Of a stretch of 64,000 nt of DNA, positions 1 to 64,000 are shown in pieces. The DNA lies in the NCBI GenBank assembly GCA_902574205.1, contig CACGMS010000001.1:41819-105818 (forward strand), written 5' to 3'. Within the stretch, counting starts at the first letter, position 1. The number at the start of each line of letters is the position of its first letter. The translations under genes and the position numbers were made by a program. The stretch comes from an uncultured Candidatus Hydrogenedens sp. Its GTDB lineage: Bacteria; Myxococcota; UBA4151. The notes under the pieces are model-generated. The model did no database searches, had not been told where the DNA came from, and saw only the letters and a list, made by a program, of their open reading frames with translations.

Positions 1-1
1 T

Positions 2-1076
2 TGCGGTGATGGCGTTCAGGACGAAGGAGAGGCTTGCGACGATGGTAATGAGGTTCAAATCGATGCCTGTACGAATTCGTGCGAAGTCGCTCGCTGTGGT
101 GACGGCATTCGACGTGGCGATGTAGAATTTGGGCAGGAGGGATACGAGAGTTGTGATGATGGTAATCAGGCGCAAACCGACAACTGTCTCAACAATTGTG
201 TCGCAGCGCGCTGTGGGGACAGTCACCTTCTAGATGGCGTGGAGGCATGTGATGATGGGAACAATAACGATCGCGATGCGTGCACCAACGCCTGCCAGGA
301 TGCGCGCTGCGGCGACGGCATGACGCGACAAGATATCGCTCGGGGTGACCAAGGATTTGAGGAATGTGATGACGGTAATGAGGTGGATACCGACGCCTGT
401 TTGAGGAGTTGTCAAACGGCACGCTGCGGTGACCAGCAGGTCTGGAATGGTGTTGAAAGCTGCGACGATGGTAACGACGTTCAAAGTGATGCGTGCACGA
501 ATGCATGCGAACAAGCAGCCTGTGGTGATGGCATTTTACGGACCGATATTGCTCAAGGGCAACCCGATTACGAAGCCTGCGATGACGGTGATGAAGACGA
601 TAACGACGCCTGCACGAACAATTGCGTTGTTCGACAGTCACGTTGTGGTGATGGCGTTCGCGATCAGGGCGAAGCTTGTGATGATGGCAATGAGATTCAA
701 ACCGACGCGTGCACGAATTCTTGCGAATTAGCTCGCTGCGGCGACGGTGTTCGTCGCGGTGATGTGCAGGTTGGTCAGCAGGGCTACGAGAGCTGTGACG
801 ATGGCAATCAGGTGCAAACCGACGACTGCCTCAGCAATTGTACTGTGGCGCGTTGCGGGGATAGCCACCTTCGAGACGGCGTGGAAGCATGTGACGACGG
901 CGATAACGATGATCGCGATGCATGCACGAATTCGTGCCAAAACGCCCGTTGCGGTGACGGCATGACGCGCCAAGATATCGCTCGGGGTGAGCAAGGATTC
1001 GAGGAGTGCGATGATGGGAATCAAGTCGATACCGACCCGTGCTTAAATACCTGTCAAACGGCGCGCTGCGGTGATG
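2..1076 (+). repeat. Higher-order duplication inside the CDS: ~430-bp block (4 repeat units) at 2-432 recurs at 644-1076 (offset 642 bp)
   Basis: The protein blocks [23 protein letters not shown]...CQTARCGD and [23 protein letters not shown]...CQTARCGD align collinearly at roughly 80% identity by eye. Confidence 0.8.
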
Positions 1077-2494
1077 GTATCATCTGGGCTGGACAAGAGA
1101 CCTGCGATGATCGCGATCTCGATGATTACGATGAATGTCGAAATCACTGCCAGTTAGCAGTGTGCGGTGATGCCATAGTTCGTCGTGATCTGAACCCCGG
1201 CCAAGACGGTTATGAGTTCTGCGACGATGGTAATCGCGAAGCCGGTGACGACTGCACCAACACCTGCACCACGGCGCGCTGCGGTGATGGTGTTGTGCGC
1301 GTTGGCTCGGAAATTTGTGATGACGGCAACCAAAACAACGGTGATGCCTGCCTCAATAATTGCGTGACTGCACGGTGTGGCGATGGCGCTATTCAAGTGG
1401 GTGTCGAGGCGTGTGACGATGGCAACCGAAATGATTTAGACGGCTGTCGCAATACGTGTGCGGTGGCGATCTGCGGTGATGGGGTTGTGCGAGCAGGCGA
1501 AGAGCAATGCGATGATGGCAACCGTGTGGATACGGACGTTTGTCTCAACAACTGTCAGCAGGCACGTTGTGGCGACGGGGTGGTGCGAGTCGGCGTTGAA
1601 GGATGTGATGATGGCGATAACAATGCGCGCAATGCCTGCACAAATGCCTGTCAAACAGCGCGCTGCGGTGACGGCGTAGTACGCAACGATATTGCTGAAG
1701 GGCAACCCAACTACGAGGAATGTGATGATGGCGACGAAGACAACACCAACGATTGCAGCAACAGCTGTCGTTCCCAGGTGCAGCGCTGCGGTGATGGTGT
1801 TGTTCAAGCAGGTGAAGGATGTGATGACGGAAACCAGGTCCAAACAGATGCCTGCTTGAATAATTGCACGGTGGCGCGCTGTGGTGATGGCGTACTACTA
1901 GAAGGCGCTGAGGAATGCGACGATGGCAACGAGGACAACACCGATGCATGCACCAATAGCTGTGTGGCGGCACGCTGTGGTGACGGCGTTGTTCAAGCAG
2001 GTGAAGGATGTGATGACGGAAACCCCGATCAAAGTGATGCGTGCTTGAATAACTGTACGATGGCTAGTTGCGGTGATGGCGTAGTGCGCCAAGACCTGCA
2101 GGACGGACAGGCTGGGTATGAAGCATGCGATGACGGCAACGGAATTAATACCGACGGTTGTCGCACGAATTGCCAAGCGGCGCGATGCAGTGATGGATTT
2201 GTCCAAGATGGCGCCGAAGAATGTGATGATGGGAACTCCACGCCCACTGACTCGTGCACCAACGACTGTCAGGTTGCTCGTTGCGGTGATGGTATTCGGC
2301 GGTTTGACTTGCCTGATGGGGAGGCGGGATACGAAGCCTGTGATGACGGCAACGAGGTGCAAACCGACGCGTGCCTGAGTGATTGCAGAGCCGCGCGCTG
2401 TGGTGATGGCATTGTCTGGAGCGGTGTCGAAGGCTGCGATGACGGCAACCAAGTCGACGACGATGGCTGTCGAAACAATTGCCAAACCAACTAG
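2..2494 (+). CDS. Cysteine-rich repeat protein (Myxococcus-type CGDG/CDDGN disulfide repeat, DUF4215-like); 5' end lies off the window
   Basis: Frame 2 is open from base 2, so the track ORF 239..2494 is only the part after the first in-frame Met. There are 24 tandem units of 32-37 aa with the pattern RCGDG-x(5-12)-CDDGN-x4-D-x-C-x3-C. The protein ends directly after the last unit (…CRNNCQTN*) with no separate C-terminal domain. The family name is from memory of TIGR02232/DUF4215 and was not searched. Confidence 0.85.
1799..2024 (+). repeat. Exact 37-nt duplicate (gttgttcaagcaggtgaaggatgtgatgacggaaacc) at 1799-1835 and 1988-2024
   Basis: Read directly. The offset is 189 bp, equal to two repeat units. 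Confidence 0.9.
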
Positions 2495-2566
2495 AAACCC
2501 CGTGTTTTCGCTGGGAAACGGCTCTGATTTTAGAACGCCAGCGTTTGTTCACAAGGCCAATGAAGG

Positions 2567-3598
2567 ATGTTTGTTATTTATCGTTTTAGCCTGTGCTTAA
2601 CCGGGTTCGTTTTAGGCACCTCTTGTTCAGCGCTAACAGCAAACCCAGACTCCTCGGGCACGCAGCAACGTGATGCAGGCGCCGCGCGCGATGCTTGCAC
2701 GAGCGATGCTGGCACGAGCGATGCTGGCACGAGCGATGCTGGCACGAGCGATGCTGGCACGAGCGATGCTGGGCTGGTGGGAGACGCAGGTGTGGGTGCA
2801 GCCGATGCGGGTCACAGCGATCCTAGGTGTCGCAATCACGCGGGTTGTGCGGCCGACGAGGTGTGTCGACAACCATCCTGTGACAGCGACACAGACTGCC
2901 GCGACGGTGAGGTTTGTAGTTTGGAGGGGGCGTGCGTTAGCGCCTCTTGCAATGAACGTGTCTGCGAGGGCCAATGCGCTTCAGCCTTTGGGCGGCAACG
3001 AGAGTGGGCGATTACCATCGCCGGAGCGAACGTACCCGGGAGTGCTAATTATTATGAAGCGGAAAGAGAGCCTGGGTGGGGGGCTCGGTGGACGCGGCGT
3101 TCTTATGATCGGGACTCACCGCCGGACACCTATGTCATCGTCACTATCGATGGACAGACCTGCGTGACTGACATTGCGGCCGATAACCATTCACCCGCTT
3201 GGGAAAAAACGTGTTCATTTACCATCTTTGATGACTCGACTTGGAGTATTTGGATGGCCGATGCTGACGGGGGTGAAATTGATGCAAACGGACCTGTTGA
3301 AGACGGAGATAGAACCATTCCCAACATGGATTGGCCGATCTATTTTCTAGAAGAAACGCCTCTACCCTTTGAGTTGTTACGCGGGGTGACTGATCAACCC
3401 TTATCACCACAAAGCCCAGCACACGCGATCGTCGAAACCGATGCGCGAGAAGACCAATGCGTACAAAGTCATTTATCCGTTTATCTGGATTGGCTAACTG
3501 ATCAACTTTCGGCTGACTGCGGAGCCCCAGAGCCCCATGATGGTTCATTCACCGGTACCCAGCCATTGCTTCACCTCAATTTTTATCCAAAGAATTGA
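2567..3598 (+). CDS. Secreted lipoprotein, function unknown: (TSDAG)5 linker, Cys-rich segment, C2-like beta-sandwich motif
   Basis: 343-aa ORF. The N-terminus MFVIYRFSLCLTGFVLGTSC has a hydrophobic core plus a lipobox-like LGTSC. A Cys-rich block follows (CRNHAGCAADEVCRQPSCDSDTDCRDGEVC). The segment PDTYVIVTIDGQTCVTDIAADNHSPAWEKTCSFTIF...WMADAD resembles the C2-domain core. Confidence 0.75.
   Translation: MFVIYRFSLCLTGFVLGTSCSALTANPDSSGTQQRDAGAARDACTSDAGTSDAGTSDAGTSDAGTSDAGLVGDAGVGAADAGHSDPRCRNHAGCAADEVCRQPSCDSDTDCRDGEVCSLEGACVSASCNERVCEGQCASAFGRQREWAITIAGANVPGSANYYEAEREPGWGARWTRRSYDRDSPPDTYVIVTIDGQTCVTDIAADNHSPAWEKTCSFTIFDDSTWSIWMADADGGEIDANGPVEDGDRTIPNMDWPIYFLEETPLPFELLRGVTDQPLSPQSPAHAIVETDAREDQCVQSHLSVYLDWLTDQLSADCGAPEPHDGSFTGTQPLLHLNFYPKN
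2697..2771 (+). repeat. Perfect 15-bp tandem repeat x5 (gcacgagcgatgctg), in frame, encoding (TSDAG)5
   Basis: Five identical consecutive 15-mers read directly at 2697-2711, 2712-2726, 2727-2741, 2742-2756 and 2757-2771. They lie inside CDS 2567..3598. Confidence 0.95.
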
Positions 3599-3793
3599 TC
3601 ACACGCTGTTAGTTTCGATCGATGATAGCGATGACATCGCTTGATTGACCGCCGCAAAGCCAAGACCGCTATATTTTTTTCGAATCAAATGGCAGTGGGT
3701 GTCCTCTGAGAGAGGCTGGTCAGATCAGCATCGATGAGTGGTTGCCGGTTAATTAGCAGCCGGTCGAACCAGAAAAGTGCCAAAGGATTAACT

Positions 3794-6700
3794 ATGCGTT
3801 TATCAAAGTTGTCTGCTGTTTGTTGGGTCATGGTCAGTCTGATGACCATGTCGTGTTCCCAATGGCTCGGTGACGAGCCATCGCCTGCGCAATGCGGTAA
3901 TGGCGTCGTTGAAGGCGCTGAACTCTGTGATGATAAAAATTCGGTCGATACCGATCAATGCACCAATTCTTGTGCCGTGGCTCGCTGCGGTGACGGCATC
4001 GTGCGTTCGGATTTAGCTGAGGGTGACGAGGGCTATGAAGCTTGCGACGATGCAAACGCCATTGATACCGATGGTTGCACGGCGCAGTGCGTCGTTGCTC
4101 GATGCGGTGATGGTCTGTTGCGCACGGACGTCGAGGTCGAGGATGCGGCCTATGAGCATTGCGATGATGGCAACACGATTGAAACGGATGGCTGCACCAA
4201 TGCGTGTCAGATTGCCCGTTGCGGTGATGGCTTTGTGCGGACGGATCAACGCGAGGGAGATCCTGACTACGAGTATTGCGATGACGGTAACGTCGATCCT
4301 ACCGATGCATGTACCGAGAAATGTGTGCCGGCGTTATGCGGCGATGGCCGAACGCATGCCGGGGTTGAGGAATGCGATGACGGCAATTTAGACGACACCG
4401 ATGACTGTCGGCTTAATTGCGAGACGGCGCGCTGCGGCGATGGGATTACGCGCCGAGATCGCGAAGAAGGTGTGGAGGGTTACGAAGCCTGCGACGACGG
4501 CAATGCGATTGATACCGACAGTTGCCGCAACAGTTGTATGGCGGCGCGCTGTGGCGATGGCGTTCTCGGTCCGGGCGAAGGCTGCGATGATGGCAACGAG
4601 GAGCCACTCGATGCCTGCCACGACTGTCGTTTGACCTCTTGCGGTGACGGCATCACGCAAAGCGGAGAAGCCTGTGATGATGGCAACCGAAACGAAACCG
4701 ACAGTTGTTTGTCCACCTGCGCGCTTGCGGCCTGCGGTGACGGCTATACACGGCGCGATGTGAATCCGGGCGAGGCCGATTTTGAAGCCTGTGATGATGG
4801 CAATGGGGTCAATGAGGATGCTTGTACTAATTCGTGCGCATCGGCGCGTTGCGGCGATGGTATCACCGCATTTGGTGAAGCCTGCGATGACGGGAACAGG
4901 GTCAATGAAGACGCCTGCTCGAACCGTTGCGAGCGTGCTCGCTGCGGTGATGGCATTACCCGTTTAGATCTGGCGCAAGAGCATCCGCAACATGAGACCT
5001 GTGATGATGGAAACCGGATCAACGAAGATACCTGCACCAATGGTTGCCGTGAAGCTCGCTGCGGCGATGGCATTGTTCAGATCGGAGTGGAACAATGCGA
5101 TGACGGTAACCTCGACGATACGGACGGTTGCACCACGACCTGCCGAAATGCTCGTTGTGGAGATGGTCAAGTGCAGCCTGGAGAGCGTTGCGATGATGGC
5201 AACGACAACAACAATGATGCTTGCACGAATACGTGTCAGGTGGCGCGCTGTGGCGATGGCTATGCGCAAACCGACGTTGAAGCGTGTGACGACGGCAACC
5301 AGGTCACCGAGGATGCCTGCACCAATAATTGTGCGGTCGCACGCTGCGGCGATGGGATTCGTCGTTTGGATCGTGCTGAAGGTGAATCTGGCTTTGAAGG
5401 CTGCGACGACGGAAACCAAGTTCAAACGGATACCTGCAGCAATAACTGTCAAATAGCTCGTTGCGGGGATGGGCATCAAGGCCCTGGTGAAGGGTGTGAC
5501 GATGGTAACAACGACAATGGTGACGGCTGCAGCGACACCTGTCAGACGGCCCGCTGCGGTGACGGTCACGTGCAAGAGGGTGAAGAAGAATGCGATGACG
5601 GTAATCAAAACACCCAAGATGCGTGCACTAACGCGTGCACCACAGCGCGTTGCGGTGACGGCATTCAGCGTCAGGATATTGAGGCAGGAGCTGTAGGCTT
5701 TGAGGCCTGCGACGACGGCAACGCGGTCCAAACGGACAGCTGCATCAATACCTGCCAAAGTGCTCGCTGCGGCGATGGGCATCAAGGTCCAGGCGAAGGC
5801 TGCGATGACGGCAACGATAGCAATGCGGACCAGTGCACCAACGGCTGTCAACCGGCGCGTTGTGGTGATGGGCACGTCCAACAAGGCGAAGAACAATGCG
5901 ACGACGGTAACCAAAACAGTCAAGACGTCTGCACCAACGTATGCACCACTGCGCGCTGCGGCGATGGGATCGTCCGGTTGGGTTTGGTCGCAGGTCAAGA
6001 AGGCTTTGAGGAATGCGATGACGCAAATGAGGTGAACACGGATGCGTGCCTGAACACCTGTCGCGTTTCACGATGCGGGGATGGTGTGATCTGGGCGCGC
6101 CGAGAAGCCTGTGATGATGGCAACGATATCGCCCACGACGAATGCACCAACTTATGCACACGAGCCCAATGTGGTGATGGGATACGGCGGCAAGATATCC
6201 AAGATGGAGAGGCGGGTTATGAGGCATGCGATGATGGCAACCGTCAGGACAACGATGCGTGTTTGAACACTTGTATCACTGCGCGCTGCGGTGACAGTGT
6301 TCGGCGTCGGGACCTTGTTGATGGACAAGATGGCTATGAATCCTGTGATGATGGTAACCGCCAAAACAACGATGCCTGTCTCAATACCTGCCTAACCGCA
6401 CGATGCGGTGATGGTGTGGTGCGAAATGAGGGCGATGATCCTGAAGCATGTGACGACGGCAATCGCGTGACCACCGATGCGTGCACCAATTTATGCCAGC
6501 CGGCGCAATGTGGCGATGGCATTCGACGGTTAGACATTAACGAGGGTGAGGAAGAGTTCGAAGCTTGCGATGATGGCAACAACATCGAAGACGCGTGTAC
6601 CGAAAACTGCACGCGAGCACGCTGCGGCGATGGCTATCGGCGCACAGATTTGCAGCCAGGAGATGAAGGTTATGAATTCTGTGATGAGGGCGACGTGGCG

Positions 6701-7564
6701 GAGGATGAGGGTGGCTACCGCTGCACAACTGAATGTACAGCAACCCGTTGCGGTGATGGCATACGCAACACCATTCGAGAAAACATTGGCGAACAACAGG
6801 TCGATGGGGGTTCGGGGGATACATCCGATGGTGGTAGCCGCTACCGATGGCGTACCGAAGAATGCGACGACGGCAACGACGACAACGACGACGACTGCAG
6901 CAACACCTGTCGAAGCAACCGCCAAGACGCTGGCCCCAATCGAGACGGTGGACCCAACGACGACAGCGGCAACACCGACAGACAAGACAGCGGCCAAGCG
7001 ATCCCCACCCCCAACAACAACGACGGTGGCGACAACAACGACGACGAATGCAACGACAGCAACGACGGCGGTAACACCGTCGACGGCAGGAGTTGTCCTC
7101 CGGCACGCTGCGACGGCGGGAGCTGCCCTAACGACGCCGGTACTTCAGATACGGGCTCATCCTGCGGTAATGGAGTCGTTGATGAGGGCGAACAATGCGA
7201 TGACGGTAATGAGATTAGCAGCGATGGATGCAGTTCGGGGTGTGAAACTGAGACCCCGCGCTGGGTTGAGATCGAGGGTCGTGACGTACGAGTGATCGTC
7301 GGTAGGTGCAGCGGTCAATCGACCATTGAGGTGACATGTCAAGCCGGTCCGGTGGACGGTAATGGCGCTACGGTGGGAGATGAGTTGGCGGTTGGCTCGG
7401 CTCGAGATGTCGAACTCAAAGGAAGCGACGCCGAGTCTGGTTTTCTTCAAGGATTTTCATCCAGTGTAGTAAGCCCCACAGTCATGGAAATCACTGGAGC
7501 GACAGGCTGTGGTCAAGATCGGCTTGAAGTCCGTGAAGCGACCATTTGGGAGTGTCGGTACTAG
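3794..7564 (+). CDS. Giant cysteine-rich repeat lipoprotein (~29 CGDG/CDDGN units) with a D/N/G-rich spacer and a ~115-aa terminal domain
   Basis: The track ORF is 3734..7564. The ATG at 3794 gives MRLSKLSAVCWVMVSLMTMSC, a signal peptide with a Cys lipobox, so I prefer it as the start. I counted 29 CDDGN-type units. A low-complexity D/N/G stretch covers about 6790-7140. The non-repeat C-terminus is TPRWVEIEGRDVRV...TIWECRY. Confidence 0.88.
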   Translation: MRLSKLSAVCWVMVSLMTMSCSQWLGDEPSPAQCGNGVVEGAELCDDKNSVDTDQCTNSCAVARCGDGIVRSDLAEGDEGYEACDDANAIDTDGCTAQCVVARCGDGLLRTDVEVEDAAYEHCDDGNTIETDGCTNACQIARCGDGFVRTDQREGDPDYEYCDDGNVDPTDACTEKCVPALCGDGRTHAGVEECDDGNLDDTDDCRLNCETARCGDGITRRDREEGVEGYEACDDGNAIDTDSCRNSCMAARCGDGVLGPGEGCDDGNEEPLDACHDCRLTSCGDGITQSGEACDDGNRNETDSCLSTCALAACGDGYTRRDVNPGEADFEACDDGNGVNEDACTNSCASARCGDGITAFGEACDDGNRVNEDACSNRCERARCGDGITRLDLAQEHPQHETCDDGNRINEDTCTNGCREARCGDGIVQIGVEQCDDGNLDDTDGCTTTCRNARCGDGQVQPGERCDDGNDNNNDACTNTCQVARCGDGYAQTDVEACDDGNQVTEDACTNNCAVARCGDGIRRLDRAEGESGFEGCDDGNQVQTDTCSNNCQIARCGDGHQGPGEGCDDGNNDNGDGCSDTCQTARCGDGHVQEGEEECDDGNQNTQDACTNACTTARCGDGIQRQDIEAGAVGFEACDDGNAVQTDSCINTCQSARCGDGHQGPGEGCDDGNDSNADQCTNGCQPARCGDGHVQQGEEQCDDGNQNSQDVCTNVCTTARCGDGIVRLGLVAGQEGFEECDDANEVNTDACLNTCRVSRCGDGVIWARREACDDGNDIAHDECTNLCTRAQCGDGIRRQDIQDGEAGYEACDDGNRQDNDACLNTCITARCGDSVRRRDLVDGQDGYESCDDGNRQNNDACLNTCLTARCGDGVVRNEGDDPEACDDGNRVTTDACTNLCQPAQCGDGIRRLDINEGEEEFEACDDGNNIEDACTENCTRARCGDGYRRTDLQPGDEGYEFCDEGDVAEDEGGYRCTTECTATRCGDGIRNTIRENIGEQQVDGGSGDTSDGGSRYRWRTEECDDGNDDNDDDCSNTCRSNRQDAGPNRDGGPNDDSGNTDRQDSGQAIPTPNNNDGGDNNDDECNDSNDGGNTVDGRSCPPARCDGGSCPNDAGTSDTGSSCGNGVVDEGEQCDDGNEISSDGCSSGCETETPRWVEIEGRDVRVIVGRCSGQSTIEVTCQAGPVDGNGATVGDELAVGSARDVELKGSDAESGFLQGFSSSVVSPTVMEITGATGCGQDRLEVREATIWECRY
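5462..6073 (+). repeat. Three-unit (306-bp) supra-repeat duplicated in tandem: 5462-5767 and 5768-6073
   Basis: [47 protein letters not shown].. is followed by [47 protein letters not shown].. Confidence 0.85.
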
Positions 7565-7793
7565 ATGGATTTTGCCGCGTAGATAAGGTGAGCGGCTAAC
7601 CACTACATGCTGCTTCACCGGTGTGGTTCATCGGTTTGCGATGGCGATGGAGTATGGCGAGCGATCGAATCGACGTGAACTGGTGGCTTCGCTGATTTCA
7701 GGTCACTGGTCTGCTCTCGGTCCATGTGACTAAGGCAGTTCGCTCGACAAATCTCGACCTTGCGGGCAATTTGCTGCCTCGATGGAGGCGACG

Positions 7794-8708
7794 ATGAGCG
7801 AAGACTACCCCCGTGATCTGGTGGGCTACGGCGCAACGCCGCCGCACCCTCTTTGGCCGGGCGATGCACGCATTGCCGTGCAATTTGTCATCAACTACGA
7901 AGAGGGTGGTGAGAACTGCGTTTTGCATGGCGATGCTGCCAGCGAAGCGTTTTTGTCGGACATCGTCGGGGCCGAGCCTTGGCCCGGGCAGCGCCACCTG
8001 AGCATGGAGTCCATGTACGAATACGGCAGTCGGTCCGGCGCTTGGCGTCTGCTTCGTACTTTTCAAGAGCGCCAGATGACCGCCACCTGCTTTTGTGTCG
8101 GCATGGCGCTTGAGCGTCACCCCGAGCCCGTGCGCGCCATGCGCGACGCCGGTTTTGAGATCGCTAGCCACGGCTATCGCTGGATCGATTATCGGCACGT
8201 GGACGAAGCCACCGAGCGCCAACATATTGCTCAATCCGTCGCCGCCCACGAGCGCCTGCTCGGTGAGCGGCCCTTTGGGTTTTATCAAGGTCGCACCGGC
8301 GACAACAGCCGGCGCCTTTGCGTCGAAGAGGGCGGTTTTGTGTACGACGCCGACAGCTACGCCGATGACCTGCCGTATTATGATCGCAGCTTTGAGCCGC
8401 CGCACTTGGTGGTCCCGTACACCCTTGAATGCAACGACATGCGCTTCGCCATGTCCCAAGGTTTTAACACGTCTGAGCAGTTCTTCACCTACATGAAAGA
8501 CAGCTTTGATGTGCTCTACGCCGAGGGCGCAACCCAACCCAAAATGATGTCAGTCGGTCTGCATTGCCGGCTCTCAGGTCGCCCCGGTAAAGCCGCAGCT
8601 TTAGCACGCTTTCTCGACTATATTCAGGGTCATGATGCGGTGTGGGTCTGTCGCCGTATCGACGTGGCGCGCCATTGGCTCGCGCATCACCCGCCTACAG
8701 ACGGTTAA
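7794..8708 (+). CDS. puuE: Allantoinase PuuE (polysaccharide deacetylase-fold urate catabolism protein)
   Basis: MSEDYPRDLVGYGATPPHPLWPGDARIAVQFVINYEEGGENCVLHGD...SHGYRWIDY...LHCRLSGRPG is near-collinear with Pseudomonas PuuE as I remember it. GGAGG at 7784-7788 sits 5 nt before the ATG at 7794. An alternative start exists at 7782. Confidence 0.88.
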   Translation: MSEDYPRDLVGYGATPPHPLWPGDARIAVQFVINYEEGGENCVLHGDAASEAFLSDIVGAEPWPGQRHLSMESMYEYGSRSGAWRLLRTFQERQMTATCFCVGMALERHPEPVRAMRDAGFEIASHGYRWIDYRHVDEATERQHIAQSVAAHERLLGERPFGFYQGRTGDNSRRLCVEEGGFVYDADSYADDLPYYDRSFEPPHLVVPYTLECNDMRFAMSQGFNTSEQFFTYMKDSFDVLYAEGATQPKMMSVGLHCRLSGRPGKAAALARFLDYIQGHDAVWVCRRIDVARHWLAHHPPTDG

Positions 8709-10110
8709 GTAAATGCGCGAGACGCTCGCTCGCTTCTTGGTGCGCGTCTTTGTAGTCTTCGCTCGCCACAATGCTTGCATGAAAGTTCCCGGCTTCACCG
8801 ATCCACCGCCCGCGTAGCATCATCTGATCGATGGCGGCGGTAGCGTTGGTCATCACCAAGGTCCGGACAGGCTCGGGTGAGGGCCAGGTCGCCGGGTGGT
8901 CAAAATCCCAGACCACCAAGTTCGCTAAATATCCTGGCGCGATCTGACCGACCTTTAATCCGGGATGCAGTGCCCCCGGTGCCGAGGTGATCCAATCAAA
9001 GAGCCGATCCATTTGGCGCGCTGGCGCCGTGCGATCATAGACCGCTACGCGTGCCGCGTTGAGCGCTCGTGCTGAATCAAGCCGACCGGACGCCAGATAC
9101 GTGTCTAAGGCAGGTGACCAGGCCATACCCGCACCCGGTCCACCGGCAATCAATCGCAATTCTTGTTGCAGGTTCATGGTGTCGTTGCAGGCGCCGCAAT
9201 CGGTACCCACCACCACATCGATGGACCGCTCAAGCCATGCGTCAATCGGGGCTGGATAGCTAAACTGTGCCTGGGCATAGGGGCAATGCCCCAAGAACTC
9301 GCGCCCCGGGGTCAAACGATCGATGTCGTCACCGCTGACAAAGAGTCCGTGCACCATCAAAAACGCGGTCGGCCCACCTAAAACGCCGAGCCGGTCGAGA
9401 CGCTCCACCGGAGAGCACCCGTGCTCTTCAAAACTGCGCTCACTCTCCTCGAGGGATTGAGCGAGGTGCGCATGAATCGGTAGCTGATGCTTGATGCGCA
9501 AGTCGCCGACTTGGCGCCAAAGGCCATCGCTGACGGTGTCGGTGGCATGGCAACCGTAGGCGGCGGTAATGCCCAACTCAGCCCAGGCGGCTGAGGTCGC
9601 CAGCGTTTCTGTCGCTTCAAGTTGGGCCTCAAGCTGATTGACGCCTGGACCTGCACGGTCCTGCAGGGTGGGTGCGACCACCGCGGTCAAACCCACATCA
9701 GCGATACCCTGTGCAACATCCAAAGCGTGATAATAATGATCCCAGACCGTGCCCACGCCACCGAGCAGCGACTCGTACGCGCCCATGCGCGAGAAGGCTT
9801 TGGCATCGCCGGCGTCCATGCGGCTTTCCACTGCATAATAAAATTCTTCCACCACATTACCGCGCATGCGGTCGATTTGTCCCATGCCGCGAAACGAACT
9901 CAGCGCCAGATGGGTGTGCGCATTCACGAGCGCCGCAGTGACCACGCGATCGCCAAGGTGATGCACGTCTGGTTCCAGCTTGTCGTCAAAGGGATCGGCT
10001 TGGGTTTGGACAGCCACAAGACGATCGCCGCGCACCTCGATACACGCTGGCTGTACACGAACGCCACCTTCTGATTTGGGCAAGACCACGCGGCGGCTGT
10101 AGATCTTCAT
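8695..10110 (-). CDS. Amidohydrolase-family protein (ATZ/TRZ chlorohydrolase / aminohydrolase-like deaminase)
   Basis: VNAHTHLALSSFRG (metal-binding HxH), IHAHLAQS and VVGTDCGACND are typical of the amidohydrolase superfamily. I prefer Met8 (MKIYSRRVVLP) as the start; the track ORF begins at 10131. It converges on puuE with a 14-bp overlap. Confidence 0.85.
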   Translation of the reverse strand: MKIYSRRVVLPKSEGGVRVQPACIEVRGDRLVAVQTQADPFDDKLEPDVHHLGDRVVTAALVNAHTHLALSSFRGMGQIDRMRGNVVEEFYYAVESRMDAGDAKAFSRMGAYESLLGGVGTVWDHYYHALDVAQGIADVGLTAVVAPTLQDRAGPGVNQLEAQLEATETLATSAAWAELGITAAYGCHATDTVSDGLWRQVGDLRIKHQLPIHAHLAQSLEESERSFEEHGCSPVERLDRLGVLGGPTAFLMVHGLFVSGDDIDRLTPGREFLGHCPYAQAQFSYPAPIDAWLERSIDVVVGTDCGACNDTMNLQQELRLIAGGPGAGMAWSPALDTYLASGRLDSARALNAARVAVYDRTAPARQMDRLFDWITSAPGALHPGLKVGQIAPGYLANLVVWDFDHPATWPSPEPVRTLVMTNATAAIDQMMLRGRWIGEAGNFHASIVASEDYKDAHQEASERLAHLLNRL

Positions 10111-10326
10111 CGTTGACCACCGTTCACCCATTCAAGAGCCATCCAAAACGAGGCTGCTCCGAAAGAAAAGATGCTTCGCACAGACTCGCCTCCTGCTTCT
10201 TCATCGCCGGCGCCGACCTAGCCGGTCAAGGCGACGCGGTTCTAAAGGCTAAAATTCGAAGCAAGTGGGGTGGGCGTCGAGGCGCATTTTCTTTAGCGTG
10301 GCGCCGACTTTAGAGAAAGCACAGCC

Positions 10327-12294
10327 ATGAATCGATTCACTTTGACCGTCACGCTGATCGCTGTGAGCGCATGCACTGCGCCGCAAGCACCTGACCAAGA
10401 GGCTGCCTCCAAAACCGCAGCGGACGTCCAGAAGGGGTACACGGGACATGGCGAGGGATCCATCGCACCTGATGTGCTTGCGCGCTATGCGCCACCCAAA
10501 GTCCCCGCCGCCGAGTTAGCAAAAATCCAAGCCTATTTGGATATCCGGTCGCCCTCAAGTGGTACGGTCAGTGATGACGGTCAAACCCTCTACATGAGCT
10601 GGTCGGTGACGGGCACGCGCCAGATCTGGCGTCTGGACAAGACGCAAGGGTTTCCAGTCCAACTCACGGGCGGACAAGATGCGACGTCTTTGCGCGGGGT
10701 GCTGCCTCATGGGCAAGGCTTGGTGGTCTCTCGAGATCGATCGGGTAGTGAATATTATGGGCTCTACCTACAAGATGTCCAAGGCGGTGCGCTGCGACCG
10801 ATCCGAGTCGAGAAGAAGGTCAAAACCAACCTTCAGTGGATCGATGATGATGGCAAAACCTTGTATTATACAGCCAATAAAACGAAGCCGGCAGATTACC
10901 ACGTCTATCGTTACCACCTCGCCGAAGACCGCCATGAGCTCATCCTCGAAGAGCCGGGCTATTGGTTTATTGCTGACAAGCACGACGACAATTTGTTGAT
11001 GGTTAAAGCCAAAGGGAATACGTCTCGTGCGGTGTATCTTTACGACGGCGCAACACGGAAACTCAGCGCGCTCTTTGGTCAAGATGAAGAGGAGCAATAC
11101 AGCGTCGCCTTTAACCACGAAGGCGACATCCTGACCCTGACCAACAAATTCGATGATTACAAACGACTATACCTCTATAAAGGTGGCAAATTCCAACCGG
11201 TCACCGAGGCGAAGCCCTACGACATCGCGTCGTTCTTTACCGACCGCCAAAAGACACGGATTCACCTTCGGCTGGTTAAAGAAGGACGCTTCTCGTTTGC
11301 CTTTCTGGATCGTCACGGAAAGCCCTTGGACGGCCCTCAGTTTAAGGGCGCAACGCATACGCTCCTGGGAGGCTTGAGCCCAAATGGGCGGTATATGACC
11401 TTAGGGGTGACTTTTCACGACCGCCCGCGCAGCAGCTACGTCTTTGATTGGCAGACCCAAACCTTGGCGCCATGGACGCTGCCTTCATCTCCTGAGGTGG
11501 ATACGCGAGGCTTTACGCGTGATGAACGCATCCACTACCCGGCGGAGGATGGCACCCCGATTCCGATGTTCGTCAAGCGCTCCAAAGCGTGCCAAGACAA
11601 AGTCTGTCCGGTCATCATCCGTTTTCACGGTGGACCTGAGAGTGCCTCGTACCCTGGCTTTAGCCCCTACGACGAGCTGTTCATTCAAGCCGGCTTTGTC
11701 ATCGCCAAACCCAACGTTCGAGGCAGCACCAACCTAGGTAAAGCCTGGCTTCATGCCGACAACCGCGCCAAGCGGCTTGAGGTGATCAGTGATATTCGTG
11801 ATGCCGCTCGCTACGTCAAAAAGGCGTGGGCGAAAGATGGCGTGGAACCCAAAGTGGGGATCGCCGGCGGCAGCTACGGTGGCTACTCGGCGCTGATCGG
11901 CATGACCCTCTTTGCTGGTACCTACGACGCCGGCATGGCGAACGTCGGCATGAGCAATCTGGTCACCTTCTTAGAAAACACAGCACCCTACCGCCGTAAA
12001 CTCAGGGAGTCTGAGTACGGCTACCTCGATAAGGACCTTGAGGCGCTTAAAAAGCTGTCACCCATCACCTACATTGACCAACTCAAAGACCCTTTGTTGT
12101 TGTTTCATGGCGCCAACGACCCTCGTGTTCCAGCCGGTGAGTCTGTGCAAATCGCTCGTCTCTTAGAAGCAAAGAAGATTCCCGTTGAGATGGTCCTATT
12201 TGCTGACGAAGGGCACGGTGTGCGTAAGCGTAAGAACCGAGCAATTAGCCTAGCGACGACGCTTGAGTTCTTCACCAAACACCTCAAGCCCTAG
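10327..12294 (+). CDS. S9 family serine peptidase (prolyl oligopeptidase / acylaminoacyl-peptidase type) lipoprotein
   Basis: The signal plus lipobox is MNRFTLTVTLIAVSAC. The N-terminal half looks like a beta-propeller. The C-terminal alpha/beta hydrolase part has the nucleophile elbow GGSYGGY, a later HGANDPRV and an ADEGHG catalytic His context. Confidence 0.88.
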   Translation: MNRFTLTVTLIAVSACTAPQAPDQEAASKTAADVQKGYTGHGEGSIAPDVLARYAPPKVPAAELAKIQAYLDIRSPSSGTVSDDGQTLYMSWSVTGTRQIWRLDKTQGFPVQLTGGQDATSLRGVLPHGQGLVVSRDRSGSEYYGLYLQDVQGGALRPIRVEKKVKTNLQWIDDDGKTLYYTANKTKPADYHVYRYHLAEDRHELILEEPGYWFIADKHDDNLLMVKAKGNTSRAVYLYDGATRKLSALFGQDEEEQYSVAFNHEGDILTLTNKFDDYKRLYLYKGGKFQPVTEAKPYDIASFFTDRQKTRIHLRLVKEGRFSFAFLDRHGKPLDGPQFKGATHTLLGGLSPNGRYMTLGVTFHDRPRSSYVFDWQTQTLAPWTLPSSPEVDTRGFTRDERIHYPAEDGTPIPMFVKRSKACQDKVCPVIIRFHGGPESASYPGFSPYDELFIQAGFVIAKPNVRGSTNLGKAWLHADNRAKRLEVISDIRDAARYVKKAWAKDGVEPKVGIAGGSYGGYSALIGMTLFAGTYDAGMANVGMSNLVTFLENTAPYRRKLRESEYGYLDKDLEALKKLSPITYIDQLKDPLLLFHGANDPRVPAGESVQIARLLEAKKIPVEMVLFADEGHGVRKRKNRAISLATTLEFFTKHLKP

Positions 12295-12358
12295 TTCATT
12301 GAGAAGGGAGGTCTCAAAGCGTTTGGTTTCGGTTGTTGGGCAGTCGGTCGATGCCTTA

Positions 12359-12388
12359 TTGATAATTGGTTCTCATTACGAGTAAAAT
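12359..12388 (+). promoter_or_regulatory. Candidate sigma70-like promoter for 12439..13248
   Basis: TTGATA (12359-12364), an 18-nt spacer, then TAAAAT (12383-12388), about 50 nt upstream of the ATG. AGGAG lies 6 nt before the start. This is a pattern match only. Confidence 0.35.
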
Positions 12389-12438
12389 TCGCTAGGTGTG
12401 CCGCCGTCTCAACGTTGGGCGTTACCTAGGAGTTACTC

Positions 12439-13248
12439 ATGCTCGCGACTCTTCCTCGCAAACGGTCGGTTCTAAGAACTTGGTCAATGGCAGCTCTGGT
12501 CTGCGCCTTCGCTGTCTTTGGCTGCGCCCCTGCCGAGGCTGATCTGCCTTGCGGTGGTCATGGCGATATGCACGGTGACCATTGCCACTGCGATAGTGGC
12601 TACACGCTTTCTGACGATGGTCAGACGTGTGTCGTGGCGCCAGCTGACAATGGCGGCGATCAAGGCGGAGCGTTCAGTTTCATTCCGCGGAACCCAAGGG
12701 CAGCGACAGGCGATGCACAAGACGGTACGCAGGTCTGGCTCCTTGAGGCGGTCGATGGGGACACGGTGTTGGAGATGTCGATCTACGAAGCCTACGGCGG
12801 ACCGACCTCGCCGACTCAGATTGAGATGACCGAGGCTGAGACCAGTTACTCGACCTGCGGTACCTGTTTGGTTCTAAGAACGGGCTGTATTGCGCACAAC
12901 GGACACTACGATTGCAGACGCGCCTTCATGCCACGCGCCGAAGGAACGATCTTCCTTGACGAGCTCGGAGCGAGTCCTGGAGGCAGTATTTCTGGAGAGA
13001 TGGTCGATCTCGTCTTTCAAGAGGTTCTGATTAGCGACCGAGGCCGAACCAATGTGGTCACCGATGGCACGGTTCTCGACTTTGATCCTTGGGAGTTTGA
13101 TCTTCGACTCGGGTCTCTTGGCAATGGCGGCGGTGGTGGCGCACAAGAGGAGTGCAGCGGTCACGGGCGTTTGCACGGTGATCACTGCGATTGTGACCCC
13201 GGTTATCGCCCCGACCCTCAAAACGCTATGGCTTGCATTCCTATTTGA
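12439..13248 (+). CDS. Lipoprotein with twin His/Cys motifs (C-GHG-x2-HGDHC-x-CD-x-GY) flanking an unknown ~170-aa domain
   Basis: The lipobox is AVFGC. The N-terminal motif is CGGHGDMHGDHCHCDSGYTLSDDGQTC. The C-terminal motif is CSGHGRLHGDHCDCDPGYRPDPQNAMAC. Confidence 0.75.
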   Translation: MLATLPRKRSVLRTWSMAALVCAFAVFGCAPAEADLPCGGHGDMHGDHCHCDSGYTLSDDGQTCVVAPADNGGDQGGAFSFIPRNPRAATGDAQDGTQVWLLEAVDGDTVLEMSIYEAYGGPTSPTQIEMTEAETSYSTCGTCLVLRTGCIAHNGHYDCRRAFMPRAEGTIFLDELGASPGGSISGEMVDLVFQEVLISDRGRTNVVTDGTVLDFDPWEFDLRLGSLGNGGGGGAQEECSGHGRLHGDHCDCDPGYRPDPQNAMACIPI

Positions 13249-13275
13249 TGCGGGTGTGAACGCCCATCCAAACGA

Positions 13276-14487
13276 TTGGGGATGCACGTGGGTTGCTTGG
13301 ATTGGTTGATCATCGGCGGCGGGATTCACGGTGTGCATCTTGCCGCACGACTGCTCGGTGAGGCGGGCGTCGAAGCCGACAGGGTGCGCATTATTGATCC
13401 GGGTCAGCAACTGCTTGAGCGCTGGCGTCACTGCACCGAAACGACCGGTATGACGCATTTACGCTCACCCTCTGTGCACCACCTTGATCTCAACCCGTGG
13501 TCGCTACAACTCAGAGCAGGGCAGCAGGGCGATCGCGACTCTGGCATTTTTGCCGCGCCCAATGATCGCCCAGCTTTGGACTTCTTTAACGACCACTGTG
13601 ATGAGGTCATCGAGATCTTTGGACTTGCTGAACTCCACGTTCGGGCTCGCGCCTTGGCGTGTACGATCGAAGGCGAGCGTGTGCATGTTGAGCTTTCGAA
13701 TGGCGCACAGTTGACCTCACAGAAGGTGGTGCTCGCGCTTGGTTCAAGCGATCAACCCGAATGGCCCGCGTGGGCGCCGAGAAACCAAGCGCGTATTCAT
13801 CATGTCTTCAGCGAGGGCTTTGATGGCTGGCCGCAAGACCCTGAGTCGGTCGGCGTGGTCGGTGGTGGCATTTCTGCCGCTCAAGTGGCGCTGCGGTTAC
13901 TCGATGAAGGGCATCAGGTTCATATGGTGGCTCGCCATGCCCTTCGTGAACATCAATTCGACAGCGATAAAGGCTGGCTTGGTCCAAAATACATGACCGG
14001 CTTTAGCGCCGAAAAAGACGTTAATCGCCGTCGCTCGATCATTACTCAGGCTCGTCATCGAGGTTCAGTGCCGCCAGAGGTTAACCGTCCTCTGATGACG
14101 GCGATCAAAACCGGCGCTCTGCGTTGGCATGAGGGTGGGGTGGAGGCGCTGGATGTTCAAGCCGATCGGGTCGTGATCGACTTGGTCTCGGGCGAATCCA
14201 TCGAGGTTGAGCGTGTGCTGCTTGCTACGGGCTTTGCGACCCTTCGCCCGGGCGGTGAACTGGTCGATGGGCTCATTACCTCGGCGTCCTTAGCGTGCGC
14301 ACAATGTGGCTATCCGATCGTTGATGAGTCGCTCTCGTGGCACCCGCGTGTGTTCGTATCGGGTCCACTGGCTGAGCTTGAATTGGGACCGACTTCGCGC
14401 AACATTCATGGCGCCCGTCGCGCAGGCGATCGAATCGTCAAGGTTGCAAGTGCTGACCTGGTAGCTCGCGCAACTCGAGCTTCATAA
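13276..14487 (+). CDS. FAD/NAD(P)-binding oxidoreductase (two Rossmann motifs)
   Basis: The dinucleotide-binding motifs are DWLIIGGGIHGVHLAARL (GxGxxG) and VGVVGGGISAAQVALRL. The substrate cannot be inferred. Confidence 0.78.
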   Translation: MGMHVGCLDWLIIGGGIHGVHLAARLLGEAGVEADRVRIIDPGQQLLERWRHCTETTGMTHLRSPSVHHLDLNPWSLQLRAGQQGDRDSGIFAAPNDRPALDFFNDHCDEVIEIFGLAELHVRARALACTIEGERVHVELSNGAQLTSQKVVLALGSSDQPEWPAWAPRNQARIHHVFSEGFDGWPQDPESVGVVGGGISAAQVALRLLDEGHQVHMVARHALREHQFDSDKGWLGPKYMTGFSAEKDVNRRRSIITQARHRGSVPPEVNRPLMTAIKTGALRWHEGGVEALDVQADRVVIDLVSGESIEVERVLLATGFATLRPGGELVDGLITSASLACAQCGYPIVDESLSWHPRVFVSGPLAELELGPTSRNIHGARRAGDRIVKVASADLVARATRAS

Positions 14488-14630
14488 GTCGACCAAAGTG
14501 GCCGTTTCGTGAGACACGTTTGGCTTTTCTTGAGATCTAGCCTGAATTTCTAGGCACTGGATTTGGTCCGTCCCGAAAAAGCGTGTAGCCCGACGTTTGA
14601 ACTCGTAACGCGCTGTGCAAGGAGTCTTAG

Positions 14631-15350
14631 ATGAACCGTTTTGTGACTTTATCGATCGTTAGCTTAGCCCTGATCAGCAGCACCGGTTGCGCGACCGTTT
14701 ATGTGCAAAAGTCATCGACGCTCAATAATCTTCCTGAACCGCGCGCTACGCTTTTGGCGGGCTCGATGGTGCGCGTGGGGCGAAGGAATGACCAGCGGCA
14801 AGGCGATCTAGTCGATGCGGTATTGACCGCTTCGATGAGCGCATACCTCGGCGACTTTGGTGTCAGGGTCACTCAAGCGGCGACCAATTTTGTCTCGAAA
14901 CACGGTATGAGGGTCGTTACCGACTCGGTGCGTGCGAGCAAGTTGTCCCAGGCGAACGCTTTGCGCGATGCCGTTGACGCCATCGATACCATGGGTGCCA
15001 TCTGGTACTCGCCAGATGGATCGAACAAAACGCTCAATAGTTCGACACATCTTGTCTTTGGAAAGAAGGCTTTTGTTGAACCTGCCGATGACCTTGAGAC
15101 ACCCAATGAAGCCTTTATGTTCGTGTCTGGACGCATTTATGAACAGACGGGTTGGTTCATTATGAAAAAGCCAATCTTTCATATTGAGATTCGAGTCCTC
15201 GACGAGCAGGGCGAGGACTTAATGCGAGTCAGCGGCATCGGCGAAGGCGCAGCGTCGCCGTTTATTATGGATCGCGAGCTGAAGAACCTTGAGCGTGCTT
15301 TAGACGGTGCTTTGGAGAGTTTGAGCGTCGTCCCCGTTGAGACTTTTTAG
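14631..15350 (+). CDS. Hypothetical lipoprotein
   Basis: MNRFVTLSIVSLALISSTGC is a signal peptide with a lipobox. AAGGAG sits just upstream of the ATG. I recognised no domain. Confidence 0.7.
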   Translation: MNRFVTLSIVSLALISSTGCATVYVQKSSTLNNLPEPRATLLAGSMVRVGRRNDQRQGDLVDAVLTASMSAYLGDFGVRVTQAATNFVSKHGMRVVTDSVRASKLSQANALRDAVDAIDTMGAIWYSPDGSNKTLNSSTHLVFGKKAFVEPADDLETPNEAFMFVSGRIYEQTGWFIMKKPIFHIEIRVLDEQGEDLMRVSGIGEGAASPFIMDRELKNLERALDGALESLSVVPVETF

Positions 15351-15590
15351 GTGCGGCTCGTTCCTTTGTGCACGATGCGGACATTCAGCCGCTGACTGGT
15401 GGATTATGACCTGACACGCTGCGGAAGGTCTTCGAGATCTGTATTCGCCGGAATCACTCAAAGCGAACGGGCCGAAGAGCGCTTCGCATAGTGGGACAAA
15501 CACGGTGCAAGTTGGAATGTCCCCGGGGCAGGTTCCAGGCTTGCAAGGCCCCGGTGAGCCTGTAAAGAGTGTTGGGTACAGGAGTACGTC

Positions 15591-18188
15591 ATGGGTCCTC
15601 GGCTTCTCATTCTCATGGCTTGGATTGCATCATGCAGTCCCAGCTTGCCCACGATACAAGCCGATGAAGCGCGTTGCGGCGATGCCGTGGTGGACACCAA
15701 CGAAGCCTGCGACGACGGCAACGAGGACAATACGGATTCATGTACAGACCGTTGCGAGTTTGCAGCGTGTGGCGATGGTTATGTGCAGAGGGATGAACGC
15801 TGCGATGACGGGAACTTTAACGATCGAGATGGCTGCACTAATGTGTGCGAACCGGCGCGTTGCGGCGACGCGATCTGGCGGCAGGACCTCAACGCTGAGG
15901 CTGAAGGCTTTGAAGCCTGCGATGATGGGAATCTCGAAGAAAGCGACGGCTGCACGACCTTGTGCGCCCCACCACGCTGCGGCGACGGCATCACCCAAAC
16001 CGATGAGGCCTGCGATGATGGCAACACCATCGACAGCGACGCGTGTCGCAACACCTGCGTTGCTGCCACCTGTGGTGATTCCGTCACTCGGGCCGATGTG
16101 GTCGAGGGTGAAGACGGTTACGAGGCTTGCGACGGCGGCGAGAATTGCAGCGAAGATTGTCGTTTGGTGCTTTGCGGAAACGGCATCGCCGAGCCTGGTG
16201 AAGCCTGCGATGACGGCAATACCATCGACACCGACGCCTGCATCGCTTGCGCGTTAGCGCGCTGCGGCGATGGGCACCTTTATGAGGGCGCGGAGGCCTG
16301 TGACGATGGCAACCTAGATCCGGGCGACTCCTGCAGCGTCGATTGCCGAATCGACGACCATGGCAACACGTTCGACACCGCCACCCCGCTTGCCCTGGTC
16401 AATGGCACCAGCCGCGGCGTGTTCACACCCATCGTCAACGCTCAGATTAACCCGAGCGACGACATCGACCTCTTCGTTTTGACTGCGCCCAGCACGGGGG
16501 TCTATCGCTTCACCACGACGCGCCCTGTAGACGATCCCAGAGGCGACCCGGTTTGCCGCGTGTTCGACGCAGCCTTCAATCTTGCAGGGTTCATGGACGA
16601 TCTTTCTCTGGCTCAGACCCCCAATGATCTGCCCAGCAACTTCGATTGTTCTGTGGAATTGCGTCTGCAGGAAGGACAGCGCGGCTTCTTTGAAGTCGGC
16701 TCCTTTGGCTCGCGCAACGTTGCCTACAACGTTGAAGTGCAAACGCCCTGCGGCAATGGCGTGCTCGATCCGGGCGAGGAATGCGATCCTCAATCGCCGC
16801 AATACAATCCTTTTCGCTGCCGCACGGATTGCCGACTTAGACGCTTGATTTCCCTCGCCGGGAGCACGGGTTGTGCGGTGGTTGATGGCGCCGTTAAGTG
16901 TTGGGGCAGTAATTCAAGTTATTTGCTTGGCGAGAACCCTGAGCGTCACATCACGTGCGCCAAAGACGGGCACGACAGGACGGGGCGGCGATTAGGTAGC
17001 TACAATGTCGATGTGGTCCGATTTCCCGTTGAAGTGATTCCTGCGTCCGAGCGGGTCAAGGACCTCACAAGCTCGGGTCTCGAACAGGTCTGTGCGCTTT
17101 CCGGTGTGACCAATCTGCCACTGTGCTGGGGGCGTCTTCTGGTGGAGAATCTCGGCGGTGGTAGTATATCCGAGGAGGGCCTGAGGCAGTGTCAAGATGA
17201 TGAGCCGCCGCGATGGGAGGGCATCATCCGAGGTGCCTGTCACCCGGAGCCTGTCGTTATGGGTGACTTATACCACAACATCGACTGGGAAGAATCAAGC
17301 GTCCTGGATCGACTGATCGGCATCACGGTGGGCACGAACTCTAAGTGCTTAATCAGCCGGGGCGGTCACGTCTATTGTTCGGGCTATATGCGCTTTGGTT
17401 TGCAAGGCGACCAAATAAGCATGGAGCGACAGATCGCCTCCCAATCGGACTACAACCATTGGCCAGCTCCGTCCTTAGCACGTGAAGCGGTCATGCCCGC
17501 GAACGAAATGGCTGAATATGTTGCGCTTGGGGAATGGTCGGCCTGTGCCCTCCTGGGCGCCAGTCAGCGCCTGGCCTGTTGGGGGAAGAATAACTATGGT
17601 CAAACGGGCTCGGGACGCAGCACCACCGTAGAGGGATGCGAGGGTGTCCCTTGCGAGCCCACCCCGGTCTTGGTCGATGGCGATCTCGGTGAAGTGGTGA
17701 GCTTGAGCGTCGGCCAAAGCCATGGTTGCGCCGTCAATGGTGTGGGTCACGCCTTTTGTTGGGGTTTGAATGCCCACGGTCAAACGGGTAGTCCTTCTGA
17801 CGAGTCCGCGTGCGATGACCTCGGTTGTGTGCGTCGTCCGACTCGGGTTGCAGGCCTTGAGGGCGTGATCGATATCGTCGCGGGTACGCGCCATAGTTGC
17901 GCCCTGACGCAGAACGGCGGTGTCTGGTGTTGGGGCGACAACGCGCTCGGTCAGCTGGGCATGGGGGTACTCGGGGGTGAAGGGCGTGGTCAGCCGGATT
18001 TCCGCGTGGAACCGGTCCGGGTTGGACGCTTAGGCCGTATGGTGGGTTTGGCGGCGGGGCCTGAAAGCAACTGTGCTCGTGCCGCTGACGGCAACATCTT
18101 TTGTTGGGGCGCCAACGGCACGGGACAATTGGGCACCGGTGAATGCACCGAAGCGGAACCCTTTCCCCTTGCCGTCGACCTTCGGTAA
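15591..18188 (+). CDS. Cys-rich repeat / PPC-like / RCC1 beta-propeller lipoprotein (tandem paralog A)
   Basis: The lipobox is IASC. About 7 CGDG/CDDGN units are followed by DDHGNTFDTATPLAL...DIDLFVL, which looks like a pre-peptidase C-terminal domain. A degenerate unit [14 protein letters not shown] follows. The C-terminus has ~7 RCC1-type blades (CWGSN, CWGKNNYGQTGSG, CWGLNAHGQTG, CWGDNALGQLG, CWGANGTGQLG). Confidence 0.88.
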   Translation: MGPRLLILMAWIASCSPSLPTIQADEARCGDAVVDTNEACDDGNEDNTDSCTDRCEFAACGDGYVQRDERCDDGNFNDRDGCTNVCEPARCGDAIWRQDLNAEAEGFEACDDGNLEESDGCTTLCAPPRCGDGITQTDEACDDGNTIDSDACRNTCVAATCGDSVTRADVVEGEDGYEACDGGENCSEDCRLVLCGNGIAEPGEACDDGNTIDTDACIACALARCGDGHLYEGAEACDDGNLDPGDSCSVDCRIDDHGNTFDTATPLALVNGTSRGVFTPIVNAQINPSDDIDLFVLTAPSTGVYRFTTTRPVDDPRGDPVCRVFDAAFNLAGFMDDLSLAQTPNDLPSNFDCSVELRLQEGQRGFFEVGSFGSRNVAYNVEVQTPCGNGVLDPGEECDPQSPQYNPFRCRTDCRLRRLISLAGSTGCAVVDGAVKCWGSNSSYLLGENPERHITCAKDGHDRTGRRLGSYNVDVVRFPVEVIPASERVKDLTSSGLEQVCALSGVTNLPLCWGRLLVENLGGGSISEEGLRQCQDDEPPRWEGIIRGACHPEPVVMGDLYHNIDWEESSVLDRLIGITVGTNSKCLISRGGHVYCSGYMRFGLQGDQISMERQIASQSDYNHWPAPSLAREAVMPANEMAEYVALGEWSACALLGASQRLACWGKNNYGQTGSGRSTTVEGCEGVPCEPTPVLVDGDLGEVVSLSVGQSHGCAVNGVGHAFCWGLNAHGQTGSPSDESACDDLGCVRRPTRVAGLEGVIDIVAGTRHSCALTQNGGVWCWGDNALGQLGMGVLGGEGRGQPDFRVEPVRVGRLGRMVGLAAGPESNCARAADGNIFCWGANGTGQLGTGECTEAEPFPLAVDLR

Positions 18189-18191
18189 ACG

Positions 18192-20840
18192 ATGATGAAG
18201 CCAAAATTGTATGCCGCTCTAATTCGGTCCCTGTTGGCGCTCGGTTTCAGCGCCTGCCTAATGCCGCTGCCCGAGTTGGCAGAAGCCTCTGCGTTTTGTG
18301 GCGATGGCGTGGTGCAGGATGCGGAACGCTGCGATGACGGCAATACGGACAACAGCGACACCTGCACTGAGGCGTGTCTACCCGCCCGATGCGGCGATGG
18401 GTACGTGCAGGCCGACGAAGCCTGCGATGATGGCAATTTTGTGGATCAGGACAGCTGCACCGCCGCCTGTACCCCCGCACGCTGCGGAGACGGTATAAGG
18501 CGCCAGGATCAACCCGGCGACGCCGAGGATTACGAGCATTGCGACGACGGTAATCAAAACGAAAATGATGCGTGTACGAGCTTGTGCGCGCCGCCGCGCT
18601 GCGGCGATGGAATTGTTCAAAACAACGAAGCTTGTGACGACGGTAATACCATCGAAACGGACGCTTGCCGCTCGAACTGTGACGCCGCCCGGTGTGGTGA
18701 TGGGATCATCCATGAGGGGGTGGAGGCTTGTGACGGCGGTGAGGAATGCAGCGAAGCTTGCACTGCCTTAATATGCGGAAATGGTGTCGTCGAACCTGGG
18801 GAAGGTTGCGACGATGGCAACGAGGAGGTGAGCGACGCCTGTGTGGGCTGTCGTCTCGCCCGATGCGGCGATGGTGTCCTTCACGAAGGGGTGGAAGGCT
18901 GCGACGACGGCAACCTTGAGCCGGGTGATGCGTGCAGCGTTGATTGCCGTTTGGATGACCACGGTGATACCTTGAACACCGCAACAACTCTGGTGCTCAA
19001 TCGGGGCACCAATCGTGGCGTGTATCGGCCCATCGACACGGCTCGAATTGCCGATGTCGACGATGTGGATGTCTTTGCGTTAGTGGCACCTGCCCCCGGT
19101 GTTTATGGCTTTCGGGCGCAGCGCAATGGCGCCGCACAAAGCCCCGACCCGCAGTGCCGAGCCATCAACGCCCAAGGCACCTTAGTTGGTTTTAGCGACA
19201 ACCTGGACGATACCAATCTCGATTGTGCGGTGGAGTTGATGCTCGAGGCTGGCGAAACCGGCTATTTCAAAGTCAGCAACGCCGGGGTTGAACCGGTGAA
19301 CTATGCAGTCCTCGTTCAGGCACCCTGCGGTAACAGTGTCGTCGACCCAGGTGAGGAGTGCGATCCGAATGAGCCGGGCTCCAATGGGTTTCGTTGTCGC
19401 GCTGATTGTCGACTTCGACGTCTCTTGAGCTTGGTCGGAAGCACGGGGTGCGCGGCGCTTGACGGCGCCGTCAAGTGTTGGGGCAGCAACGCCGGTTTGC
19501 TGATGGGTCGAAGCATGGAGGCGCGCGGTGTGATTCAATGCAGCAAACAAGGTTACGATGCTGGAGGCGTCGAAACGCAAATTTTTGATGTCAACGTGGC
19601 GCGTTTTCCGGTGACCGTGATCCCGGAGACGGAACGTGTCAAAGACCTGAGCGGCGGTTGGAATGAGAGTCTTTGCGCCTTGTCTGGCGTGTCGAACATG
19701 CCTTTATGTTGGGGGCGACTCTACAAAGAAACGTCCCACGCATGGAGCGTTCATCTCGACCAGATGGGGCAGTGCCAAGATGATCGACCGCGCCAGCATG
19801 TCGATTATACGGTAGGTGCTTGTGTTCCGGAACCCACGATCATGGGTGACGTCAGTGTCAATGGACCCAATTGGGCGAGTTTGCCGGGTAATTGGCGTCC
19901 CTTTGCTTTCGACAACCTCGTGGGCTTGAGCGTGGGTACACGCGCTCGTTGCGTGCTGATGAAGGACGACTCAGGGGAAGAGACCCAAGTCTATTGTTGG
20001 GGCTATTTCAGTTCTGGGCTGCTGGGAACGCAAGGCATCTTGCGTGGCTGTGATCCTGCTATCTTAGCGCACTACAACATACCGACCTGTGATGTTGCGC
20101 GCATCGCCTTCCCGCAACCTCAGCAACGCCATCGCACCGTGATGCCGAACCAAGAATCCGCAGAATACCTGGCTATGGGTACGGAAACCGCATGTGCGGT
20201 TTTGACCGACAGCCAACGCATCGCTTGTTGGGGTCGCAACGACTACGGACAAACAGGGTCTGAGCGTGCCCTGAATCCCAGCCATCTCTGTATGGGTAAA
20301 CCGTGCGAACCGCTTCCTTTTCTTCAGCCCACGGATTTCGGCGATGTGCTCACCATCAGTTTGGGCGCCCAGCACGGCTGCGCAGTGACCTACGCTGGAC
20401 ATATCTACTGCTGGGGGCTTAATGCGAACCAACAAACGGGAGTGCCCTCCGATGCCGCCCTTTGCTTTGGGCAACCCTGCGTGCGTCGACCGACACGCGT
20501 CGGTCAGCACGAACAGATGATGGATGTTGCTGCGGGAGCGCGCCATACCTGCGCCCTGAACAAGCAGGGCGACGTATGGTGTTGGGGCAACAACAGCGCC
20601 GGGCAATTGGGCATGGGCGTCACCGGTGGCATGCGCTACGGCCAATCCCACGACCAACTCCTTGCTGTGCGCGTGGGGCGTTTGGAGCCCGTTGTTGGGC
20701 TGACGGCTGGCGTTGATTCAAACTGTACACGAACTGCCGAGGGGCGGATCTTTTGCTGGGGCGCCAACGCCACCGGTCAACTGGGCACCGGAGCGTGCAC
20801 CGAAGCCGAAGCTTTGCCGGTCGAAGTGCATCTCCAATAA
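18192..20840 (+). CDS. Cys-rich repeat / PPC-like / RCC1 beta-propeller lipoprotein (tandem paralog B)
   Basis: It starts 3 nt after the TAA of paralog A. The lipobox is GFSAC. The architecture is collinear with 15591..18188 ([75 protein letters not shown]). Confidence 0.88.
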
Positions 20841-21036
20841 CCGCAATCCGCTGAGCAAGCGACAAGCTCTTGAAGGGTCAGCAGCGTGGTCATTAGGCGC
20901 ATCAATCTCAGCTCTCTTGGATAGCGTTGATCGTGCGGTGCTCTCCCGAATCAACCGCACTCTTAATCGTATGAGCGACCGAGGAAATCGTCTGGGTAAA
21001 GTGTTTCTGGTCAGCAGTCGTATCGAGCGCTTGCTG

Positions 21037-21048
21037 TCTCGACATTTT
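21037..21048 (+). promoter_or_regulatory. Conserved 12-mer tctcgacatttt, 42 nt upstream of the start of 21090..23822 (copy 1 of 2)
   Basis: The identical 12-mer occurs at 27337-27348, 43 nt upstream of the paralogous gene 27391..29880. The following aggc(c)aa(a/t)tta(g/a)t patch is also similar. Function is unknown. Confidence 0.25.
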
Positions 21049-21089
21049 AGAGGTCCGAGGCCAAATTAGTGCGTTGATGGAGGTCGCTT

Positions 21090-23822
21090 ATGCGCACGTT
21101 CAGGGGGTTCTCGGTCTTGGTGCTGGTTTTGAATATGTCCTGCGGCGAGCAGGTGGCAGTTAGCGAGACGCAAGCGAACTGCGGCAACGGCAGCGTCGAA
21201 ATCGATGAGGCTTGCGATGATGGCAATACGGATAATTCCGATGCGTGCAGCAATGCTTGCGAACTCGCCGTATGTGGTGATGCGGTGACGCGCATGGACC
21301 TCGCTGTTGGCGAAGAAGGGCATGAGGGCTGCGATGACGGCAACGAGATCGATACCGACGGATGCACGACACTGTGCACCGTGGCTCGCTGTGGCGATGG
21401 TTATGTGCGCGCCGATGCATCTGAGGGCAGCGACGATTTTGAAGCCTGTGACGATGGCAATCGAGTGGATACCGATGGCTGCCGCAACGAGTGCCAGGTT
21501 GCTTATTGCGGCGATGGAGTAGTCCGAGATGATTTAGCACTCGATGAAGAAGGCTACGAAGCCTGCGACGACGGTAACGAAATTGAGACCGATCAATGTT
21601 TGAGTGATTGTGCCGTTGCACGCTGCGGTGATGGCGTTGTTGGACCGGGTGAGAGTTGTGATGATGGCAACGATGACCCAACAGATTCTTGCCGCGCCTG
21701 TCAGTTGGCGACTTGCGGTGATGGTGTGATTCAAGAAGGCGAAGTGTGCGATGATGGTAATGCCATCGAAAGTGACGCGTGTTTGAGCACTTGCGCACCG
21801 GCAGCATGCGGCGATGGTGTCGTGTATGAAGGCGTGGAAGACTGCGATGATGGCAACGCGCAGACCACCGATGCGTGCACCAGTGCCTGTCGATTGGCGC
21901 GTTGCGGCGACGGTATTCGGCGCTTAGATTTAGAGCCAGAAGACGATGGTTTTGAAGCCTGCGATGATGGCAACAACGAGGTCGGTGATGGATGTTCGGA
22001 GGTCTGCGCCTTGGAGCGCTGCGGAAATGGTCGCATCGATGCTGGAGAAGCCTGCGATGATGGCAACGCCGTGGATACTGACGGCTGCACGTCTGCTTGT
22101 TTACAGGCGCGTTGCGGCGATGGAATTCGCTATCTAGGCACCGAAGAGTGCGATGACGGCAATCAAGTCGAGACCGATGCGTGTTTGAACAATTGCCTCG
22201 ATGCGCGATGCGGCGACAATGTGGTGCGCCAGGGCGTGGAGGCTTGCGATGATGGCAACCTTGATGCTGGGGATGGCTGCAATGGTGTCTGTCAGACCGA
22301 AGGTTGCGGTAATGGTCGGCTCGATCCCGGGGAAGCCTGCGATGACTCCAACGCACAAGCTGGTGATGGATGCGATGACCAATGTCGACTCGAAATTTGC
22401 GGTAACGGGCGGGTTGATGCCGGCGAAGCCTGTGATGACGGAAACCGTATTGAGACCGATGCCTGCACCAGCGGTTGTTTAGCAGCTCGATGCGGTGATG
22501 GAATTCGTCGGAATGATCTGCAGCCACAGGATCCCGGTTACGAGGTGTGCGATGATGGCAACCAAGTCGATGATGATGCGTGCCGTAACACCTGCGAGAC
22601 CCTTCGCTGCGGCGATGGTGTCGTTGCTCAAGGTATTGAGTCTTGTGACGACGGTAACGCCGATGATTTGGATGCCTGTCGTAATGATTGCACGGTCGCA
22701 CGGTGCGGCGATGGCGTGACGCGTAACGATCTCAATGACGGTCAAGCCGGTTATGAAGTGTGCGATGATGGTAATGCGGAGCAAACAGACAGCTGTTTAA
22801 ATGATTGCTCGTTGGCGTCGTGCGGCGATGGTTTAGTACGCGCCGGAATCGAGGATTGTGATGACGGGAACAATGATCAAAGCGATGCTTGCCTCAATGA
22901 GTGCAGCATGGCGTCGTGCGGCGATGGCGTAACGCGTAACGATCTCAATGAGGGTCAAGCCGACTATGAAGCGTGCGATGACGGCAATATTGAGCAAACA
23001 GACAGCTGCTTAAATGATTGCTCGTTGGCGTCGTGCGGCGACAGCCTTATCCGAGAGGGAGTTGAGGGATGCGACGATGGGAACGCCGATTCGTGGGATG
23101 GGTGCTCGGCGCAATGCCAATTAGAAGGCGGCACTCAGCAGTCGCCGGCGCAAAGTTGTGCAGCGATTTTAGCCGCTCAACCGGGTATCGAGAGTGGTCC
23201 AGCTTGGATTGATCATGATGCAGCAGGCGGTGATTCGGCGATTTATGTGTATTGCGATCAAACGACGGAGCAAGGGGGATGGCTCGATATCGTGCGTACT
23301 TTCCATTTGCAGGGCATCGATCAAAACGCTTACCTGAGTCACTTCTTCTTGGCGAACAACGGTCAAGCGCTAGCAGCCGTCGTGGATTCGAACAATGCGG
23401 GACCGGGTTTAGGCATTCGCAATATGACCGCGAGTTATGACCACACAGAAGGTTTTCATTTGGTAAGTATGGTTCCCTTTTCTAAGGTCCGTACCAATTA
23501 CCGCATGCAAGGCACCGATCAGAACTACCGCTGCAATCACTCCAACTGGGTTCCGCTCAATGGACCCGGCTATGATGGGGGATACGACGGTTACCAAAGC
23601 GCATGTCCGAATGGTAAAACCTGTATTCAAGGTCGCTGCACGTATCTCCGAGACGCGCCGATCTCGGCGAGTTATTCGAACGATAACATCAATTCGGAAA
23701 CGACCTATCTGACGTGGAGCGGCAGTGGCGTGGGGACACAGACCTCAACCGGCTGTGCCCGCGATAATCTCATTCCATTTAACCGCCCAGTGACCTGGTT
23801 CACTCAGTTGCTTATTCGCTAG
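21090..23822 (+). CDS. Cys-rich repeat lipoprotein (19 units) with a C-terminal fibrinogen-like YCDxxxxGGW domain
   Basis: GGAGG lies 7 nt upstream of the ATG. The signal plus lipobox is [19 protein letters not shown] counted 19 CDDGN units. The C-terminal ~225 aa begin [47 protein letters not shown], which resembles fibrinogen C-domain subdomain A. Confidence 0.9.
22704..23041 (+). repeat. Near-identical ~125-bp duplication: 22704-22828 and 22917-23041 (offset 213 bp), including a 32-nt exact run
   Basis: [42 protein letters not shown] aligns with [42 protein letters not shown]. The exact run is ttaaatgattgctcgttggcgtcgtgcggcga. Confidence 0.9.
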
Positions 23823-23924
23823 GTGCCCATCTGTTGATGTGGCCGCCAACGCGTACCTATAGATGGGTTTGAGGGGCTTGTCGCTCGCTTCAAAATAGCG
23901 TCAAGTAATTAGGCGAAGGGGACG

Positions 23925-24677
23925 TTGGTGCAGATGCGCTTACTGGTTGTTTTGGTTGTTTTGGTTACCGGTCCAGCGTTGGCAAGTGACCAGCCTGGTC
24001 TCGCCGCATTGAACATCAAGGCTGAACGAGGCGTGGATGCGAGTTTGGCGACACTCATCAGTGAAGCGATTCTGAGTGAACTCAAGGCGAGCGGTCGCTT
24101 TGCTTCGGTTATCGGCAGTTCCGATATGCAAACGATGATCGATATGGAGCAGCAAAAGCAGGCTTTGGGCTGCGACGAGAACACCTGTTTGGCTCAACTC
24201 GGTGGTGCGCTTGGAGTCCCTTATTTACTCAGTGGAAGTTTGGGATCGGTGGGTGGGCAATTTATGCTCAATCTGAAGATCATTCAGGTCGAAGAATCTC
24301 GCGTCGCAGAGCGAAAAACGCATATTTTTGATTCGGAAAAAGCGCTCGTCCGAGGGCTGGAATCGGTTTTGACGGGTTTAGTTTCAGGAGCTTTGAATTC
24401 GGCTGACGGCCAAGCCGAGTCGGTAAAGCAGGTCAGGGTGATGTCGCAGAGTAAAAGACTCGGTCCCTGGGTTGGCGGTGGATTGGCGACGATCGGCACA
24501 GGGTTGGCACTCGGCGGGTATCTCTCTGCACAAGCAGCACAGTCTGATTATGATGCATCGCCAACGGTGGCTCGTAGCCGAGACCTTCAAAGTGCAGTCT
24601 CTTCGGGAAATACGATGATCAGTATTGGCCTTGGATCCGTGGGTGCAGGTATCGCTGCTTTGGTGTGGTTACGATGA
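23925..24677 (+). CDS. Membrane-anchored protein carrying the GC-x4-C / ALGVPYLL module (uncharacterised, CsgG/LpoB/TolB-N-like by pattern only)
   Basis: The signal peptide is MRLLVVLVVLVTGPALA. The module is LISEAILSELKASGRFASVIGSSDMQTMIDMEQQKQALGCDENTCLAQLGGALGVPYLLSGSLGSVGGQFMLNLKIIQVEESRV. The C-terminus has two hydrophobic segments flanking AQSDYD. The start is uncertain among TTG 23925, GTG 23928 and ATG 23934. Confidence 0.8.
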   Translation: MVQMRLLVVLVVLVTGPALASDQPGLAALNIKAERGVDASLATLISEAILSELKASGRFASVIGSSDMQTMIDMEQQKQALGCDENTCLAQLGGALGVPYLLSGSLGSVGGQFMLNLKIIQVEESRVAERKTHIFDSEKALVRGLESVLTGLVSGALNSADGQAESVKQVRVMSQSKRLGPWVGGGLATIGTGLALGGYLSAQAAQSDYDASPTVARSRDLQSAVSSGNTMISIGLGSVGAGIAALVWLR

Positions 24678-25555
24678 AGAGACTGTATGCAGTTGCATGT
24701 GTTCTGGTTGCCTGCGTCGATGCCGATTACAGTGCCGGTGGTCTGCTCGACGAATGTCCGAAAAATAACAACGAGTGCACCGCAGGTTACCAATGCGAAA
24801 ATGGATACTGTACGCCAGAGTCAGAGATGCGAGCCGATAGTGGTGTCGTCACTGATGCTGGCTTCAATGATAGTGGACCCATAATGGATGATGCAGGTCC
24901 GAGTATCCCTCGTGATTGTCAGGCAATCAAAGCCGCTAACCTGGCTGCTGGGAATGGAACCTACACGATTGATCCTGATGGTCCGGGTGGTGAGTCAAGT
25001 CTCCAGGCACTTTGCGATATGACGACTGCCGGTGGGGGTTGGACGCGTGTGATCAATATACGAAACGGTGCAATCACTTGGAATGCATGGAGCGAACGTG
25101 TTGATGTCGAAAACAGCGCTTCGAGTTGGCAGCAAACAACGACTGGACTTGGCATTTCTCGGTTTTCGGACACCCCGGACGGTGAGGACCTCGAATACCT
25201 ATTTTTTGTCGAGAATAGACAAAGAGGAAGCCTCTACAGAGGCGTCAATAAGGGTGCATGGGATCCACGCCTCGGCTCTGAAGAATTTGATGCCTCTTTC
25301 GAGATCCGATCTCTGGATGACACGGATTGGCTGATTTGCGACCAAGCCTTGAACCACGCGCAGGACGACTGGAATTGGTCAATTGCGAGTGATCCGGCAG
25401 GTTCCTGTAACCGGATAGGTGGTGGTGATGCATTTCTACTTCGTGGTGGCGATGAGCACGGTGCCGAAGCAGCTGAACGTTTGTACGGTCTGACGGAATT
25501 TTTTGGGGCTTCACGCTGGATCGCTGTGAGTGTTTACGTGCGGCGAACGCCTTAG
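24674..25555 (+). CDS. Lipoprotein with a fibrinogen-like CDMTTAGGGWT domain
   Basis: The ATG at 24674 overlaps the upstream TGA (24675-24677) as ATGA. The lipobox is MKRLYAVACVLVAC. RDCQAIKAANLAAGNGTYTIDPDGPGGESSLQALCDMTTAGGGWTRV closely matches the ficolin/angiopoietin N-terminal FReD pattern. Confidence 0.85.
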   Translation: MKRLYAVACVLVACVDADYSAGGLLDECPKNNNECTAGYQCENGYCTPESEMRADSGVVTDAGFNDSGPIMDDAGPSIPRDCQAIKAANLAAGNGTYTIDPDGPGGESSLQALCDMTTAGGGWTRVINIRNGAITWNAWSERVDVENSASSWQQTTTGLGISRFSDTPDGEDLEYLFFVENRQRGSLYRGVNKGAWDPRLGSEEFDASFEIRSLDDTDWLICDQALNHAQDDWNWSIASDPAGSCNRIGGGDAFLLRGGDEHGAEAAERLYGLTEFFGASRWIAVSVYVRRTP

Positions 25556-25559
25556 TGGA

Positions 25560-25856
25560 TTAGTTTTTCCCTGATTTCTGCCGACAATCCTTTTGCATCT
25601 TTTTATCTTTGATCGCGCCGCAATAAGAAGGCTTTTTGCGCACAACCGCTAAGCAATAATTACGTTTGTCGGCGTCTTTGATCAGACCGCAAACGGACAT
25701 GCTACGCTCGCATATTCCGCGGCATAGATTGCGGTCATCGACATCTTTTATCTTTGTGCATTCAGAGCACTTATTCGTTGATTTAGCTTCTGCTTGAGTA
25801 GGCATCATGAGGAATAAGCCGAGGCCAAGCGAGGCATAAAGAAGAAGCGTTCTCAT
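25560..25856 (-). CDS. Small secreted Cys/Lys-rich protein with three C-x-x-IKD-x-D-x-R/K-N/D-x-C repeats
   Basis: 98 aa. The signal peptide is MRTLLLYASLGLGLFLMMPTQAEA. The repeats are CTKIKDVDDRNLC, CGLIKDADKRNYC and CGAIKDKKMQKDC. GGAGA lies upstream of the ATG. Confidence 0.65.
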   Translation of the reverse strand: MRTLLLYASLGLGLFLMMPTQAEAKSTNKCSECTKIKDVDDRNLCRGICERSMSVCGLIKDADKRNYCLAVVRKKPSYCGAIKDKKMQKDCRQKSGKN

Positions 25857-25872
25857 GTTGGGTCTCCGATTC

Positions 25873-25895
25873 AGACTACCTTAAAATCGTAGTCT
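25873..25895 (-). other. Inverted repeat (7-bp stem agactac/gtagtct, 9-nt loop) between the GT4 stop and the small-protein RBS
   Basis: Read directly: agactac (25873-25879), loop cttaaaatc, gtagtct (25889-25895). No U-tract follows, so its role as attenuator, processing site or nothing is unknown. Confidence 0.25.
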
Positions 25896-25934
25896 CGTGT
25901 TGTTCAGACGCTAATGGCGGCACAATTCGTCACT

Positions 25935-27074
25935 CTAGTTGGTTCGTCTCTGGAGGATTTTATCAAAGATTGCGATGATGCGGTCGCTGCTGGCGGCCCA
26001 GTTGAAGCGATCCATGACCAACTTTCTCGCTTTGCGCTTACGCGGTTCGTGACTGTTGGGGTCGTTTAAAAGTTCAAGCATTTTGCGTTTAAGGTCAGCG
26101 ACTGAGTTGGGCGCAAAGAGAGTGCCGATGTCTGGTGTGAGGTAGGTGGGGACGTTACCCACGGGAGTCGATAGTGGAATCACGCCACAAGCCATGGCTT
26201 CCCGAATCGCTAGGGGCGCGCATTCGCTCAAGGACGGTAGCACGTAGGCGTCCATGGCCGGGTAAAAATCTTCAGGTGTCATGGTCGAAGGAATCCATGA
26301 GATGCGACGGTCTTCTTTGTCGTGACGAAGAACCGAACGATTGCCCCCCACCATTAAGAGATGGGTCTTTGGGTGACTGAGTTGAGTGAAGGCATCAATG
26401 AGCACTTGAAGATTCTTTTCTGCGCCAAAGCGCCCGAGATAACCAAAGAGAAAGGCGTCTTCGGGTATGTTCAGCGCCTCACGTGTTCTGTTGCGCTCGC
26501 TCGCTGGTCGGGGACGAAAACGGTTGGTGTCGATACCGAGCGGTGTCACGCTAATTGGCGAGCTGAACCCGTGAGCCTCAAGGATCTCTTTGGTGGCTTG
26601 ACTTGGGGTCACAATCTGCTGTGCCTTGTGGTAGCGTTGACGGCAGGTCTTGAGCCAAAAGTTACGGAAATGTGCCTGGCCGATGGGCAGATTTTGGGCG
26701 TAGATTTCCCACTCGATTGAGTGAATCATTGAGACGATTGGGACTGCCTCGCTGTGCGCAATGCTCACCGCCGTATTCCCAAGTGGACCGATGCTGTGCG
26801 TCCAAACTAAGTCCACATGGGCTAAGGCTCTTTGCATGAATCTTTTGGATACTAGGGGTAGTCCTGCACCCTCGATACGGACCCATGGCAGCATGGGGAA
26901 GAGGTGGTAGCGAACCCCATGGAATTGTGGTCGTTCGCCGGCATAACGCGGAGCAATCAGTTCAAAGTTATAGGCGTGCGTCATTCGAGGAATCAGTTCA
27001 ATGATCGCACGAGCAAGACCATCCCAGCGAGGTAAGAACGAGTCCGCAACAATGGCGATGGTCGGCTTAGTCAT
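25935..27074 (-). CDS. Glycosyltransferase family 4 (GT-B, RfaG-like)
   Basis: The N-terminus IAIVADSFLPRWDGLARA and the C-terminus PSLSECAPLAIREAMACGVIPLSTPVGNVP (E-x7-E-type region) are typical of GT4. Confidence 0.85.
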   Translation of the reverse strand: MTKPTIAIVADSFLPRWDGLARAIIELIPRMTHAYNFELIAPRYAGERPQFHGVRYHLFPMLPWVRIEGAGLPLVSKRFMQRALAHVDLVWTHSIGPLGNTAVSIAHSEAVPIVSMIHSIEWEIYAQNLPIGQAHFRNFWLKTCRQRYHKAQQIVTPSQATKEILEAHGFSSPISVTPLGIDTNRFRPRPASERNRTREALNIPEDAFLFGYLGRFGAEKNLQVLIDAFTQLSHPKTHLLMVGGNRSVLRHDKEDRRISWIPSTMTPEDFYPAMDAYVLPSLSECAPLAIREAMACGVIPLSTPVGNVPTYLTPDIGTLFAPNSVADLKRKMLELLNDPNSHEPRKRKARKLVMDRFNWAASSDRIIAIFDKILQRRTN

Positions 27075-27336
27075 AACGAGTAGCTTGATTGTTGCACACC
27101 AAACACTGTCTGCGTTTGACTCATGGCGTCAACGGTCTGGATGGTCGTTAGTCGTCTCAAGTGCAGTCTCTTGCTCAGGCGTGCGAGCGAGGTATTTGTG
27201 GGTATTCAGGTTGGAGTCTTGTCTGCTGCGACTTAATCACCAGTCCGATCTTTAGGGTCGATTGGTCGTGATCAACCCTCCTCAATCGAATACCATTTTG
27301 ATCAAGTTGATATCGGGTCATCTCCGTCGTCGGTAC

Positions 27337-27348
27337 TCTCGACATTTT
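27337..27348 (+). promoter_or_regulatory. Conserved 12-mer tctcgacatttt, 43 nt upstream of the start of 27391..29880 (copy 2 of 2)
   Basis: It is identical to 21037-21048 and sits at the same distance from a paralogous start codon. Confidence 0.25.
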
Positions 27349-27390
27349 GACGTGATCTAGGCAATTTAATCCCCGAATAGGGAGACCGGT

Positions 27391-29880
27391 ATGCGACCCT
27401 CGGCGACTAGAACGACTCTTTTGGTGATCAGCATGTGTGGGTCGATGGCTTGCGGTGAGCAGGTGGTCGTTCGCGAGACTGAGGCACGATGTGGTAATGG
27501 GCAAATCGATGCGGACGAGCAATGCGACGATGGCAATACACGCAACGAGGATGGCTGCACTGCGGCCTGTGTTGTCGCCGTCTGCGGTGATGGGGTTATC
27601 CGAACCGATTTAGGCCCTGATGACGTCGCCTTTGAAGGTTGTGACGACGGAAATTCAGCCGACGATGACGGGTGCACGAGCGCTTGTGTGCTCGCGGTCT
27701 GTGGGGACGGGATTGTTCGCACTGATATTGAGGCTGGCGCGCCCGGCTATGAAGCCTGTGATGACGCGAATGCGAGCGATCATGACGGCTGTTTGACCGG
27801 CTGTGTGTCAGCGAGCTGCGGTGATGGGGTCCGTCGTGAGGACTTAGCCGAAGATGACCTTGGTTACGAAGCTTGTGATGACGGCAACGAAGACGATACG
27901 GACGCCTGCCTCACCACGTGCTTAGAAGCGCGCTGCGGCGATGGGGTCGTCGGTCCTGGCGAGGGCTGTGATGATGCCAATGAGGACCCTACAGATGAGT
28001 GCAACGCGTGCCAACCGGCTGGCTGCGGCGACGGTGCGGTGCAAGACGGCGAGCAATGCGATGATGGGAACGCCATTGATACCGATGCCTGCTTGAGCAC
28101 GTGCGCAACTGCTCGTTGCGGTGATGGTGTAGTTTGGCAGGGCGAAGAAGTATGTGATGACGGTAACGCCAACGCCCAAGATGCGTGTACATTGCAATGC
28201 CAAGAGGCGGTTTGTGGCGATGGTATCCGTCGTCTCGATGTGCAGCCTGAAGACCCGAATTTTGAAGAGTGTGATGATGCCAATGCTGAACTGGGCGACG
28301 GCTGTTCGGATCGGTGTTTGACCGAACGTTGTGGCAATGGTCGTCTCGATCATGGCGAGGCCTGCGATGACGGAAACCAGGCGAACACCGATGCGTGCAC
28401 GAATGCGTGTGAATCGGCTCGTTGCGGCGATGGGGTAAGACACATCGGTCAAGAGGGCTGCGATGATGGTAACGCCGAAGTGGGCGATGGTTGCGATGCA
28501 CAGTGTCGGCTTGAAGGTTGTGGAAATAGTCGCCTAGATCCTGGCGAGGCGTGTGACGATGGGAACCGTGAGGCGGGTGACGGGTGCAACTTAGCTTGTC
28601 AGGTTGAGGTGTGCGGTAACGGTCGACGAGACCTTGGCGAAGCCTGCGACGATGGCAATCAGGTCGATACGGATGCTTGCTTGAGTGATTGTGTGCTCGC
28701 TCGTTGCGGTGATGGTCAACGCTTTGAAGCACAAGAAGCTTGTGACGACGGAAACCCATTCAATCAGGACCATTGTACGAATGATTGTCTAATCGCTCGA
28801 TGCGGCGACGGAATTACGCGCAATGATCTGGCTCAGGATGCTGAGGGTTATGAGGCTTGCGATGACGGCAACCAAGACCTTGGAGATGGATGCGATAACC
28901 AGTGTCGCCTTGAGGTGTGCGGGAACGGTCGACTCGATGAAGGTGAAGACTGTGACGATGGCAACCGTATTGAGACTGACGCATGCACCAGTGGTTGCTT
29001 TACGGCTCGCTGTGGGGACGGCATTCGACGACAGGACTTGGACCAAGGACAAGAAGGTTATGAAGCCTGCGATGACGGGAATCAGGAGCAAACCGATGGC
29101 TGCATCAACGATTGCGTGGCTGCGCGGTGCGGTGACGGACAAGTGCAGGTGGGTGTTGAGGGCTGCGATGATGGAAACCAGATCCCCAACGATGGTTGCG
29201 CAAACGATTGCACGCTGGGGCCTGATGGAAGCTCACCAGCGCAAGCGAGCACGACGTGTAAGGTGCTCAAATCAGAGTTCCCTCAGCTGCCGTCAGATGC
29301 TTATTGGCTCGATCCCGACGGCGCCGGTGGCGATGATCCGTTTCAAGCCTATTGCGACATGACGACCGACGGTGGCGGGTGGACGTACTGCTACACCACG
29401 AGTCGCTACGTGCATCTTTCAAGTCGTAACAGCGGCGGTACCTTTGGACAGGACGGCTACCAAGCGAATTGTCGAAAAGTGCCGTTTCACGAAGTGATTT
29501 ATCTGCGACACAGTGACGATGCCAATGCGATGTTCCGGAGGAACAACGGACAGGATGCGACCATCGAAACGCTCGGGTTTAATGTGGCGGGTAACGTGCT
29601 CGGGCAATGGACTGGGCGCGGGGCGGCATCACCCAATTGGTCTTATCAACTCAACATCTGCGACAATACGTGGATGCAGGTCGGTTTGATGATGACGGGC
29701 ATAACGAACAATTGCGCCAAACAATGCAACAACTGGTGCGGCGATACCTCGAGTCCTTATTATCGAACGAACGGTGAAGGGAACGGTGTTGCAAACTATA
29801 ATGCTTATCACGGCGTCGCTTTCGCACAGAACGGTCACCGCAACCTTGACCATCAACAGATGAGCGTGGGAATCCGCTAA
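27391..29880 (+). CDS. Cys-rich repeat lipoprotein (17 units) with a C-terminal fibrinogen-like YCDMTTDGGGWT domain
   Basis: The lipobox is MCGSMAC. The N-terminal ~330 aa are collinear with 21090..23822. The C-terminus begins TCKVLKSEFPQLPSDAYWLDPDGAGGDDPFQAYCDMTTDGGGWTY. Confidence 0.9.
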   Translation: MRPSATRTTLLVISMCGSMACGEQVVVRETEARCGNGQIDADEQCDDGNTRNEDGCTAACVVAVCGDGVIRTDLGPDDVAFEGCDDGNSADDDGCTSACVLAVCGDGIVRTDIEAGAPGYEACDDANASDHDGCLTGCVSASCGDGVRREDLAEDDLGYEACDDGNEDDTDACLTTCLEARCGDGVVGPGEGCDDANEDPTDECNACQPAGCGDGAVQDGEQCDDGNAIDTDACLSTCATARCGDGVVWQGEEVCDDGNANAQDACTLQCQEAVCGDGIRRLDVQPEDPNFEECDDANAELGDGCSDRCLTERCGNGRLDHGEACDDGNQANTDACTNACESARCGDGVRHIGQEGCDDGNAEVGDGCDAQCRLEGCGNSRLDPGEACDDGNREAGDGCNLACQVEVCGNGRRDLGEACDDGNQVDTDACLSDCVLARCGDGQRFEAQEACDDGNPFNQDHCTNDCLIARCGDGITRNDLAQDAEGYEACDDGNQDLGDGCDNQCRLEVCGNGRLDEGEDCDDGNRIETDACTSGCFTARCGDGIRRQDLDQGQEGYEACDDGNQEQTDGCINDCVAARCGDGQVQVGVEGCDDGNQIPNDGCANDCTLGPDGSSPAQASTTCKVLKSEFPQLPSDAYWLDPDGAGGDDPFQAYCDMTTDGGGWTYCYTTSRYVHLSSRNSGGTFGQDGYQANCRKVPFHEVIYLRHSDDANAMFRRNNGQDATIETLGFNVAGNVLGQWTGRGAASPNWSYQLNICDNTWMQVGLMMTGITNNCAKQCNNWCGDTSSPYYRTNGEGNGVANYNAYHGVAFAQNGHRNLDHQQMSVGIR

Positions 29881-29942
29881 TCATTAATCGTGTCGTCGGT
29901 AATACTGATCACTCGGCATGTCGACGACTCTAGGGGGTTGGA

Positions 29943-30440
29943 ATGAAACGCATATCAGCTTGCCTGCTTGCTTTATCGTTATTGATTTTGGCTCAACCCG
30001 TTCGCGCACAGTTTCCGTGTACGCCGAAGACCCTTGGCGTGGGGGTTGGCGGCGGTAATCTGATCAGCGGCATCTCGGTAAAAAAATGCCTGACTAAGGA
30101 TACGGCGGTTCAGGGCGTGGTCGGAGGACTGGCCTCTGGTGTCGGAGCGGGTGCTGATTACCTTGTCGCGCAAAACACCGTGTGGAAGGGTCGAGCTGTT
30201 CGGCTTCGCTGGGGCGTGGGCGCTGGTACGGGCCTTGTGAGTCATAGCTTTGCAGGCTTTGGTGGTGTGCTGCTCGATTTGAGTGCGGTGGTCGAGCTGG
30301 TCTTCGAGTTTAAGACCCTACCACTTGAAGTCACCACGGATTGGCGACCCGGTTATCTGATGGGCTTTGGCAGTACGGCATCGCTCGGTTACCTGCACCT
30401 TAACGGCGGCGGCGGAGCGATACGCTGGTATTTCGAATAG
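29943..30440 (+). CDS. Small outer-membrane beta-barrel-like protein
   Basis: The signal peptide is MKRISACLLALSLLILAQPVRA. The sequence is Gly-rich with alternating amphipathic stretches and an aromatic C-terminus (...AIRWYFE). I recognised no specific family. Confidence 0.65.
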   Translation: MKRISACLLALSLLILAQPVRAQFPCTPKTLGVGVGGGNLISGISVKKCLTKDTAVQGVVGGLASGVGAGADYLVAQNTVWKGRAVRLRWGVGAGTGLVSHSFAGFGGVLLDLSAVVELVFEFKTLPLEVTTDWRPGYLMGFGSTASLGYLHLNGGGGAIRWYFE

Positions 30441-30530
30441 AGACGAGTCTTTGTCCCGTTGTTTGATATTCTTGGGCAACCGTCGCTCTCGACCAACCGA
30501 TACTTAGAATGGATCAAGGGGGGATGCGCG

Positions 30531-31097
30531 ATGACGACGGCAATCGGTTCGAATCGAAACACCAATCTGACCAACTTATCCGATCGCCTGCTGCACGAGT
30601 CGACTCAAAATGCTTCAGGGCTAAGCAGCGGGTCTTCAACCGTTGGCTTCCGCAGCCCAGAGACTCGATTTCCTTCCGGCTTTGATCTTCACGTACCTCA
30701 AATTGCCTTCGCGCAACCGGGATACGATGCCGCATTTGGTCAAGCGCTCGCTCGAGAGGCATCAAGAGAGGCGCATCGTCGAGGGACCGTGGGGAACTGT
30801 TACAACGCGGTTGCTGATGTGATTGATCGTAAGGTGGATAAATTCTTATGGGGCGACCACGCCTACATGGCGGCTGATCAGCTGGCGGCACGCAAGGATC
30901 GCTTTCGTGAAGTCACCGCCAACGATTTAGCCAATCTTCCCGCCGGCGCCGTTGTCGTCTGGGGTAAGGGCAACAGCGATTCGGGTCATATTTCAATAGC
31001 GCTCGGTGACGGGCGAGAGGCAAGCGATCACATCGCCGCTCAGATGCGCAGTCACTATGGCGGCGCACCGGCAAGAGTGTTTATTCCCATTCGCTAG
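30531..31097 (+). CDS. Papain-like (CHAP/NlpC-P60-type) putative amidase with no recognisable signal peptide
   Basis: AAGGGGGG lies upstream of the ATG at 30531; the track ORF starts at 30459. The candidate nucleophile is GTVGNCYNAVADV. The candidate His is GNSDSGHISIALGDGREASDH. The N-terminal ~60 aa are polar and disordered. Confidence 0.6.
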   Translation: MTTAIGSNRNTNLTNLSDRLLHESTQNASGLSSGSSTVGFRSPETRFPSGFDLHVPQIAFAQPGYDAAFGQALAREASREAHRRGTVGNCYNAVADVIDRKVDKFLWGDHAYMAADQLAARKDRFREVTANDLANLPAGAVVVWGKGNSDSGHISIALGDGREASDHIAAQMRSHYGGAPARVFIPIR

Positions 31098-31369
31098 CTG
31101 TCAATTCGTCGATGACGAGCCAGCAATAATCGCCGTGAGGCGCTCGGTGGAGCGGCTAGCGGTAGCCGACCAAGTTAGCCAGGTGAAGCAGAGCTACTGA
31201 CACCGAAGGCTGCTCGTACAACCTGCCGCATTACTTCCTGGGCACGTTAGACCTTCGACGTTGGCACGAATCAACGGGTTGTTACCGATTACGTGACTGC
31301 CTCATTCATAAAGCGTGTGTTTTTAATGATGCGGTCGAGATGACCTTTGTTGAGGCTTAGTCAGATTGA

Positions 31370-31483
31370 CTACCCATCGATGCAGACGTAGATCGGAACA
31401 GCCCCGGCTGGTGGCTCACCGCAGGATACGCCGACAACGATCATGACGACGATGAGCGAGCGGACTAAAGAGCGATTCATCAT
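31370..31483 (-). CDS. Possible micro-lipoprotein (37 aa)
   Basis: It is below the 60-aa track cutoff. The translation is MMNRSLVRSLIVVMIVVGVSCGEPPAGAVPIYVCIDG*, with a hydrophobic core followed by Cys. There is no clear RBS, so the call is speculative. Confidence 0.25.
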   Translation of the reverse strand: MMNRSLVRSLIVVMIVVGVSCGEPPAGAVPIYVCIDG

Positions 31484-31501
31484 TGAGCACTCGAGGCATA
31501 T

Positions 31502-32128
31502 TTAGGCGTAACGTGCCATCCACGAGCGCACGCCTTCAAGGTCACCTATTCGGTCATAATGCGCCTTGAGATGCGGGTGAGCTTCGAGCAGGTTCGTCGG
31601 TATTCCATCGAGTATACCGCCGGTTAACCAACCTAAGATACGCCAGATCGCTAAATCAGCAACGCTGAGGTGGTCGCCAACGAAATAGTCTGAGCTGTGG
31701 TTTTGATTCAGGCGACTTTCCAAAAACCCCAACCATTTGGGTAAAACTTTGGCGCCGAGTTTTTGTCTCGCACGCATTTTCTCTTCGGCGTCTTTAATCG
31801 ACATCGATGATCCCAGTATATGGGTAAGTTGAGTGCATGTATCAAGCAGTTCATCGACTCGCGCTTGATCGACGAGATGATCTTTGGGGTAAAGACCTGA
31901 CACCTGACCACAAAACCGAGCGATCGAGACCGACTGAGCGATACGCACGCCATCGACATCGAGAACGGGGAGCTGACCATAAGGGAGCTCGCCCGAGCGC
32001 TTCATCGCCATGAACGCTTCTCGGTTTGGGCGCACATCTTCAAAGGGGATACCCCCTAAATGTAATGCCAGACGGCTCACTTCGGCGCGCCAAAATGGGA
32101 AATCAAAGTACATCAGTTTGAGCTGCAT
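31502..32128 (-). CDS. Glutathione S-transferase
   Basis: I prefer Met43 of the track ORF as the start, giving MQLKLMYFDFPFWRAEVSRLALHLGGIPFEDV, a GST N-terminal thioredoxin-like fold. GQLPVLDVDGVRIAQSVSIARF is a G-site motif. An alpha-helical C-domain follows. Confidence 0.85.
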   Translation of the reverse strand: MQLKLMYFDFPFWRAEVSRLALHLGGIPFEDVRPNREAFMAMKRSGELPYGQLPVLDVDGVRIAQSVSIARFCGQVSGLYPKDHLVDQARVDELLDTCTQLTHILGSSMSIKDAEEKMRARQKLGAKVLPKWLGFLESRLNQNHSSDYFVGDHLSVADLAIWRILGWLTGGILDGIPTNLLEAHPHLKAHYDRIGDLEGVRSWMARYA

Positions 32129-32227
32129 GGAGTGGACTCTTTCGTCGTGTTCAGAGCGAGAGGTTGCGTCCAGATGAGGGGTTAAACAAGTCGAGACCGA
32201 CCGCTCTTGCTTCTCGCCAAAACTTGA

Positions 32228-32941
32228 GTGCACTTTATGGAGGTCAGGAGACAAAAAGTGCGCGTTTGGGCTGCAGCTTGGTTGGTCGTGCTCGCGGGCA
32301 CGAGTTGCACACCGCCTGTCTTGGTGACGGTCTCAGGTCCGGTCAAAGATTTGGGTGATAACGGTCCGCTCGCTGGTGTTGAAGTGTGCTGGCAGGGACA
32401 AGAGCAGTGCACGCAAACGGACGCCGACGGTCGCTACAGCATCAAGGATGTTCCGGAAAACTCAGAGCTGATGCTCTCGCTTCAAGCTGATGCCTACGCT
32501 TTAGGTGTTGTACCCTTAACAGTAACGAAGGGCGATCATGAGGTGGCGCCGGTTTCACTGGGCAGCACCTTATTGATGGAGTTGCAGTCTGGCTTGATCG
32601 GCGCGGATTCGATTCCGGGTCGGGGACAGCTCGTCTTTGGCGTCTCGAACGGCATTGCGGGTGATGGAATCAACGTCCCTGAGATTACGGCAGCGCTGGA
32701 GCCACCGTCCGGAGACGGACCCTTTTACACTACTCCCGCTGGGCTTCCCAACACGCAACTCACGGCGACAAGCGTTAACGGCAGCGGTGTAATGGTCAAC
32801 CTAGAGCCCGGTCGGTACACGCTCAATCTTTCGGGTTTAAAGCGCGGTTGTACGATGGTGTTGGGTTGGGGCGAACCACAAGCGATCGAGTTTGAGGTGT
32901 TGGCCGATCGCGTGACCTACATTCGGATCGAGTGCCTATAG
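32228..32941 (+). CDS. Lipoprotein with a carboxypeptidase-regulatory-like (CarboxypepD_reg) domain
   Basis: The lipobox is LAGTSC. VSGPVKDLGDNGPLAGVEVCWQGQEQCTQTDADGRYSIKDVP is the typical motif. The start is uncertain (Met1 or Met4). Confidence 0.72.
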   Translation: MHFMEVRRQKVRVWAAAWLVVLAGTSCTPPVLVTVSGPVKDLGDNGPLAGVEVCWQGQEQCTQTDADGRYSIKDVPENSELMLSLQADAYALGVVPLTVTKGDHEVAPVSLGSTLLMELQSGLIGADSIPGRGQLVFGVSNGIAGDGINVPEITAALEPPSGDGPFYTTPAGLPNTQLTATSVNGSGVMVNLEPGRYTLNLSGLKRGCTMVLGWGEPQAIEFEVLADRVTYIRIECL

Positions 32942-32999
32942 TTTGTAGAACAACTCGGCGTGCTGCTGTGCCGGTTTCGCTTGCCTTACCATCGACCGC

Positions 33000-35240
33000 T
33001 CATCGCCGCTCAACCAAGACCCGATCGACTCTCATGTAGCTGATATCATGCCAGTAGAGACGGGTCTCGAGTCGATGCCCTTCTCTTCCTTGGTTATTAA
33101 AATTAATATTAAAGTCTTGGTAGGTAAACGGTGCGTTGAAGTCTGAGCGACGAATGTTCTCTATGGCGAAAATCTCACCCGTATCGGCGTCAAAGAGGTC
33201 CATGGTGGCGACGATCTCCGGACGGTCGTTCACGACATCGATCATGATTCGATACGATGCAGAGAGCTCACCGACCGACCAATCCTGAGCATAGGGCCCA
33301 TAAATTAGATGACCCTCTTGATCAGGCTCGACGGAGGCGGACCAGCCATCTTCTTCGGCGCGACCGAGACCGTGCTGCAAATCGCGCTCAGCCTCGTAGA
33401 GCCATTCAAAAGCGATGGGCTGTTGCGCGTCATGATGGATCGTTAATCGCCTCCGAGCCAGCGGGCTCTGTGTCCCGCTCGCCACTCCGCTGTGGATCAG
33501 CCCGCCGCCCATCTCGATACCGCCATGAACCACGCACAGGCAAAAGCCGCTGTCGTCATTATCGCCCGGTCCAAAGTTGCCGAGCGTAAAGGATCGACCG
33601 TTGGCGTAGGTATTGAAGTTACTCAGTGAAACCGGCTGCCCAGCCCAGCCCAAAACCACGTCATGGTTTGGTACATCGTCCGGGAGGCGCGTCCATTGAC
33701 CGGGCGTCAAGTTGATGCGCCGGCCTGACCAATTGACGCCGACCTCTCGCTCGGTGACGCGGACGTAGCGATTCAAGCGCTTGAGCGGGTGAGCGGCTGG
33801 CCACTCGGTCATCACAAAGCCGCCAATAAAGCTGTAGGGTCCATCAAAGGTAGGATTGTCTTGCGGGTTACGCACCTGAACGAGTCGATCCACATCATGG
33901 CTGGTAGCGTCGAGTTCGTAGCCCACGCGCAGGTAGACCGGTCGTCGAACGCCATCATCGAATAAGTAGTCCTCGTGACAATTGCGTCCGGTGGAGCTCC
34001 CTCCAAAATCACCCTGCTTGGTGAGTCGACCTTCATAGACAATCCGTAGTGTGGTCTCGGTTGAGCTGACTTCGATCGGTTCAAAGCGCTGACTCCAGCC
34101 TGGTGAGCCTTCATTGCAAGCGCTCCAGGTCGGGATATCGGGGTCGGTATAGTGGGGGGCTTCAGCGAGACTGTATTGCGCACAAAAGGAGTTCTCGTCG
34201 GCGCAACTTGGGTTGTCATCTTCTTCAGGGACGGCGTTGGGGAACTCGATGTGTTCGGCGCCTTTATAGCCAGCAGGCCAGCGCCCTTGTCCGCGCTCGC
34301 CGACGACGAGGGCGTTGACCGGACGGTTGCCATCGAGCAGAACGAAGTCAAGGGATTCAAGGTTGCCATTGAGCGCCCAGAGCCCATTCATTTTCCCATA
34401 AAAACCGGTCTCATCGAGCCACGCCATGTACCAGCGACCGACAAAGACCCGGTCCTGGCTATTCGGTCCTGTTTGGTCATCGAGACCGAGCCCCTCAAGA
34501 GCGCGTCGAATCAGCCCATCAACGTGATCTGGCGGTGCGCCAGAGTAGTCATGGATTCGAGGTAAACCCTCGATGATGCGGGTGGGTAGCAAGTTGGCGA
34601 GACAGGAATTGCTGCACGCATCGTCATCCACCTGGTTGCCGTCGTCGCATTGTTCGACGCCGGCGTGGATGAGACCGTCTCCGCACCGGGCGAGGACGCA
34701 GCCGCTCAAGCAATCGTCGGTGTCGACGCTGTTCCCATCGTCGCAGGCTTCAAATCCGTCGTCAGTCGCGCCGAGGTCGGCTCGTACCACGCCGTCACCG
34801 CATATCGCTGGTGCACAATCATTACGGCATGCGTCTGCATCGTCTCGATTGCCGTCGTCACAGTGTTCGAAATCGCTGTCGCCCTCGGAGCGGTCGAGAC
34901 GGACAATGCCATCACCGCAACGGCTGGTTGTGCATCGATTAGAACATCCGTCCGTCTCGCGGGTATTGCCATCGTCACAAGCCTCAAACTCTTCGCTGTC
35001 TGGTGCTTGATCGATACGCGTCACTCCGTCACCGCATCGAGCCCGTTCGCAAGCGTTGGTACAACGATCGGTATTGTCGGCGTTGGCGTCGTCGCATGCT
35101 TCACCGGTCTCGAGTGTTCCGTTCCCGCACGAGGCTTCTCGGTCACGGATGATGACTTGTTCTGAGCAAGCCGATATCATCCACGAAGTGATGAATAGAG
35201 CGATCAAAAAGAAGGGTCGTTGCACGATATCTCCAGCCAC
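33000..35240 (-). CDS. Cys-rich repeat lipoprotein (5 units) with a ~530-aa orphan C-terminal domain
   Basis: It has a GTG start and the lipobox MISAC. The post-lipobox SEQVIIRDREASCGNG parallels 21090 and 27391. After the 5 CDDGN units I recognised no family. Confidence 0.85.
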   Translation of the reverse strand: MAGDIVQRPFFLIALFITSWMISACSEQVIIRDREASCGNGTLETGEACDDANADNTDRCTNACERARCGDGVTRIDQAPDSEEFEACDDGNTRETDGCSNRCTTSRCGDGIVRLDRSEGDSDFEHCDDGNRDDADACRNDCAPAICGDGVVRADLGATDDGFEACDDGNSVDTDDCLSGCVLARCGDGLIHAGVEQCDDGNQVDDDACSNSCLANLLPTRIIEGLPRIHDYSGAPPDHVDGLIRRALEGLGLDDQTGPNSQDRVFVGRWYMAWLDETGFYGKMNGLWALNGNLESLDFVLLDGNRPVNALVVGERGQGRWPAGYKGAEHIEFPNAVPEEDDNPSCADENSFCAQYSLAEAPHYTDPDIPTWSACNEGSPGWSQRFEPIEVSSTETTLRIVYEGRLTKQGDFGGSSTGRNCHEDYLFDDGVRRPVYLRVGYELDATSHDVDRLVQVRNPQDNPTFDGPYSFIGGFVMTEWPAAHPLKRLNRYVRVTEREVGVNWSGRRINLTPGQWTRLPDDVPNHDVVLGWAGQPVSLSNFNTYANGRSFTLGNFGPGDNDDSGFCLCVVHGGIEMGGGLIHSGVASGTQSPLARRRLTIHHDAQQPIAFEWLYEAERDLQHGLGRAEEDGWSASVEPDQEGHLIYGPYAQDWSVGELSASYRIMIDVVNDRPEIVATMDLFDADTGEIFAIENIRRSDFNAPFTYQDFNINFNNQGREGHRLETRLYWHDISYMRVDRVLVERR

Positions 35241-35374
35241 ACCTACGATGGACCGACTGACTTTGTTGGGTCAACGGTCTTAGGGTCATATCCCCGCAGA
35301 TGGCGACGACCCATGGACAATCATAGAGACGCGATGAACAATGGCGTATCTTGATCTCGTGAAGGAAGACGTGA

Positions 35375-36844
35375 ATGCTGAGCTTGCGTGTATGGTGGAT
35401 GACGCTTTGCGCAGCTTTTGTCGTGAGCGGTGTTGTGCCGACAACGGCTGCAGCGGCACCTGCTGAAGACGCCGTCGATTCCGCAGATGAGACCCTACTT
35501 CTGGCGCAAAGTCGCCGCAAACGTAAGCGCCGGCGCAAACGGCGTAAGCGCAGGGCGGTCAAACCCGCAAAGCCGGCACAACCACAACCCAAAGAAGTGG
35601 TTAAAGAGCCCGTCAAAGAACCGGCAAAGCCGGCAGTTAAAGAGCCTGCTAAGCCTAAGCCAGTTGATCCCAACAAACCGAAACCGCTTAAACTCGCTGC
35701 TTTTGATATGACCAGCGCAGCAAAAGATATCGATGCGCAAATGTTGCGCGTGTTGACCGAGGTTGTGCTGACTACAATCAGTGCAGACGGTCGGTTTGAG
35801 AGCGTGATTACCGGCTCGGATCTGCGTGCTTTAATCAATCTTGAAAATCAAAAGCAGATGCTTGGCTGCGAAGATGCTGGGTGTTTGACCCAACTTGGAC
35901 AAGCGATTGATGTGCCTTATTTACTCACTGGTGAGGTGGGACGGGTTGGACAGCAAACGGTCATCAATCTCAAAATTATCGATATTGCTGAAGCTAAGGT
36001 TTTGGCGCGCGAAGGCGGAATGGTCGACAACGAATCCAAACTTCCGGAGTTGGTCAAACAAGCAGCAGGCAAAGCGCTGGCTAGTTTCTTTGCTCAGGTC
36101 AATCCCGAAGCAAAAGCAAAAGCGCAAACCGAACTCGATAAGCTGCCTGCGGTGGCGGTGCTCGATCTTGAGGCAGTGCATGGTGTGAAATCCACCATGG
36201 CTGCTGTGCTCAGTGATATTTTACTCTCGAGGTTATCGGACTCACGGAAGTTTAGCTCGATTATCGCCGGTGAAGATTTGCGCGATATGGTCAGTTTAGA
36301 GCAACAAAAAGAAGCGCTGGGCTGCGATGATGAAAGCTGCATGACGGCGATTGGTGGAGCCTTGGGCGTGCCCCTGATGGCGGTACCGAGCATCGGGCGA
36401 GTCGGCGAGCAGTTTGTCCTGAATCTTAAGGTCATTGAGGTTGAAGAGGCGAAGGTTCGAGTGCGTAAGAACCGTATGGTGCGCCGCGAGGTGGATCTGC
36501 CGACGGCAGTCCTTGGATTGACCGACGATGTGCTCAAAGCCTTGTTTGGTGAAGAAGCCTTGCTGACCGCTGAGCAAGCGACCAATCGCTTCGCCCGCAA
36601 GTTGATGCGCGGGACGTCGTTGGCGGTCGGTTTGGCATCGGTTGCTAGTTGGGGATTTTCGATGATGGACCTCGGCGCGGCTCAAGCTGCTTATGATGAC
36701 CCTCAAACCGGTCTGAGCGAGCAGACGCATAGCGACTTGATGGCTGCTCAAGAGCGCGCTTACACCCTGCGGTTGGGCGCATTGGTTGGCGGCGCAGTGA
36801 CGGCGGCGCTGTGGCTATTTTCGCCGACTGAGACGGCGCCCTAA
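35375..36844 (+). CDS. Membrane-anchored protein with two copies of the GC-x4-C / ALGVP module and an R/K then K/P/E-rich N-terminal linker
   Basis: A signal peptide is followed by RRKRKRRRKRRKRR and a KP/KEP-rich stretch. Module 1 is ...NQKQMLGCEDAGCLTQLGQAIDVPYLLTGEVGRVGQQTVINLKIIDIAEAKV. Module 2 is ...QQKEALGCDDESCMTAIGGALGVPLMAVPSIGRVGEQFVLNLKVIEVEEAKV. The C-terminal hydrophobic hairpin flanks AQAAYDD. Confidence 0.85.
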   Translation: MLSLRVWWMTLCAAFVVSGVVPTTAAAAPAEDAVDSADETLLLAQSRRKRKRRRKRRKRRAVKPAKPAQPQPKEVVKEPVKEPAKPAVKEPAKPKPVDPNKPKPLKLAAFDMTSAAKDIDAQMLRVLTEVVLTTISADGRFESVITGSDLRALINLENQKQMLGCEDAGCLTQLGQAIDVPYLLTGEVGRVGQQTVINLKIIDIAEAKVLAREGGMVDNESKLPELVKQAAGKALASFFAQVNPEAKAKAQTELDKLPAVAVLDLEAVHGVKSTMAAVLSDILLSRLSDSRKFSSIIAGEDLRDMVSLEQQKEALGCDDESCMTAIGGALGVPLMAVPSIGRVGEQFVLNLKVIEVEEAKVRVRKNRMVRREVDLPTAVLGLTDDVLKALFGEEALLTAEQATNRFARKLMRGTSLAVGLASVASWGFSMMDLGAAQAAYDDPQTGLSEQTHSDLMAAQERAYTLRLGALVGGAVTAALWLFSPTETAP

Positions 36845-36850
36845 AATCGT

Positions 36851-37654
36851 CTAGCGACTAAAGATCAACGGGTAGTTGATGACCGAAGTCCCGCGTGATT
36901 TCGGGTACCGAAAGCGCTTGATTCGACTCGTTATACAGCCTTCGACAGCTTTGTTGGTAAGCGTACTTTGCGTGATTTTTACTTGTTTGACGCGGCCGCT
37001 CTGAACCGTCACCCGCGCAGTGACTTTACCACTCAGCGTTGGGCTTCTCTGGAGTTGGCGCTGGTAGCAAAACTTAATGGCATTTGTGTATTTCCTGATG
37101 GTTCGTCGCGCATGATTTTTTGCTAAGGACCCGCTCACCGTGACGCGACCTACACGAAATTTGCCTTTTCTCCGTTGCTTCGTCCGCAAGGTTTTGCTGG
37201 CGGCAGCCATTTTGTTTGCTGGCTCTGGGGGTTTTCCCGCTAGCGCGGGCGCTTCCGCCTTAACTGCACCTGAGGCTTTCGCCACATCGCCTGTAGCTTT
37301 CGCTTCACCCATCAATGCATCGACCGATTTGGCAGAAGCCGCTTTCAACGCCACGGCAACGTCGGCGGCAGCCGGTTCAGCTTTGGCTGGAGCCGCCGCT
37401 TCAACCGGCTTTTTATCTCCGGCCTGAGCAGCAAAAAATCCGGACTTAGAGTCGTCGTTATCGGCTGACTTTTCTTTGATCTGCGCGAGCATTTTTTTAG
37501 CCGCAGATTTTGACTTCTTCGCACTTTTCGACCCGCTTGAAGATAGAGAGAATGATGATAAACCAGGCGCTCTAACGCCACCTTCACTGCGACCGATTTC
37601 CCAGGCACTGCCCAGCATCAATAGTGCTAATAGACCCATAACGCCCTGTTGCAT
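36851..37654 (-). CDS. AgmX/PglI-type (TonB-C-like) C-terminal domain protein with an Ala/Lys-rich linker
   Basis: GGAG lies 7 nt before the ATG at 37654; the track ORF starts at 37702. The C-terminus FCYQRQLQRSPTLSGKVTARVTVQSGRVKQVKITQSTLTNKAVEGCITSRIKRFRYP matches the myxobacterial AgmX/PglI tail as I remember it. Confidence 0.75.
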   Translation of the reverse strand: MQQGVMGLLALLMLGSAWEIGRSEGGVRAPGLSSFSLSSSGSKSAKKSKSAAKKMLAQIKEKSADNDDSKSGFFAAQAGDKKPVEAAAPAKAEPAAADVAVALKAASAKSVDALMGEAKATGDVAKASGAVKAEAPALAGKPPEPANKMAAASKTLRTKQRRKGKFRVGRVTVSGSLAKNHARRTIRKYTNAIKFCYQRQLQRSPTLSGKVTARVTVQSGRVKQVKITQSTLTNKAVEGCITSRIKRFRYPKSRGTSVINYPLIFSR

Positions 37655-37923
37655 CCTAAGCTCCGATTCACTTGATGGTGTATCTGCAACAGGGCGAATC
37701 ACTGGTCGTCAAGGGTCCAGCTTGTTTCCCTGTAGACCGTTTGCTTGAGTTGCTCGCCTGTCTTGTCGAGAGAGGAGGTATTTGGAATTCAGTGTTCGTG
37801 GTACGTGATCAACAAAGTGGCGACAAGCCACAGCGTTTGCCGATGGTCATCTGGGCGTCATCGACATCAGCGAGGATGTACCCTGTCAGATGCTCTAAAT
37901 CGTACTGTGGATAGTTATCCTAT

Positions 37924-39267
37924 TTATCGCTGGCGGAGCATCACGATACGCACCCCAAAGCCGACGATCAGCAAGACCGTGCCGGCAACGATCATGCGTG
38001 GATCGACAAAGATGGCGAGCCCAAGGCAGGTTAGGAGACCCATCCAGGAGATCAGGCGCGGATAGCGTCTAGCCTGGCTGGGCAGTCGAAGGGCAGCTAA
38101 GTTCGTTAGTCCGTAATAGATCAGCACGGTAAAAGCGCTAAAGGACCAGGTGGTTTTGATATCACCGAGCAAAACCAGGCCCGAAATCAGCGCACCGATG
38201 ACCCAGACCGCGCGCTCGGGACTGCTGTTCTTCTCGTTGATCTGCTCTAGCGACTCGGGCATCTCTTTGCGCCTTGCCATGGCGAGCAGGACACGGCTGA
38301 GCCCAAGCAAGAGATTGAGTAAGACACCCACCATGGCGGTGATGGCGCCCAAGGCGACCACCCATGCCACCTGCGGTACGCTAAAGGTTCGAGCGACGAC
38401 CTCAAGTGGAGCTGCCGCCGATTGTGTTGACGCAGCAAAGGCCTCGGCACCGACAACAGCGACCGCAGTGACGGATACGGTGATGTAGAGCGTCATGGAG
38501 ATTAAAAGCGTGGCGATGATCGCTTTGGGGATGGTTTGAGCGGGGGATCGAACCTCTTCGCCTAGGGTCGCAATGCGTCCGTAGCCGGTGTAGGCGACGA
38601 ACATTAAAGCCGTGCCGTGAAAAAGTGCGCTCGCAGACTCGAGTTCGCTCCAGCCCTTATTGATCAAAGCGGTCGCTAAGCTTAGGCGGTCGTTTAGACT
38701 GTGAGGATCCAGGCGTTCAGCTAAAATCGGCGGATCGATACTCATCCAGCCAAAGACGACGAAGAGGGTGAGGGTGATGATCGTCAATGAGACGATCACG
38801 ATGTTGGCAGTGTTTGAGCGCTTTAATCCGCCAGCCACCAAGGCGGTGAGCGCTAGAACCAAGGCGAGCGCTAAGCCGACTCGATAGGGCATGTGGTCGG
38901 CAAAGCCAAACGTGTGTAAAAAATAGCCCGCACAACCAAGCGCTGCCGTTGCCGCAGAGGCGCTTTTTGCAGCTAGAAACATCCACCCGGCGCTGAAGCC
39001 GGCGAAGGGATGGATAAAGGTATGCCCGTATTCATAGGTGCCACCGCTGACGGGGTGCGCCGCTGCCAGTTGAGCGCTGGATAATCCATTCGCGATGGCG
39101 ACCAAAGCAGCTAAAACTACGGCTAAAATAACACCGGTTCCGACTACTCCAGCGGCAATACCTAGGCTGACAAAAACACCGGTGCCCAAGATGGACCCAA
39201 GGCCCATCCACACTGCGCCCCAAAGACCCACCACACGGCTCAGTGCGGGTTGACTTGTCATTCTCAT
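37924..39267 (-). CDS. APC-family amino acid permease
   Basis: The protein has about 12 hydrophobic segments. The N-terminal GSILGTGVFVSLGIAAG signature and overall composition are typical of amino acid/polyamine/organocation transporters. Confidence 0.85.
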   Translation of the reverse strand: MRMTSQPALSRVVGLWGAVWMGLGSILGTGVFVSLGIAAGVVGTGVILAVVLAALVAIANGLSSAQLAAAHPVSGGTYEYGHTFIHPFAGFSAGWMFLAAKSASAATAALGCAGYFLHTFGFADHMPYRVGLALALVLALTALVAGGLKRSNTANIVIVSLTIITLTLFVVFGWMSIDPPILAERLDPHSLNDRLSLATALINKGWSELESASALFHGTALMFVAYTGYGRIATLGEEVRSPAQTIPKAIIATLLISMTLYITVSVTAVAVVGAEAFAASTQSAAAPLEVVARTFSVPQVAWVVALGAITAMVGVLLNLLLGLSRVLLAMARRKEMPESLEQINEKNSSPERAVWVIGALISGLVLLGDIKTTWSFSAFTVLIYYGLTNLAALRLPSQARRYPRLISWMGLLTCLGLAIFVDPRMIVAGTVLLIVGFGVRIVMLRQR

Positions 39268-39281
39268 TGCTCCGAATGGCG

Positions 39282-41072
39282 TTAGCGATACTTGGCCTCG
39301 TCAAAGGCGAGTGCACCCCAGCAGGCGAGTTTGCCATTTGCTCTTAAACCACACGTTGTAAAGCGCCCAGCATCAATGGTTGCAAACGGGGTTTTATCGA
39401 CCTTGAGTTCACCATAATCATTCGAGCCCCAACACGTCACCGTTTGATCGGGTTTGAGCGCACAACTGTGCTGTGCACCCGCCTGAATGTTTGTGTAGCG
39501 ACCTTGGGGTGCTTGTGTTTGACCATAGCGGTTGGACCCCCAACACAGGATGCGTTGGTCTTTCGTCAGTCCACAGGTATGCCATTGACCGGCTTCGACT
39601 TGCCGAAAAATTCCTTTGGGTGGCGTCGCTTCAGTATGGTCATCGGCTCCCCAACAGCGGATCGTCTTGTTCAAGCGTAACGCGCAGTTGTGATACCCAC
39701 CCGAACTCACGGATCGGAACATCCCTCTTGGGCGCTTGGTTTGACCCGATTCATTATCGCCCCAGCATGTGATTCGCCCATCAGAGCGTAAGCCGCACGA
39801 ATGAAATTTCCCGGCGCTGATCGCCTCATAGCGCCCTTTGGGCACATTGAGCTGCCCGTTATCATTAGAACCCCAACAGACCACGCGTTTCTTTTTCGTG
39901 AGCCCGCAGGTGTGAACGGCTCCAGCAGCTAGGCTAACCAACGGTATCCTCGGCGCATGATCGCGCCCGCTTCGATCGTTGGCATTACGAGAGGCATAAC
40001 ATTGGCCTTCGGATCCGCCTTTGAGCACGCAGACATGAGACCAGATGGCGAGCACTCGAGGCGGAACTTGAAGATCGGTGCCGCGTTTGAGTTTGACCTT
40101 CCATGTGGTGGTCTTGCCTGCTTTAACACTCAGTACTTTTTTTGCCGAGCGATAGCCTTTGCGACTGACCACGACATCGTACTTACCGCTCTTTGCGCCC
40201 TTAACGCGCACCGGTAAGCCTTTGCTCACTTCAAAGGTTCCCGGACCAACGATCCTCACCTTTGCACCTTTAGGTTTTCCTTTGATGTGAAGTGTGCCGG
40301 GTTTCTTAAGCCGAATATTGAGCGCCTTGGTTTCATCGGTCTTGACCCACAGCACCCCGCGCTGAGTTTGTCGTCCTTTGGCTTTGGCTTGCCATCGGTA
40401 CAGCCCTTGCGGGACCTTTTTTAGCCAGGGCTTTTTCGGGTTGATTTTGAGGCGCACTTGAAAGCCGGCGGTGCCTCGGATTTTGACACGAGCACCTTTG
40501 GGTTTGCCGGTAATATTGATCCAGCCAAGCGCTCCCGTAATGGCGCCGCCCTCGACGGCTAGATCGTTACCCTTCCCTGATTCGCTGCTTTGTTCACCGA
40601 GCAATTCGCTTATTTTGGGTTCGAGTAGATCGAGCACGGTTTCGATTTGTTTGCCTTGGACATCGATGGTTCGAATCGCTTTGACACGCTCGATATCGAC
40701 AAGCTTGAGCAGTAAAACAAAGCGCATGCCGACGCGACTAAATTTACCGGTGATCATGACTCGAGCGCCAAGCGCGCCGCCGATCTCGGCGATACAACTC
40801 TCCATCTTGCAGCCGCCGGAGAGTTGGCGTTGCAACTCGACATCGATGGCGTCCATCGCTTCGGGGGTCACGAGCGTGTATCGCTCTGATTGTCCGGCGC
40901 GAATGCGGATCATTTCGGTGAGCGTGGCGGCATCAGATGCTTGGGTTTTGACGCGCTGCAACGGTGCAACGACAAGGGTCGGCTTCTCTGGCGCAGGAGC
41001 ACCAATCAGCAAAGCAAGCGCCACCATGTTGCATGCAGCCACGATGATCTCCAAGCTGATACTAAGGACCAA
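39282..41072 (-). CDS. Fusion protein: GC-x4-C / ALGA module + two PEGA domains + RCC1-like repeat propeller
   Basis: The module is ...LQRQLSGGCKMESCIAEIGGALGARVMITGKFSRVGMRFVLLLKLVDIERVKA. The PEGA-like segments are KPKGARVKIRG... and KPKGAKVRIVG...VVVSRKGYRSAKKVLSVKAGKTTTWKVKL. About 6 short RCC1 blades follow (HTCGL..VVCWGSNDNGQL, HSCGL..ITCWGDNESGQT, and others). The start is uncertain (41072 or 41027). Confidence 0.85.
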   Translation of the reverse strand: MVLSISLEIIVAACNMVALALLIGAPAPEKPTLVVAPLQRVKTQASDAATLTEMIRIRAGQSERYTLVTPEAMDAIDVELQRQLSGGCKMESCIAEIGGALGARVMITGKFSRVGMRFVLLLKLVDIERVKAIRTIDVQGKQIETVLDLLEPKISELLGEQSSESGKGNDLAVEGGAITGALGWINITGKPKGARVKIRGTAGFQVRLKINPKKPWLKKVPQGLYRWQAKAKGRQTQRGVLWVKTDETKALNIRLKKPGTLHIKGKPKGAKVRIVGPGTFEVSKGLPVRVKGAKSGKYDVVVSRKGYRSAKKVLSVKAGKTTTWKVKLKRGTDLQVPPRVLAIWSHVCVLKGGSEGQCYASRNANDRSGRDHAPRIPLVSLAAGAVHTCGLTKKKRVVCWGSNDNGQLNVPKGRYEAISAGKFHSCGLRSDGRITCWGDNESGQTKRPRGMFRSVSSGGYHNCALRLNKTIRCWGADDHTEATPPKGIFRQVEAGQWHTCGLTKDQRILCWGSNRYGQTQAPQGRYTNIQAGAQHSCALKPDQTVTCWGSNDYGELKVDKTPFATIDAGRFTTCGLRANGKLACWGALAFDEAKYR

Positions 41073-41652
41073 CCCAGTGGCTATTCAAGGTGCCATCACT
41101 GCCCCATGTAAATTGTGCCCGGCGATGACCGATTGCAGCGAGGTAGAGCCAGTCGATCGATTGGATCTGAATGTGGACGCGAGCGAAAGCGGGGTAGCCG
41201 TCGTGTTCACCTGCCGTTTCCTCTGCTCGCGACCTCGGCTCATCGATCGGCGATCCAGGCGTTGTTTTGACTCGGTAGCAATCGCGCGCACTCGAGTTCA
41301 TGCTGTTCCATTTTGCCAGCGTTGCGTCCGTGTTGTGCTCTAGTCGTGCGGTACCCTGAACCCGAAACTGAAGCTTCTGTTTCGGGAAATAGAAATGCAT
41401 TGCGATACGGTTATTGGCTTTCAGGTTAGCCCATTTTGGCGATCGGGCGTCGGTGTGGAACATGAGTTCGCGCTGCTCGGGTTCGCACCCTCGGAAGACG
41501 ACCGTGCGTAAACGGGGCTCACCATCAGTCCCAACCGTTCCGACGGTCGGCGTATGGCCCGGGGAGCGACGATCTTTGACCGCTCGGCGCAGATGCCTCC
41601 AGATCGATGCCTCGACCCCCTCAAGGGTTTGATAGTCTTCCGGGTAACTCAA
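41062..41652 (-). CDS. Pyridoxamine 5'-phosphate oxidase-family FMN-binding protein
   Basis: PTVGTVGTDGEPRLRTVVFRG...MFHTDARSPKWANLKANNRIAMHFYFPKQKLQFRVQGTA matches the PNPOx-like split-barrel pattern. Confidence 0.8.
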   Translation of the reverse strand: MSYPEDYQTLEGVEASIWRHLRRAVKDRRSPGHTPTVGTVGTDGEPRLRTVVFRGCEPEQRELMFHTDARSPKWANLKANNRIAMHFYFPKQKLQFRVQGTARLEHNTDATLAKWNSMNSSARDCYRVKTTPGSPIDEPRSRAEETAGEHDGYPAFARVHIQIQSIDWLYLAAIGHRRAQFTWGSDGTLNSHWVGP

Positions 41653-41675
41653 GCTATGCCTCGCTCACTTTCTCA

Positions 41676-43247
41676 CTAACTCGATGATTTCCGTTCGCCG
41701 CTTCTACGCCTTGGCTTGGTCCGTTTACGCCGGCTTCCATGTCGTCTCAATACCTCTTGCGCTTGGGATTTCGCTGCGGGCGTTCGTCGAATTGCGAAGA
41801 TTTTATCTTTAGCAGCGCGGACAGCTGCGTTGTGATCGACGATCGGTAGTGGGTAGGTGACCCCAGGCCGAAAGCTGGTTTGCGCTTGTTCAATCATATC
41901 TATGGTGTGCGGCTCGGCGATGCATCGGTTGGGGACGTCTTCGAGTTCAGGAACCCAGCGTCGAATAAAAATACCCTCGGGGTCCTGATCGGTTGCTTGT
42001 TTGGTCGGGGAGTAAATTCGGACGGCATTAATGCCGGTCACTCCGCTTTGCATTTGCAACTGATTGTAGTGAATCCCGGGCTCGTAATCGAGAAATTGGC
42101 GAGCCAGATATTTGCCTGTCAGTTGCCAGGGTAGCCAGAGGTGATACGACGCAAACGAGACGACCATCGCACGCATTCTGAAGTTGAGCCAGCCAGTAGC
42201 ATTGAGGAATCGCATGCACGCATCCACCATGGGATAACCCGTATGTCCAGATTTCCAGGCGTCGAAATAGGCTTGATTGGGCGTTTCGTTACGCAGTCCG
42301 TCGAAGGCGCGCACTAAGTTGTTATGCTCAATGCTCGGGTCGGATTCGAGTCGCTGGATAAAGTGCCCGTTCCAATGGAGTCGCTTGTTAAAGCTCGACA
42401 GTGAGCGTGCCCACTGATTGAGTCCGCCGATGCCTTGCCGTTGACGCTCGCGGACAGATGCAATCCGCTGAAGATAGCGTTGATAAACCGTGCGAACCGA
42501 GATGGCTCCATAGGCAATGTAAGGACTCAGTCGGCTACAGGCATCTGCTCCTTCCAGCGGCGAAGACATAGCGCTTTGATAGGCTTTACCCCGTTCAAAC
42601 AAGAAGCTGTGCAGCGCCGCCTGCGCAGCACGTTCACCCGGAACTTGCATCTGCGCTCGGCTGGTTGCCTCGATGCCCAGTGCGGTTGGACTGAGGATAC
42701 CTTCAGACGCAATGCCAGCTGGGCAACTTATCGCAGCGGGGTGGGGAGCCATGGTCGAGCGCATGTCGCGCTCCCACAGCGCAGCCCATCCGTCGCGATC
42801 TCTAAGTCCTCGAAAAACACCTTGTTGCCGAGTTTCTCGCCACTCAATCCTACGATTTCTCGCCCACTTCTTGACCGCTAAGTCACGGGCATAGGTCTTA
42901 GCATTGCCCGTTTCTTGATGGCTGAGCATACGTCGGAAGTTGGTTTCATGGTGCAGCTGTTCAAGAACATCGACGGCGGCTCCATGCCTAGTCACCAGAT
43001 ATCCGCCGCGCTCGCGCAAGGCACTGTCGAGATCATGGAGGCAACCATTGACGAACTCGACGTCCGGCGTATGCGTGATTTCATCATGCAAGATCTCAGG
43101 TTCGTAGATGTACAGACAGATGCAGTGCCCTTGGCGAGCCGCTTCAAACAGCGGCTCATGATCACTCACGCGCAAATCCCGCTTGAACCAAACGAGTGTC
43201 GGTGGCTGCCTGGTGGGTGTGCTGTTTTGCACGAACAGATTCTCCAA
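41676..43247 (-). CDS. Cryptochrome/photolyase-family flavoprotein with a basic C-terminal tail
   Basis: The N-terminus is LVWFKRDLRVSDHEPLFEAA. The FAD-binding region is TGYPMVDACMRFLNATGWLNFRMRAMVVSFASYHL. The tail is RRHGSRRKRTKPRRRSGERKSSS. The subclass is not determinable by eye. Confidence 0.85.
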   Translation of the reverse strand: MENLFVQNSTPTRQPPTLVWFKRDLRVSDHEPLFEAARQGHCICLYIYEPEILHDEITHTPDVEFVNGCLHDLDSALRERGGYLVTRHGAAVDVLEQLHHETNFRRMLSHQETGNAKTYARDLAVKKWARNRRIEWRETRQQGVFRGLRDRDGWAALWERDMRSTMAPHPAAISCPAGIASEGILSPTALGIEATSRAQMQVPGERAAQAALHSFLFERGKAYQSAMSSPLEGADACSRLSPYIAYGAISVRTVYQRYLQRIASVRERQRQGIGGLNQWARSLSSFNKRLHWNGHFIQRLESDPSIEHNNLVRAFDGLRNETPNQAYFDAWKSGHTGYPMVDACMRFLNATGWLNFRMRAMVVSFASYHLWLPWQLTGKYLARQFLDYEPGIHYNQLQMQSGVTGINAVRIYSPTKQATDQDPEGIFIRRWVPELEDVPNRCIAEPHTIDMIEQAQTSFRPGVTYPLPIVDHNAAVRAAKDKIFAIRRTPAAKSQAQEVLRRHGSRRKRTKPRRRSGERKSSS

Positions 43248-43459
43248 ACCTCATGACCGTTTGGAAGAAGAGTCTATTTCAAATCGACTTGAATCCGCCA
43301 GAGTGAAGAACCTCTTCGAATGCGCGAAATGGGTTGTAGGCGATCGATAGCGGCGGCTTCTACACCGCCGTTTGTGGTGACTAGACCCGACTAGATAGCA
43401 GTGGTAGTGGCACTCTCTATATTGAGCAGCAAACGACGGCTGCATAGGGAGTGTGTTGT

Positions 43460-44272
43460 ATGAATCACGAAGAACCGCCAGTCACTCATGAAGAACCACC
43501 GGTTCACCAGGAGCTACCGGCAGCCAGCCCCCCATCTGCGGTCGAGACAAAGACCGAGGAGAAGGTCGATAAGCTGGACGATATGCTGACGAATTTGCCG
43601 TATATTAACGACACGCTCAAAGACATCGATACAAGGCAGCTTTTCGTCAAAGGCATCGTGACGATGATCCGCCTTGTCGCGATCCTCGGCTTGGCCTTAG
43701 GCGCAGTCATTTTACTCGCTGCGACCATCAAAGCCTTTGGCGGTGAACGTGCCGAGGGCGGTACGAAGATCCTTGGTGGTTTGGTCGTCTTACTTGGGTT
43801 TGTGCCGCTCATCTTATCGGTGATGGTGGTTAACCGGCGCAGCAAGCAGATTGAGATCCCGGATGGCTCGACCACCATTGAAGCGGTGATCAAGACGACC
43901 GGTACGTTGTTACGTATGTCGATCGAGGTCGTCGCAATTATTGCGGTGTTCAATCTGCTCGTGACCGGTCTGGTTCAGTTCATTATGGCTGAGGCAGACG
44001 CTGTTCAGTACGCGATATTTAGTATCATGGATGCGCAGTCGAGCTTTATGTCCGGTGGTGGCGGCGAAGACAGCTCGATCGCGCCAAGGCTCTTTGGTTT
44101 GGTCACCATGGCGGCGAGTATCGTCGTCGGGTTTGGCGTCTTGTTCGGCGGTTACTTTGGGTATGATTTACTCAAGATCGTCTACAGTTGGTTCTTGATG
44201 GTGATCGATTTTGTGCGTCGTATTTTGACGAATACGTTCCATCGCGCAAAAGGGGATAATGGCTCAGGCTGA
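43460..44272 (+). CDS. Hypothetical multi-pass membrane protein
   Basis: GGGAG lies 8 nt before the ATG at 43460. The N-terminus has a short repeat, HEEPPV x2. There are 4-5 hydrophobic segments. No family was recognised. Confidence 0.7.
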   Translation: MNHEEPPVTHEEPPVHQELPAASPPSAVETKTEEKVDKLDDMLTNLPYINDTLKDIDTRQLFVKGIVTMIRLVAILGLALGAVILLAATIKAFGGERAEGGTKILGGLVVLLGFVPLILSVMVVNRRSKQIEIPDGSTTIEAVIKTTGTLLRMSIEVVAIIAVFNLLVTGLVQFIMAEADAVQYAIFSIMDAQSSFMSGGGGEDSSIAPRLFGLVTMAASIVVGFGVLFGGYFGYDLLKIVYSWFLMVIDFVRRILTNTFHRAKGDNGSG

Positions 44273-45344
44273 TCGTCAACACTTTGTATCTAAAATCACC
44301 CTGTGCTTGGGTGGGTTGTTGGTCTTTGGATTCGTTCTGCAAGAGCTCAACCGCCGAAGCATCCCTGAGCGCGAGCGCTGGTCGCTCGCGCCGGGGCCAG
44401 GGGTGACGGTCAAACTCGATCGCCCCGCGGACACCTTTCGCGAGCTTGAGTGGACTGATGGGTCGCTTGAACTGCCCGCCCGCTGGTTGGAAATTGTACC
44501 CGGCCCTGGGTACTTGATCGCCAATTCCATACTCAAGTCACTGGCGAGCGATTTGTTGCTCGATACTCGCTATCCGGTGGAGCTGGGCTATCGAACCACA
44601 GCCGACAATGAACGCGTTCGATTCATCGTTGTCAGCACGAAAAATAGCGCCATTGCGTCTGCCAACTTAGGCAAGCTCTTGAACGTGGAGTCCGGCGCAG
44701 GCCAGGTCGCGACGATCAGTCGAGGTGCTTTGATCGGACAGACGCTGGTTTGGAAGTCTGCGCGCCGTCAACTCGCAGTGGTTGTCGGTTCGTCCAAAGA
44801 CCAAGCGCAGCATGTTCTCGATCAGATCAAGGCGGCGAATGAACCGTCCTCCAACGGGGTTCGATTAAGCTATCAGGTTGCGACACAAGCCGCGCAGGTT
44901 GACTCGCTCAGTCTTGCGCTCAGCTTTGAGGGCTTGGCGCTCAAGCTCAAAGGCAAGGCCACTACACGAGCAATCTTATCCTCTGCACCCATCGATAAAG
45001 AAAAGGTCCACTTAGCTGTTCGAAGCACCTCAAGCATGCAACCGCTTTGGGTCCTTGAGCAGCCAGATGGTTCATGGTGTCAGCGTGGTCTGACGCCCGT
45101 TTGGCAAAAGGCGATCGGCGCCACTGAGCGTTGCGTCAATGATCCACCTTTGGGTGCTTATGTTCATCTTTCAGATCGGATCTTTGACCGTTTCGATCTA
45201 CCATGGCTAGGCGCCGAGGTGACCTTTGAGCAAAGCGATCAAAGCGTCGTGATTGCAGGGGAGGCAATGGCGACCACCACTCCTCGGTTCTTTCCCATCT
45301 ATCGACAACTCAAGTCGCTAATGGGCGCTGAGCGTGTTCGGTAG
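44259..45344 (+). CDS. Hypothetical membrane-anchored protein
   Basis: It overlaps the upstream gene by 14 nt, so the two are likely co-transcribed. There is one N-terminal TM segment (ITLCLGGLLVFGFVL). No family was recognised. Confidence 0.7.
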   Translation: MAQADRQHFVSKITLCLGGLLVFGFVLQELNRRSIPERERWSLAPGPGVTVKLDRPADTFRELEWTDGSLELPARWLEIVPGPGYLIANSILKSLASDLLLDTRYPVELGYRTTADNERVRFIVVSTKNSAIASANLGKLLNVESGAGQVATISRGALIGQTLVWKSARRQLAVVVGSSKDQAQHVLDQIKAANEPSSNGVRLSYQVATQAAQVDSLSLALSFEGLALKLKGKATTRAILSSAPIDKEKVHLAVRSTSSMQPLWVLEQPDGSWCQRGLTPVWQKAIGATERCVNDPPLGAYVHLSDRIFDRFDLPWLGAEVTFEQSDQSVVIAGEAMATTTPRFFPIYRQLKSLMGAERVR

Positions 45345-45365
45345 TCGCTCGGTTTCGTGGTGCAG

Positions 45366-46568
45366 CTAATCGTTTATTGCGTCGTGAAAAAAGTCCACGA
45401 CAGCAGCGCGCTCTGAGGTGTCTGTAATGGTTGGGTTTCCAAGTTGTCCATGCGAGTTGTCTCCCCAACAGTAGGTATAGCCTCCTACGCTTACTGAGAT
45501 GCGCGCACAGCTAAAGGTCTTTCCGCCTGTGAACTGAACCCATTGCAGGTTGGGTAAGATTTCAACTTTTGCAATCCCGCTTTCATTCGGTTCACCGCCC
45601 AATTGACCGTACGAGTTATCGCCCCAGCAGACCGGGTGTCGGCCATCCGAATCGATCGCACACGTGTGGTTATCAGCGCAAAACACTTTGTCAGGAACCA
45701 TGGCAAGATTGATAACCTTTGGCGAGAGGTTACCGCCTGGATTGTTAGGCTGAATTTGCCCAAAGCTGTTATCGCCCCAGCACTGAACTTGTGGTCGGTC
45801 GTTCTCTCCTGTTTTGAGGATAACGCACGCGTGTTGGCGACCTACACAGAGTGAGTCGGGGTTAAGCTGACCGTCATTAGGTATGTCGAGAATCACCCTT
45901 GGTTCAGTGGGAAACGGATCCGCCTGCGTCGTTTGGCGTCCCCAGCAAATGACTTTGGATGGATTGAGCGTGACGGCACAGATATGGTCGTCGCCGACAT
46001 CAAAGGATTGGACGCTAATTGGTTGATCGTTCAGCTCCAACTGGAGCTCAAAAGGCGTGCGGTCGTTGGCGTCATTTTGACCAGGAAAAACCTGATACGA
46101 AGTGTCGCCCCAACAGGTGAGCGTGCCAAAGCCCGTATCATCTCGCTGCTGTGCGCAGGTTTTGGTTGAGCTTGATTTGATGGTCCGAAATTCACCGCTC
46201 ACGAGGAGCGTCGCCGCTTCTTGCGTGTCGTTGTGGCCAAAGACACCGTTGGGTGACTGCCCTGCACAGAGCACCTGACCGTCGACGCGTAAGCCGCAGA
46301 TCGTTGTACCGGTGACAGCGATCTGTTCAATGCCTTCTGATTGATTGATGGAAAACGGTAGCTCATAGGTTCGCCAGGGTGCACCTAAACTACCCCAGCA
46401 ACGAGTTTTTTCTGCGCCCGCTGCGGCGCAGACGAGGTCATCGACAGCGTCAATATGCTGCGGATCGTATTGATTGTAGTTGTATCCATCGAGCGGGTGA
46501 TTTCGCTCGGAGCTAATCGGGAGGCAGCTAAGACTTGATATCAGCGCCACAATGAGTAACGGCTTCAT
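45366..46568 (-). CDS. RCC1-repeat beta-propeller lipoprotein
   Basis: The ATG at 46568-46566 overlaps the upstream TGA (46567-46565) as ATGA. The lipobox is MKPLLIVALISSLSC. The blades include RCWGS, TCWGDTSYQ, ICWGRQ, QCWGDNSFGQ, VCWGDNSYGQLG and YCWGDNSHGQLG. Confidence 0.85.
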   Translation of the reverse strand: MKPLLIVALISSLSCLPISSERNHPLDGYNYNQYDPQHIDAVDDLVCAAAGAEKTRCWGSLGAPWRTYELPFSINQSEGIEQIAVTGTTICGLRVDGQVLCAGQSPNGVFGHNDTQEAATLLVSGEFRTIKSSSTKTCAQQRDDTGFGTLTCWGDTSYQVFPGQNDANDRTPFELQLELNDQPISVQSFDVGDDHICAVTLNPSKVICWGRQTTQADPFPTEPRVILDIPNDGQLNPDSLCVGRQHACVILKTGENDRPQVQCWGDNSFGQIQPNNPGGNLSPKVINLAMVPDKVFCADNHTCAIDSDGRHPVCWGDNSYGQLGGEPNESGIAKVEILPNLQWVQFTGGKTFSCARISVSVGGYTYCWGDNSHGQLGNPTITDTSERAAVVDFFHDAIND

Positions 46569-47350
46569 CGAGAGCTCCAAAATGACCAAAGATTCAAGCT
46601 TACGCCGAGCGCTCCAATGGCCACTGCCGTCATGCGCGCTGCGCCGAACTGATCGATCTGCTGCGTGAGATGGTTGTCCGCCGCATAGAGTGCATCCTCA
46701 TCTAAGGCGTGGTCGTAGTCTTGGCGCGCCTGGATCAAATCATCGGTTGAAGGCGCCATTACAGCGAAGACCCCCACGCTCGACCCGAGTAATGCCAAGC
46801 CCAACCATGAAAATCGGCGCGGTTGAAGCTGTTTGGTCGTCTGGGCGGGGTTGTTTTGAACGGGTTTTTGGCTTGCGCCCTCTGATGTTTTTGATGGCTT
46901 GCCAAATGCCTGAACAAGCATTTTATGGACATCGTTGGTGAGTCCATCAACGAGTTGGTCTTCATTGTCATAAATCGTAGACGAGCGAGTTACGACACGT
47001 GCTTCCTCAACGGCGAGCAGTTTGATGTTGAGCATGAGTCGGCTGCCTACTTGACCGACGGAACTCGTCAGTAAGTAAGGCACGCCAAGCGCCCCACCGA
47101 GCTCCGCAAGGCAGTTGCTGTCACCGCAGCCGAGCGCTGTCTTTTGTTGCTCGAGATCGAGCATTTCACGCATGTCGCTCGCACCGAGTATTTGACCAAA
47201 GACCGGGCTCCTTTGAAACTCGGTGATTAGCCGCTCGTTTAGTAAAGAGCCGACGCCCTGAGATAAGCCGGCTTCGACTTTCATATCCATCACCGCTAGA
47301 CCGGGTTTGGGGCTTGACAGCGTCGCCATCAAAACAAGTGCCACAGGCAT
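46565..47350 (-). CDS. Membrane-anchored protein carrying the GC-x4-C / ALGVPYLL module
   Basis: The module is ...LLNERLITEFQRSPVFGQILGASDMREMLDLEQQKTALGCGDSNCLAELGGALGVPYLLTSSVGQVGSRLMLNIKLLAVEEARV. The C-terminal hydrophobic hairpin flanks ARQDYD. Confidence 0.82.
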   Translation of the reverse strand: MPVALVLMATLSSPKPGLAVMDMKVEAGLSQGVGSLLNERLITEFQRSPVFGQILGASDMREMLDLEQQKTALGCGDSNCLAELGGALGVPYLLTSSVGQVGSRLMLNIKLLAVEEARVVTRSSTIYDNEDQLVDGLTNDVHKMLVQAFGKPSKTSEGASQKPVQNNPAQTTKQLQPRRFSWLGLALLGSSVGVFAVMAPSTDDLIQARQDYDHALDEDALYAADNHLTQQIDQFGAARMTAVAIGALGVSLNLWSFWSSR

Positions 47351-47378
47351 GGGTTAATCAATCCATTCATTTGAAATA

Positions 47379-48278
47379 GTGACCGCGAATATGCATTATC
47401 CGTTGGGTGATGCAAGGTTCATCGTAACCCAAAGGGACCAGATTGAACGGGCGCCCGAAGCGAGGGGGTGGCTAAGAACTCTTCGCGCTGGTCGGTTCGG
47501 AGTGATGATTCTCATGCTTTATGCGCTTGGTGTCTTTCTGGGTTTCGCCGTTCTTGAGCGCGTAGCAAGCGGGTATGCATGGCCGCGTGAGCCGTGGTGG
47601 ATCGTGCGTGGGCTCTTTTGGTTTGGCGCCAATTTAGCGGTTGGTCATTATGCGTCGATTGAGCTGCACGATTTGGTCGCTCATCACACCCTGATCGATC
47701 TGCATTTCCTGGGTCTATGGGCAGCCCTACCAGCGCTGTTTGTCTATGAGTTATTGACCTATGGTTTTCATCGAGCGCTCCATGCGCACCCCCTCTTGTG
47801 GCGGGTGCACCAGCTACACCACAGCTCGGAACGAATTGACGTGTGGTCGACTTGGCGCTCCCACCCGTTTGAGCAAGTCGTCTACACCACCTCGTCCGTT
47901 CTCGTCTCGGTGGGCTTGATGGGAACCACGGGTGAAGCCGCTTTTTTAGTGTCGATCGTGTTGTTGCTCGTCGGGCATCTGCAGCATTCGAATTTGAGGA
48001 CACCTCGGTGGCTTGGATACTGGGTTGCGCGGCCGGAAAATCACATGCTGCACCACGCTCGTGGCGCTCATGTACTCAACTATTCCGACTTTCCGGTGAT
48101 CGATATGCTGTTTGGTACTTTTGCGCTTCCGCACGAGGCACCCGCTGAGGTGGGCTTTTGGAATGGAGCGTCGAGATGCGTGATGCGCATGATGGGCGGT
48201 GTTGATGTGACCATAGCTCCGCGATCAAAAGAGCCCTTGGTGGGTCTCGACGACGGTCCTCTTGGCCCTTTGGAATAA
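47379..48278 (+). CDS. Fatty acid hydroxylase / sterol desaturase superfamily membrane di-iron protein
   Basis: The histidine boxes are HRALH, HQLHH and HMLHH, set among hydrophobic segments. The start is GTG 47379 or ATG 47391. Confidence 0.82.
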   Translation: MTANMHYPLGDARFIVTQRDQIERAPEARGWLRTLRAGRFGVMILMLYALGVFLGFAVLERVASGYAWPREPWWIVRGLFWFGANLAVGHYASIELHDLVAHHTLIDLHFLGLWAALPALFVYELLTYGFHRALHAHPLLWRVHQLHHSSERIDVWSTWRSHPFEQVVYTTSSVLVSVGLMGTTGEAAFLVSIVLLLVGHLQHSNLRTPRWLGYWVARPENHMLHHARGAHVLNYSDFPVIDMLFGTFALPHEAPAEVGFWNGASRCVMRMMGGVDVTIAPRSKEPLVGLDDGPLGPLE

Positions 48279-48332
48279 TTGGTAGCAGCAAGCCTTTGAA
48301 AGCGTCAGAGAGTGCTCAGGGAGTCAGTCTTC

Positions 48333-49061
48333 ATGTTTCGCCTCGCAGTCATCGCTTGCCTTTGTCTGGTGCCCGCTGTCGGTCACGCAGAGCAGCCTGT
48401 CTTTGGTATGATGCCGCGCTGGGCGAACGGGTGGGGTATCCAAACGCAATATGAGTACCAAGATACGACACAAGAGCAGAGCCACGTGCTTCACTTGGAA
48501 GGTGTCTACACCTGGGCGCGGTGGATTCGAGTCACGTACAAAGTACCTTTTGTGGTCGAGGGGCGTGCTGCGGGAGCGACCGCAAGCGAGCGTGGTCTGG
48601 GAACGCCGGTTTTGGCGATGCCCCTCAAGAAGTATTTCAACCACGACGGATTGAGCGGGTCATGGTCATTCACGCCCCACGTCTTTTTGCCCGTGGCCAC
48701 AACTGCATTGGATCACAGCGACGAGTATGGGGGAGTGAGTCTGAGCTATGCCCATGAAACCTACTATGATGCCGTCGATTTCGGCACGGCATTTCACGCC
48801 GTCGAAGGCGGTGAGTTTGAGGGGCACGCAATGGCGAGCTACGGGCGCAAGGTCTACGGTTTCGGAACCTTTGGTATCGGGCGACTCCGGCTTGACAGCA
48901 AGTGGCGCACGACCGGTGGTTATGAACTGCGCGCAGGGGGGGTGGCGTACTGGAAGTTTACTGACCTGGTCCATGCACAGGTGACCATGATGCGCAGCTT
49001 GGCCGCTGATGAGTTTGCCGAGGGAACATGGCTCCGTGGCGGCGTGGGTATGGTGTTTTAG
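48333..49061 (+). CDS. Putative outer-membrane beta-barrel protein
   Basis: GGGAG lies 9 nt before the ATG at 48333. The signal peptide is MFRLAVIACLCLVPAVGHA. The sequence alternates aromatic and Gly strands and ends ...GVGMVF with a terminal aromatic residue. Confidence 0.7.
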   Translation: MFRLAVIACLCLVPAVGHAEQPVFGMMPRWANGWGIQTQYEYQDTTQEQSHVLHLEGVYTWARWIRVTYKVPFVVEGRAAGATASERGLGTPVLAMPLKKYFNHDGLSGSWSFTPHVFLPVATTALDHSDEYGGVSLSYAHETYYDAVDFGTAFHAVEGGEFEGHAMASYGRKVYGFGTFGIGRLRLDSKWRTTGGYELRAGGVAYWKFTDLVHAQVTMMRSLAADEFAEGTWLRGGVGMVF

Positions 49062-49314
49062 CGGCTGTGCTTGGTCACGAGTTTCGAGTGGACAGGGCAC
49101 CGCCGTGCTCGAAATGATCGATTTGGTCGTTTTTTGTTGGATAAACCGAAATAAAAGACCAATTAAGCTGTCGACTAGGTGTGACGGCACTGACCTGCGC
49201 TTTGTCACGATTGAGTACAGTGTGTCGTTGGACGGTAAACACTCCGGTATGGGGATTGTCATTGTTAACCTGATCGAGCATGAGCAGGTCAGAAAGATTT
49301 CGAGGGCTTGATTT

Positions 49315-50943
49315 ATGGCGTACGAAATACCCGTTCTGTACGGCACCGAAACCGGCAACGCCGAATACTGCGCTGATATCTTGGCTGATCGAATGCGTGA
49401 GGAAGGCTTTACGGCGAAGTCCATCGACATGGAAGACTTTGACCCGGCAAGCCTGGCGTCGGAGCGCATGATCATTGTGATCACCAGCACGTATGGAAAC
49501 GGCGATGCGCCGAGTAACGCTGAAGAGCTGCTTGAGCATCTGCAGACCGAAGCGTTGAACCTAAGTCACTTGCGCTTCGCCGTGTGCGGGCTCGGGGACA
49601 CCTCGTTTTCTCACTTCGCCCAGTGCGGCAAGGATTTTGAGAAGGCGCTGCTTCGGTGTCAGGCAAAGCCGATGTTTGATCGGGTGGATTGCGACGCGCA
49701 CTTTGAGCCTGAGTTTGAGGCGTTTACTGAAACAATGGTCTCGTTCTTAAACAGCAACAAAGGCTTACTTGACGGTGAGTCGGCAGCAAACGAGACGCCG
49801 TTGGCGGCGAGTGAGGGTGGCGAAGGGAAGGGTTGGTCTCGCGAACGGCCCTTTGCGTCCACTGTGGTTGAGAAGCGACTTTTGTCGAAGGCGGGCTCGG
49901 GTAAAGAGACCATGCATTACGAGTTCGACCTGTCAGGCTCAGGGATCGAGTTTCATGTGGGTGATTGTCTTGGCGTTCACCCGGTCAACCGCCAGGTTGA
50001 CATCGCCGCAGTCGTTCAGGCGCTGGGCGCTCAAGGCACCGAGTCAGTGGTCTGGCAGCAAATGGAGTGCACGCTGACCGAAGCGCTTGAGCGAGCCTGC
50101 TTGCAGCAAGTGACGGGCGCTTGCGTCACCTATCTTGCTGGGCTCGACGGAGCGCAGACCGGTCCTGCGGCGCAGGCACTGTCTCAAGGTGAGGAAGCAA
50201 TCGCTAAGTATGTTGAGTCCGTCCACGTGGTTGACGCATTGAACGGTAATCCGACGAGTGGGCTTGAGCTTTCTGCACTTTTGAAGGTGCTGCGCAAGCT
50301 CCAACCTCGCTTGTTCTCGGTGGCGTCGTCGCCAACGAGGGCACCCGAGCAGGTCGGCTTTACCATCGAGACTTTACGGTACCAGTGGCATGATCGCGAG
50401 GTGCACGGCGTGGCAAGCTGTTGGCTCGCCGATCGCATTGATGTGGGACAAAGGGTTGGGGTCTATCCCGTCAAAAACCAGAGTTTTCATTTCCCCTATG
50501 ATGAGCGACCGGTGATCATGCTGGGTCCGGGTACAGGCATCGCTCCGTTTCGAGGCTACCTTGATGAGCTCGAAGCAACCGGCTCGAAAAACCCAACATG
50601 GTTGTTCTTTGGTCATCAACACCAAGCGTACGATTATTTGTACCGTGAAGAGATCGAGCGATGGCTTGAGTCTGGCGTTTTGGATCGTGCGGATTTCGCT
50701 TGGTCACGCGACCAGGACCACAAAGTCTATGTTCAAGACCGTTTGCTCGATCGAGCGAGTGATGTGTGGTCGTGGATAGAGCGTGGCGCTGTTGTTTATG
50801 TGTGCGGCGATGCGATGGGAATGGCTCCAGCGGTGGCCGACGCCTTTGCGCAGATTGCGCAAACGCAGGGTGGGCAAGCCGACGGTTCAGCATGGCTGAA
50901 TGCTCTCATTGATGAGGGGCGCTACAAGACCGATGTGTATTAG
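49315..50943 (+). CDS. Diflavin reductase (flavodoxin + FAD/NADPH domains; CysJ / P450-reductase-like)
   Basis: The FMN domain is VLYGTETGNAEYCADILA...ITSTYGNGDAP. The FAD site is RLFSVASSP. The NADPH site is MLGPGTGIAPFRGYL...YVCGDAMGMAPAV. Confidence 0.88.
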   Translation: MAYEIPVLYGTETGNAEYCADILADRMREEGFTAKSIDMEDFDPASLASERMIIVITSTYGNGDAPSNAEELLEHLQTEALNLSHLRFAVCGLGDTSFSHFAQCGKDFEKALLRCQAKPMFDRVDCDAHFEPEFEAFTETMVSFLNSNKGLLDGESAANETPLAASEGGEGKGWSRERPFASTVVEKRLLSKAGSGKETMHYEFDLSGSGIEFHVGDCLGVHPVNRQVDIAAVVQALGAQGTESVVWQQMECTLTEALERACLQQVTGACVTYLAGLDGAQTGPAAQALSQGEEAIAKYVESVHVVDALNGNPTSGLELSALLKVLRKLQPRLFSVASSPTRAPEQVGFTIETLRYQWHDREVHGVASCWLADRIDVGQRVGVYPVKNQSFHFPYDERPVIMLGPGTGIAPFRGYLDELEATGSKNPTWLFFGHQHQAYDYLYREEIERWLESGVLDRADFAWSRDQDHKVYVQDRLLDRASDVWSWIERGAVVYVCGDAMGMAPAVADAFAQIAQTQGGQADGSAWLNALIDEGRYKTDVY

Positions 50944-51055
50944 ATTGTATGGAGGCTTTGGGTCGCGAGTTCCCTTGGCTGTTTCGAGTTACGGATCTGG
51001 CTGAATCCAGATCGCTCTCAAATGTTGATCGCCACGAAGGCGAGAAGGTAGTGTC

Positions 51056-51604
51056 ATGATGAAGAAGATTTCTGTGGTCCTCGCGTTGAGTGCTCTAGCA
51101 GCTTGCTCAAGCACAAACGCGCAAGAAAAGAAGGCGCCTGCGCAGGCGGAGAAGCCAACGGCTGCCAAGCCTGAGGTCAAGAAAGAAGTTAAAGCGCCGA
51201 CCCCCGCCGCGGTTGAGATTCCAGCGGATGCGGTGAAGATTGTGATTGAAGGTAATGATGCCATGCAGTTCAATCTGAAAGAGGTCAAAGTTGCTGCGGG
51301 CAGTACGGTCGCCTTGACCCTTAACCACGTGGGTAAAATCGCGAAAGCAGCAATGGGGCATAATATTGTCATCCTTGCTGCAGGTACGGATGTGAACAAG
51401 TTCGCGGCGAGTGCGATGACCGCCAAGGATGAAGACTATGTTCCGAGCGCCCAAGCGGCTTCGGTGATTGCTGCGACCAAGCTCATTGGTGGTGGTGAGT
51501 CCGATACGGTCGTCTTTAAGGCACCTGCTGCCGGAACCTATGACTTCATTTGTTCGTTTCCAGGGCACTATGCCGTGATGAAGGGTAAGTTCATCGTCGA
51601 GTAG
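51056..51604 (+). CDS. azu: Lipid-anchored azurin (blue copper protein)
   Basis: The lipobox is LSALAAC, followed by an A/K/P/E linker. The cupredoxin core is IEGNDAMQFN...AMGHNIVIL...KLIGGGESDTVVF...YDFICSFPGHYAVMKGKFIV. It carries the azurin Cu ligands (H, C, H, M) in the canonical context. Confidence 0.9.
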   Translation: MMKKISVVLALSALAACSSTNAQEKKAPAQAEKPTAAKPEVKKEVKAPTPAAVEIPADAVKIVIEGNDAMQFNLKEVKVAAGSTVALTLNHVGKIAKAAMGHNIVILAAGTDVNKFAASAMTAKDEDYVPSAQAASVIAATKLIGGGESDTVVFKAPAAGTYDFICSFPGHYAVMKGKFIVE

Positions 51605-51616
51605 TCGCCGCTGAGG

Positions 51617-52540
51617 TTAAGCTATGGTGGGGCCACCCAGAATGGCGAAGACCGTAAATTGAGGTAGCCAATGGCTGTAAGCGAGCCGATCGCCCTGCCA
51701 CTTTGAGTGGAGGGCATCGGCCGCTTTAATATGCGCAACCGACTGGTCCAACCAGCGACTGTCATGGGTTGCTTGATACGCAGCAATCAAGCCCCAAACC
51801 CTCGATGCATTAATGCCCATATGATGAACGGAGTGATACTCACTGACCGTCGCTTCAGGTTGCATGTCGTGTCGCTCGATCCACGCCTTTAGGCGTTGAT
51901 TCCCAAGCGCCCTTTGGATCACGATGGTTTGCAATGCCCAGCGTGAAAAGAAATAGCCTGGCTGCTTGCTGTCTTGGGATAAGTCGGCTGGATTGTTCAG
52001 GATCTGTTCTTCGATTCGAACCTTCCAGTCGTTCAGCTCTTTCTCGTTTCCACATCGGCTATACCAGGTTTGGAGTGCACTGAGGACGAAGCAGGGCTCT
52101 TGGTAATCTTTGCCGCCGCTGCTGAGATTTTGTGGTCTGAGCCAGGTGGCGAGATCGTCCGCAATTGCCTGGGCTTTTGGCTCATGATCAGTCGCGCATT
52201 CATGTAGGAGGAGCGCACTCATCAAATACAGAAGCCAGGCGCGACCATAGGGTCGCTCAAAATGCGGCTCGGCTTCGAGTCGCGCAAAGACGTGATCGAG
52301 CGCTTCGCTGTCGAGACGACTGACCATCCAATCCGCTTGGGCTTGCCAGCCCATCGCCTGACTACCCAGGAGCATGGCGAGATGACCATGAACCGCCGAG
52401 TGCCAATCCCAACATCCATGAAAGATCGGATCTTCTGTATCCATTTGGCGCATCTCTGTCGAAATGACTGCCAGATACTTGAGCAGTAATGTTTTTCGCT
52501 CTTTGGGCGCAATCAGTTGGTGCTTTGTCTGCGTCATCAA
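51617..52540 (-). CDS. DUF2891-like protein (tentative)
   Basis: HGCWDWHSAVHGHLAML resembles the DUF2891 signature as I remember it. The protein is alpha-helical and has no signal peptide. It lies 9 nt downstream of the esterase gene. Confidence 0.6.
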   Translation of the reverse strand: MMTQTKHQLIAPKERKTLLLKYLAVISTEMRQMDTEDPIFHGCWDWHSAVHGHLAMLLGSQAMGWQAQADWMVSRLDSEALDHVFARLEAEPHFERPYGRAWLLYLMSALLLHECATDHEPKAQAIADDLATWLRPQNLSSGGKDYQEPCFVLSALQTWYSRCGNEKELNDWKVRIEEQILNNPADLSQDSKQPGYFFSRWALQTIVIQRALGNQRLKAWIERHDMQPEATVSEYHSVHHMGINASRVWGLIAAYQATHDSRWLDQSVAHIKAADALHSKWQGDRLAYSHWLPQFTVFAILGGPTIA

Positions 52541-52549
52541 TCGGTGCGC

Positions 52550-53899
52550 TCAGGGGTAACAGTTTGCAGCTCGCCCACAATCGTACAGTGGGCGGTGAAG
52601 GCGTTGGACCACGGCACGGTAGTTGTTGTCATTGATGCAGGGTGGATCTTTCGCATCGCAGTGGCTTGAGTCCAGGCAGTGCCGAATACAATTGCGCTGA
52701 GGCGTTTCGCCAAAGCAGCTTTGAAAGCAGTGTTCGAGAACCACGCATGCGGGGGTTGCTTCGCAGCGTGTTGCGAGCTCCGAGCAGTGGGTGTGCAAGC
52801 AGGCGTCGAGTTGCGCGCCGTCTGGCGGTGCTTGGACCGGCTGCGCTTCATGCAGACATTGGCGGAATTGGCGCTCAATATAGGCGATGACCTGGTCTTG
52901 AACGCCACCACGATTGCATTGACGTACGTTGTGTCCGGCACCTCGGGCTAAGATCAATTCCGAGTCTTGACCGAAAGCCAGTAGCGCGTCGTGTAGACGC
53001 TGAGATTGAGGCGTGGGTACGGTACAGTCTGCTGTGCCATGAATCGTCAAAAAGGGCGGCTCGTTACCATCGATGTGAGTGACCGGACTCGCTTGATTCC
53101 AGCGCTCGGGGCAGTCGCTAATCGAGCAGCCTGCCAGCATGGTCTCCGGTGAGTCCTCGCAGAGATGACACAAACCGCCTGAAGGGCAATTATTGGTCTG
53201 TGTATCGTCGTCCATCAATGCCAACTCGGCTGGTCCGTAATAATTGATCACAAGATTAACGGCGCTTGAGCTGTTGGCGTTTCCTAAGCTCGGGTCGTCC
53301 AATTCGGTCACGCCCATGCTCGCGCCAAGAAACGCAGCGAGGTGTCCACCCGCAGAGGAGCCAGCGACGGCAATTCGATCAGGGTCAATGCCGTAGGTGC
53401 TGGCGTTGGCGCGCAGCCATCGAATAGCTGCTTTGACGTCAACAAGTGGCGACGGCCAACCTTGATCGGATAAACGATAACCTAAGGCGACCAAGACGTA
53501 GCCTCGGCGGCTAAAATCACCAAAACTGATGACCGATTTCGAGCCGGCACGCCAACCGCCTCCATGGATCCAAACGATCGTAGGGCTTGGTCCTGGGGCT
53601 GTGGTTTCGATGATATCGAGCCTTTGTCGCTCATGATCTGAAGCGTAGGCGATGTCCCGGTGACGGCTGCCCTCTTGGTAGATCAGCTCGCATACTTGCA
53701 TCGGAGTCTCGGTGCCTACGTCGGTTCGACCCGTGTTCCCGCTGTCTCTATGCTCACCAGCATCGATCCATGGTCTTGAGCCCGTGTCCTGAACCAAGTT
53801 TGCATCGACGCGCTGTCCTCCAGCATCAAGGGTAACGGTTTCCTCGGTGCAACCGAAGCTGATGAGTATGCCAATGCATAAGCGTAGATGTTGCATCAT
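52550..53899 (-). CDS. Alpha/beta-hydrolase esterase/lipase lipoprotein with a Cys-rich C-terminal extension
   Basis: I prefer the start MMQHLRLCIGILISFGC, which has a lipobox. The oxyanion motif is IVWIHGGGWRAGS. The nucleophile elbow is GSSAGGHLA. The C-terminal ~100 aa contain 13 Cys residues. Confidence 0.85.
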   Translation of the reverse strand: MMQHLRLCIGILISFGCTEETVTLDAGGQRVDANLVQDTGSRPWIDAGEHRDSGNTGRTDVGTETPMQVCELIYQEGSRHRDIAYASDHERQRLDIIETTAPGPSPTIVWIHGGGWRAGSKSVISFGDFSRRGYVLVALGYRLSDQGWPSPLVDVKAAIRWLRANASTYGIDPDRIAVAGSSAGGHLAAFLGASMGVTELDDPSLGNANSSSAVNLVINYYGPAELALMDDDTQTNNCPSGGLCHLCEDSPETMLAGCSISDCPERWNQASPVTHIDGNEPPFLTIHGTADCTVPTPQSQRLHDALLAFGQDSELILARGAGHNVRQCNRGGVQDQVIAYIERQFRQCLHEAQPVQAPPDGAQLDACLHTHCSELATRCEATPACVVLEHCFQSCFGETPQRNCIRHCLDSSHCDAKDPPCINDNNYRAVVQRLHRPLYDCGRAANCYP

Positions 53900-53903
53900 G
53901 CGC

Positions 53904-54671
53904 CTATTCCGCTGCTCGCCGACGTGCCAATTCAATCAAAGAGCCATAGGTGGGATCAAAGGTTTGGATCACATCGATAACTTCCATCGTTCGAGGATCG
54001 ATAACCGAGTTGAGCGGCGTACCAAAACGTACGCTGCCACCACCCGTTCGAGGGATCATGCTGAAGCCGTTGTCATAGCCGACATAACTGGTGTCGAGAT
54101 TATAGGTGTCACGCCAGTGGTTTGCACCTTCCATGGAGGCGGGCTTTGTACCGTTTGAGTCTTCGATTTTCAGCGTCAGCACCTTAATATTCAAACCTTC
54201 TTGTCGCCAGTTAGACAGCATTTGCGTGAGCCCAGATGCCTGCGATGTACACCGCGAGCAGCCGTATTGAGACGTGATGAGCAGCACAGCGTGAATGCCG
54301 CGCGAACCGTCACAATCAAAGAACTCTTGAATCCTTATTTCACGCTCTTGTGCCTCGCCAGGACCTAAGCCTTGCCAGGCTAAAGTGGGTGGGACAAAAT
54401 CACCCACACCGACACCCCGATGGTTTGAGGGCCAGTCGCATGGTGGTGGACCGGTATCGGGTCGAGGCGAACCGGCGTCTGGTGAAAATGCACCCGTATC
54501 TCGTCCGAGTACGCCTGCGTCTTGGGTTGGCTGACCTGTGTCGGTATTGGCAGGCAGATTGCCGCTATCGGATACCGACCCTCGACGGGAACCGGATGGT
54601 GGTGGCGGGCCGCATGCCGCATGCAGAAGGAGTGTCGTGACCAGACTAAAGCCCAGGTGTCGTCGATCCAT
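53904..54671 (-). CDS. Lipoprotein with a thioredoxin-like CxxC domain (tentative)
   Basis: The lipobox is LLLHAAC, followed by a Pro/Gly/Ser/Asp-rich linker. The CxxC motif is LLITSQYGCSRCTSQ. It lies 4 nt upstream of the esterase start. Confidence 0.7.
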   Translation of the reverse strand: MDRRHLGFSLVTTLLLHAACGPPPPSGSRRGSVSDSGNLPANTDTGQPTQDAGVLGRDTGAFSPDAGSPRPDTGPPPCDWPSNHRGVGVGDFVPPTLAWQGLGPGEAQEREIRIQEFFDCDGSRGIHAVLLITSQYGCSRCTSQASGLTQMLSNWRQEGLNIKVLTLKIEDSNGTKPASMEGANHWRDTYNLDTSYVGYDNGFSMIPRTGGGSVRFGTPLNSVIDPRTMEVIDVIQTFDPTYGSLIELARRRAAE

Positions 54672-54871
54672 TCATCACTCCACTCAGAACGTTTGCTGAT
54701 TGAATCCGGTACAGTTTGTCACTCTTGGCAATTTTGCACAAATCACCTTGTGTCGGGCTCGGGAACGGTCTTGAGTACTCGGAGTGGCGATGATTTTGCA
54801 GGTCGCCATGGCGCCTCGTTGATTCCTGGGTTAATTGCTTGGTGTTCAGCATATCAGTTTGTTGAAAAGGG

Positions 54872-56041
54872 ATGGCGGGTTTGACCACTCAATCATCACC
54901 AAAGCGGGGTACATGGCGGCGTCGACTTCTGCAGTTCGGCTCGTTCTTGCTTGGTGCGCTTGGGGCATTGTTTGCCTGCGCTTATCCTGAAATTGGGCGC
55001 GCCCCATCGGGCGATCACTTGGACCGAATCGCTAAGTCGCCGAACTACAACACCAAGGCGAAGCGTTTTGTGAACCCGCGTCAGCGCGCGTACGACGAGG
55101 CTCGTAAGGGCTTGACGATGGGTGAGTTTCTTAAGGCGGCTTGGTTTGGTCAGCAGAAGCGTTCCCCGGATGGTAAGTTGCCGGAGTCCAAAGTGGATCT
55201 CGAAGCCTTTCTTGCCAGCGATCGCTTAGCTTACGTTTGGCTGGGTCACTCGACCATCTTGCTGCGAATCGATGGTCAAACTATTCTGATGGATCCCATT
55301 TTTCACAACGCGGCACCGCTCTCGTTTCTGGTGAGGCGATTCCAGCCGCCTGTGCTGAAATTAGAGGAGTTGCCGCCGATCGATTTGGTACTCATTTCGC
55401 ATGATCATTACGATCATCTTAGCCGTCGATCGATTCTGTTTTTTCGTGACCAAAAGACAAAGTTTATCGTTCCTTTGGGCTTGTCCTCTTATTTGGAGGG
55501 CTGGGGGATCGCTCCTGAGCGAGTGACGGAACTGGATTGGTGGCAGGAGGTGGAGTGGGAAGGGCTCAAAGTCGTCTGTACACCATCTCAGCATTTCTCG
55601 GGTCGCTCGGGGGTGAATGCGAATCCGACCTTGTGGGCATCGTGGACTGTAGTTGGGTCATCGCAGCGCTTCTACTTTAGCGGTGATTCGGGGTACGATC
55701 AGCACTTTCGTGAAATTGGGAAGCGTTTTGGTCCGTTTGATGTCGCCTTTATGGAGTGTGGTCAGTACAATCCCTTGTGGCCTATGGCACACTTGTTCCC
55801 CAACGAGACCGTTCGCGCGGGCCAGGAATTACGAGCACATGCGATTCAACCCATTCATTGGGGTATGTATCAATTATCCCACCATGACTGGTTTGAGCCT
55901 CCAGAGTTCTCTCGGCGCTTTGGTGAGGAACTCGGGCTACGCGTCCTGACACCGATTCTTGGTCAACTCGTCGACCCCAAGCGTTCGGTTACATTTGAGC
56001 GCTGGTGGAAGGATGCGTTGCCACCTAAATCGTCTCAATGA
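54872..56041 (+). CDS. MBL-fold metallo-hydrolase (NAPE-PLD-like)
   Basis: WLGHSTILLRIDGQTILMDPIF and LISHDHYDHL form the HxHxDH motif. There is one N-terminal TM segment. Confidence 0.85.
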   Translation: MAGLTTQSSPKRGTWRRRLLQFGSFLLGALGALFACAYPEIGRAPSGDHLDRIAKSPNYNTKAKRFVNPRQRAYDEARKGLTMGEFLKAAWFGQQKRSPDGKLPESKVDLEAFLASDRLAYVWLGHSTILLRIDGQTILMDPIFHNAAPLSFLVRRFQPPVLKLEELPPIDLVLISHDHYDHLSRRSILFFRDQKTKFIVPLGLSSYLEGWGIAPERVTELDWWQEVEWEGLKVVCTPSQHFSGRSGVNANPTLWASWTVVGSSQRFYFSGDSGYDQHFREIGKRFGPFDVAFMECGQYNPLWPMAHLFPNETVRAGQELRAHAIQPIHWGMYQLSHHDWFEPPEFSRRFGEELGLRVLTPILGQLVDPKRSVTFERWWKDALPPKSSQ

Positions 56042-56088
56042 GTGGTCCTTGCGCATGCTCATCCCAGCAAAAGGTTTGGCTTCTCCCA

Positions 56089-57093
56089 TCATTTGGGCTC
56101 ATCGACTTGCTGGTCAGGCGACATCAACCGGTTCGCTAGCGCAAAGCCACCAATCAGCAAACCAACGACGGCATAATCGAGCACCGGAATGCGTGTGATC
56201 TCGTGCCACTGAGCTAAACGATCGGTCCAGATATAGACACCGATCATTGAGGCCAAAAAGGCGACGGCGATGCCTTGGCGAAGTCGACTTGACCAACCCA
56301 AGCCATGCATTTGGGTCAAGATAAACACGCTGCCAAAGCCGTAACCAAACATGGCCCACATCCCTTTACCCTGGGCGTAGGCCACAAGAACGGCGTGAGG
56401 GATGACCAGAATTTCAAGGAAGAGCGTCCACCAGCGGTTCATGTGGGCGCGGTTGAAAATCAATACCGATTGCCAGAGTAAGAGCAGCAGATAAAAGAAG
56501 CCCCAGAGATGACCGGTGGTGGCGACGGCAGGGTGGTACCAAAAGGTGTAGATGAGCGCCCAGGAGAACAGGTAGCCATGGTAGGCTTTGGTGACAGCAA
56601 GAAGGCGTTTGGGTAGCTTGGTCCCCTTACCCCAAAACAAGCCGCGTCGAGGCGCTTCTAGAATCAAAATAACCATGAGCATGAGCGCGACTGAACCCAA
56701 AGCGGTGACCTCGGGAACGTCTTGCGCTAAGCCGTCAAACCAAAGGTGGGTTTGCAGGATATGCAGGCCCGCAAACAGGACGTTGACCGCCACCATTGCC
56801 CAGTTGAATCCACGCATTTTATCGCTGAACCCAGGCTTCTTTCGCTGGGCGTAAGCGATGATGATCCAGACCGATAGGTTGTGCCCCGCATAACCGAGCC
56901 AGGCGCTGAGTTGGCTCCAGGAGCTGGGTTCGACCAGGCGCCATGGGTAGTTAAAGGGTTTGGTGGGTCCGATGAGCGCAAAGTCGCTCAAACCGGCAGC
57001 GGTGGCGGCAATGATCGCGGTGATGGCGCCAGCAAAGAGGACGCCGCCGATCAGCGGTTTGTAGGCCTGAGTGAGCACGATCATCGCGTCCAT
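56089..57093 (-). CDS. Hypothetical polytopic membrane protein
   Basis: It has about 8-9 hydrophobic segments. No family was recognised. Confidence 0.7.
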   Translation of the reverse strand: MDAMIVLTQAYKPLIGGVLFAGAITAIIAATAAGLSDFALIGPTKPFNYPWRLVEPSSWSQLSAWLGYAGHNLSVWIIIAYAQRKKPGFSDKMRGFNWAMVAVNVLFAGLHILQTHLWFDGLAQDVPEVTALGSVALMLMVILILEAPRRGLFWGKGTKLPKRLLAVTKAYHGYLFSWALIYTFWYHPAVATTGHLWGFFYLLLLLWQSVLIFNRAHMNRWWTLFLEILVIPHAVLVAYAQGKGMWAMFGYGFGSVFILTQMHGLGWSSRLRQGIAVAFLASMIGVYIWTDRLAQWHEITRIPVLDYAVVGLLIGGFALANRLMSPDQQVDEPK

Positions 57094-57228
57094 AATCTGT
57101 GATCAAAGTTTGGGCAGAGCGGTGCTCTGAGGTCAACTCTAATGAAACCGGTGATTGCGTGAGTCCAGTTGACGCCGCACGCCGCTGCGGCGACTCTAGG
57201 CGCGCCGATTGTTGCGAGGGACCGTCTG

Positions 57229-58476
57229 ATGCTTCGACTCGCTGCGCTCCTGGTTGGAGCGGTTGTCTGGTTTGGTGTCGCTTCGAACGCGATGGCTTGC
57301 GGTCAACAAACGCATACCTGGATCAGCCTCGAGGCGGCACGTCTACTGCCTGAAGGCCGGCTCAAAGAGCTGCTCAGCAGCGAAGAGGGGCAACGATATC
57401 TGGTGAACGGGAGCATGTTCCCTGACGGCGGCTACGCGATCAGCCACCCTTACGGCGAGGCGGCGCATTGGGCGCCTTTTCATATCGGCTACGCCGACTG
57501 GGTGCGCGCGAATCACCCCGATCCCTACGCATCCGATGAGGGGCGGCTGCATCTCGCCTTCTTGATGGGGGTGGTGTCGCACGGGCTCGCCGATGAGTTT
57601 TACGACGCCACGTTCTTCGCTGCCTCTCGTGTGTACGACGCCGTGGATGGGGTTCCCGATCATCACAACAACTTTGATACCGCCTCGGACATCTTATTCG
57701 CCGCCGCCTCGGGACAGCGCTTGGATCCGGATGCGAGCCTGCCGATGGAGGCGATCCTTCATGTGTACAGTCAGGTTTTGCGCGTGGACGTGAGCGCCGA
57801 TCAGATCGAGCGAGGGCAAAACTTGCTGCGCACGGCGGCGTGGATTGTCGCCATCTCTGCGGATGACCCGTCCGAGGTGGTGGACTCGGAGCGCCAATAC
57901 CCTTGGGCGGCTGAGCATATTAACGATCGCAGCGTCAGCGGCAGCCCGCCCGTGATCGCCGAGGCGGTCGCCTCCTACTGGAAGGGTTTAGAGAAGCGGG
58001 TGCTTGAGCCAGGGCAACCCGATGACTCGCCTTTAGCCTACCAATGGCCTCGCCCGGGTGAGCCCTTGGCGGCGCGTGCCAAAGAGGACCCGGCGAGCCG
58101 CATCGCGCTAATGCTCAGCCGGGCGGTGGGGGAATCGGATCAACTCATCGAGTTGGGCACCGTGGCCGACCATGAGGGCGGTGACATTGAGCACACCAGC
58201 TGGTTCTTTTACCGTGACCACAGCCACATGGTGGTCGCCGAGCCCGCCACCGAATGGCCGGAGACCGAGCGGGTGCATTACCGCTTACCTGAGGGGCTTG
58301 AAGCCTACGATGGCACGCGCTTAGAGGCGCCTGCGGACATCACTTTTCGCACCAAACCCTTGTCCGAGCCTGAACTGCCAGCAGAAGGGTGCTCGTGCAA
58401 CGGGCTAGGCAGTAGCATTTTCGGTTTATTGGCTTTGGCTGGGCTGCGTCGGCGCTTTAACCAGCCTAGCGATTAG
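57229..58476 (+). CDS. Secreted zinc phospholipase C / S1-P1 nuclease-like fold protein (tentative) with a MYXO-CTERM-like tail
   Basis: I prefer the start MLRLAALLVGAVVWFGVASNAMA. The mature N-terminus CGQQTHTWISLEAARLL and later HGLADEFYD resemble the Zn-PLC family. The C-terminus is EGCSCNGLGSSIFGLLALAGLRRR. Confidence 0.7.
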   Translation: MLRLAALLVGAVVWFGVASNAMACGQQTHTWISLEAARLLPEGRLKELLSSEEGQRYLVNGSMFPDGGYAISHPYGEAAHWAPFHIGYADWVRANHPDPYASDEGRLHLAFLMGVVSHGLADEFYDATFFAASRVYDAVDGVPDHHNNFDTASDILFAAASGQRLDPDASLPMEAILHVYSQVLRVDVSADQIERGQNLLRTAAWIVAISADDPSEVVDSERQYPWAAEHINDRSVSGSPPVIAEAVASYWKGLEKRVLEPGQPDDSPLAYQWPRPGEPLAARAKEDPASRIALMLSRAVGESDQLIELGTVADHEGGDIEHTSWFFYRDHSHMVVAEPATEWPETERVHYRLPEGLEAYDGTRLEAPADITFRTKPLSEPELPAEGCSCNGLGSSIFGLLALAGLRRRFNQPSD

Positions 58477-59306
58477 CCCCATTTGGCGATGGCACTAATT
58501 GCAGCAGCACCAATGATACAACCGATAACTCCGCCAACGGGTCCGATGGCCCCACCCGCAGCTAAGCCGATTTTACCGCCGCTGAGGTCGAGCCCCGCGA
58601 CCACGACGTCACGTCTAGGGTCTGAATCACCGCTGTCTTGACCGTACTTCAACCAAAATTTGACTGAGCCTCCGCCAATTCCTCTGGCAATCCGACCCGA
58701 GTTACCTCCATCATAAGCGCCTCGCCCACGGCCGATATCAGCAAATGCTGAGTGCGCGTGTTCGGCTGCGTTTTCATCGGGCGCAAATCCATCAACAACG
58801 GCTCGTACGTCGTTGACGAACCAGTCCGGAACACTGTCCATGGTTGCCAGATGAGCATAGAGCCCCTGAGCAAGTGTACCTCCCTCTGGAATGGCTTGGA
58901 GGACCTTATTGAGTTCTTTGATCACCTCGCCGCTGACGCGTTGCGTTTCCCCGCAGTTGTAGCCCAATTCGCACATCCAATTTGCGACAGTACTGCTTAG
59001 GCGGCTGATGTTGCTGGCTGGGTTATCACCCAACGTGATTTCACCTGATTCGAGTTTTTCTTTGATCATCAGGACTGCCGCGTTGTGCAGCATGCCTAGC
59101 TCTTGCTCGCCAACACTCGGAATCGGCTCCGTTGGTACGGGTTCACTCCCTGCGTCGGCGACCTCTTCGCCGGCATCAGCGGTGACAATGTTCTGCTCGG
59201 GTGGGCACTCCTGAGAAACATATCTGGTTCTGGTTCCGTCGTCACCACAGGGCCCTGAGCCCATCAAAAGTACAACGAAGGCAGCGAAGAGTAGGCGAGC
59301 GTTCAT
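58473..59306 (-). CDS. Hypothetical secreted/lipoprotein with a Gly-rich (glycine-zipper-like) C-terminus
   Basis: I prefer the start MNARLLFAAFVVLLMGSGPC. The C-terminus is GLAAGGAIGPVGGVIGCIIGAAAISAIAKWG. It converges on the previous gene with a 4-nt overlap. Confidence 0.65.
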   Translation of the reverse strand: MNARLLFAAFVVLLMGSGPCGDDGTRTRYVSQECPPEQNIVTADAGEEVADAGSEPVPTEPIPSVGEQELGMLHNAAVLMIKEKLESGEITLGDNPASNISRLSSTVANWMCELGYNCGETQRVSGEVIKELNKVLQAIPEGGTLAQGLYAHLATMDSVPDWFVNDVRAVVDGFAPDENAAEHAHSAFADIGRGRGAYDGGNSGRIARGIGGGSVKFWLKYGQDSGDSDPRRDVVVAGLDLSGGKIGLAAGGAIGPVGGVIGCIIGAAAISAIAKWG

Positions 59307-59418
59307 ACAAGACACCTTTCGAGGGGTTCGAACTCTAAGTTTAGGGTGGGATCCTGGTGAAGACAAGATATCGAGAGAGCCAAGAGGCTGTGTCTACCCT
59401 CTAAAACTCGCTTAGGTT

Positions 59419-60018
59419 CTATTGAGCCTCAAAGGCGCCGAGGCGTTTACGCGCCTCGGCGAAGGTCTCTTTGACGTCCTGTGCGAGCTTGGGGTCGAGT
59501 TTTTCGAGTCCGCCATAAAGACCGCTCGCTTCTTCAAAGCCTTTGTCCATGGCTTGGCGCATCAACTCGGCAAACTCGGAGCGCTCGGACTGAGACCCCT
59601 TGACTTCGCTGGGTTGCTTTTGCGCTTTAAGAAATGAATCAAACATAGCGATGGCGACTCCGGCTAAGCGCTTGCCACGCGCCTGCGGTGAGTCGTCGTT
59701 TACCTTGGGTGGGTTGGTGGCATCGTAGCGATTAACCAGGGTATTTTTGAGCTCTTCGACCTGTTTGTTCAGGCGCGCCTTGGTGCGCTCCATCAACGAG
59801 GGGATCTCGTGCCGTTTGAGGTGCTCACTAAGCGCTGACTTCATCTGGCTCTGGGCGCTGCGTTCAAATTGGTTGCGTTGCGCACGCTCACGCAGCGCCG
59901 AGAGTTTGATGGACGACTCTAAGTCGACGTACTCGATGGAGATCGCCGGAGGACGCGCAAAAGACGGCGGCTTGGTTGCGATGTTGTGGGCACCAAAGGC
60001 GCCGATTTTGTGAACCAC
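59419..60018 (-). CDS. Hypothetical protein (DUF5610-like, tentative)
   Basis: It is helical and charged, with no signal peptide. FAELMRQAMDKGFEEASGLYGGLEKLDPKLAQDVKETFAEARKRL resembles DUF5610 as I remember it. Confidence 0.6.
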   Translation of the reverse strand: MVHKIGAFGAHNIATKPPSFARPPAISIEYVDLESSIKLSALRERAQRNQFERSAQSQMKSALSEHLKRHEIPSLMERTKARLNKQVEELKNTLVNRYDATNPPKVNDDSPQARGKRLAGVAIAMFDSFLKAQKQPSEVKGSQSERSEFAELMRQAMDKGFEEASGLYGGLEKLDPKLAQDVKETFAEARKRLGAFEAQ

Positions 60019-60088
60019 AGCCGCTCCCTCCTTGGTGCTTGCCGCTAGTCAGTTTAGCAGTTTGCTCGTGTCGATTCTAGTCCGATAG

Positions 60089-61669
60089 CTAATAGCGTAT
60101 ACCGCAGCACATCATAGATTTTTCAGCGGTGGTATGATTATTACCGTTTACACAAGCCCTTTGGCTTCCTGCTGTCTGCGGACCTTCCGCATTAAAGCCA
60201 TAAAAGTTACTTCGACATTGGACGGTCGATGTCACCTCACGACCCCAAGCATTGTAGCGGCAAGCGTGCCGCTGGTATGCGAACCTACAACTGCCACCAC
60301 CATGGCTGTTTCCTGCTGTCGTCGTTGATATTTCTCCATCTGACTCGCAGCGGTGTGTCACAGTTTGACAGCTAAAAACCGGCCGGTCGCCTGTATAGCG
60401 TCCAGTCTCACCGTTGACTTGGAAGACCACATTACCGGCACGATTACGCATAACCAAGCCTTGATTGTTATCAGAATTAAGTTCGACAGCTGCATTACCT
60501 GCCTGATTACGCATCACCAATTTACTACCCATTAGAGTTTCGATGCCTGAGCGCGTGCGCAACCAGCCATCGGCCTCTAAATCGTTGCCGGCATAGATGG
60601 TGCCGTCTTCGAAGGTTTCGTCAAAGTGCAACGACCAGCTGTGCAGCGTGCCCTCGGCGCCGGCGTCGGCGTCGATCACCACCAAGCGCCAGACCCCGGA
60701 GGCGTCCTCGCCGACCATGCGCTCAAGACTGCTGCTCGCCGGCAGCGTCTCTCGCCCGTAGCGGGTGTTGATGTTCTGTCCGGCGCCGGCCTGGTGCAGC
60801 ACCACCTCGGTGCCTGCGGGCGAGGTTAAGGTGACCGACAGCTGGCTGGTGTCTGGATGATCAATGCGCAGCTGGACCGTGAGGCGCTCGATGCCCTCTT
60901 GCAGCTGGATGTTGCTGTTGATCAGCCCGGTAATACCAACCAAGTTGGCGTCGGGGATGGCGATCGGATTTTGCACCGAGGCGACCGATTGTCCGGCGAC
61001 GACGTTGCCTAAGTTCACGTCACCTTGTCCTTGAAACCCTTGCGCAAAACCGCCGGCGGGTCCGGCTGGACCTTGATCGCCTTGAGGACCCGCAGGACCT
61101 TGAATACCTTGATCACCTTGCGCGCCTTGTGGACCGGCTGGACCCTGGACGCCTTGGTCGCCTTGGTCGCCTTGCGGTCCGCGCTCACCAGCTGGGCCTT
61201 GCTCGCCGCGCCCAGGAATGTCCGGACCTACCCAATTGCCCGTTTCATCGATGACCATCTGCTCGCCGATGGTGACCGTGCGTGGGTGGATGTTGCGCCC
61301 AGCCACGTCGCCTGCTTGTTGGGCAAAGGGCACCGCGCCCAAGCGTTGGCGCGGCGTGAGCTCATCGCCGTCATCGATGGTTAGGCCTAAATGCAAATCG
61401 GCGCGGTTAAAGAGCCCGGCAGGAAAGGGGGTCTCTCGCCCCAGACTCACGCTAAAGGCGCCTTGGCGCACCACCACGTCGGCGACGCGCTCGGTCCAGA
61501 CCGCCTCGCCGCCTTGTCCTTGCTCATACAGAGCAAAGCGCAGCGCCACGACCGCCTCTAAGGGCTGGTCGTTTAGGTCGGTTAGAAAGCCGTCGTAGAT
61601 CATCGGGCGCGCCTGAGCCGGCAGCGCTGCGAGGACGGTAGCGAGAAGAACAATGAACTTAAGGCGCAC
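60089..61669 (-). CDS. Collagen-like triple-helix repeat protein with a tail-fibre-like N-domain and a proprotein-convertase P-domain
   Basis: The GTG at 61669 gives [20 protein letters not shown], a signal peptide; the track ORF starts at 61717 and would overlap the upstream gene by 59 nt. There are 17 G-X-Y triplets. The P-domain pattern is [29 protein letters not shown]...[30 protein letters not shown]. The C-terminus is Cys-rich. Confidence 0.82.
61055..61207 (-). repeat. Collagen-like G-X-Y x17 coding repeat
   Basis: The translation is [52 protein letters not shown], residues 171-221 of the track ORF. Confidence 0.9.
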
Positions 61670-62513
61670 GAAAGCCCCCTTTGAGTTTGTAGCGGTCGTT
61701 GGTAGGCCCTTTGGCATCGAGGGCTCTTAGGCGACCGCGCACACGGTATCCCGTGCCTTGCATGGCGCCGCCTTGAGGCGGTCGACGCTGCAGACCGGGT
61801 GCTCGGTAATCAGGGCGAGCCGGGTTGGGGTCGCAATCGTCCCCTGCGCCGTCGCCGTCGGTATCGGTTTGGTTGGCGTTGGAAAAACCAGGGCAGTTGT
61901 CGCGCGCATCGGCGATCCCGTCGCCATCACTATCAAGCGGAATGCATAGACCTTCTCTGCAGCTAAAGCCCTCTTCACAGTCGCTATCTTGCCCACACTG
62001 CGGTGCGTCGGGTGGGTCTTCGTTGCAGCGCTCGTTGCGGCACCACAGCGAGGGCGGACAGTCACGATCGACCGCACAAGGGGGGCGCAAGCAGGCCGCC
62101 GTGCACAGGTCGGTGTCGTCGTCGTTGGCGTCATCGCAGGCCTCAAAGCCGGGCTGCCCCTCCGAGCGGTCCATACGCACGATCCCGTCGCCGCATACCG
62201 CCCCTTGGCAGGTGCTCACGCAGGCGTCTTGGTCGACGTTGTTGCCGTCATCACAGGCTTCATAACCTTCATCGAGCGGAGTCAGGTCTTGCCGGGTGAT
62301 GCCATCGCCGCAGCGCGCCACTTGACAGTTGGCGGCGCAGGCGTCGGTGACGTCGGTGTTGCCGTCGTCGCAGGCCTCGCCCTCATCGACCACGCCGTTG
62401 CCGCAGGTTGCTGCGGCACCACCCGCACCAGCACCGCCGGTGCCATCCGAGCCGGAGCAGGCGGCGAAGAGGGTGAGGATACACAGAAGTAAAGACCGTC
62501 TCATCATGGACAC
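61659..62513 (-). CDS. Lipoprotein: 3 Cys-rich CGDG/CDDGN units + Cys-knot-like segment + thrombospondin type-3 (calcium-binding) repeat
   Basis: The lipobox is LTLFAAC. There are 3 CDDGN units. The TSP3 repeat is [35 protein letters not shown]. Confidence 0.85.
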
Positions 62514-62650
62514 TACTTTGGCCTAGGTGTTGGTCCTCAACAAGGGGTTGAGACACCTCAGGGGCGGTCTCTCTCGCCTCGATGTCGGCCAACACCTTGT
62601 CAACGGTTCTCAGAGATGGGCACATTGATTCTCGAAGCAAAGGGTGCATC

Positions 62651-63844
62651 ATGGCGTGGGACTGGGTTGCCATACCGGTAGTGAGCGGCTTGATCGGCTG
62701 GGGCACCAACGCGCTCGCCATCAAGATGCTCTTTGCGCCGCTGACTCGTCGAGGTGTTGGGTTTTTAAGCTGGCAGGGGATCATGCCCGCCAATGCCGAG
62801 CGCATGGCGACGATCTGCGTGGAGCTGATGACCTCCAAGCTCATCAATACCCGAGCCTTGTTTCGCCGGATTGATCCGGATCGGGTCGCCAATATTATTG
62901 GTCCAGCTTTAGAAGACCATGCACAGAGCATCGTCGAAGCCGTCTTAGCGGCTCGCTTTCCTAGGCTCTGGCAGGTGATGCCCGAGGCGCTCAAAGCCAA
63001 AGCACGAAAGCGGATGCAAGCTCAGATCCCGGTGGTGGTTGATCAGTTGATGACCGACCTGAACAAGGACCTTGATGAGTTTTTAGACATCAAAGCCTTG
63101 GTGGTGGGTGCCTTTGTGCGCGACCGCGCCTTGCTCAATGAATTTTTTTGGCGCTGCGGCGAAGCAGAGTTTCGCTTTATCTCGATCAGCGGCTTGTATT
63201 TTGGCGCTCTGCTCGGGATTCCCGTGGCGATTTTATGGGTCATCGCCCAGCCAGGTTGGTTGTTGCCAATCACTGGCTTGCTGGTCGGCTGGGTGACCAA
63301 TTGGCTGGCGCTCAAAATGATCTTTGAGCCGCTTGAGCCCAAGCAGGTTGGTCCGTTTCGTTGGCATGGTTTGTTCCTCAAGCGACAAGCCGAGGTCAGC
63401 GAAGCGTATGCGGCGTTCTTTGCGGAGCGTATTTTGCATCCCCAAGCGCTCACCCATGCGGTGCTTGAAGGGCCTGCAGCGGATCGTTTGGTGGGGTTGG
63501 TGCAGGTCTACGCCGGTGAGGCGGTCGATACGGCGGCAAGCTTAGCCAAGCCGGTGGTCACGCTCGCTTTGGGCAGTCGCGCATGGATTGATCTTAAGGC
63601 GTCGATCTCGAGCCGGCTCGCCCAGGTCGTTCCTGCGGAGCTCGATCGAGTGCAGGATTACGCCGGCGAAGCGCTCGATTTAGAAGGTGAGCTTGAGCGA
63701 AACCTCAAGAGTTTACCCTATGAGGACTTTGAGCAGGTTTTACGCCCGGTGTTCAAGGAAGACGAGACCACCTTGATTGCGGTAGGCGCCGCGCTTGGCG
63801 GCGTCGCTGGGGTGATCCAGTTAGTGCTCTTGGGCGCAGCGTAA
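62651..63844 (+). CDS. DUF445-family membrane protein
   Basis: MAWDWVAIPVVSGLIGWGTNALAIKMLFAPL and the later LLVGWVTNWLALKMIFEP are the paired DUF445 motifs. I prefer ATG 62651 over the track start at 62582. Confidence 0.8.
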   Translation: MAWDWVAIPVVSGLIGWGTNALAIKMLFAPLTRRGVGFLSWQGIMPANAERMATICVELMTSKLINTRALFRRIDPDRVANIIGPALEDHAQSIVEAVLAARFPRLWQVMPEALKAKARKRMQAQIPVVVDQLMTDLNKDLDEFLDIKALVVGAFVRDRALLNEFFWRCGEAEFRFISISGLYFGALLGIPVAILWVIAQPGWLLPITGLLVGWVTNWLALKMIFEPLEPKQVGPFRWHGLFLKRQAEVSEAYAAFFAERILHPQALTHAVLEGPAADRLVGLVQVYAGEAVDTAASLAKPVVTLALGSRAWIDLKASISSRLAQVVPAELDRVQDYAGEALDLEGELERNLKSLPYEDFEQVLRPVFKEDETTLIAVGAALGGVAGVIQLVLLGAA

Positions 63845-63848
63845 AGGC

Positions 63849-64000
63849 TCAAACGCCCTGAATAGTGACCGTCAGCTGGCGCGTCGTTGGGCGAGCTCGG
63901 TGTTCCCAAAGGTAAACCCCTTGCCAGGTGCCTAGGGCTAAACCACCATCGGTGATCGGTATGGACAAGCTGGTTTGCGTCAAAACGCTGCGGACATGCG
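63849..64000 (-). CDS. YjbQ/UPF0047-family protein, C-terminal 49 codons only (5' part off the window)
   Basis: It is not in the ORF track because it is under 60 aa. The minus-strand frame from 63998 reads HVRSVLTQTSLSIPITDGGLALGTWQGVYLWEHRARPTTRQLTVTIQGV*, with the stop at 63851-63849. LGTWQG-YL-EHR is the family signature. Confidence 0.8.
   Translation of the reverse strand, partial: HVRSVLTQTSLSIPITDGGLALGTWQGVYLWEHRARPTTRQLTVTIQGV

What the first reader, a model, noticed from the sequence alone, without database searches (positions are those of the whole stretch)
39282..41072. Rosetta-stone fusion: GC-x4-C module + PEGA x2 + RCC1 repeats in one polypeptide
In this gene the module (…GGCKMESCIAEIGGALGARVMITGKFSRVGMRFVLLLKLVDIERVKA…) is covalently joined, through two PEGA-like domains, to an RCC1-like repeat propeller. 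Elsewhere in the window the module and an RCC1 propeller are separate, translationally coupled genes (45366..47350). By the domain-fusion principle, which is established as a heuristic, fusion in one paralog and adjacency in another supports a physical or functional link between module and propeller. The fusion lacks the C-terminal hydrophobic hairpin found in the stand-alone module proteins.
Basis: partly seen in the sequence, partly recalled or inferred. Interest (0 to 1): 0.7.

Follow-up and report, generated by a model that had tools for sequence, protein, structure and literature searches.

The report
LpoB-like base fused to RCC1 propeller
A real, conserved gene of an uncultured myxobacterium joins a known type of cell-envelope docking domain (LpoB/TolB-N fold) through two spacer domains to a seven-bladed propeller, and related genomes encode the same two parts as tightly coupled neighbouring genes, which suggests that they work together; all the parts are known domain types and the function is untested.

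Summary
ORF 39282..41072(-) is real. Its probable start is GTG 41042, giving 586 aa. It encodes a signal peptide, a "GC-x4-C" module, two PEGA beta-sandwiches and an RCC1-type propeller.

The module is not a new fold. It belongs to the LpoB/TolB-N/PelC/CsgG superfamily (AlphaFold pLDDT 92; Foldseek LpoB E 3e-7). The family is very large, about 19,900 cluster representatives.

- Fusion-type and stand-alone modules are homologous (hhalign 98.5%, E 3e-15).
- The fusion is not an artefact. Orthologues share 93% and 72% identity, one lies in a Myxococcota MAG, and Ka/Ks is about 0.06 in every domain.

Module-to-RCC1 adjacency recurs in other Myxococcota genomes (5 of 38 tightly coupled downstream genes, the commonest Pfam family). 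A parallel pair exists for fibrinogen/COLFI-like domains, both fused and adjacent.

The link is weaker and broader than stated:
- The fused and split modules belong to different subfamilies.
- The two RCC1 domains are only about 24% identical.
- The module pairs with many "head" domains: RCC1, FReD, WD40, Kelch, TSP3 and TPR.

Best reading: a shared envelope "base" domain carries variable binding heads, either in one protein or through an ATGA-coupled lipoprotein gene. Interest is moderate.

The parts
39282..41042 (-). Fusion gene. 586 aa from the probable start GTG 41042; the mechanical ORF extends to TTG 41072. Stop codon at 39282-39284.
   Evidence: ORF list. Orthologues P0001, P0002 and L001 are all 586 aa. 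GGAG lies 6 nt upstream of GTG 41042. Ka/Ks against L001 is 0.064.
40989..41042 (-). Sec-type signal peptide (MAACNMVALALLIGAPAP). There is no lipobox.
   Evidence: Read directly from the sequence. Orthologues have MRYLDLVAASLLVAAPAAA|KP. Ka/Ks is relaxed here, 0.42. No signal-peptide predictor was available, so this is an inference.
40593..40988 (-). The "GC-x4-C module": an LpoB/TolB-N-fold alpha/beta domain.
   Evidence: hhalign against stand-alone modules: 98.5%, E 3e-15. AlphaFold: pLDDT 92.2, pTM 0.84. Foldseek: LpoB 4q6z E 3e-7, TM 0.62, then FlgT, GNA1162, PelC, TolB N-domain and CsgG. A 52-sequence profile hits LpoB chains at E 0.002.
40794..40811 (-). Conserved Cys pair (C88 and C93 of the 596-aa ORF), at the loop and first turn of helix 3. 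Probably a disulfide.
   Evidence: Both Cys are invariant in alignment A2 and at least 90% conserved in A10. The disulfide is inferred, because no coordinates could be inspected.
40311..40529 (-). First PEGA/CarboxypepD_reg-like beta-sandwich.
   Evidence: AlphaFold strands 172-244, pLDDT 84-92. CarboxypepD_reg hits fall at the same position in homologues P0022, L002 and L003.
40083..40298 (-). Second PEGA domain.
   Evidence: Pfam PEGA at aa 259-330, 30.3 bits against cutoff 20.8. AlphaFold strands 249-317, pLDDT 86-94.
39285..40040 (-). RCC1_2 / Crinkly-type beta-propeller. Six clear repeats of about 38 aa, each with H-x-C...C-W-G, plus a degenerate first blade.
   Evidence: Pfam RCC1_2 x6, E 1.7e-55. 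AlphaFold pLDDT up to 97. Foldseek top hits are the CRINKLY4/ACR4 ectodomain (E 8e-17, 28-35% id), UVR8 and RCC1. The seventh blade is inferred.
46565..47350 (-). Stand-alone module protein: signal peptide, module and a C-terminal hydrophobic pair.
   Evidence: Orthologue in L033, 54% identical.
45366..46568 (-). RCC1-repeat lipoprotein gene. Its ATG at 46568 overlaps the module gene's TGA as ATGA.
   Evidence: Pfam RCC1, RCC1_2 and WD40_RLD. Junction sequence. The orthologue in L033 has the canonical lipobox LLGC.
23925..24677 (+). Second stand-alone module protein with a hydrophobic C-terminus.
24674..25555 (+). Fibrinogen_C/COLFI-like lipoprotein gene (lipobox VLVAC). Its ATG overlaps the module gene's stop as ATGA.
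   Evidence: Pfam Fibrinogen_C, E 1e-5, 26 bits against cutoff 22. Junction sequence.
35375..36844 (+). Protein with two tandem modules and a hydrophobic C-terminus.
   Evidence: Tandem modules are common in the family.

Best explanation
The gene encodes a secreted, non-lipidated envelope protein of an uncultured Myxococcota bacterium. It has three units.
(i) A base: an LpoB/TolB-N-fold alpha/beta domain with a conserved, probably disulfide-bonded Cys pair.
(ii) Two PEGA beta-sandwiches acting as a spacer, and possibly as wall-associating domains.
(iii) A head: a Cys-rich, probably seven-bladed RCC1/Crinkly-type propeller that binds a ligand.

It is one member of a large paralogous system in which the same base is combined with interchangeable heads.
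- In cis, the heads are RCC1, a WD40/PD40-like propeller, TPR, a fibrinogen/COLFI-like domain, or a ~180-aa C-terminal region of unknown type that ends in a hydrophobic stretch.
- In trans, a base protein carrying a C-terminal hydrophobic pair is translationally coupled (ATGA overlap) to a lipoprotein. That lipoprotein carries RCC1, fibrinogen-like, TSP3, Kelch or WD40 domains.

The proposed mode of action is TolB-like bridging. The base docks on one envelope component and the head binds another, so that base and head act as a unit. In the split versions they would form a complex.

Shown here: the domain identities, the homology of the modules, the conservation of the fusion, and the recurrence of the cis and trans pairings.
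Inferred: periplasmic or envelope location, the disulfide, physical contact between base and head in the split pairs, and the bridging role.
For: Architecture and folds.

Module homology.

Real, selected gene:
- Orthologues at 93% and 72% identity, one in Myxococcota MAG XB_MAG121.
- Ka/Ks is 0.05-0.07 in the module, the PEGA domains and the propeller.

Size and membership of the module family:
- 19,937 representatives at E<=1e-3.
- Relatives hit LpoB, DUF3280, CsgG, TolB_N and FlgO. PEGA occurs in 26 of the 43 longest proteins.

Variable C-termini on the fusion-type base:
- RCC1: window, P0001, P0002, L001.
- TPR: P0028.
- WD40/PD40-like: P0034.
- COLFI/Fibrinogen-like: L005 and, weakly, L004.
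- About 180 aa of unknown type: P0022-like proteins.

Trans pairs:
- RCC1 is the commonest Pfam family among 38 tightly coupled downstream ORFs (5 of 38). Next come TSP_3, COLFI/Fibrinogen_C, WD40 and Kelch.
- Of the 9 non-fused RCC1 ORFs in the 80 loci, 5 are the immediately downstream, overlapping gene. A rough binomial estimate gives about 1e-3 if one gene in ten per locus counts as "immediately downstream" (own arithmetic).
- The pairs are mutually divergent: 23-35% identity for the RCC1 parts and 27-54% for the modules.
- ATGA or GTGA overlaps with lipoprotein-like ORFs occur in 17 of 85 module genes and at both window pairs.

A second module+PEGA+RCC1 protein, P0104, is only 24% identical. 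Each half of the window protein has much closer relatives that lack the other half. This favours repeated, independent assembly of the same combination.

Extracytoplasmic setting:
- A signal peptide and two Cys per propeller blade, read from the sequence.
- The closest structural match is an extracellular plant receptor propeller.
- A Myxococcus xanthus RCC1 protein is vesicle cargo (PMC4158809).
- PEGA is treated as a wall-associating domain (PMC7159879).
Against: - No experiment or complex prediction shows that base and head touch.
- In the full-length model the relative domain arrangement is undefined (pTM 0.41).
- Fused and split modules belong to different subfamilies, and the RCC1 domains are only generically related.
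- Both domain types are promiscuous, so co-occurrence may reflect only a shared compartment.
- RCC1 in cis is rare: 2 of the 43 longest relatives, and both were added by me.
- The fusion gene has no conserved neighbours, and its flanks differ between the window and L001.
- The TolB analogy rests on fold class and architecture only. No tol/pal genes lie nearby. TonB-C/AgmX-like neighbours occur in only 3 of 80 loci.
- The charge pattern around the hydrophobic pair of the split proteins does not fit a simple inner-membrane hairpin (notebook, unexplained).
Confidence: 0.55

Rival explanations
1. Shared-compartment coincidence. The LpoB-like module is a generic envelope anchoring or oligomerisation domain, and RCC1 propellers are simply common extracytoplasmic domains in Myxococcota. 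Fusion and adjacency would then reflect domain shuffling among envelope proteins and co-expression, with no direct functional dependence between module and propeller.
For: - The module family is huge and combines with many unrelated domains.
- RCC1 in cis is rare.
- The fused and adjacent versions involve different module subfamilies and RCC1 domains only about 24% identical.
- The window is packed with secreted repeat proteins.
- Promiscuous domains are a known source of false Rosetta-stone links (established knowledge; Marcotte et al. 1999).
Against: - RCC1 genes are enriched specifically in the immediately downstream, start/stop-overlapping position.
- The same partner classes recur both in cis and in trans: RCC1, FReD/COLFI and WD40.
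- ATGA coupling usually accompanies stoichiometric co-production of partners (general knowledge).
Confidence: 0.3
2. Export or display factor. The stand-alone module proteins would oligomerise into rings, as PelC, CsgG and FlgT do. With their C-terminal hydrophobic pair they would act as dedicated factors that insert, export or surface-expose the coupled lipoprotein. The fusion protein would then be a derived soluble relative in which cargo and factor are joined.
For: - The structural neighbours include ring-forming outer-membrane accessory proteins: PelC dodecamer, CsgG, FlgT, and the 8z5n LPHT ring.
- Downstream partners are almost always lipoproteins.
- The charge pattern around the hydrophobic pair is atypical for an inner-membrane hairpin (notebook, unexplained).
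Against: - The best sequence and structure match is the monomeric LpoB.
- There is no evidence of oligomerisation.
- The fusion lacks any membrane segment.
- Nothing was tested.
Confidence: 0.12
3. Artefact. The 596-aa ORF would be a chimera produced by misassembly, or by a frameshift joining a module+PEGA gene to an RCC1 gene.
For: The architecture is rare. The gene's flanks are not syntenic with the closest genome.
Against: - Independent assemblies carry the same full-length protein at 93% and 72% identity, and a MAG carries it at 87% nucleotide identity.
- Ka/Ks is 0.03/0.16 in the linker and about 0.06 overall.
- A distant protein, P0104, has the same order of domains.
Confidence: 0.01

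Closest known systems
TolB (Tol-Pal system periplasmic protein: TolB_N alpha/beta domain plus beta-propeller)
   Same: - A Sec-secreted soluble protein with an N-terminal alpha/beta domain of the same fold class. TolB N-domains appear among the Foldseek hits at E about 3e-5, TMq 0.56-0.66.
- TolB_N Pfam hits occur in 15 of 43 relatives.
- The N-terminal domain is followed by a C-terminal beta-propeller.
- One paralogue with the same base, P0034, carries a WD40/PD40-like propeller, and JGI names it "TolB-like protein".
   Different: - The propeller is RCC1/Crinkly-type with probably seven blades, not a six-bladed PD40 propeller.
- Two PEGA domains are inserted between base and propeller.
- The conserved Cys pair is absent from TolB.
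- There is no tolQRA/pal context.
- The window protein itself has no significant TolB_N hit.
LpoB (outer-membrane lipoprotein activator of PBP1B), Pfam PF13036
   Same: It is the best sequence and structure match of the module: Foldseek E 3e-7, TM 0.62; profile E 0.002 over nearly the whole domain. Close paralogues pass the Pfam cutoff.
   Different: - The window protein scores 20.5 bits against a cutoff of 22.3.
- It has no lipobox and no long disordered linker.
- It has a Cys pair that LpoB lacks, as the alignment shows.
- It carries added PEGA and RCC1 domains.
- LpoB is gammaproteobacterial (own knowledge).
Uncharacterised LpoB/CsgG-like + PEGA proteins (annotated as "PEGA domain-containing protein")
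   Same: The N-terminal 330 aa (module plus two PEGA domains) is 48-55% identical to P0022, P0157, P0027 and P0032. PEGA co-occurs with the module in 26 of the 43 longest relatives.
   Different: Those proteins end in about 180 aa of unknown type with a hydrophobic tail. Here that part is replaced by an RCC1 propeller. No function is published for them.
CRINKLY4/ACR4 ectodomain propeller and bacterial RCC1_2 repeat proteins
   Same: Short repeats of about 38 aa with two Cys per blade, in an extracytoplasmic propeller. Foldseek E 8e-17 with 28-35% identity.
   Different: CRINKLY4 is a plant receptor-kinase ectodomain, and no kinase or TNFR-like domain is present here. Similarity to Ran-GEF RCC1 is at fold level only (16-19% identity), so no GEF function is implied.
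Rosetta-stone / domain-fusion inference (Marcotte 1999; Enright 1999)
   Same: Homologues of two separately encoded proteins are found in one polypeptide.
   Different: The fused and separate versions are distant paralogues, not orthologues, and both domains are promiscuous. The inference therefore supports a class-level link (base with variable head) rather than a specific pair.

Membership tests
RCC1-like repeat propeller (Pfam RCC1_2 PF13540 / RLD) | Repeat HMM match above the curated cutoff | tested here: met
   183.9 bits against cutoff 22, six stretches.
RCC1-like repeat propeller (Pfam RCC1_2 PF13540 / RLD) | Seven-bladed beta-propeller fold | tested here: inconclusive
   The AlphaFold model shows six well-defined blades (pLDDT up to 97). 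The region that would form the first blade is below pLDDT 50. Foldseek matches seven-bladed CR4, UVR8 and RCC1.
RCC1-like repeat propeller (Pfam RCC1_2 PF13540 / RLD) | Guanine-nucleotide exchange activity on Ran-type GTPases (eukaryotic RCC1 proper) | not testable with these tools
   An extracytoplasmic, Cys-rich protein makes this unlikely (inference).
PEGA domain (PF08308) | HMM match above the curated cutoff | tested here: met
   The second domain scores 30.3 bits against 20.8. The first domain is supported only by the model and by homologues.
LpoB family (PF13036 / TIGR02722) | HMM match above the curated cutoff | tested here: not met
   Pfam gives 20.5 bits against 22.3. TIGR02722 gives 17.4 bits against 110.55. 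Paralogues L002, L003 and L006 do pass PF13036.
LpoB family (PF13036 / TIGR02722) | LpoB globular-domain fold | tested here: met
   Foldseek top hits are 4q6z, 4q6l and 2mii, at E 3e-7 to 3e-6 and TM about 0.62, using a model with pLDDT 92.
LpoB family (PF13036 / TIGR02722) | Outer-membrane lipoprotein (lipobox Cys) with a long flexible linker | tested here: not met
   There is no lipobox. The module starts directly after the signal peptide.
LpoB family (PF13036 / TIGR02722) | Binds and activates PBP1B through the UB2H domain | not testable with these tools
   No PBP gene lies adjacent.
TolB | TolB_N domain plus a six-bladed PD40 propeller | tested here: not met
   The window protein has no TolB_N or PD40 Pfam hit, and its propeller is RCC1-type. 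Only the fold class of the N-domain is shared.
TolB | Encoded in a tol-pal gene cluster | tested here: not met
   The neighbours are a photolyase, a PNPOx-like protein and an amino-acid permease.
Rosetta-stone pair (domain-fusion link) | Both parts of the fusion are homologous to the separately encoded proteins | tested here: met
   Module: hhalign 98.5%, E 3e-15. RCC1: BLASTP E 3e-14 but only about 24% identity.
Rosetta-stone pair (domain-fusion link) | The fusion is a real gene present in more than one genome | tested here: met
   P0001, P0002 and L001, with Ka/Ks 0.064.
Rosetta-stone pair (domain-fusion link) | The domains are not promiscuous (specificity of the inference) | tested here: not met
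   The module combines with PEGA, TPR, WD40, FReD, SH3, OMP barrels and Ank. RCC1 combines with dozens of families.

The most novel reading that the evidence does not exclude
The stand-alone form would be an undescribed two-gene envelope cassette that is widespread in Myxococcota. It consists of a secreted LpoB-fold base with a C-terminal hydrophobic pair, whose stop codon overlaps (ATGA) the start of a variable lipoprotein gene. In this reading the base protein is the dedicated anchor, receptor or display factor for a diversifying repertoire of adhesin-like lipoproteins with RCC1, fibrinogen-like, TSP3, Kelch or WD40 heads. The RCC1 fusion would be the single-chain version that reveals the partnership.
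Probability: 0.3. Interest if true: 0.6.

Novelty: new variant of a known kind. Interest (0 to 1): 0.4.

Why it matters
If base and head really work as a unit, a single conserved LpoB-fold domain would organise a large, variable set of propeller and fibrinogen-like surface or periplasmic proteins in myxobacteria. These organisms depend on envelope proteins for gliding, predation, kin recognition and multicellular development.

It would also extend the TolB design (alpha/beta docking domain plus propeller) to a diversified family. That would assign a testable role to thousands of "PEGA domain" and "DUF3280" hypothetical proteins.

As it stands, the result is a well-supported domain annotation plus a genomic-context hypothesis. 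It is not a demonstrated mechanism.

Tried and rejected
- PDB sequence search with the 10-sequence module profile found nothing relevant. A 52-sequence profile was needed to reach LpoB.
- The word-indexed homologue search with the module alignment returned only 23 short proteins without annotation. It was of little use for architectures.
- The third search, with the N-terminal half, returned 12 proteins and missed known orthologues, so its catalogue is incomplete.
- The full-length AlphaFold model left the module at pLDDT about 50. The module was therefore modelled separately.
- DNA alignment of the start regions of the window and L001 was uninformative.
- A synteny search showed no conserved neighbours for the fusion gene. 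Context therefore gives no functional clue.
- I tested whether modules sit next to TonB-C/AgmX-like proteins, as TolB_N binds TolA. Only 3 of 80 loci do, so the lead was dropped.
- The Kyte-Doolittle scan for the C-terminal hairpin was noisy, because the segments are rich in Gly, Ala and Ser.
- Literature searches found nothing describing this architecture or cassette. The queries were PEGA+Myxococcus, PEGA+LpoB, DUF3280/PF13036, RCC1+lipoprotein+Myxococcus, and "PEGA domain". The "DUF2380" found in one paper is a different family, the SitA6 toxin PF09533.
- The artefact or frameshift reading was rejected.
Full report
**1. The observation**

The ORF 39282..41072 on the minus strand is present (596 aa) and contains the quoted peptide.

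Three full-length relatives are each 586 aa: P0001 (93% identity), P0002 (72%), and the gene in locus L001 from "Myxococcota bacterium XB_MAG121". In the window a GGAG lies 6 nt upstream of GTG 41042, which would also give 586 aa. I therefore place the start at 41042.

Pfam results for the protein:
- Six RCC1_2 repeats, E 1.7e-55.
- One PEGA domain at aa 259-330, 30.3 bits against cutoff 20.8.
- Weak LpoB and DUF3280 similarity over aa 28-140, with LpoB at 20.5 bits, just under its cutoff of 22.3.

An AlphaFold model built on an 18-row alignment shows two confident beta-sandwiches at residues 172-244 and 249-317 of the 586-aa protein (pLDDT 84-94). It also shows a propeller at 370-576 with pLDDT up to 97. 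The "two PEGA-like domains plus RCC1 propeller" description is therefore right.

The propeller's closest solved structures are the extracellular CRINKLY4/ACR4 propeller (E 8e-17, 28-35% identity), then UVR8 and RCC1. Each repeat carries two Cys, read directly from the sequence. This fits an oxidising, extracytoplasmic location.

**2. The module**

A motif scan finds five copies in the window: 23925..24677(+), two in 35375..36844(+), the fusion, and 46565..47350(-).

A profile of fusion-type modules against a profile of stand-alone modules gives hhalign probability 98.5%, E 3.1e-15 over 103 columns.

The module is not a new fold:
- A profile of ten modules finds 19,937 cluster representatives at E<=1e-3, and 9,436 at E<=1e-10, among 1.84 billion. 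Many carry two to five tandem copies.
- Among the 43 longest of the best hits, the module region matches LpoB (22 proteins), DUF3280 (18), CsgG (17), TolB_N (15) and FlgO (7).
- A 52-sequence profile reaches LpoB chains in the PDB at E 0.002 over nearly the whole domain.
- The module modelled alone with that alignment is confident (pLDDT 92.2, pTM 0.84).
- Its best structural matches are LpoB (E 3e-7, TM 0.62), FlgT, GNA1162, PelC, the TolB N-terminal domain and CsgG.

The two Cys are invariant or nearly so and are absent from LpoB (alignment). A disulfide is a reasonable inference but was not verified.

**3. The fusion is a real gene**

The window gene and L001 share 87% nucleotide identity over the gene only. 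The flanks are unrelated.

Nei-Gojobori Ka/Ks values:

| Region | Ka/Ks |
|---|---|
| Module | 0.047 |
| PEGA domains | 0.066 |
| Propeller | 0.065 |
| Signal peptide | 0.42 |
| Overall | 0.064 |

The second refutation test (assembly or frameshift artefact) is therefore also passed.

A distant protein, P0104 (678 aa, 24% identity over 95% of the query), has the same order: module, three PEGA domains, RCC1 repeats. Each half of the window protein has much closer relatives that lack the other half. The N-terminal half is 48-55% identical to P0022, P0157, P0027 and P0032. The propeller is 40-43% identical to RCC1 proteins without a module. The combination has therefore probably been assembled more than once. 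This is an inference.

**4. Architectures in cis**

The module-plus-two-PEGA scaffold of the fusion recurs with other C-termini:
- About 180 aa of unknown type ending in a hydrophobic stretch: P0022, P0157, P0027, P0032, P0287, P0187, L002, L003.
- TPR repeats: P0028.
- A WD40/PD40-like propeller: P0034, named "TolB-like protein" by JGI.

A closely related module is followed instead by a COLFI/Fibrinogen_C-like domain in L005 (COLFI 27.6 bits against cutoff 26.2). L004 shows the same weakly, supported by local phmmer at E about 1e-7.

PEGA is the commonest cis partner: 26 of the 43 longest representatives, and 14 of 87 module ORFs in genomes. RCC1 in cis is rare.

**5. Architectures in trans**

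A scan of one genome per species for the motif C[ILM][AT][EQ][IL]G[GQ]AL[GD] confirmed 353 stretches. The best 80 loci are all titled Myxococcota, Myxococcales, Anaeromyxobacter or legacy "Deltaproteobacteria", except one titled "Proteobacteria bacterium". The motif is narrow, so this says little about the wider family.

In these loci I called ORFs and looked at the gene directly downstream on the same strand. Among 38 tightly coupled downstream ORFs, the Pfam families were:

| Family | ORFs |
|---|---|
| RCC1 (L029, L033, L040, L069, L072) | 5 |
| TSP_3 | 2 |
| COLFI/Fibrinogen_C | 2 |
| WD40 | 2 |
| CarboxypepD_reg | 2 |
| Kelch | 1 |
| Lcl_C | 1 |
| DUF4215 | 1 |

A few of the 38 are obvious non-partners.

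Of the nine non-fused RCC1 ORFs anywhere in the 80 loci, five are the immediately downstream, overlapping gene. One is the next gene but one (L070), and one lies directly upstream on the same strand (L044). If about ten genes per locus are assumed, five or more of nine in that single position has a binomial probability near 1e-3. This is my own arithmetic. It is rough, and L033 is the orthologue of the window pair.

The pairs are not copies of one another. The RCC1 proteins are 23-35% identical and range from 401 to 1009 aa. The modules are 27-54% identical.

**6. Coupling**

In the window, the TGA of 46565..47350 overlaps the ATG of the RCC1 gene (ATGA, ATG at 46568). The TGA of 23925..24677 overlaps the ATG of a Fibrinogen_C-like gene (ATG at 24674). 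Both junctions read CGATGAAG.

In the loci, 17 of 85 module genes have an ATGA or GTGA overlap with an ORF of at least 150 aa. Nearly all of those ORFs start with a lipoprotein-type signal peptide. The RCC1 partners also start this way, for example LLGC in L033 and LAAGC in L040.

The general pattern is a base protein with a hydrophobic C-terminus followed by a coupled, variable lipoprotein.

**7. Interpretation**

The same partner classes (RCC1, fibrinogen/COLFI-like, WD40-type propellers) appear fused to the module in one subfamily. In another subfamily they are encoded immediately downstream of it. This is the pattern the domain-fusion heuristic looks for, and it is stronger than the single window example.

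It supports a functional link between the LpoB-fold base and a variable class of binding heads. It does not show a specific module-RCC1 interaction, and it does not show physical contact. The caveats are these:
- The fused and split modules are only 20-26% identical.
- The two RCC1 domains in the window are about 24% identical.
- Both domain types are promiscuous.

**8. Mechanism**

I commit to a base-and-head model, at about 0.55 confidence.

After Sec export, the LpoB/TolB-N-fold domain docks on an envelope component. The PEGA pair spaces the protein or associates it with the wall; PEGA is treated as peptidoglycan-associating in PMC7159879. The Cys-stabilised propeller binds a second ligand.

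The closest analogue in design is TolB, which has an alpha/beta N-domain and a propeller that bind different partners. In the split cassettes the base would hold, or cooperate with, the coupled lipoprotein.

An RCC1-repeat protein is specific outer-membrane-vesicle cargo in Myxococcus xanthus (PMC4158809). This is consistent with an envelope or surface role for such propellers.

Rivals:
- Mere co-compartment shuffling: 0.3.
- A PelC/CsgG-like ring that exports or displays the lipoprotein: 0.12.
- Artefact: 0.01.

**9. Membership**

| Family | Result |
|---|---|
| RCC1_2 | Met |
| PEGA | Met for the second domain |
| LpoB, sequence | Curated cutoffs not met |
| LpoB, lipoprotein nature | Not met |
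| LpoB, fold | Met |
| TolB | Not met (no TolB_N or PD40 hit, no tol-pal context) |

The protein works like a TolB-style two-ended adaptor at the level of design only.

**10. Novelty and limits**

All domains are known. The LpoB-like + PEGA x2 + RCC1 architecture is rare. I found three sequence clusters and one MAG gene (which may be the same sequence as one of the clusters), plus one distant protein. I found no paper describing it or the coupled cassette.

The architecture catalogue is incomplete. The word-indexed searches miss relatives, only the top 150 representatives could be inspected, and ORF calling in the loci was mechanical.

The topology of the C-terminal hydrophobic pair is unexplained. 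Basic residues precede it and the loop is acidic. This is unexpected for an inner-membrane hairpin attached to a periplasmic domain.

Noticed in passing
window 45366..47350 (-) and 23925..25555 (+): There are two module-to-lipoprotein gene pairs in which the module's stop codon overlaps the lipoprotein's start codon as ATGA. Both junctions read CGATGAAG. The same kind of overlap with lipoprotein-like ORFs occurs in 17 of 85 module genes in other Myxococcota genomes.
   Followed up: partly
window 46565..47350 (-), aa ~183-258; also 23925..24677 and 35375..36844: The C-terminal hydrophobic pair of the stand-alone module proteins is preceded by K/R residues and has an acidic connecting loop. This is the opposite of the positive-inside rule for an inner-membrane hairpin following a periplasmic domain. 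The topology and the membrane involved are unknown.
   Followed up: partly
window 35375..36844 (+) and 36851..37702 (-): A protein with two tandem modules has a K/R/P-rich low-complexity N-terminus. It lies convergent to a gene whose product ends in an AgmX/PglI (GltG/GltJ-like, TonB-C-related) domain (NCBIfam E 2.5e-25). Such neighbours occur in only 3 of 80 related loci.
   Followed up: partly
window 239..2494, 3734..7564, 18192..20840, 21090..23822, 27391..29880, 33000..35240, 61659..62513: The window holds a dense set of large secreted proteins built from myxococcal Cys-rich repeats (CDDGN...; Pfam DUF4215, up to 12 repeats). Two of them end in fibrinogen-like domains: a Pfam COLFI hit at 27391..29880, and sequence resemblance only at 21090..23822.
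   Followed up: partly
L081 2052..4088 and 6100..10088: The distant module+PEGAx3+RCC1 protein P0104 lies a few kb from a CBASS-like operon (DncV-like nucleotidyltransferase, E2/ThiF, JAB, SAVED effector). This is probably coincidental.
   Followed up: no
window 37924..43247 (-); L001 1..9572: In the window the fusion gene sits in a same-strand run with a photolyase, a PNPOx-like gene and an amino-acid permease. Its 87%-identical orthologue in MAG XB_MAG121 has entirely different neighbours, although the nearby region 43568..48933 is syntenic with another contig of that MAG (L033). The gene or its surroundings have therefore been rearranged.
   Followed up: partly
L005 1473..2681; L004 5956..7395: Close paralogues of the fusion's module (53-54% identical) are fused directly to a COLFI/Fibrinogen_C-like domain. 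This mirrors the module-to-fibrinogen-like gene pair at window 23925..25555.
   Followed up: yes

What the first reader, a model, noticed from the sequence alone, without database searches (positions are those of the whole stretch)
45366..47350. Second ATGA-coupled pair: the same module protein followed by an RCC1 beta-propeller lipoprotein
On the minus strand, the TGA of 46565..47350 (46567-46565) overlaps the ATG of the RCC1 lipoprotein (46568-46566), reading cgATGAagcc. The upstream protein has the same architecture as 23925..24677: module ...QQKTALGCGDSNCLAELGGALGVPYLLTSSVGQVGSRLMLNIKLL... plus a C-terminal hairpin around ARQDYD. The downstream head, however, is a propeller rather than a fibrinogen-like domain. 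Independent recurrence of the same coupling with a different head argues for a functional partnership rather than chance adjacency.
Basis: partly seen in the sequence, partly recalled or inferred. Interest (0 to 1): 0.72.

Follow-up and report, generated by a model that had tools for sequence, protein, structure and literature searches.

The report
Coupled membrane-anchor and lipoprotein gene pair
An uncultured marine myxobacterium carries a two-gene unit, repeated many times per genome, in which an exported, membrane-anchored protein of an undescribed family is followed by an overlapping lipoprotein gene (here an RCC1 propeller); the two most likely form a complex in the cell envelope, but its function is unknown.

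Summary
On the minus strand, the TGA of 46565..47350 (46567-46565) overlaps the ATG of the RCC1 gene (46568-46566), with GGAG 6 nt upstream.

The pairing is not chance. Module genes abut a 4-nt-overlapping downstream gene in 26 of 34 scorable pairs, against 18 of 110 other same-strand pairs in the same DNA (p=1.7e-10). Four relatives of this pair (38-54% identity) keep module, 4-nt overlap and RCC1 gene.

The upstream protein has a signal peptide, a 130-aa domain with the LpoB/TolB-N/PelC/CsgG fold and an invariant CxxxxC, a disordered linker and a C-terminal two-helix hydrophobic hairpin. It matches no Pfam or NCBIfam model. The family has about 5,200 cluster representatives at E<=1e-10.

Every downstream partner is a lipoprotein, and the lipobox Cys is the only invariant column. 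Head domains vary: RCC1, DUF4215 repeats, fibrinogen-like, LamG, FGE-sulfatase, Kelch, NHL. A natural fusion of module, PEGA and RCC1 lies at 39282..41072.

Best reading: a constant anchor and a variable lipoprotein head, made in a fixed ratio and assembled together. Which membrane holds the hairpin and what the pair does remain unresolved. I found no published description.

The parts
46565..47350 (-). Module protein M2 (261 aa): short signal peptide, LpoB/TolB-N-like alpha/beta module, disordered linker, C-terminal two-helix hydrophobic hairpin
   Evidence: ORF. AF2 model with pLDDT 80.6. Foldseek matches. 104 homologues and 5,236 cluster representatives at E<=1e-10. No Pfam or NCBIfam hit.
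46904..47302 (-). Alpha/beta module, aa 17-149 (beta-alpha-beta, three short helices, three-stranded meander, C-terminal helix)
   Evidence: Secondary structure and pLDDT 85-94. Foldseek: LpoB 4q6l E 5e-6, TolB 2w8b, FlgT 3w1e, PelC 9h80, GNA1162 4hrv, CsgG 4uv2.
47111..47128 (-). Invariant Cys75-x4-Cys80 inside the family signature EQQK.ALGC....CLAELGGALGVP; probable disulfide
   Evidence: C75, C80 and G85-P91 are invariant in 33 sequences. The Cys pair is still invariant in distant members. The disulfide is inferred.
46808..46903 (-). Low-complexity linker, aa 150-181, predicted disordered
   Evidence: pLDDT about 45. Length varies from 0 to about 60 aa across the family.
46568..46807 (-). 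C-terminal hairpin, aa 182-261: K/R-W flank, helix 1 (FSWLGLALLGSSVGVFAVM), acidic loop with ARQDYD, helix 2 (MTAVAIGALGVSLNLWSFW), tail SSR
   Evidence: AF2 helices 182-198, 202-214 and 218-260 with pLDDT 82-96. Charge statistics over 42 family members.
46565..46568 (-). ATGA junction: the module stop TGA overlaps the lipoprotein start ATG
   Evidence: Sequence. Same junction in L001, L002 and L003. 26 of 34 against 18 of 110 background pairs.
46575..46578 (-). GGAG Shine-Dalgarno-like motif inside the last module codons, 6 nt before the ATG
   Evidence: Only 10 of 39 related junctions have such a motif.
45366..46568 (-). RCC1-repeat lipoprotein (400 aa), the variable head of this cassette
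   Evidence: Pfam RCC1_2, RCC1 and WD40_RLD. PDB sequence matches to HERC1/2 RLD, UVR8 and RPGR.
46524..46535 (-). Lipobox S-L-S-C (Cys15), followed by LPISSERNHPLDGY, conserved in orthologues
   Evidence: Cys15 is the only invariant column among 39 partner proteins. Orthologue N-termini. The motif [DN][NH]P[LIA][DE] occurs in 7 of 47 heads and 0 of 429 background windows.
23925..24677 (+). Paralogous module protein M1 (250 aa) of the first pair
   Evidence: 39% identity, E 1e-47. Same architecture.
24674..25555 (+). Fibrinogen-like (GGGWT) lipoprotein sharing an ATGA with M1
   Evidence: NCBIfam NF040941, E 1e-16. Lipobox LVAC. Junction. Unrelated to the RCC1 head.
39282..41072 (-). Natural fusion: signal peptide, module, PEGA, RCC1 repeats in one polypeptide, with no hairpin. 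The probable start is the internal Met near 41027.
   Evidence: Module motif found. Translation. Pfam RCC1_2 E 1.7e-55 and PEGA E 3.9e-7.
35375..36844 (+). Tandem double-module protein with a poly-K/R stretch and the same hairpin; no lipoprotein gene follows on the same strand
   Evidence: It groups with L042, which has the same architecture.

Best explanation
This is one copy of a widespread, undescribed two-gene envelope cassette of Myxococcota. Gene 1 encodes a constant base. Gene 2 encodes a variable head.

The base is exported by a Sec signal peptide. It consists of a roughly 130-aa domain of the LpoB/TolB-N/PelC/CsgG fold class, stapled by an invariant CxxxxC. A disordered linker follows, then a C-terminal two-helix hydrophobic hairpin that fixes the protein in a membrane.

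The head is a lipoprotein whose only constant feature is its lipobox. In this copy the business end is an RCC1 beta-propeller. In paralogues it is a fibrinogen-like, LamG, Kelch, NHL, FGE-sulfatase or Cys-rich-repeat domain.

The two genes are co-transcribed. A ribosome finishing gene 1 at the TGA restarts at the overlapping ATG, so both proteins are made at one place in a fixed ratio. After export and lipidation, the lipoprotein and the module are proposed to bind each other. The result would be a membrane-tethered complex that presents a ligand-binding head in the envelope or on the surface, presumably for recognising prey, particles or polymers.

Shown: gene anatomy, overlap, conservation, fold class, lipoboxes, the fusion.

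Inferred: coupling by termination-reinitiation, disulfide, complex formation, localisation, ligand binding.
For: Overlap and SD motif.

Enrichment of the 4-nt overlap: 26 of 34 against 18 of 110, p=1.7e-10.

Conservation of module, 4-nt overlap and RCC1 gene in L001, L002, L003 (ATGA read in the DNA, lipobox seen) and P0006 (gene coordinates and Pfam only).

Generality: 46 loci from five marine MAGs with 6-11 paralogues each, almost all followed by an overlapping or abutting lipoprotein gene. The lipobox Cys is the only invariant column of 39 partners.

Distant relatives with the same arrangement, including an NHL-propeller lipoprotein at 29% module identity.

Head domains are adhesin- or lectin-like.

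Fusion evidence: module, PEGA and RCC1 in one chain in this window.

Fold class of protein-protein scaffolds in the periplasm. Some relatives reach Pfam LpoB, TolB_N or DUF3280.

Orthologous modules keep the same heads across genomes.

Most junctions lack a canonical SD (10 of 39), which fits dependence on upstream translation.

No head has Lys at +2. Lys +2 is the inner-membrane retention signal in M. xanthus (PMC3222651).

An RCC1-repeat protein is specific to outer-membrane vesicles in M. xanthus (PMC4158809).
Against: No direct evidence of binding. Multimer modelling was not available.

The co-variation tests showed nothing beyond shared ancestry of whole cassettes. The residual correlation was r=0.04, p=0.33, and the motif-versus-clade test gave p=0.10.

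The most conserved module surface (the CxxxxC signature) is the same whatever the head. It therefore cannot be what recognises the variable part.

Similar large lipoproteins in the window have no module gene directly upstream: 15591..18188, 18192..20840, 21090..23822, 27391..29880 and 33000..35240.

Some module proteins have no partner: 35375..36844, L028, L049, L052, L057 and L058.

Topology is not settled. The flanks of the hairpin carry K/R and Trp on the module side and an acidic loop on the far side. This is the reverse of what the positive-inside rule predicts for an inner-membrane hairpin with a periplasmic module.

Everything comes from uncultured genomes, and no expression data exist.
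Confidence: 0.55

Rival explanations
1. Outer-membrane display or export device. The signal peptide takes the whole module protein across the inner membrane. The glycine-containing hairpin inserts into the outer membrane, as in SlyB/Pcp-type 2TM glycine zippers or the Wza helical barrel. The module oligomerises into a ring like PelC, CsgG or FlgT under the outer membrane. The cognate lipoprotein is then held at, or flipped through, this assembly to the cell surface.
For: The charge pattern fits. Over 42 hairpins, the 14 aa before helix 1 hold 111 K/R against 30 D/E, the loop holds 121 K/R against 235 D/E, and the C-terminal tail often ends W..R. An aromatic-basic girdle on the module (periplasmic) side and an acidic far side suit an outer-membrane hairpin better than an inner-membrane one.

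The closest folds include ring-forming outer-membrane-proximal proteins PelC, CsgG and FlgT.

The heads look like surface adhesins or lectins.

Coupled heads have a bulky hydrophobic residue at +2 in about 33 of 42 cases, against 6 of 22 other lipoproteins. This could be a special sorting signal.

How myxobacteria expose lipoproteins on the surface is unknown (PMC3222651).
Against: Helix 1 is strongly hydrophobic in many members (Kyte-Doolittle mean up to 2.1-2.8 over 15 aa). It would be expected to stop in SecYEG and stay in the inner membrane.

There is no lipid anchor on the module protein and no known route for such a helical protein to reach the outer membrane.

Single-TM variants (L053, L054) look like ordinary type I inner-membrane anchors.

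No Pfam glycine-zipper match at E<=1. The 30-50 aa loop is unlike the tight turn of known 2TM glycine zippers.

Oligomerisation was not tested.
Confidence: 0.2
2. Co-expression without a specific complex. The module protein is a general envelope spacer or peptidoglycan- or membrane-associated factor. The overlap only ensures economical co-expression of two envelope proteins inherited as a duplicated operon.
For: 4-nt overlaps are common anyway (16% of other pairs).

The conserved module signature does not vary with head type.

Co-variation tests showed only shared ancestry.

Some modules lack partners and many similar lipoproteins lack modules.
Against: The pairing survives divergence down to 29% module identity and across unrelated head folds.

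The partner is a lipoprotein in every case.

A fusion of module and RCC1 exists.

6-11 separate module paralogues per genome would be unnecessary for a generic factor.
Confidence: 0.15
3. Trans-membrane sensor pair. The lipoprotein head binds an external or periplasmic ligand. The module relays this through the inner-membrane hairpin, whose roughly 40-aa loop faces the cytoplasm and contacts a signalling partner.
For: The loop has a semi-conserved motif, A-x-x-D/E-Y/F-D, and is predicted helical with high confidence. Heads are ligand-binding folds.
Against: No signalling domain and no conserved third gene next to the cassettes. The loop is short, acidic and variable. The fusion protein lacks the hairpin altogether.
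Confidence: 0.07

Closest known systems
LpoB (outer-membrane lipoprotein activator of PBP1B) and the TolB N-terminal domain
   Same: Same alpha/beta fold class by Foldseek: 4q6l E 5e-6, 2w8b E 6e-6, 2mii. Like LpoB, the globular module is joined to its membrane anchor by a long disordered linker. Some distant relatives reach Pfam LpoB (PF13036) or TolB_N (PF04052). Both known domains are periplasmic protein-protein interaction modules that work across the envelope.
   Different: The window protein matches neither Pfam model. It has no lipobox, and its anchor is a C-terminal helical hairpin rather than an N-terminal lipid. It carries a family-specific CxxxxC signature. It is paired with a variable lipoprotein rather than a peptidoglycan synthase or Pal/TolA. 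It occurs in 6-11 paralogues per genome.
PelC, CsgG, FlgT, GNA1162: ring-forming or outer-membrane-proximal scaffolds of secretion and flagellar systems
   Same: Same fold class: 9h80 E 2e-5, 4uv2 E 6e-4, 3w1e E 2e-5, 4hrv E 6e-5. All sit under or in the outer membrane and work together with a specific secreted or outer-membrane partner encoded nearby.
   Different: Those proteins are lipoproteins themselves, or soluble in the case of FlgT. Their partners are polysaccharide, curli subunits or flagellar rings. No oligomer was shown here. There are no beta-hairpins like the CsgG channel.
Glycine-zipper 2TM outer-membrane lipoproteins (SlyB, Pcp, 17-kDa antigen; Pfam PF05433). This comparison rests on my own knowledge.
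   Same: Two consecutive small-residue-rich hydrophobic helices form a hairpin next to a periplasmic domain.
   Different: No Pfam match at E<=1. The loop is 30-50 aa rather than a tight turn. There is no N-terminal lipid. Helix 1 is much more hydrophobic.
Termination-reinitiation coupling at ATGA overlaps in bacterial operons (general knowledge)
   Same: A 4-nt ATGA overlap, a frequently weak or absent SD, and an association with products presumed to act together in fixed ratios.
   Different: Nothing differs in principle. The unusual point is the near-universality of the overlap in one paralogous family (26 of 34 against 16% background).
Dedicated surface-lipoprotein export systems (Slam/type 11 secretion). 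Functional analogy only.
   Same: A partner gene is adjacent to its lipoprotein cargo, and the cargo varies between paralogous loci.
   Different: Slam is an outer-membrane beta-barrel (DUF560) with TPR repeats. Nothing of that kind is present here, and no homology was found.

Membership tests
LpoB / TolB_N-like superfamily (module) | Alpha/beta fold shared by the LpoB C-domain and the TolB N-domain | tested here: met
   AF2 pLDDT 85-94 over aa 17-149. Foldseek probability 1.0, E 5e-6 to 1e-4, target-normalised TM 0.42-0.62 for LpoB entries.
LpoB / TolB_N-like superfamily (module) | Match to Pfam PF13036 (LpoB), PF04052 (TolB_N) or PF11684 (DUF3280) | tested here: not met
   No Pfam family at E<=1 for the window protein. 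Only some distant relatives carry these hits.
LpoB proper | N-terminal lipobox (outer-membrane lipoprotein) | tested here: not met
   The N-terminus is MPVALVLMATLSSPKPG, and paralogues have SPase I-type signals such as ...PALA|SDQ. No lipobox Cys.
LpoB proper | Binds the UB2H domain of PBP1B and stimulates it | not testable with these tools
   No PBP gene is adjacent. Function is not addressable in silico here.
RCC1-like beta-propeller (head) | RCC1 repeats above Pfam gathering thresholds | tested here: met
   RCC1_2 79 bits (cut-off 22) and RCC1 49.5 bits (cut-off 21.7). PDB sequence hits to HERC1/2, UVR8 and RPGR at E 1e-13 to 1e-9.
RCC1-like beta-propeller (head) | Closed seven-bladed propeller | tested here: inconclusive
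   AF2 with a 4-sequence alignment gave pLDDT 50. The model is all-beta with repeated 3-4-strand units but is not reliable.
Bacterial lipoprotein (head) | Signal peptide ending in a lipobox with invariant Cys | tested here: met
   MKPLLIVALISSLSC fits the PROSITE-type lipobox rule as I recall it (my reading of the sequence, not run through a tool). The Cys aligns with the lipobox Cys of all 38 other partners and is the only invariant column. Orthologues have LLGC and AGAC.
Translationally coupled (termination-reinitiation) gene pair | Stop and start codons overlap (ATGA) on one transcript, conserved in relatives | tested here: met
   No terminator-like site on the minus strand between the genes.
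Translationally coupled (termination-reinitiation) gene pair | Downstream translation depends on upstream translation | not testable with these tools
   Needs reporter fusions with upstream premature stops, or Ribo-seq.
Glycine-zipper 2TM domain (SlyB/Pcp type) | Pfam PF05433/PF13488/PF13441 match; tight two-helix hairpin with GxxxG zippers | tested here: not met
   No Pfam hit at E<=1. Two hydrophobic helices are present, but the loop is 30-50 aa.
Known anti-phage defence systems | Match to a PADLOC model | tested here: not met
   No hit at E<=0.01 for either pair.

The most novel reading that the evidence does not exclude
The module proteins are a new class of paralogue-specific partners that carry or anchor their cognate lipoproteins at the outer membrane and expose them on the cell surface. 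The glycine-containing hairpin would sit in the outer membrane under a ring of LpoB/PelC-like modules. On this reading the cassette is a previously unknown route for surface display of lipoproteins in Myxococcota, expanded to a dozen or more interchangeable 'anchor plus head' units per genome.
Probability: 0.15. Interest if true: 0.85.

Novelty: new variant of a known kind. Interest (0 to 1): 0.66.

Why it matters
How diderm bacteria other than Neisseria and Bacteroidota place lipoproteins on their surface is largely unknown. The same is true of how myxobacteria organise their many adhesin-like lipoproteins.

This work defines a large family: about 5,200 cluster representatives at E<=1e-10, 6-11 copies per genome. 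It has no Pfam or NCBIfam model and follows a simple, testable genetic rule. A membrane-anchored LpoB-like protein is nearly always followed, in overlap, by a lipoprotein with a swappable ligand-binding head.

The rule gives annotators a way to recognise these pairs. It gives experimenters a defined two-protein system for testing complex formation, sorting and surface exposure. It gives ecologists a candidate recognition repertoire of abundant marine Myxococcota.

If the pair proves to be only a co-expressed operon, the finding is still a useful family definition, but of modest importance.

Tried and rejected
- Pfam, NCBIfam and PDB sequence searches of the module gave nothing. Only structure prediction plus Foldseek placed it.

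- AF2 of the RCC1 head had to use a 4-sequence alignment, because only window sequences were allowed. It gave pLDDT 50 and was not used.

- Mantel tests for module-head co-variation were run. Module similarity correlates with both the head N-terminus (r=0.29) and the rest of the head (r=0.27). The correlation disappears once pairs with similar C-terminal head parts (mostly orthologues) are removed (r=0.04, p=0.33).

- One module clade of eight cassettes with six different head compositions all share an N-terminal 4-Cys motif. A permutation over head groups was not significant (p=0.10). This is recorded as a hint only.

- My automatic lipoprotein detector was too strict: it recovered only 11 of about 40 coupled heads. 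I therefore read lipoboxes from the start of each partner and corrected eight by eye.

- PADLOC found nothing, so a defence-system reading was dropped.

- Five literature searches found no description of the pairing.

- Chance adjacency is rejected.

- The alternative TTG start at 46589 is rejected as less likely.

- The 217-aa 'truncated' orthologue P0007 is an assembly frameshift, not a variant. The ATGA junction is intact in L001.
Full report
OBSERVATION

The minus strand reads ...ttttGGAGctctcgATGAagcc. The ATG at 46568-46566 starts a 400-aa ORF that ends at 45366. The TGA at 46567-46565 ends the 261-aa ORF that starts at 47350. GGAG lies 6 nt before the ATG.

The in-frame TTG at 46589 has no such motif and would add MVILELS in front of a normal signal peptide. 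Orthologous proteins begin at the position of the ATG: MSRHLLLLSATLLGC|LPIS and MIARLPLLTLLLAGAC|LPIS.

The downstream protein passes the Pfam thresholds for RCC1_2 and RCC1. By sequence it resembles the RCC1-like domains of HERC1/2, UVR8 and RPGR.

The upstream protein is 39% identical (E 1e-47) to 23925..24677. That gene shares an ATGA with a fibrinogen-like GGGWT lipoprotein gene at 24674..25555. The two heads are unrelated.

IS IT MORE THAN CHANCE?

A scan of one genome per species with the family signature returned 46 loci. Forty-three of them came from five marine Myxococcota MAGs, at 6-11 paralogues per MAG.

Of 42 complete module ORFs, 25 end in ATGA with a long ORF starting at the overlap. 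Seven end in GTGA and one in TTGA, and several more end in TGATG or abut the next gene directly. A same-strand partner ORF could be assigned in 39 loci.

I also made a crude gene call on all fetched DNA. It gave a 4-nt overlap in 26 of 34 module-to-next-gene pairs, against 18 of 110 other co-directional pairs (odds ratio 16.6, p=1.7e-10).

Four relatives of this particular pair keep the arrangement:
- L002 (54% identity) has ATGA followed by an RCC1 lipoprotein.
- L003 (38%) has ATGA followed by an RCC1 lipoprotein.
- The syntenic L001 has ATGA followed by an RCC1 lipoprotein.
- P0006 (49%) has a 4-nt overlap with an RCC1 gene.

The 217-aa gene call in L001 is an assembly frameshift.

Ten distant relatives on long contigs were also examined. 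Five have an overlapping or abutting lipoprotein gene:
- L048 has a 1-nt overlap.
- L050/L051 have GTGA followed by an NHL-propeller lipoprotein, at 29% module identity.
- L053 and L054 are single-TM variants with overlapping lipoprotein genes.
- L055 has a 3-nt gap.

The other five have no such partner.

WHAT THE TWO PROTEINS ARE

The module protein matches nothing in Pfam, NCBIfam or PDB by sequence.

An AF2 model built on 33 homologues has pLDDT 80.6. It shows three parts:
- A compact alpha/beta domain spans aa 17-149.
- A disordered stretch spans aa 150-181.
- Three helices (182-198, 202-214, 218-260) form a hairpin.

Foldseek places the domain with the LpoB C-domain, the TolB N-domain, FlgT, PelC, GNA1162, HpaA, a DUF330 lipoprotein and CsgG (E 5e-6 to 1e-3). 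These are all periplasmic, mostly outer-membrane-proximal scaffolds, and several form rings.

A few distant relatives reach the Pfam models LpoB, TolB_N, DUF3280 or PEGA. JGI labels some of them 'TolB-like'.

The family signature EQQK.ALGC....CLAELGGALGVP has an invariant Cys pair. Together with clear Sec signal peptides in most members, this argues that the module is exported and disulfide-bonded. That is an inference.

The family is large. A profile search found 10,379 cluster representatives at E<=1e-3, 5,236 at E<=1e-10 and 360 at E<=1e-30. Most top hits cover both module and hairpin. All named hits are uncultured Myxococcota or 'Deltaproteobacteria'.

The partners have one thing in common. 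When 39 of them are aligned, the only invariant column is the lipobox cysteine. Their Pfam content is:
- DUF4215 Cys-rich repeats in 15.
- RCC1 in 11.
- Fibrinogen/COLFI-like domains in 6.
- LamG in 5.
- FGE-sulfatase in 2.
- Kelch, Stig1-like and Big_13 in 1 each.
- No Pfam match in the rest.

These are adhesin- or lectin-type folds.

None has Lys at +2. Lys +2 is the inner-membrane retention signal in M. xanthus (PMC3222651). About 33 of 42 have a bulky hydrophobic residue at +2, against 6 of 22 other lipoproteins in the same DNA. The uncorrected count was 32 of 42 (Fisher p=3e-4); I then corrected eight lipobox positions by eye and did not recompute the test.

Two N-terminal elements recur across different head classes:
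- [DN][NH]P[LIA][DE] lies 7-9 residues after the lipid Cys in 7 of 47 heads. This includes the present one (CLPISSERNHPLDGY). It occurs in 0 of 429 background windows.
- A 4-Cys knot, C-x2-4-C-x4-9-C-x2-6-G-x-C, occurs in 15 of 47 heads, including the first pair's head.

EVIDENCE FOR A PARTNERSHIP

1. The overlap and the lipoprotein nature of the partner persist across unrelated head folds and down to 29% module identity.

2. Orthologous modules keep the same head across genomes. Examples are WIN_M2/L002/L003 with the small RCC1 head, L010/L015 with LamG plus fibrinogen-like, L008/L009, L020/L031, L011/L021/L030, L038/L039, L004/L006 and L017/L023/L025. RCC1 heads appear in at least four module clades, so heads have been exchanged or re-invented.

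3. The window itself holds a fusion at 39282..41072: signal peptide, module, PEGA and RCC1 repeats in one chain, without a hairpin. This places module and RCC1 propeller in the same compartment and the same functional context.

4. Only 10 of 39 junctions have a canonical SD, against a background of 9.5%. This fits re-initiation by the terminating ribosome.

WHAT IS NOT SHOWN

Physical binding, real coupling and function are all unshown.

Co-variation tests gave nothing beyond inheritance of whole cassettes.

Similar large lipoproteins in the window have no module gene of their own: 15591..18188, 18192..20840, 21090..23822, 27391..29880 and 33000..35240.

Some module proteins have no partner: the double-module 35375..36844 and its relative L042, and also L028, L049, L052, L057 and L058.

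THE TOPOLOGY PROBLEM

Over 42 hairpins, the 14 residues before helix 1 contain 111 K/R and 30 D/E, usually with a Trp. The loop contains 121 K/R and 235 D/E. The tail after helix 2 often ends W..R.

If the module is periplasmic and the hairpin sits in the inner membrane, this is the reverse of the positive-inside rule. It would suit a hairpin in the outer membrane, with the basic-aromatic girdle at the periplasmic leaflet.

Two points argue against that. Helix 1 is often hydrophobic enough to be retained by SecYEG, and single-TM variants look like ordinary type I anchors.

I rate inner-membrane anchoring about as likely as outer-membrane anchoring and leave the question open.

MECHANISM I COMMIT TO (confidence 0.55)

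I read this as a bipartite envelope unit. A constant, membrane-anchored LpoB/TolB-N-like base and a variable lipoprotein head are made in a fixed ratio by termination-reinitiation at ATGA. They then assemble into a complex that holds a ligand-binding domain in the envelope or at the surface.

The rivals are:
- An outer-membrane ring or display device (0.2).
- Mere co-expression without a complex (0.15).
- A sensor pair (0.07).
- Chance (below 0.01).

COMPARISON WITH KNOWN SYSTEMS

The module works like LpoB or TolB-N in being a tethered periplasmic interaction domain. It is not a member of LpoB proper: it has no lipobox, no Pfam match and a different partner.

It shares its fold with PelC, CsgG and FlgT, but no oligomer was shown.

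The hairpin recalls 2TM glycine zippers but fails their Pfam models and has a long loop.

The overlap is ordinary translational-coupling anatomy.

No PADLOC model matches, and five literature searches found no description.

An RCC1-repeat protein is outer-membrane-vesicle-specific in M. xanthus (PMC4158809). This is weak support for an outer location of such heads.

VERDICT

It generalises into a rule that defines a large uncharacterised family.

I rate it a new variant of a known kind: a tethered periplasmic scaffold plus a lipoprotein partner. Interest is 0.66.

There is a 0.15 chance that it is a new route for surface display of lipoproteins, which would deserve 0.85.

Noticed in passing
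window 39282..41072 (-): One polypeptide joins a signal peptide, the module, a PEGA domain and five or more RCC1 repeats, with no C-terminal hairpin. It is a natural fusion of the two partners, 4 kb from the RCC1 cassette. The likely true start is the internal Met near 41027 (MVALALLIGAPAPEKP...).
   Followed up: partly
window 35375..36844 (+); L042 3851..5119: This is a tandem double-module protein with the same hairpin and no lipoprotein gene after it. It is divergently oriented to a DUF4215 lipoprotein gene (33000..35240). After its signal peptide comes a run of about 20 K/R residues (RRKRKRRRKRRKRR).
   Followed up: partly
L004, L016, L024, L026, L036 (module proteins of 320-380 aa): Longer module proteins carry a poly-K/R tract of 20-35 residues, followed by a Pro/Ala/Glu-rich stretch, between the signal peptide and the module. 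What a polybasic tract does in an exported protein is unexplained.
   Followed up: no
42 family members, C-terminal hairpin (window 46568..46807 for M2): The hairpin shows a charge asymmetry. K/R plus Trp lie on both module-side flanks, and the loop is acidic. This is opposite to the positive-inside rule if the module is periplasmic and the hairpin sits in the inner membrane.
   Followed up: partly
partner lipoproteins in L001-L055 and window 46524..46535, 24674..24720: The residue after the lipid Cys is L, V, F, Y or M in about 33 of 42 coupled lipoproteins, often as C-L-P. It is so in only 6 of 22 other lipoproteins in the same DNA. Lys at +2 never occurs. This is a possible sorting signature.
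   Followed up: partly
heads: window 46478..46523 (CLPISSERNHPLDGY); window 24750..24810 (CPKNNNECTAGYQCENGYC); L005, L022, L034 and others: Two short N-terminal elements are shared by heads of different domain classes. One is [DN][NH]P[LIA][DE], 7-9 aa after the lipid Cys. The other is a 4-Cys knot. One module clade of eight cassettes all have the knot, but the association was not significant (p=0.10).
   Followed up: partly
window 15591..18188, 18192..20840, 21090..23822, 27391..29880, 33000..35240: Five further large lipoproteins have the same head vocabulary (DUF4215 repeats plus RCC1 or fibrinogen-like domains). None has a module gene directly upstream. 21090..23822 lies immediately upstream of M1, so M1 is flanked by two fibrinogen-like lipoprotein genes.
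   Followed up: partly
L001 6001..6740: The public 2.49-Mb contig has a frameshift in the module gene, and the gene was called as 217 aa. The ATGA junction and the RCC1 lipoprotein gene are intact. The locus is syntenic with the window (photolyase, pyridoxamine-oxidase-like and flavodoxin/FAD reductase genes).
   Followed up: yes
L034 7393.., L020 1170.., L031 778.. and 2299..: Some cassettes are followed or preceded by further lipoprotein genes of the same kind (C|LPPGLTER, C|LDLITVIP). Some units may therefore have one module and several heads.
   Followed up: no
window 14631..15350 (+): A 239-aa lipoprotein (…LISSTGC|ATVY) with no Pfam match lies 240 nt upstream of the first large RCC1/DUF4215 lipoprotein gene. 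I did not compare it with the module family.
   Followed up: no
junctions of 39 cassettes: Only 10 of 39 junctions have a canonical GGAG, GAGG or AGGA at -16 to -7. Most are G-rich only because of the Trp and Gly codons of the hairpin's end (…tggtggtgg…).
   Followed up: partly
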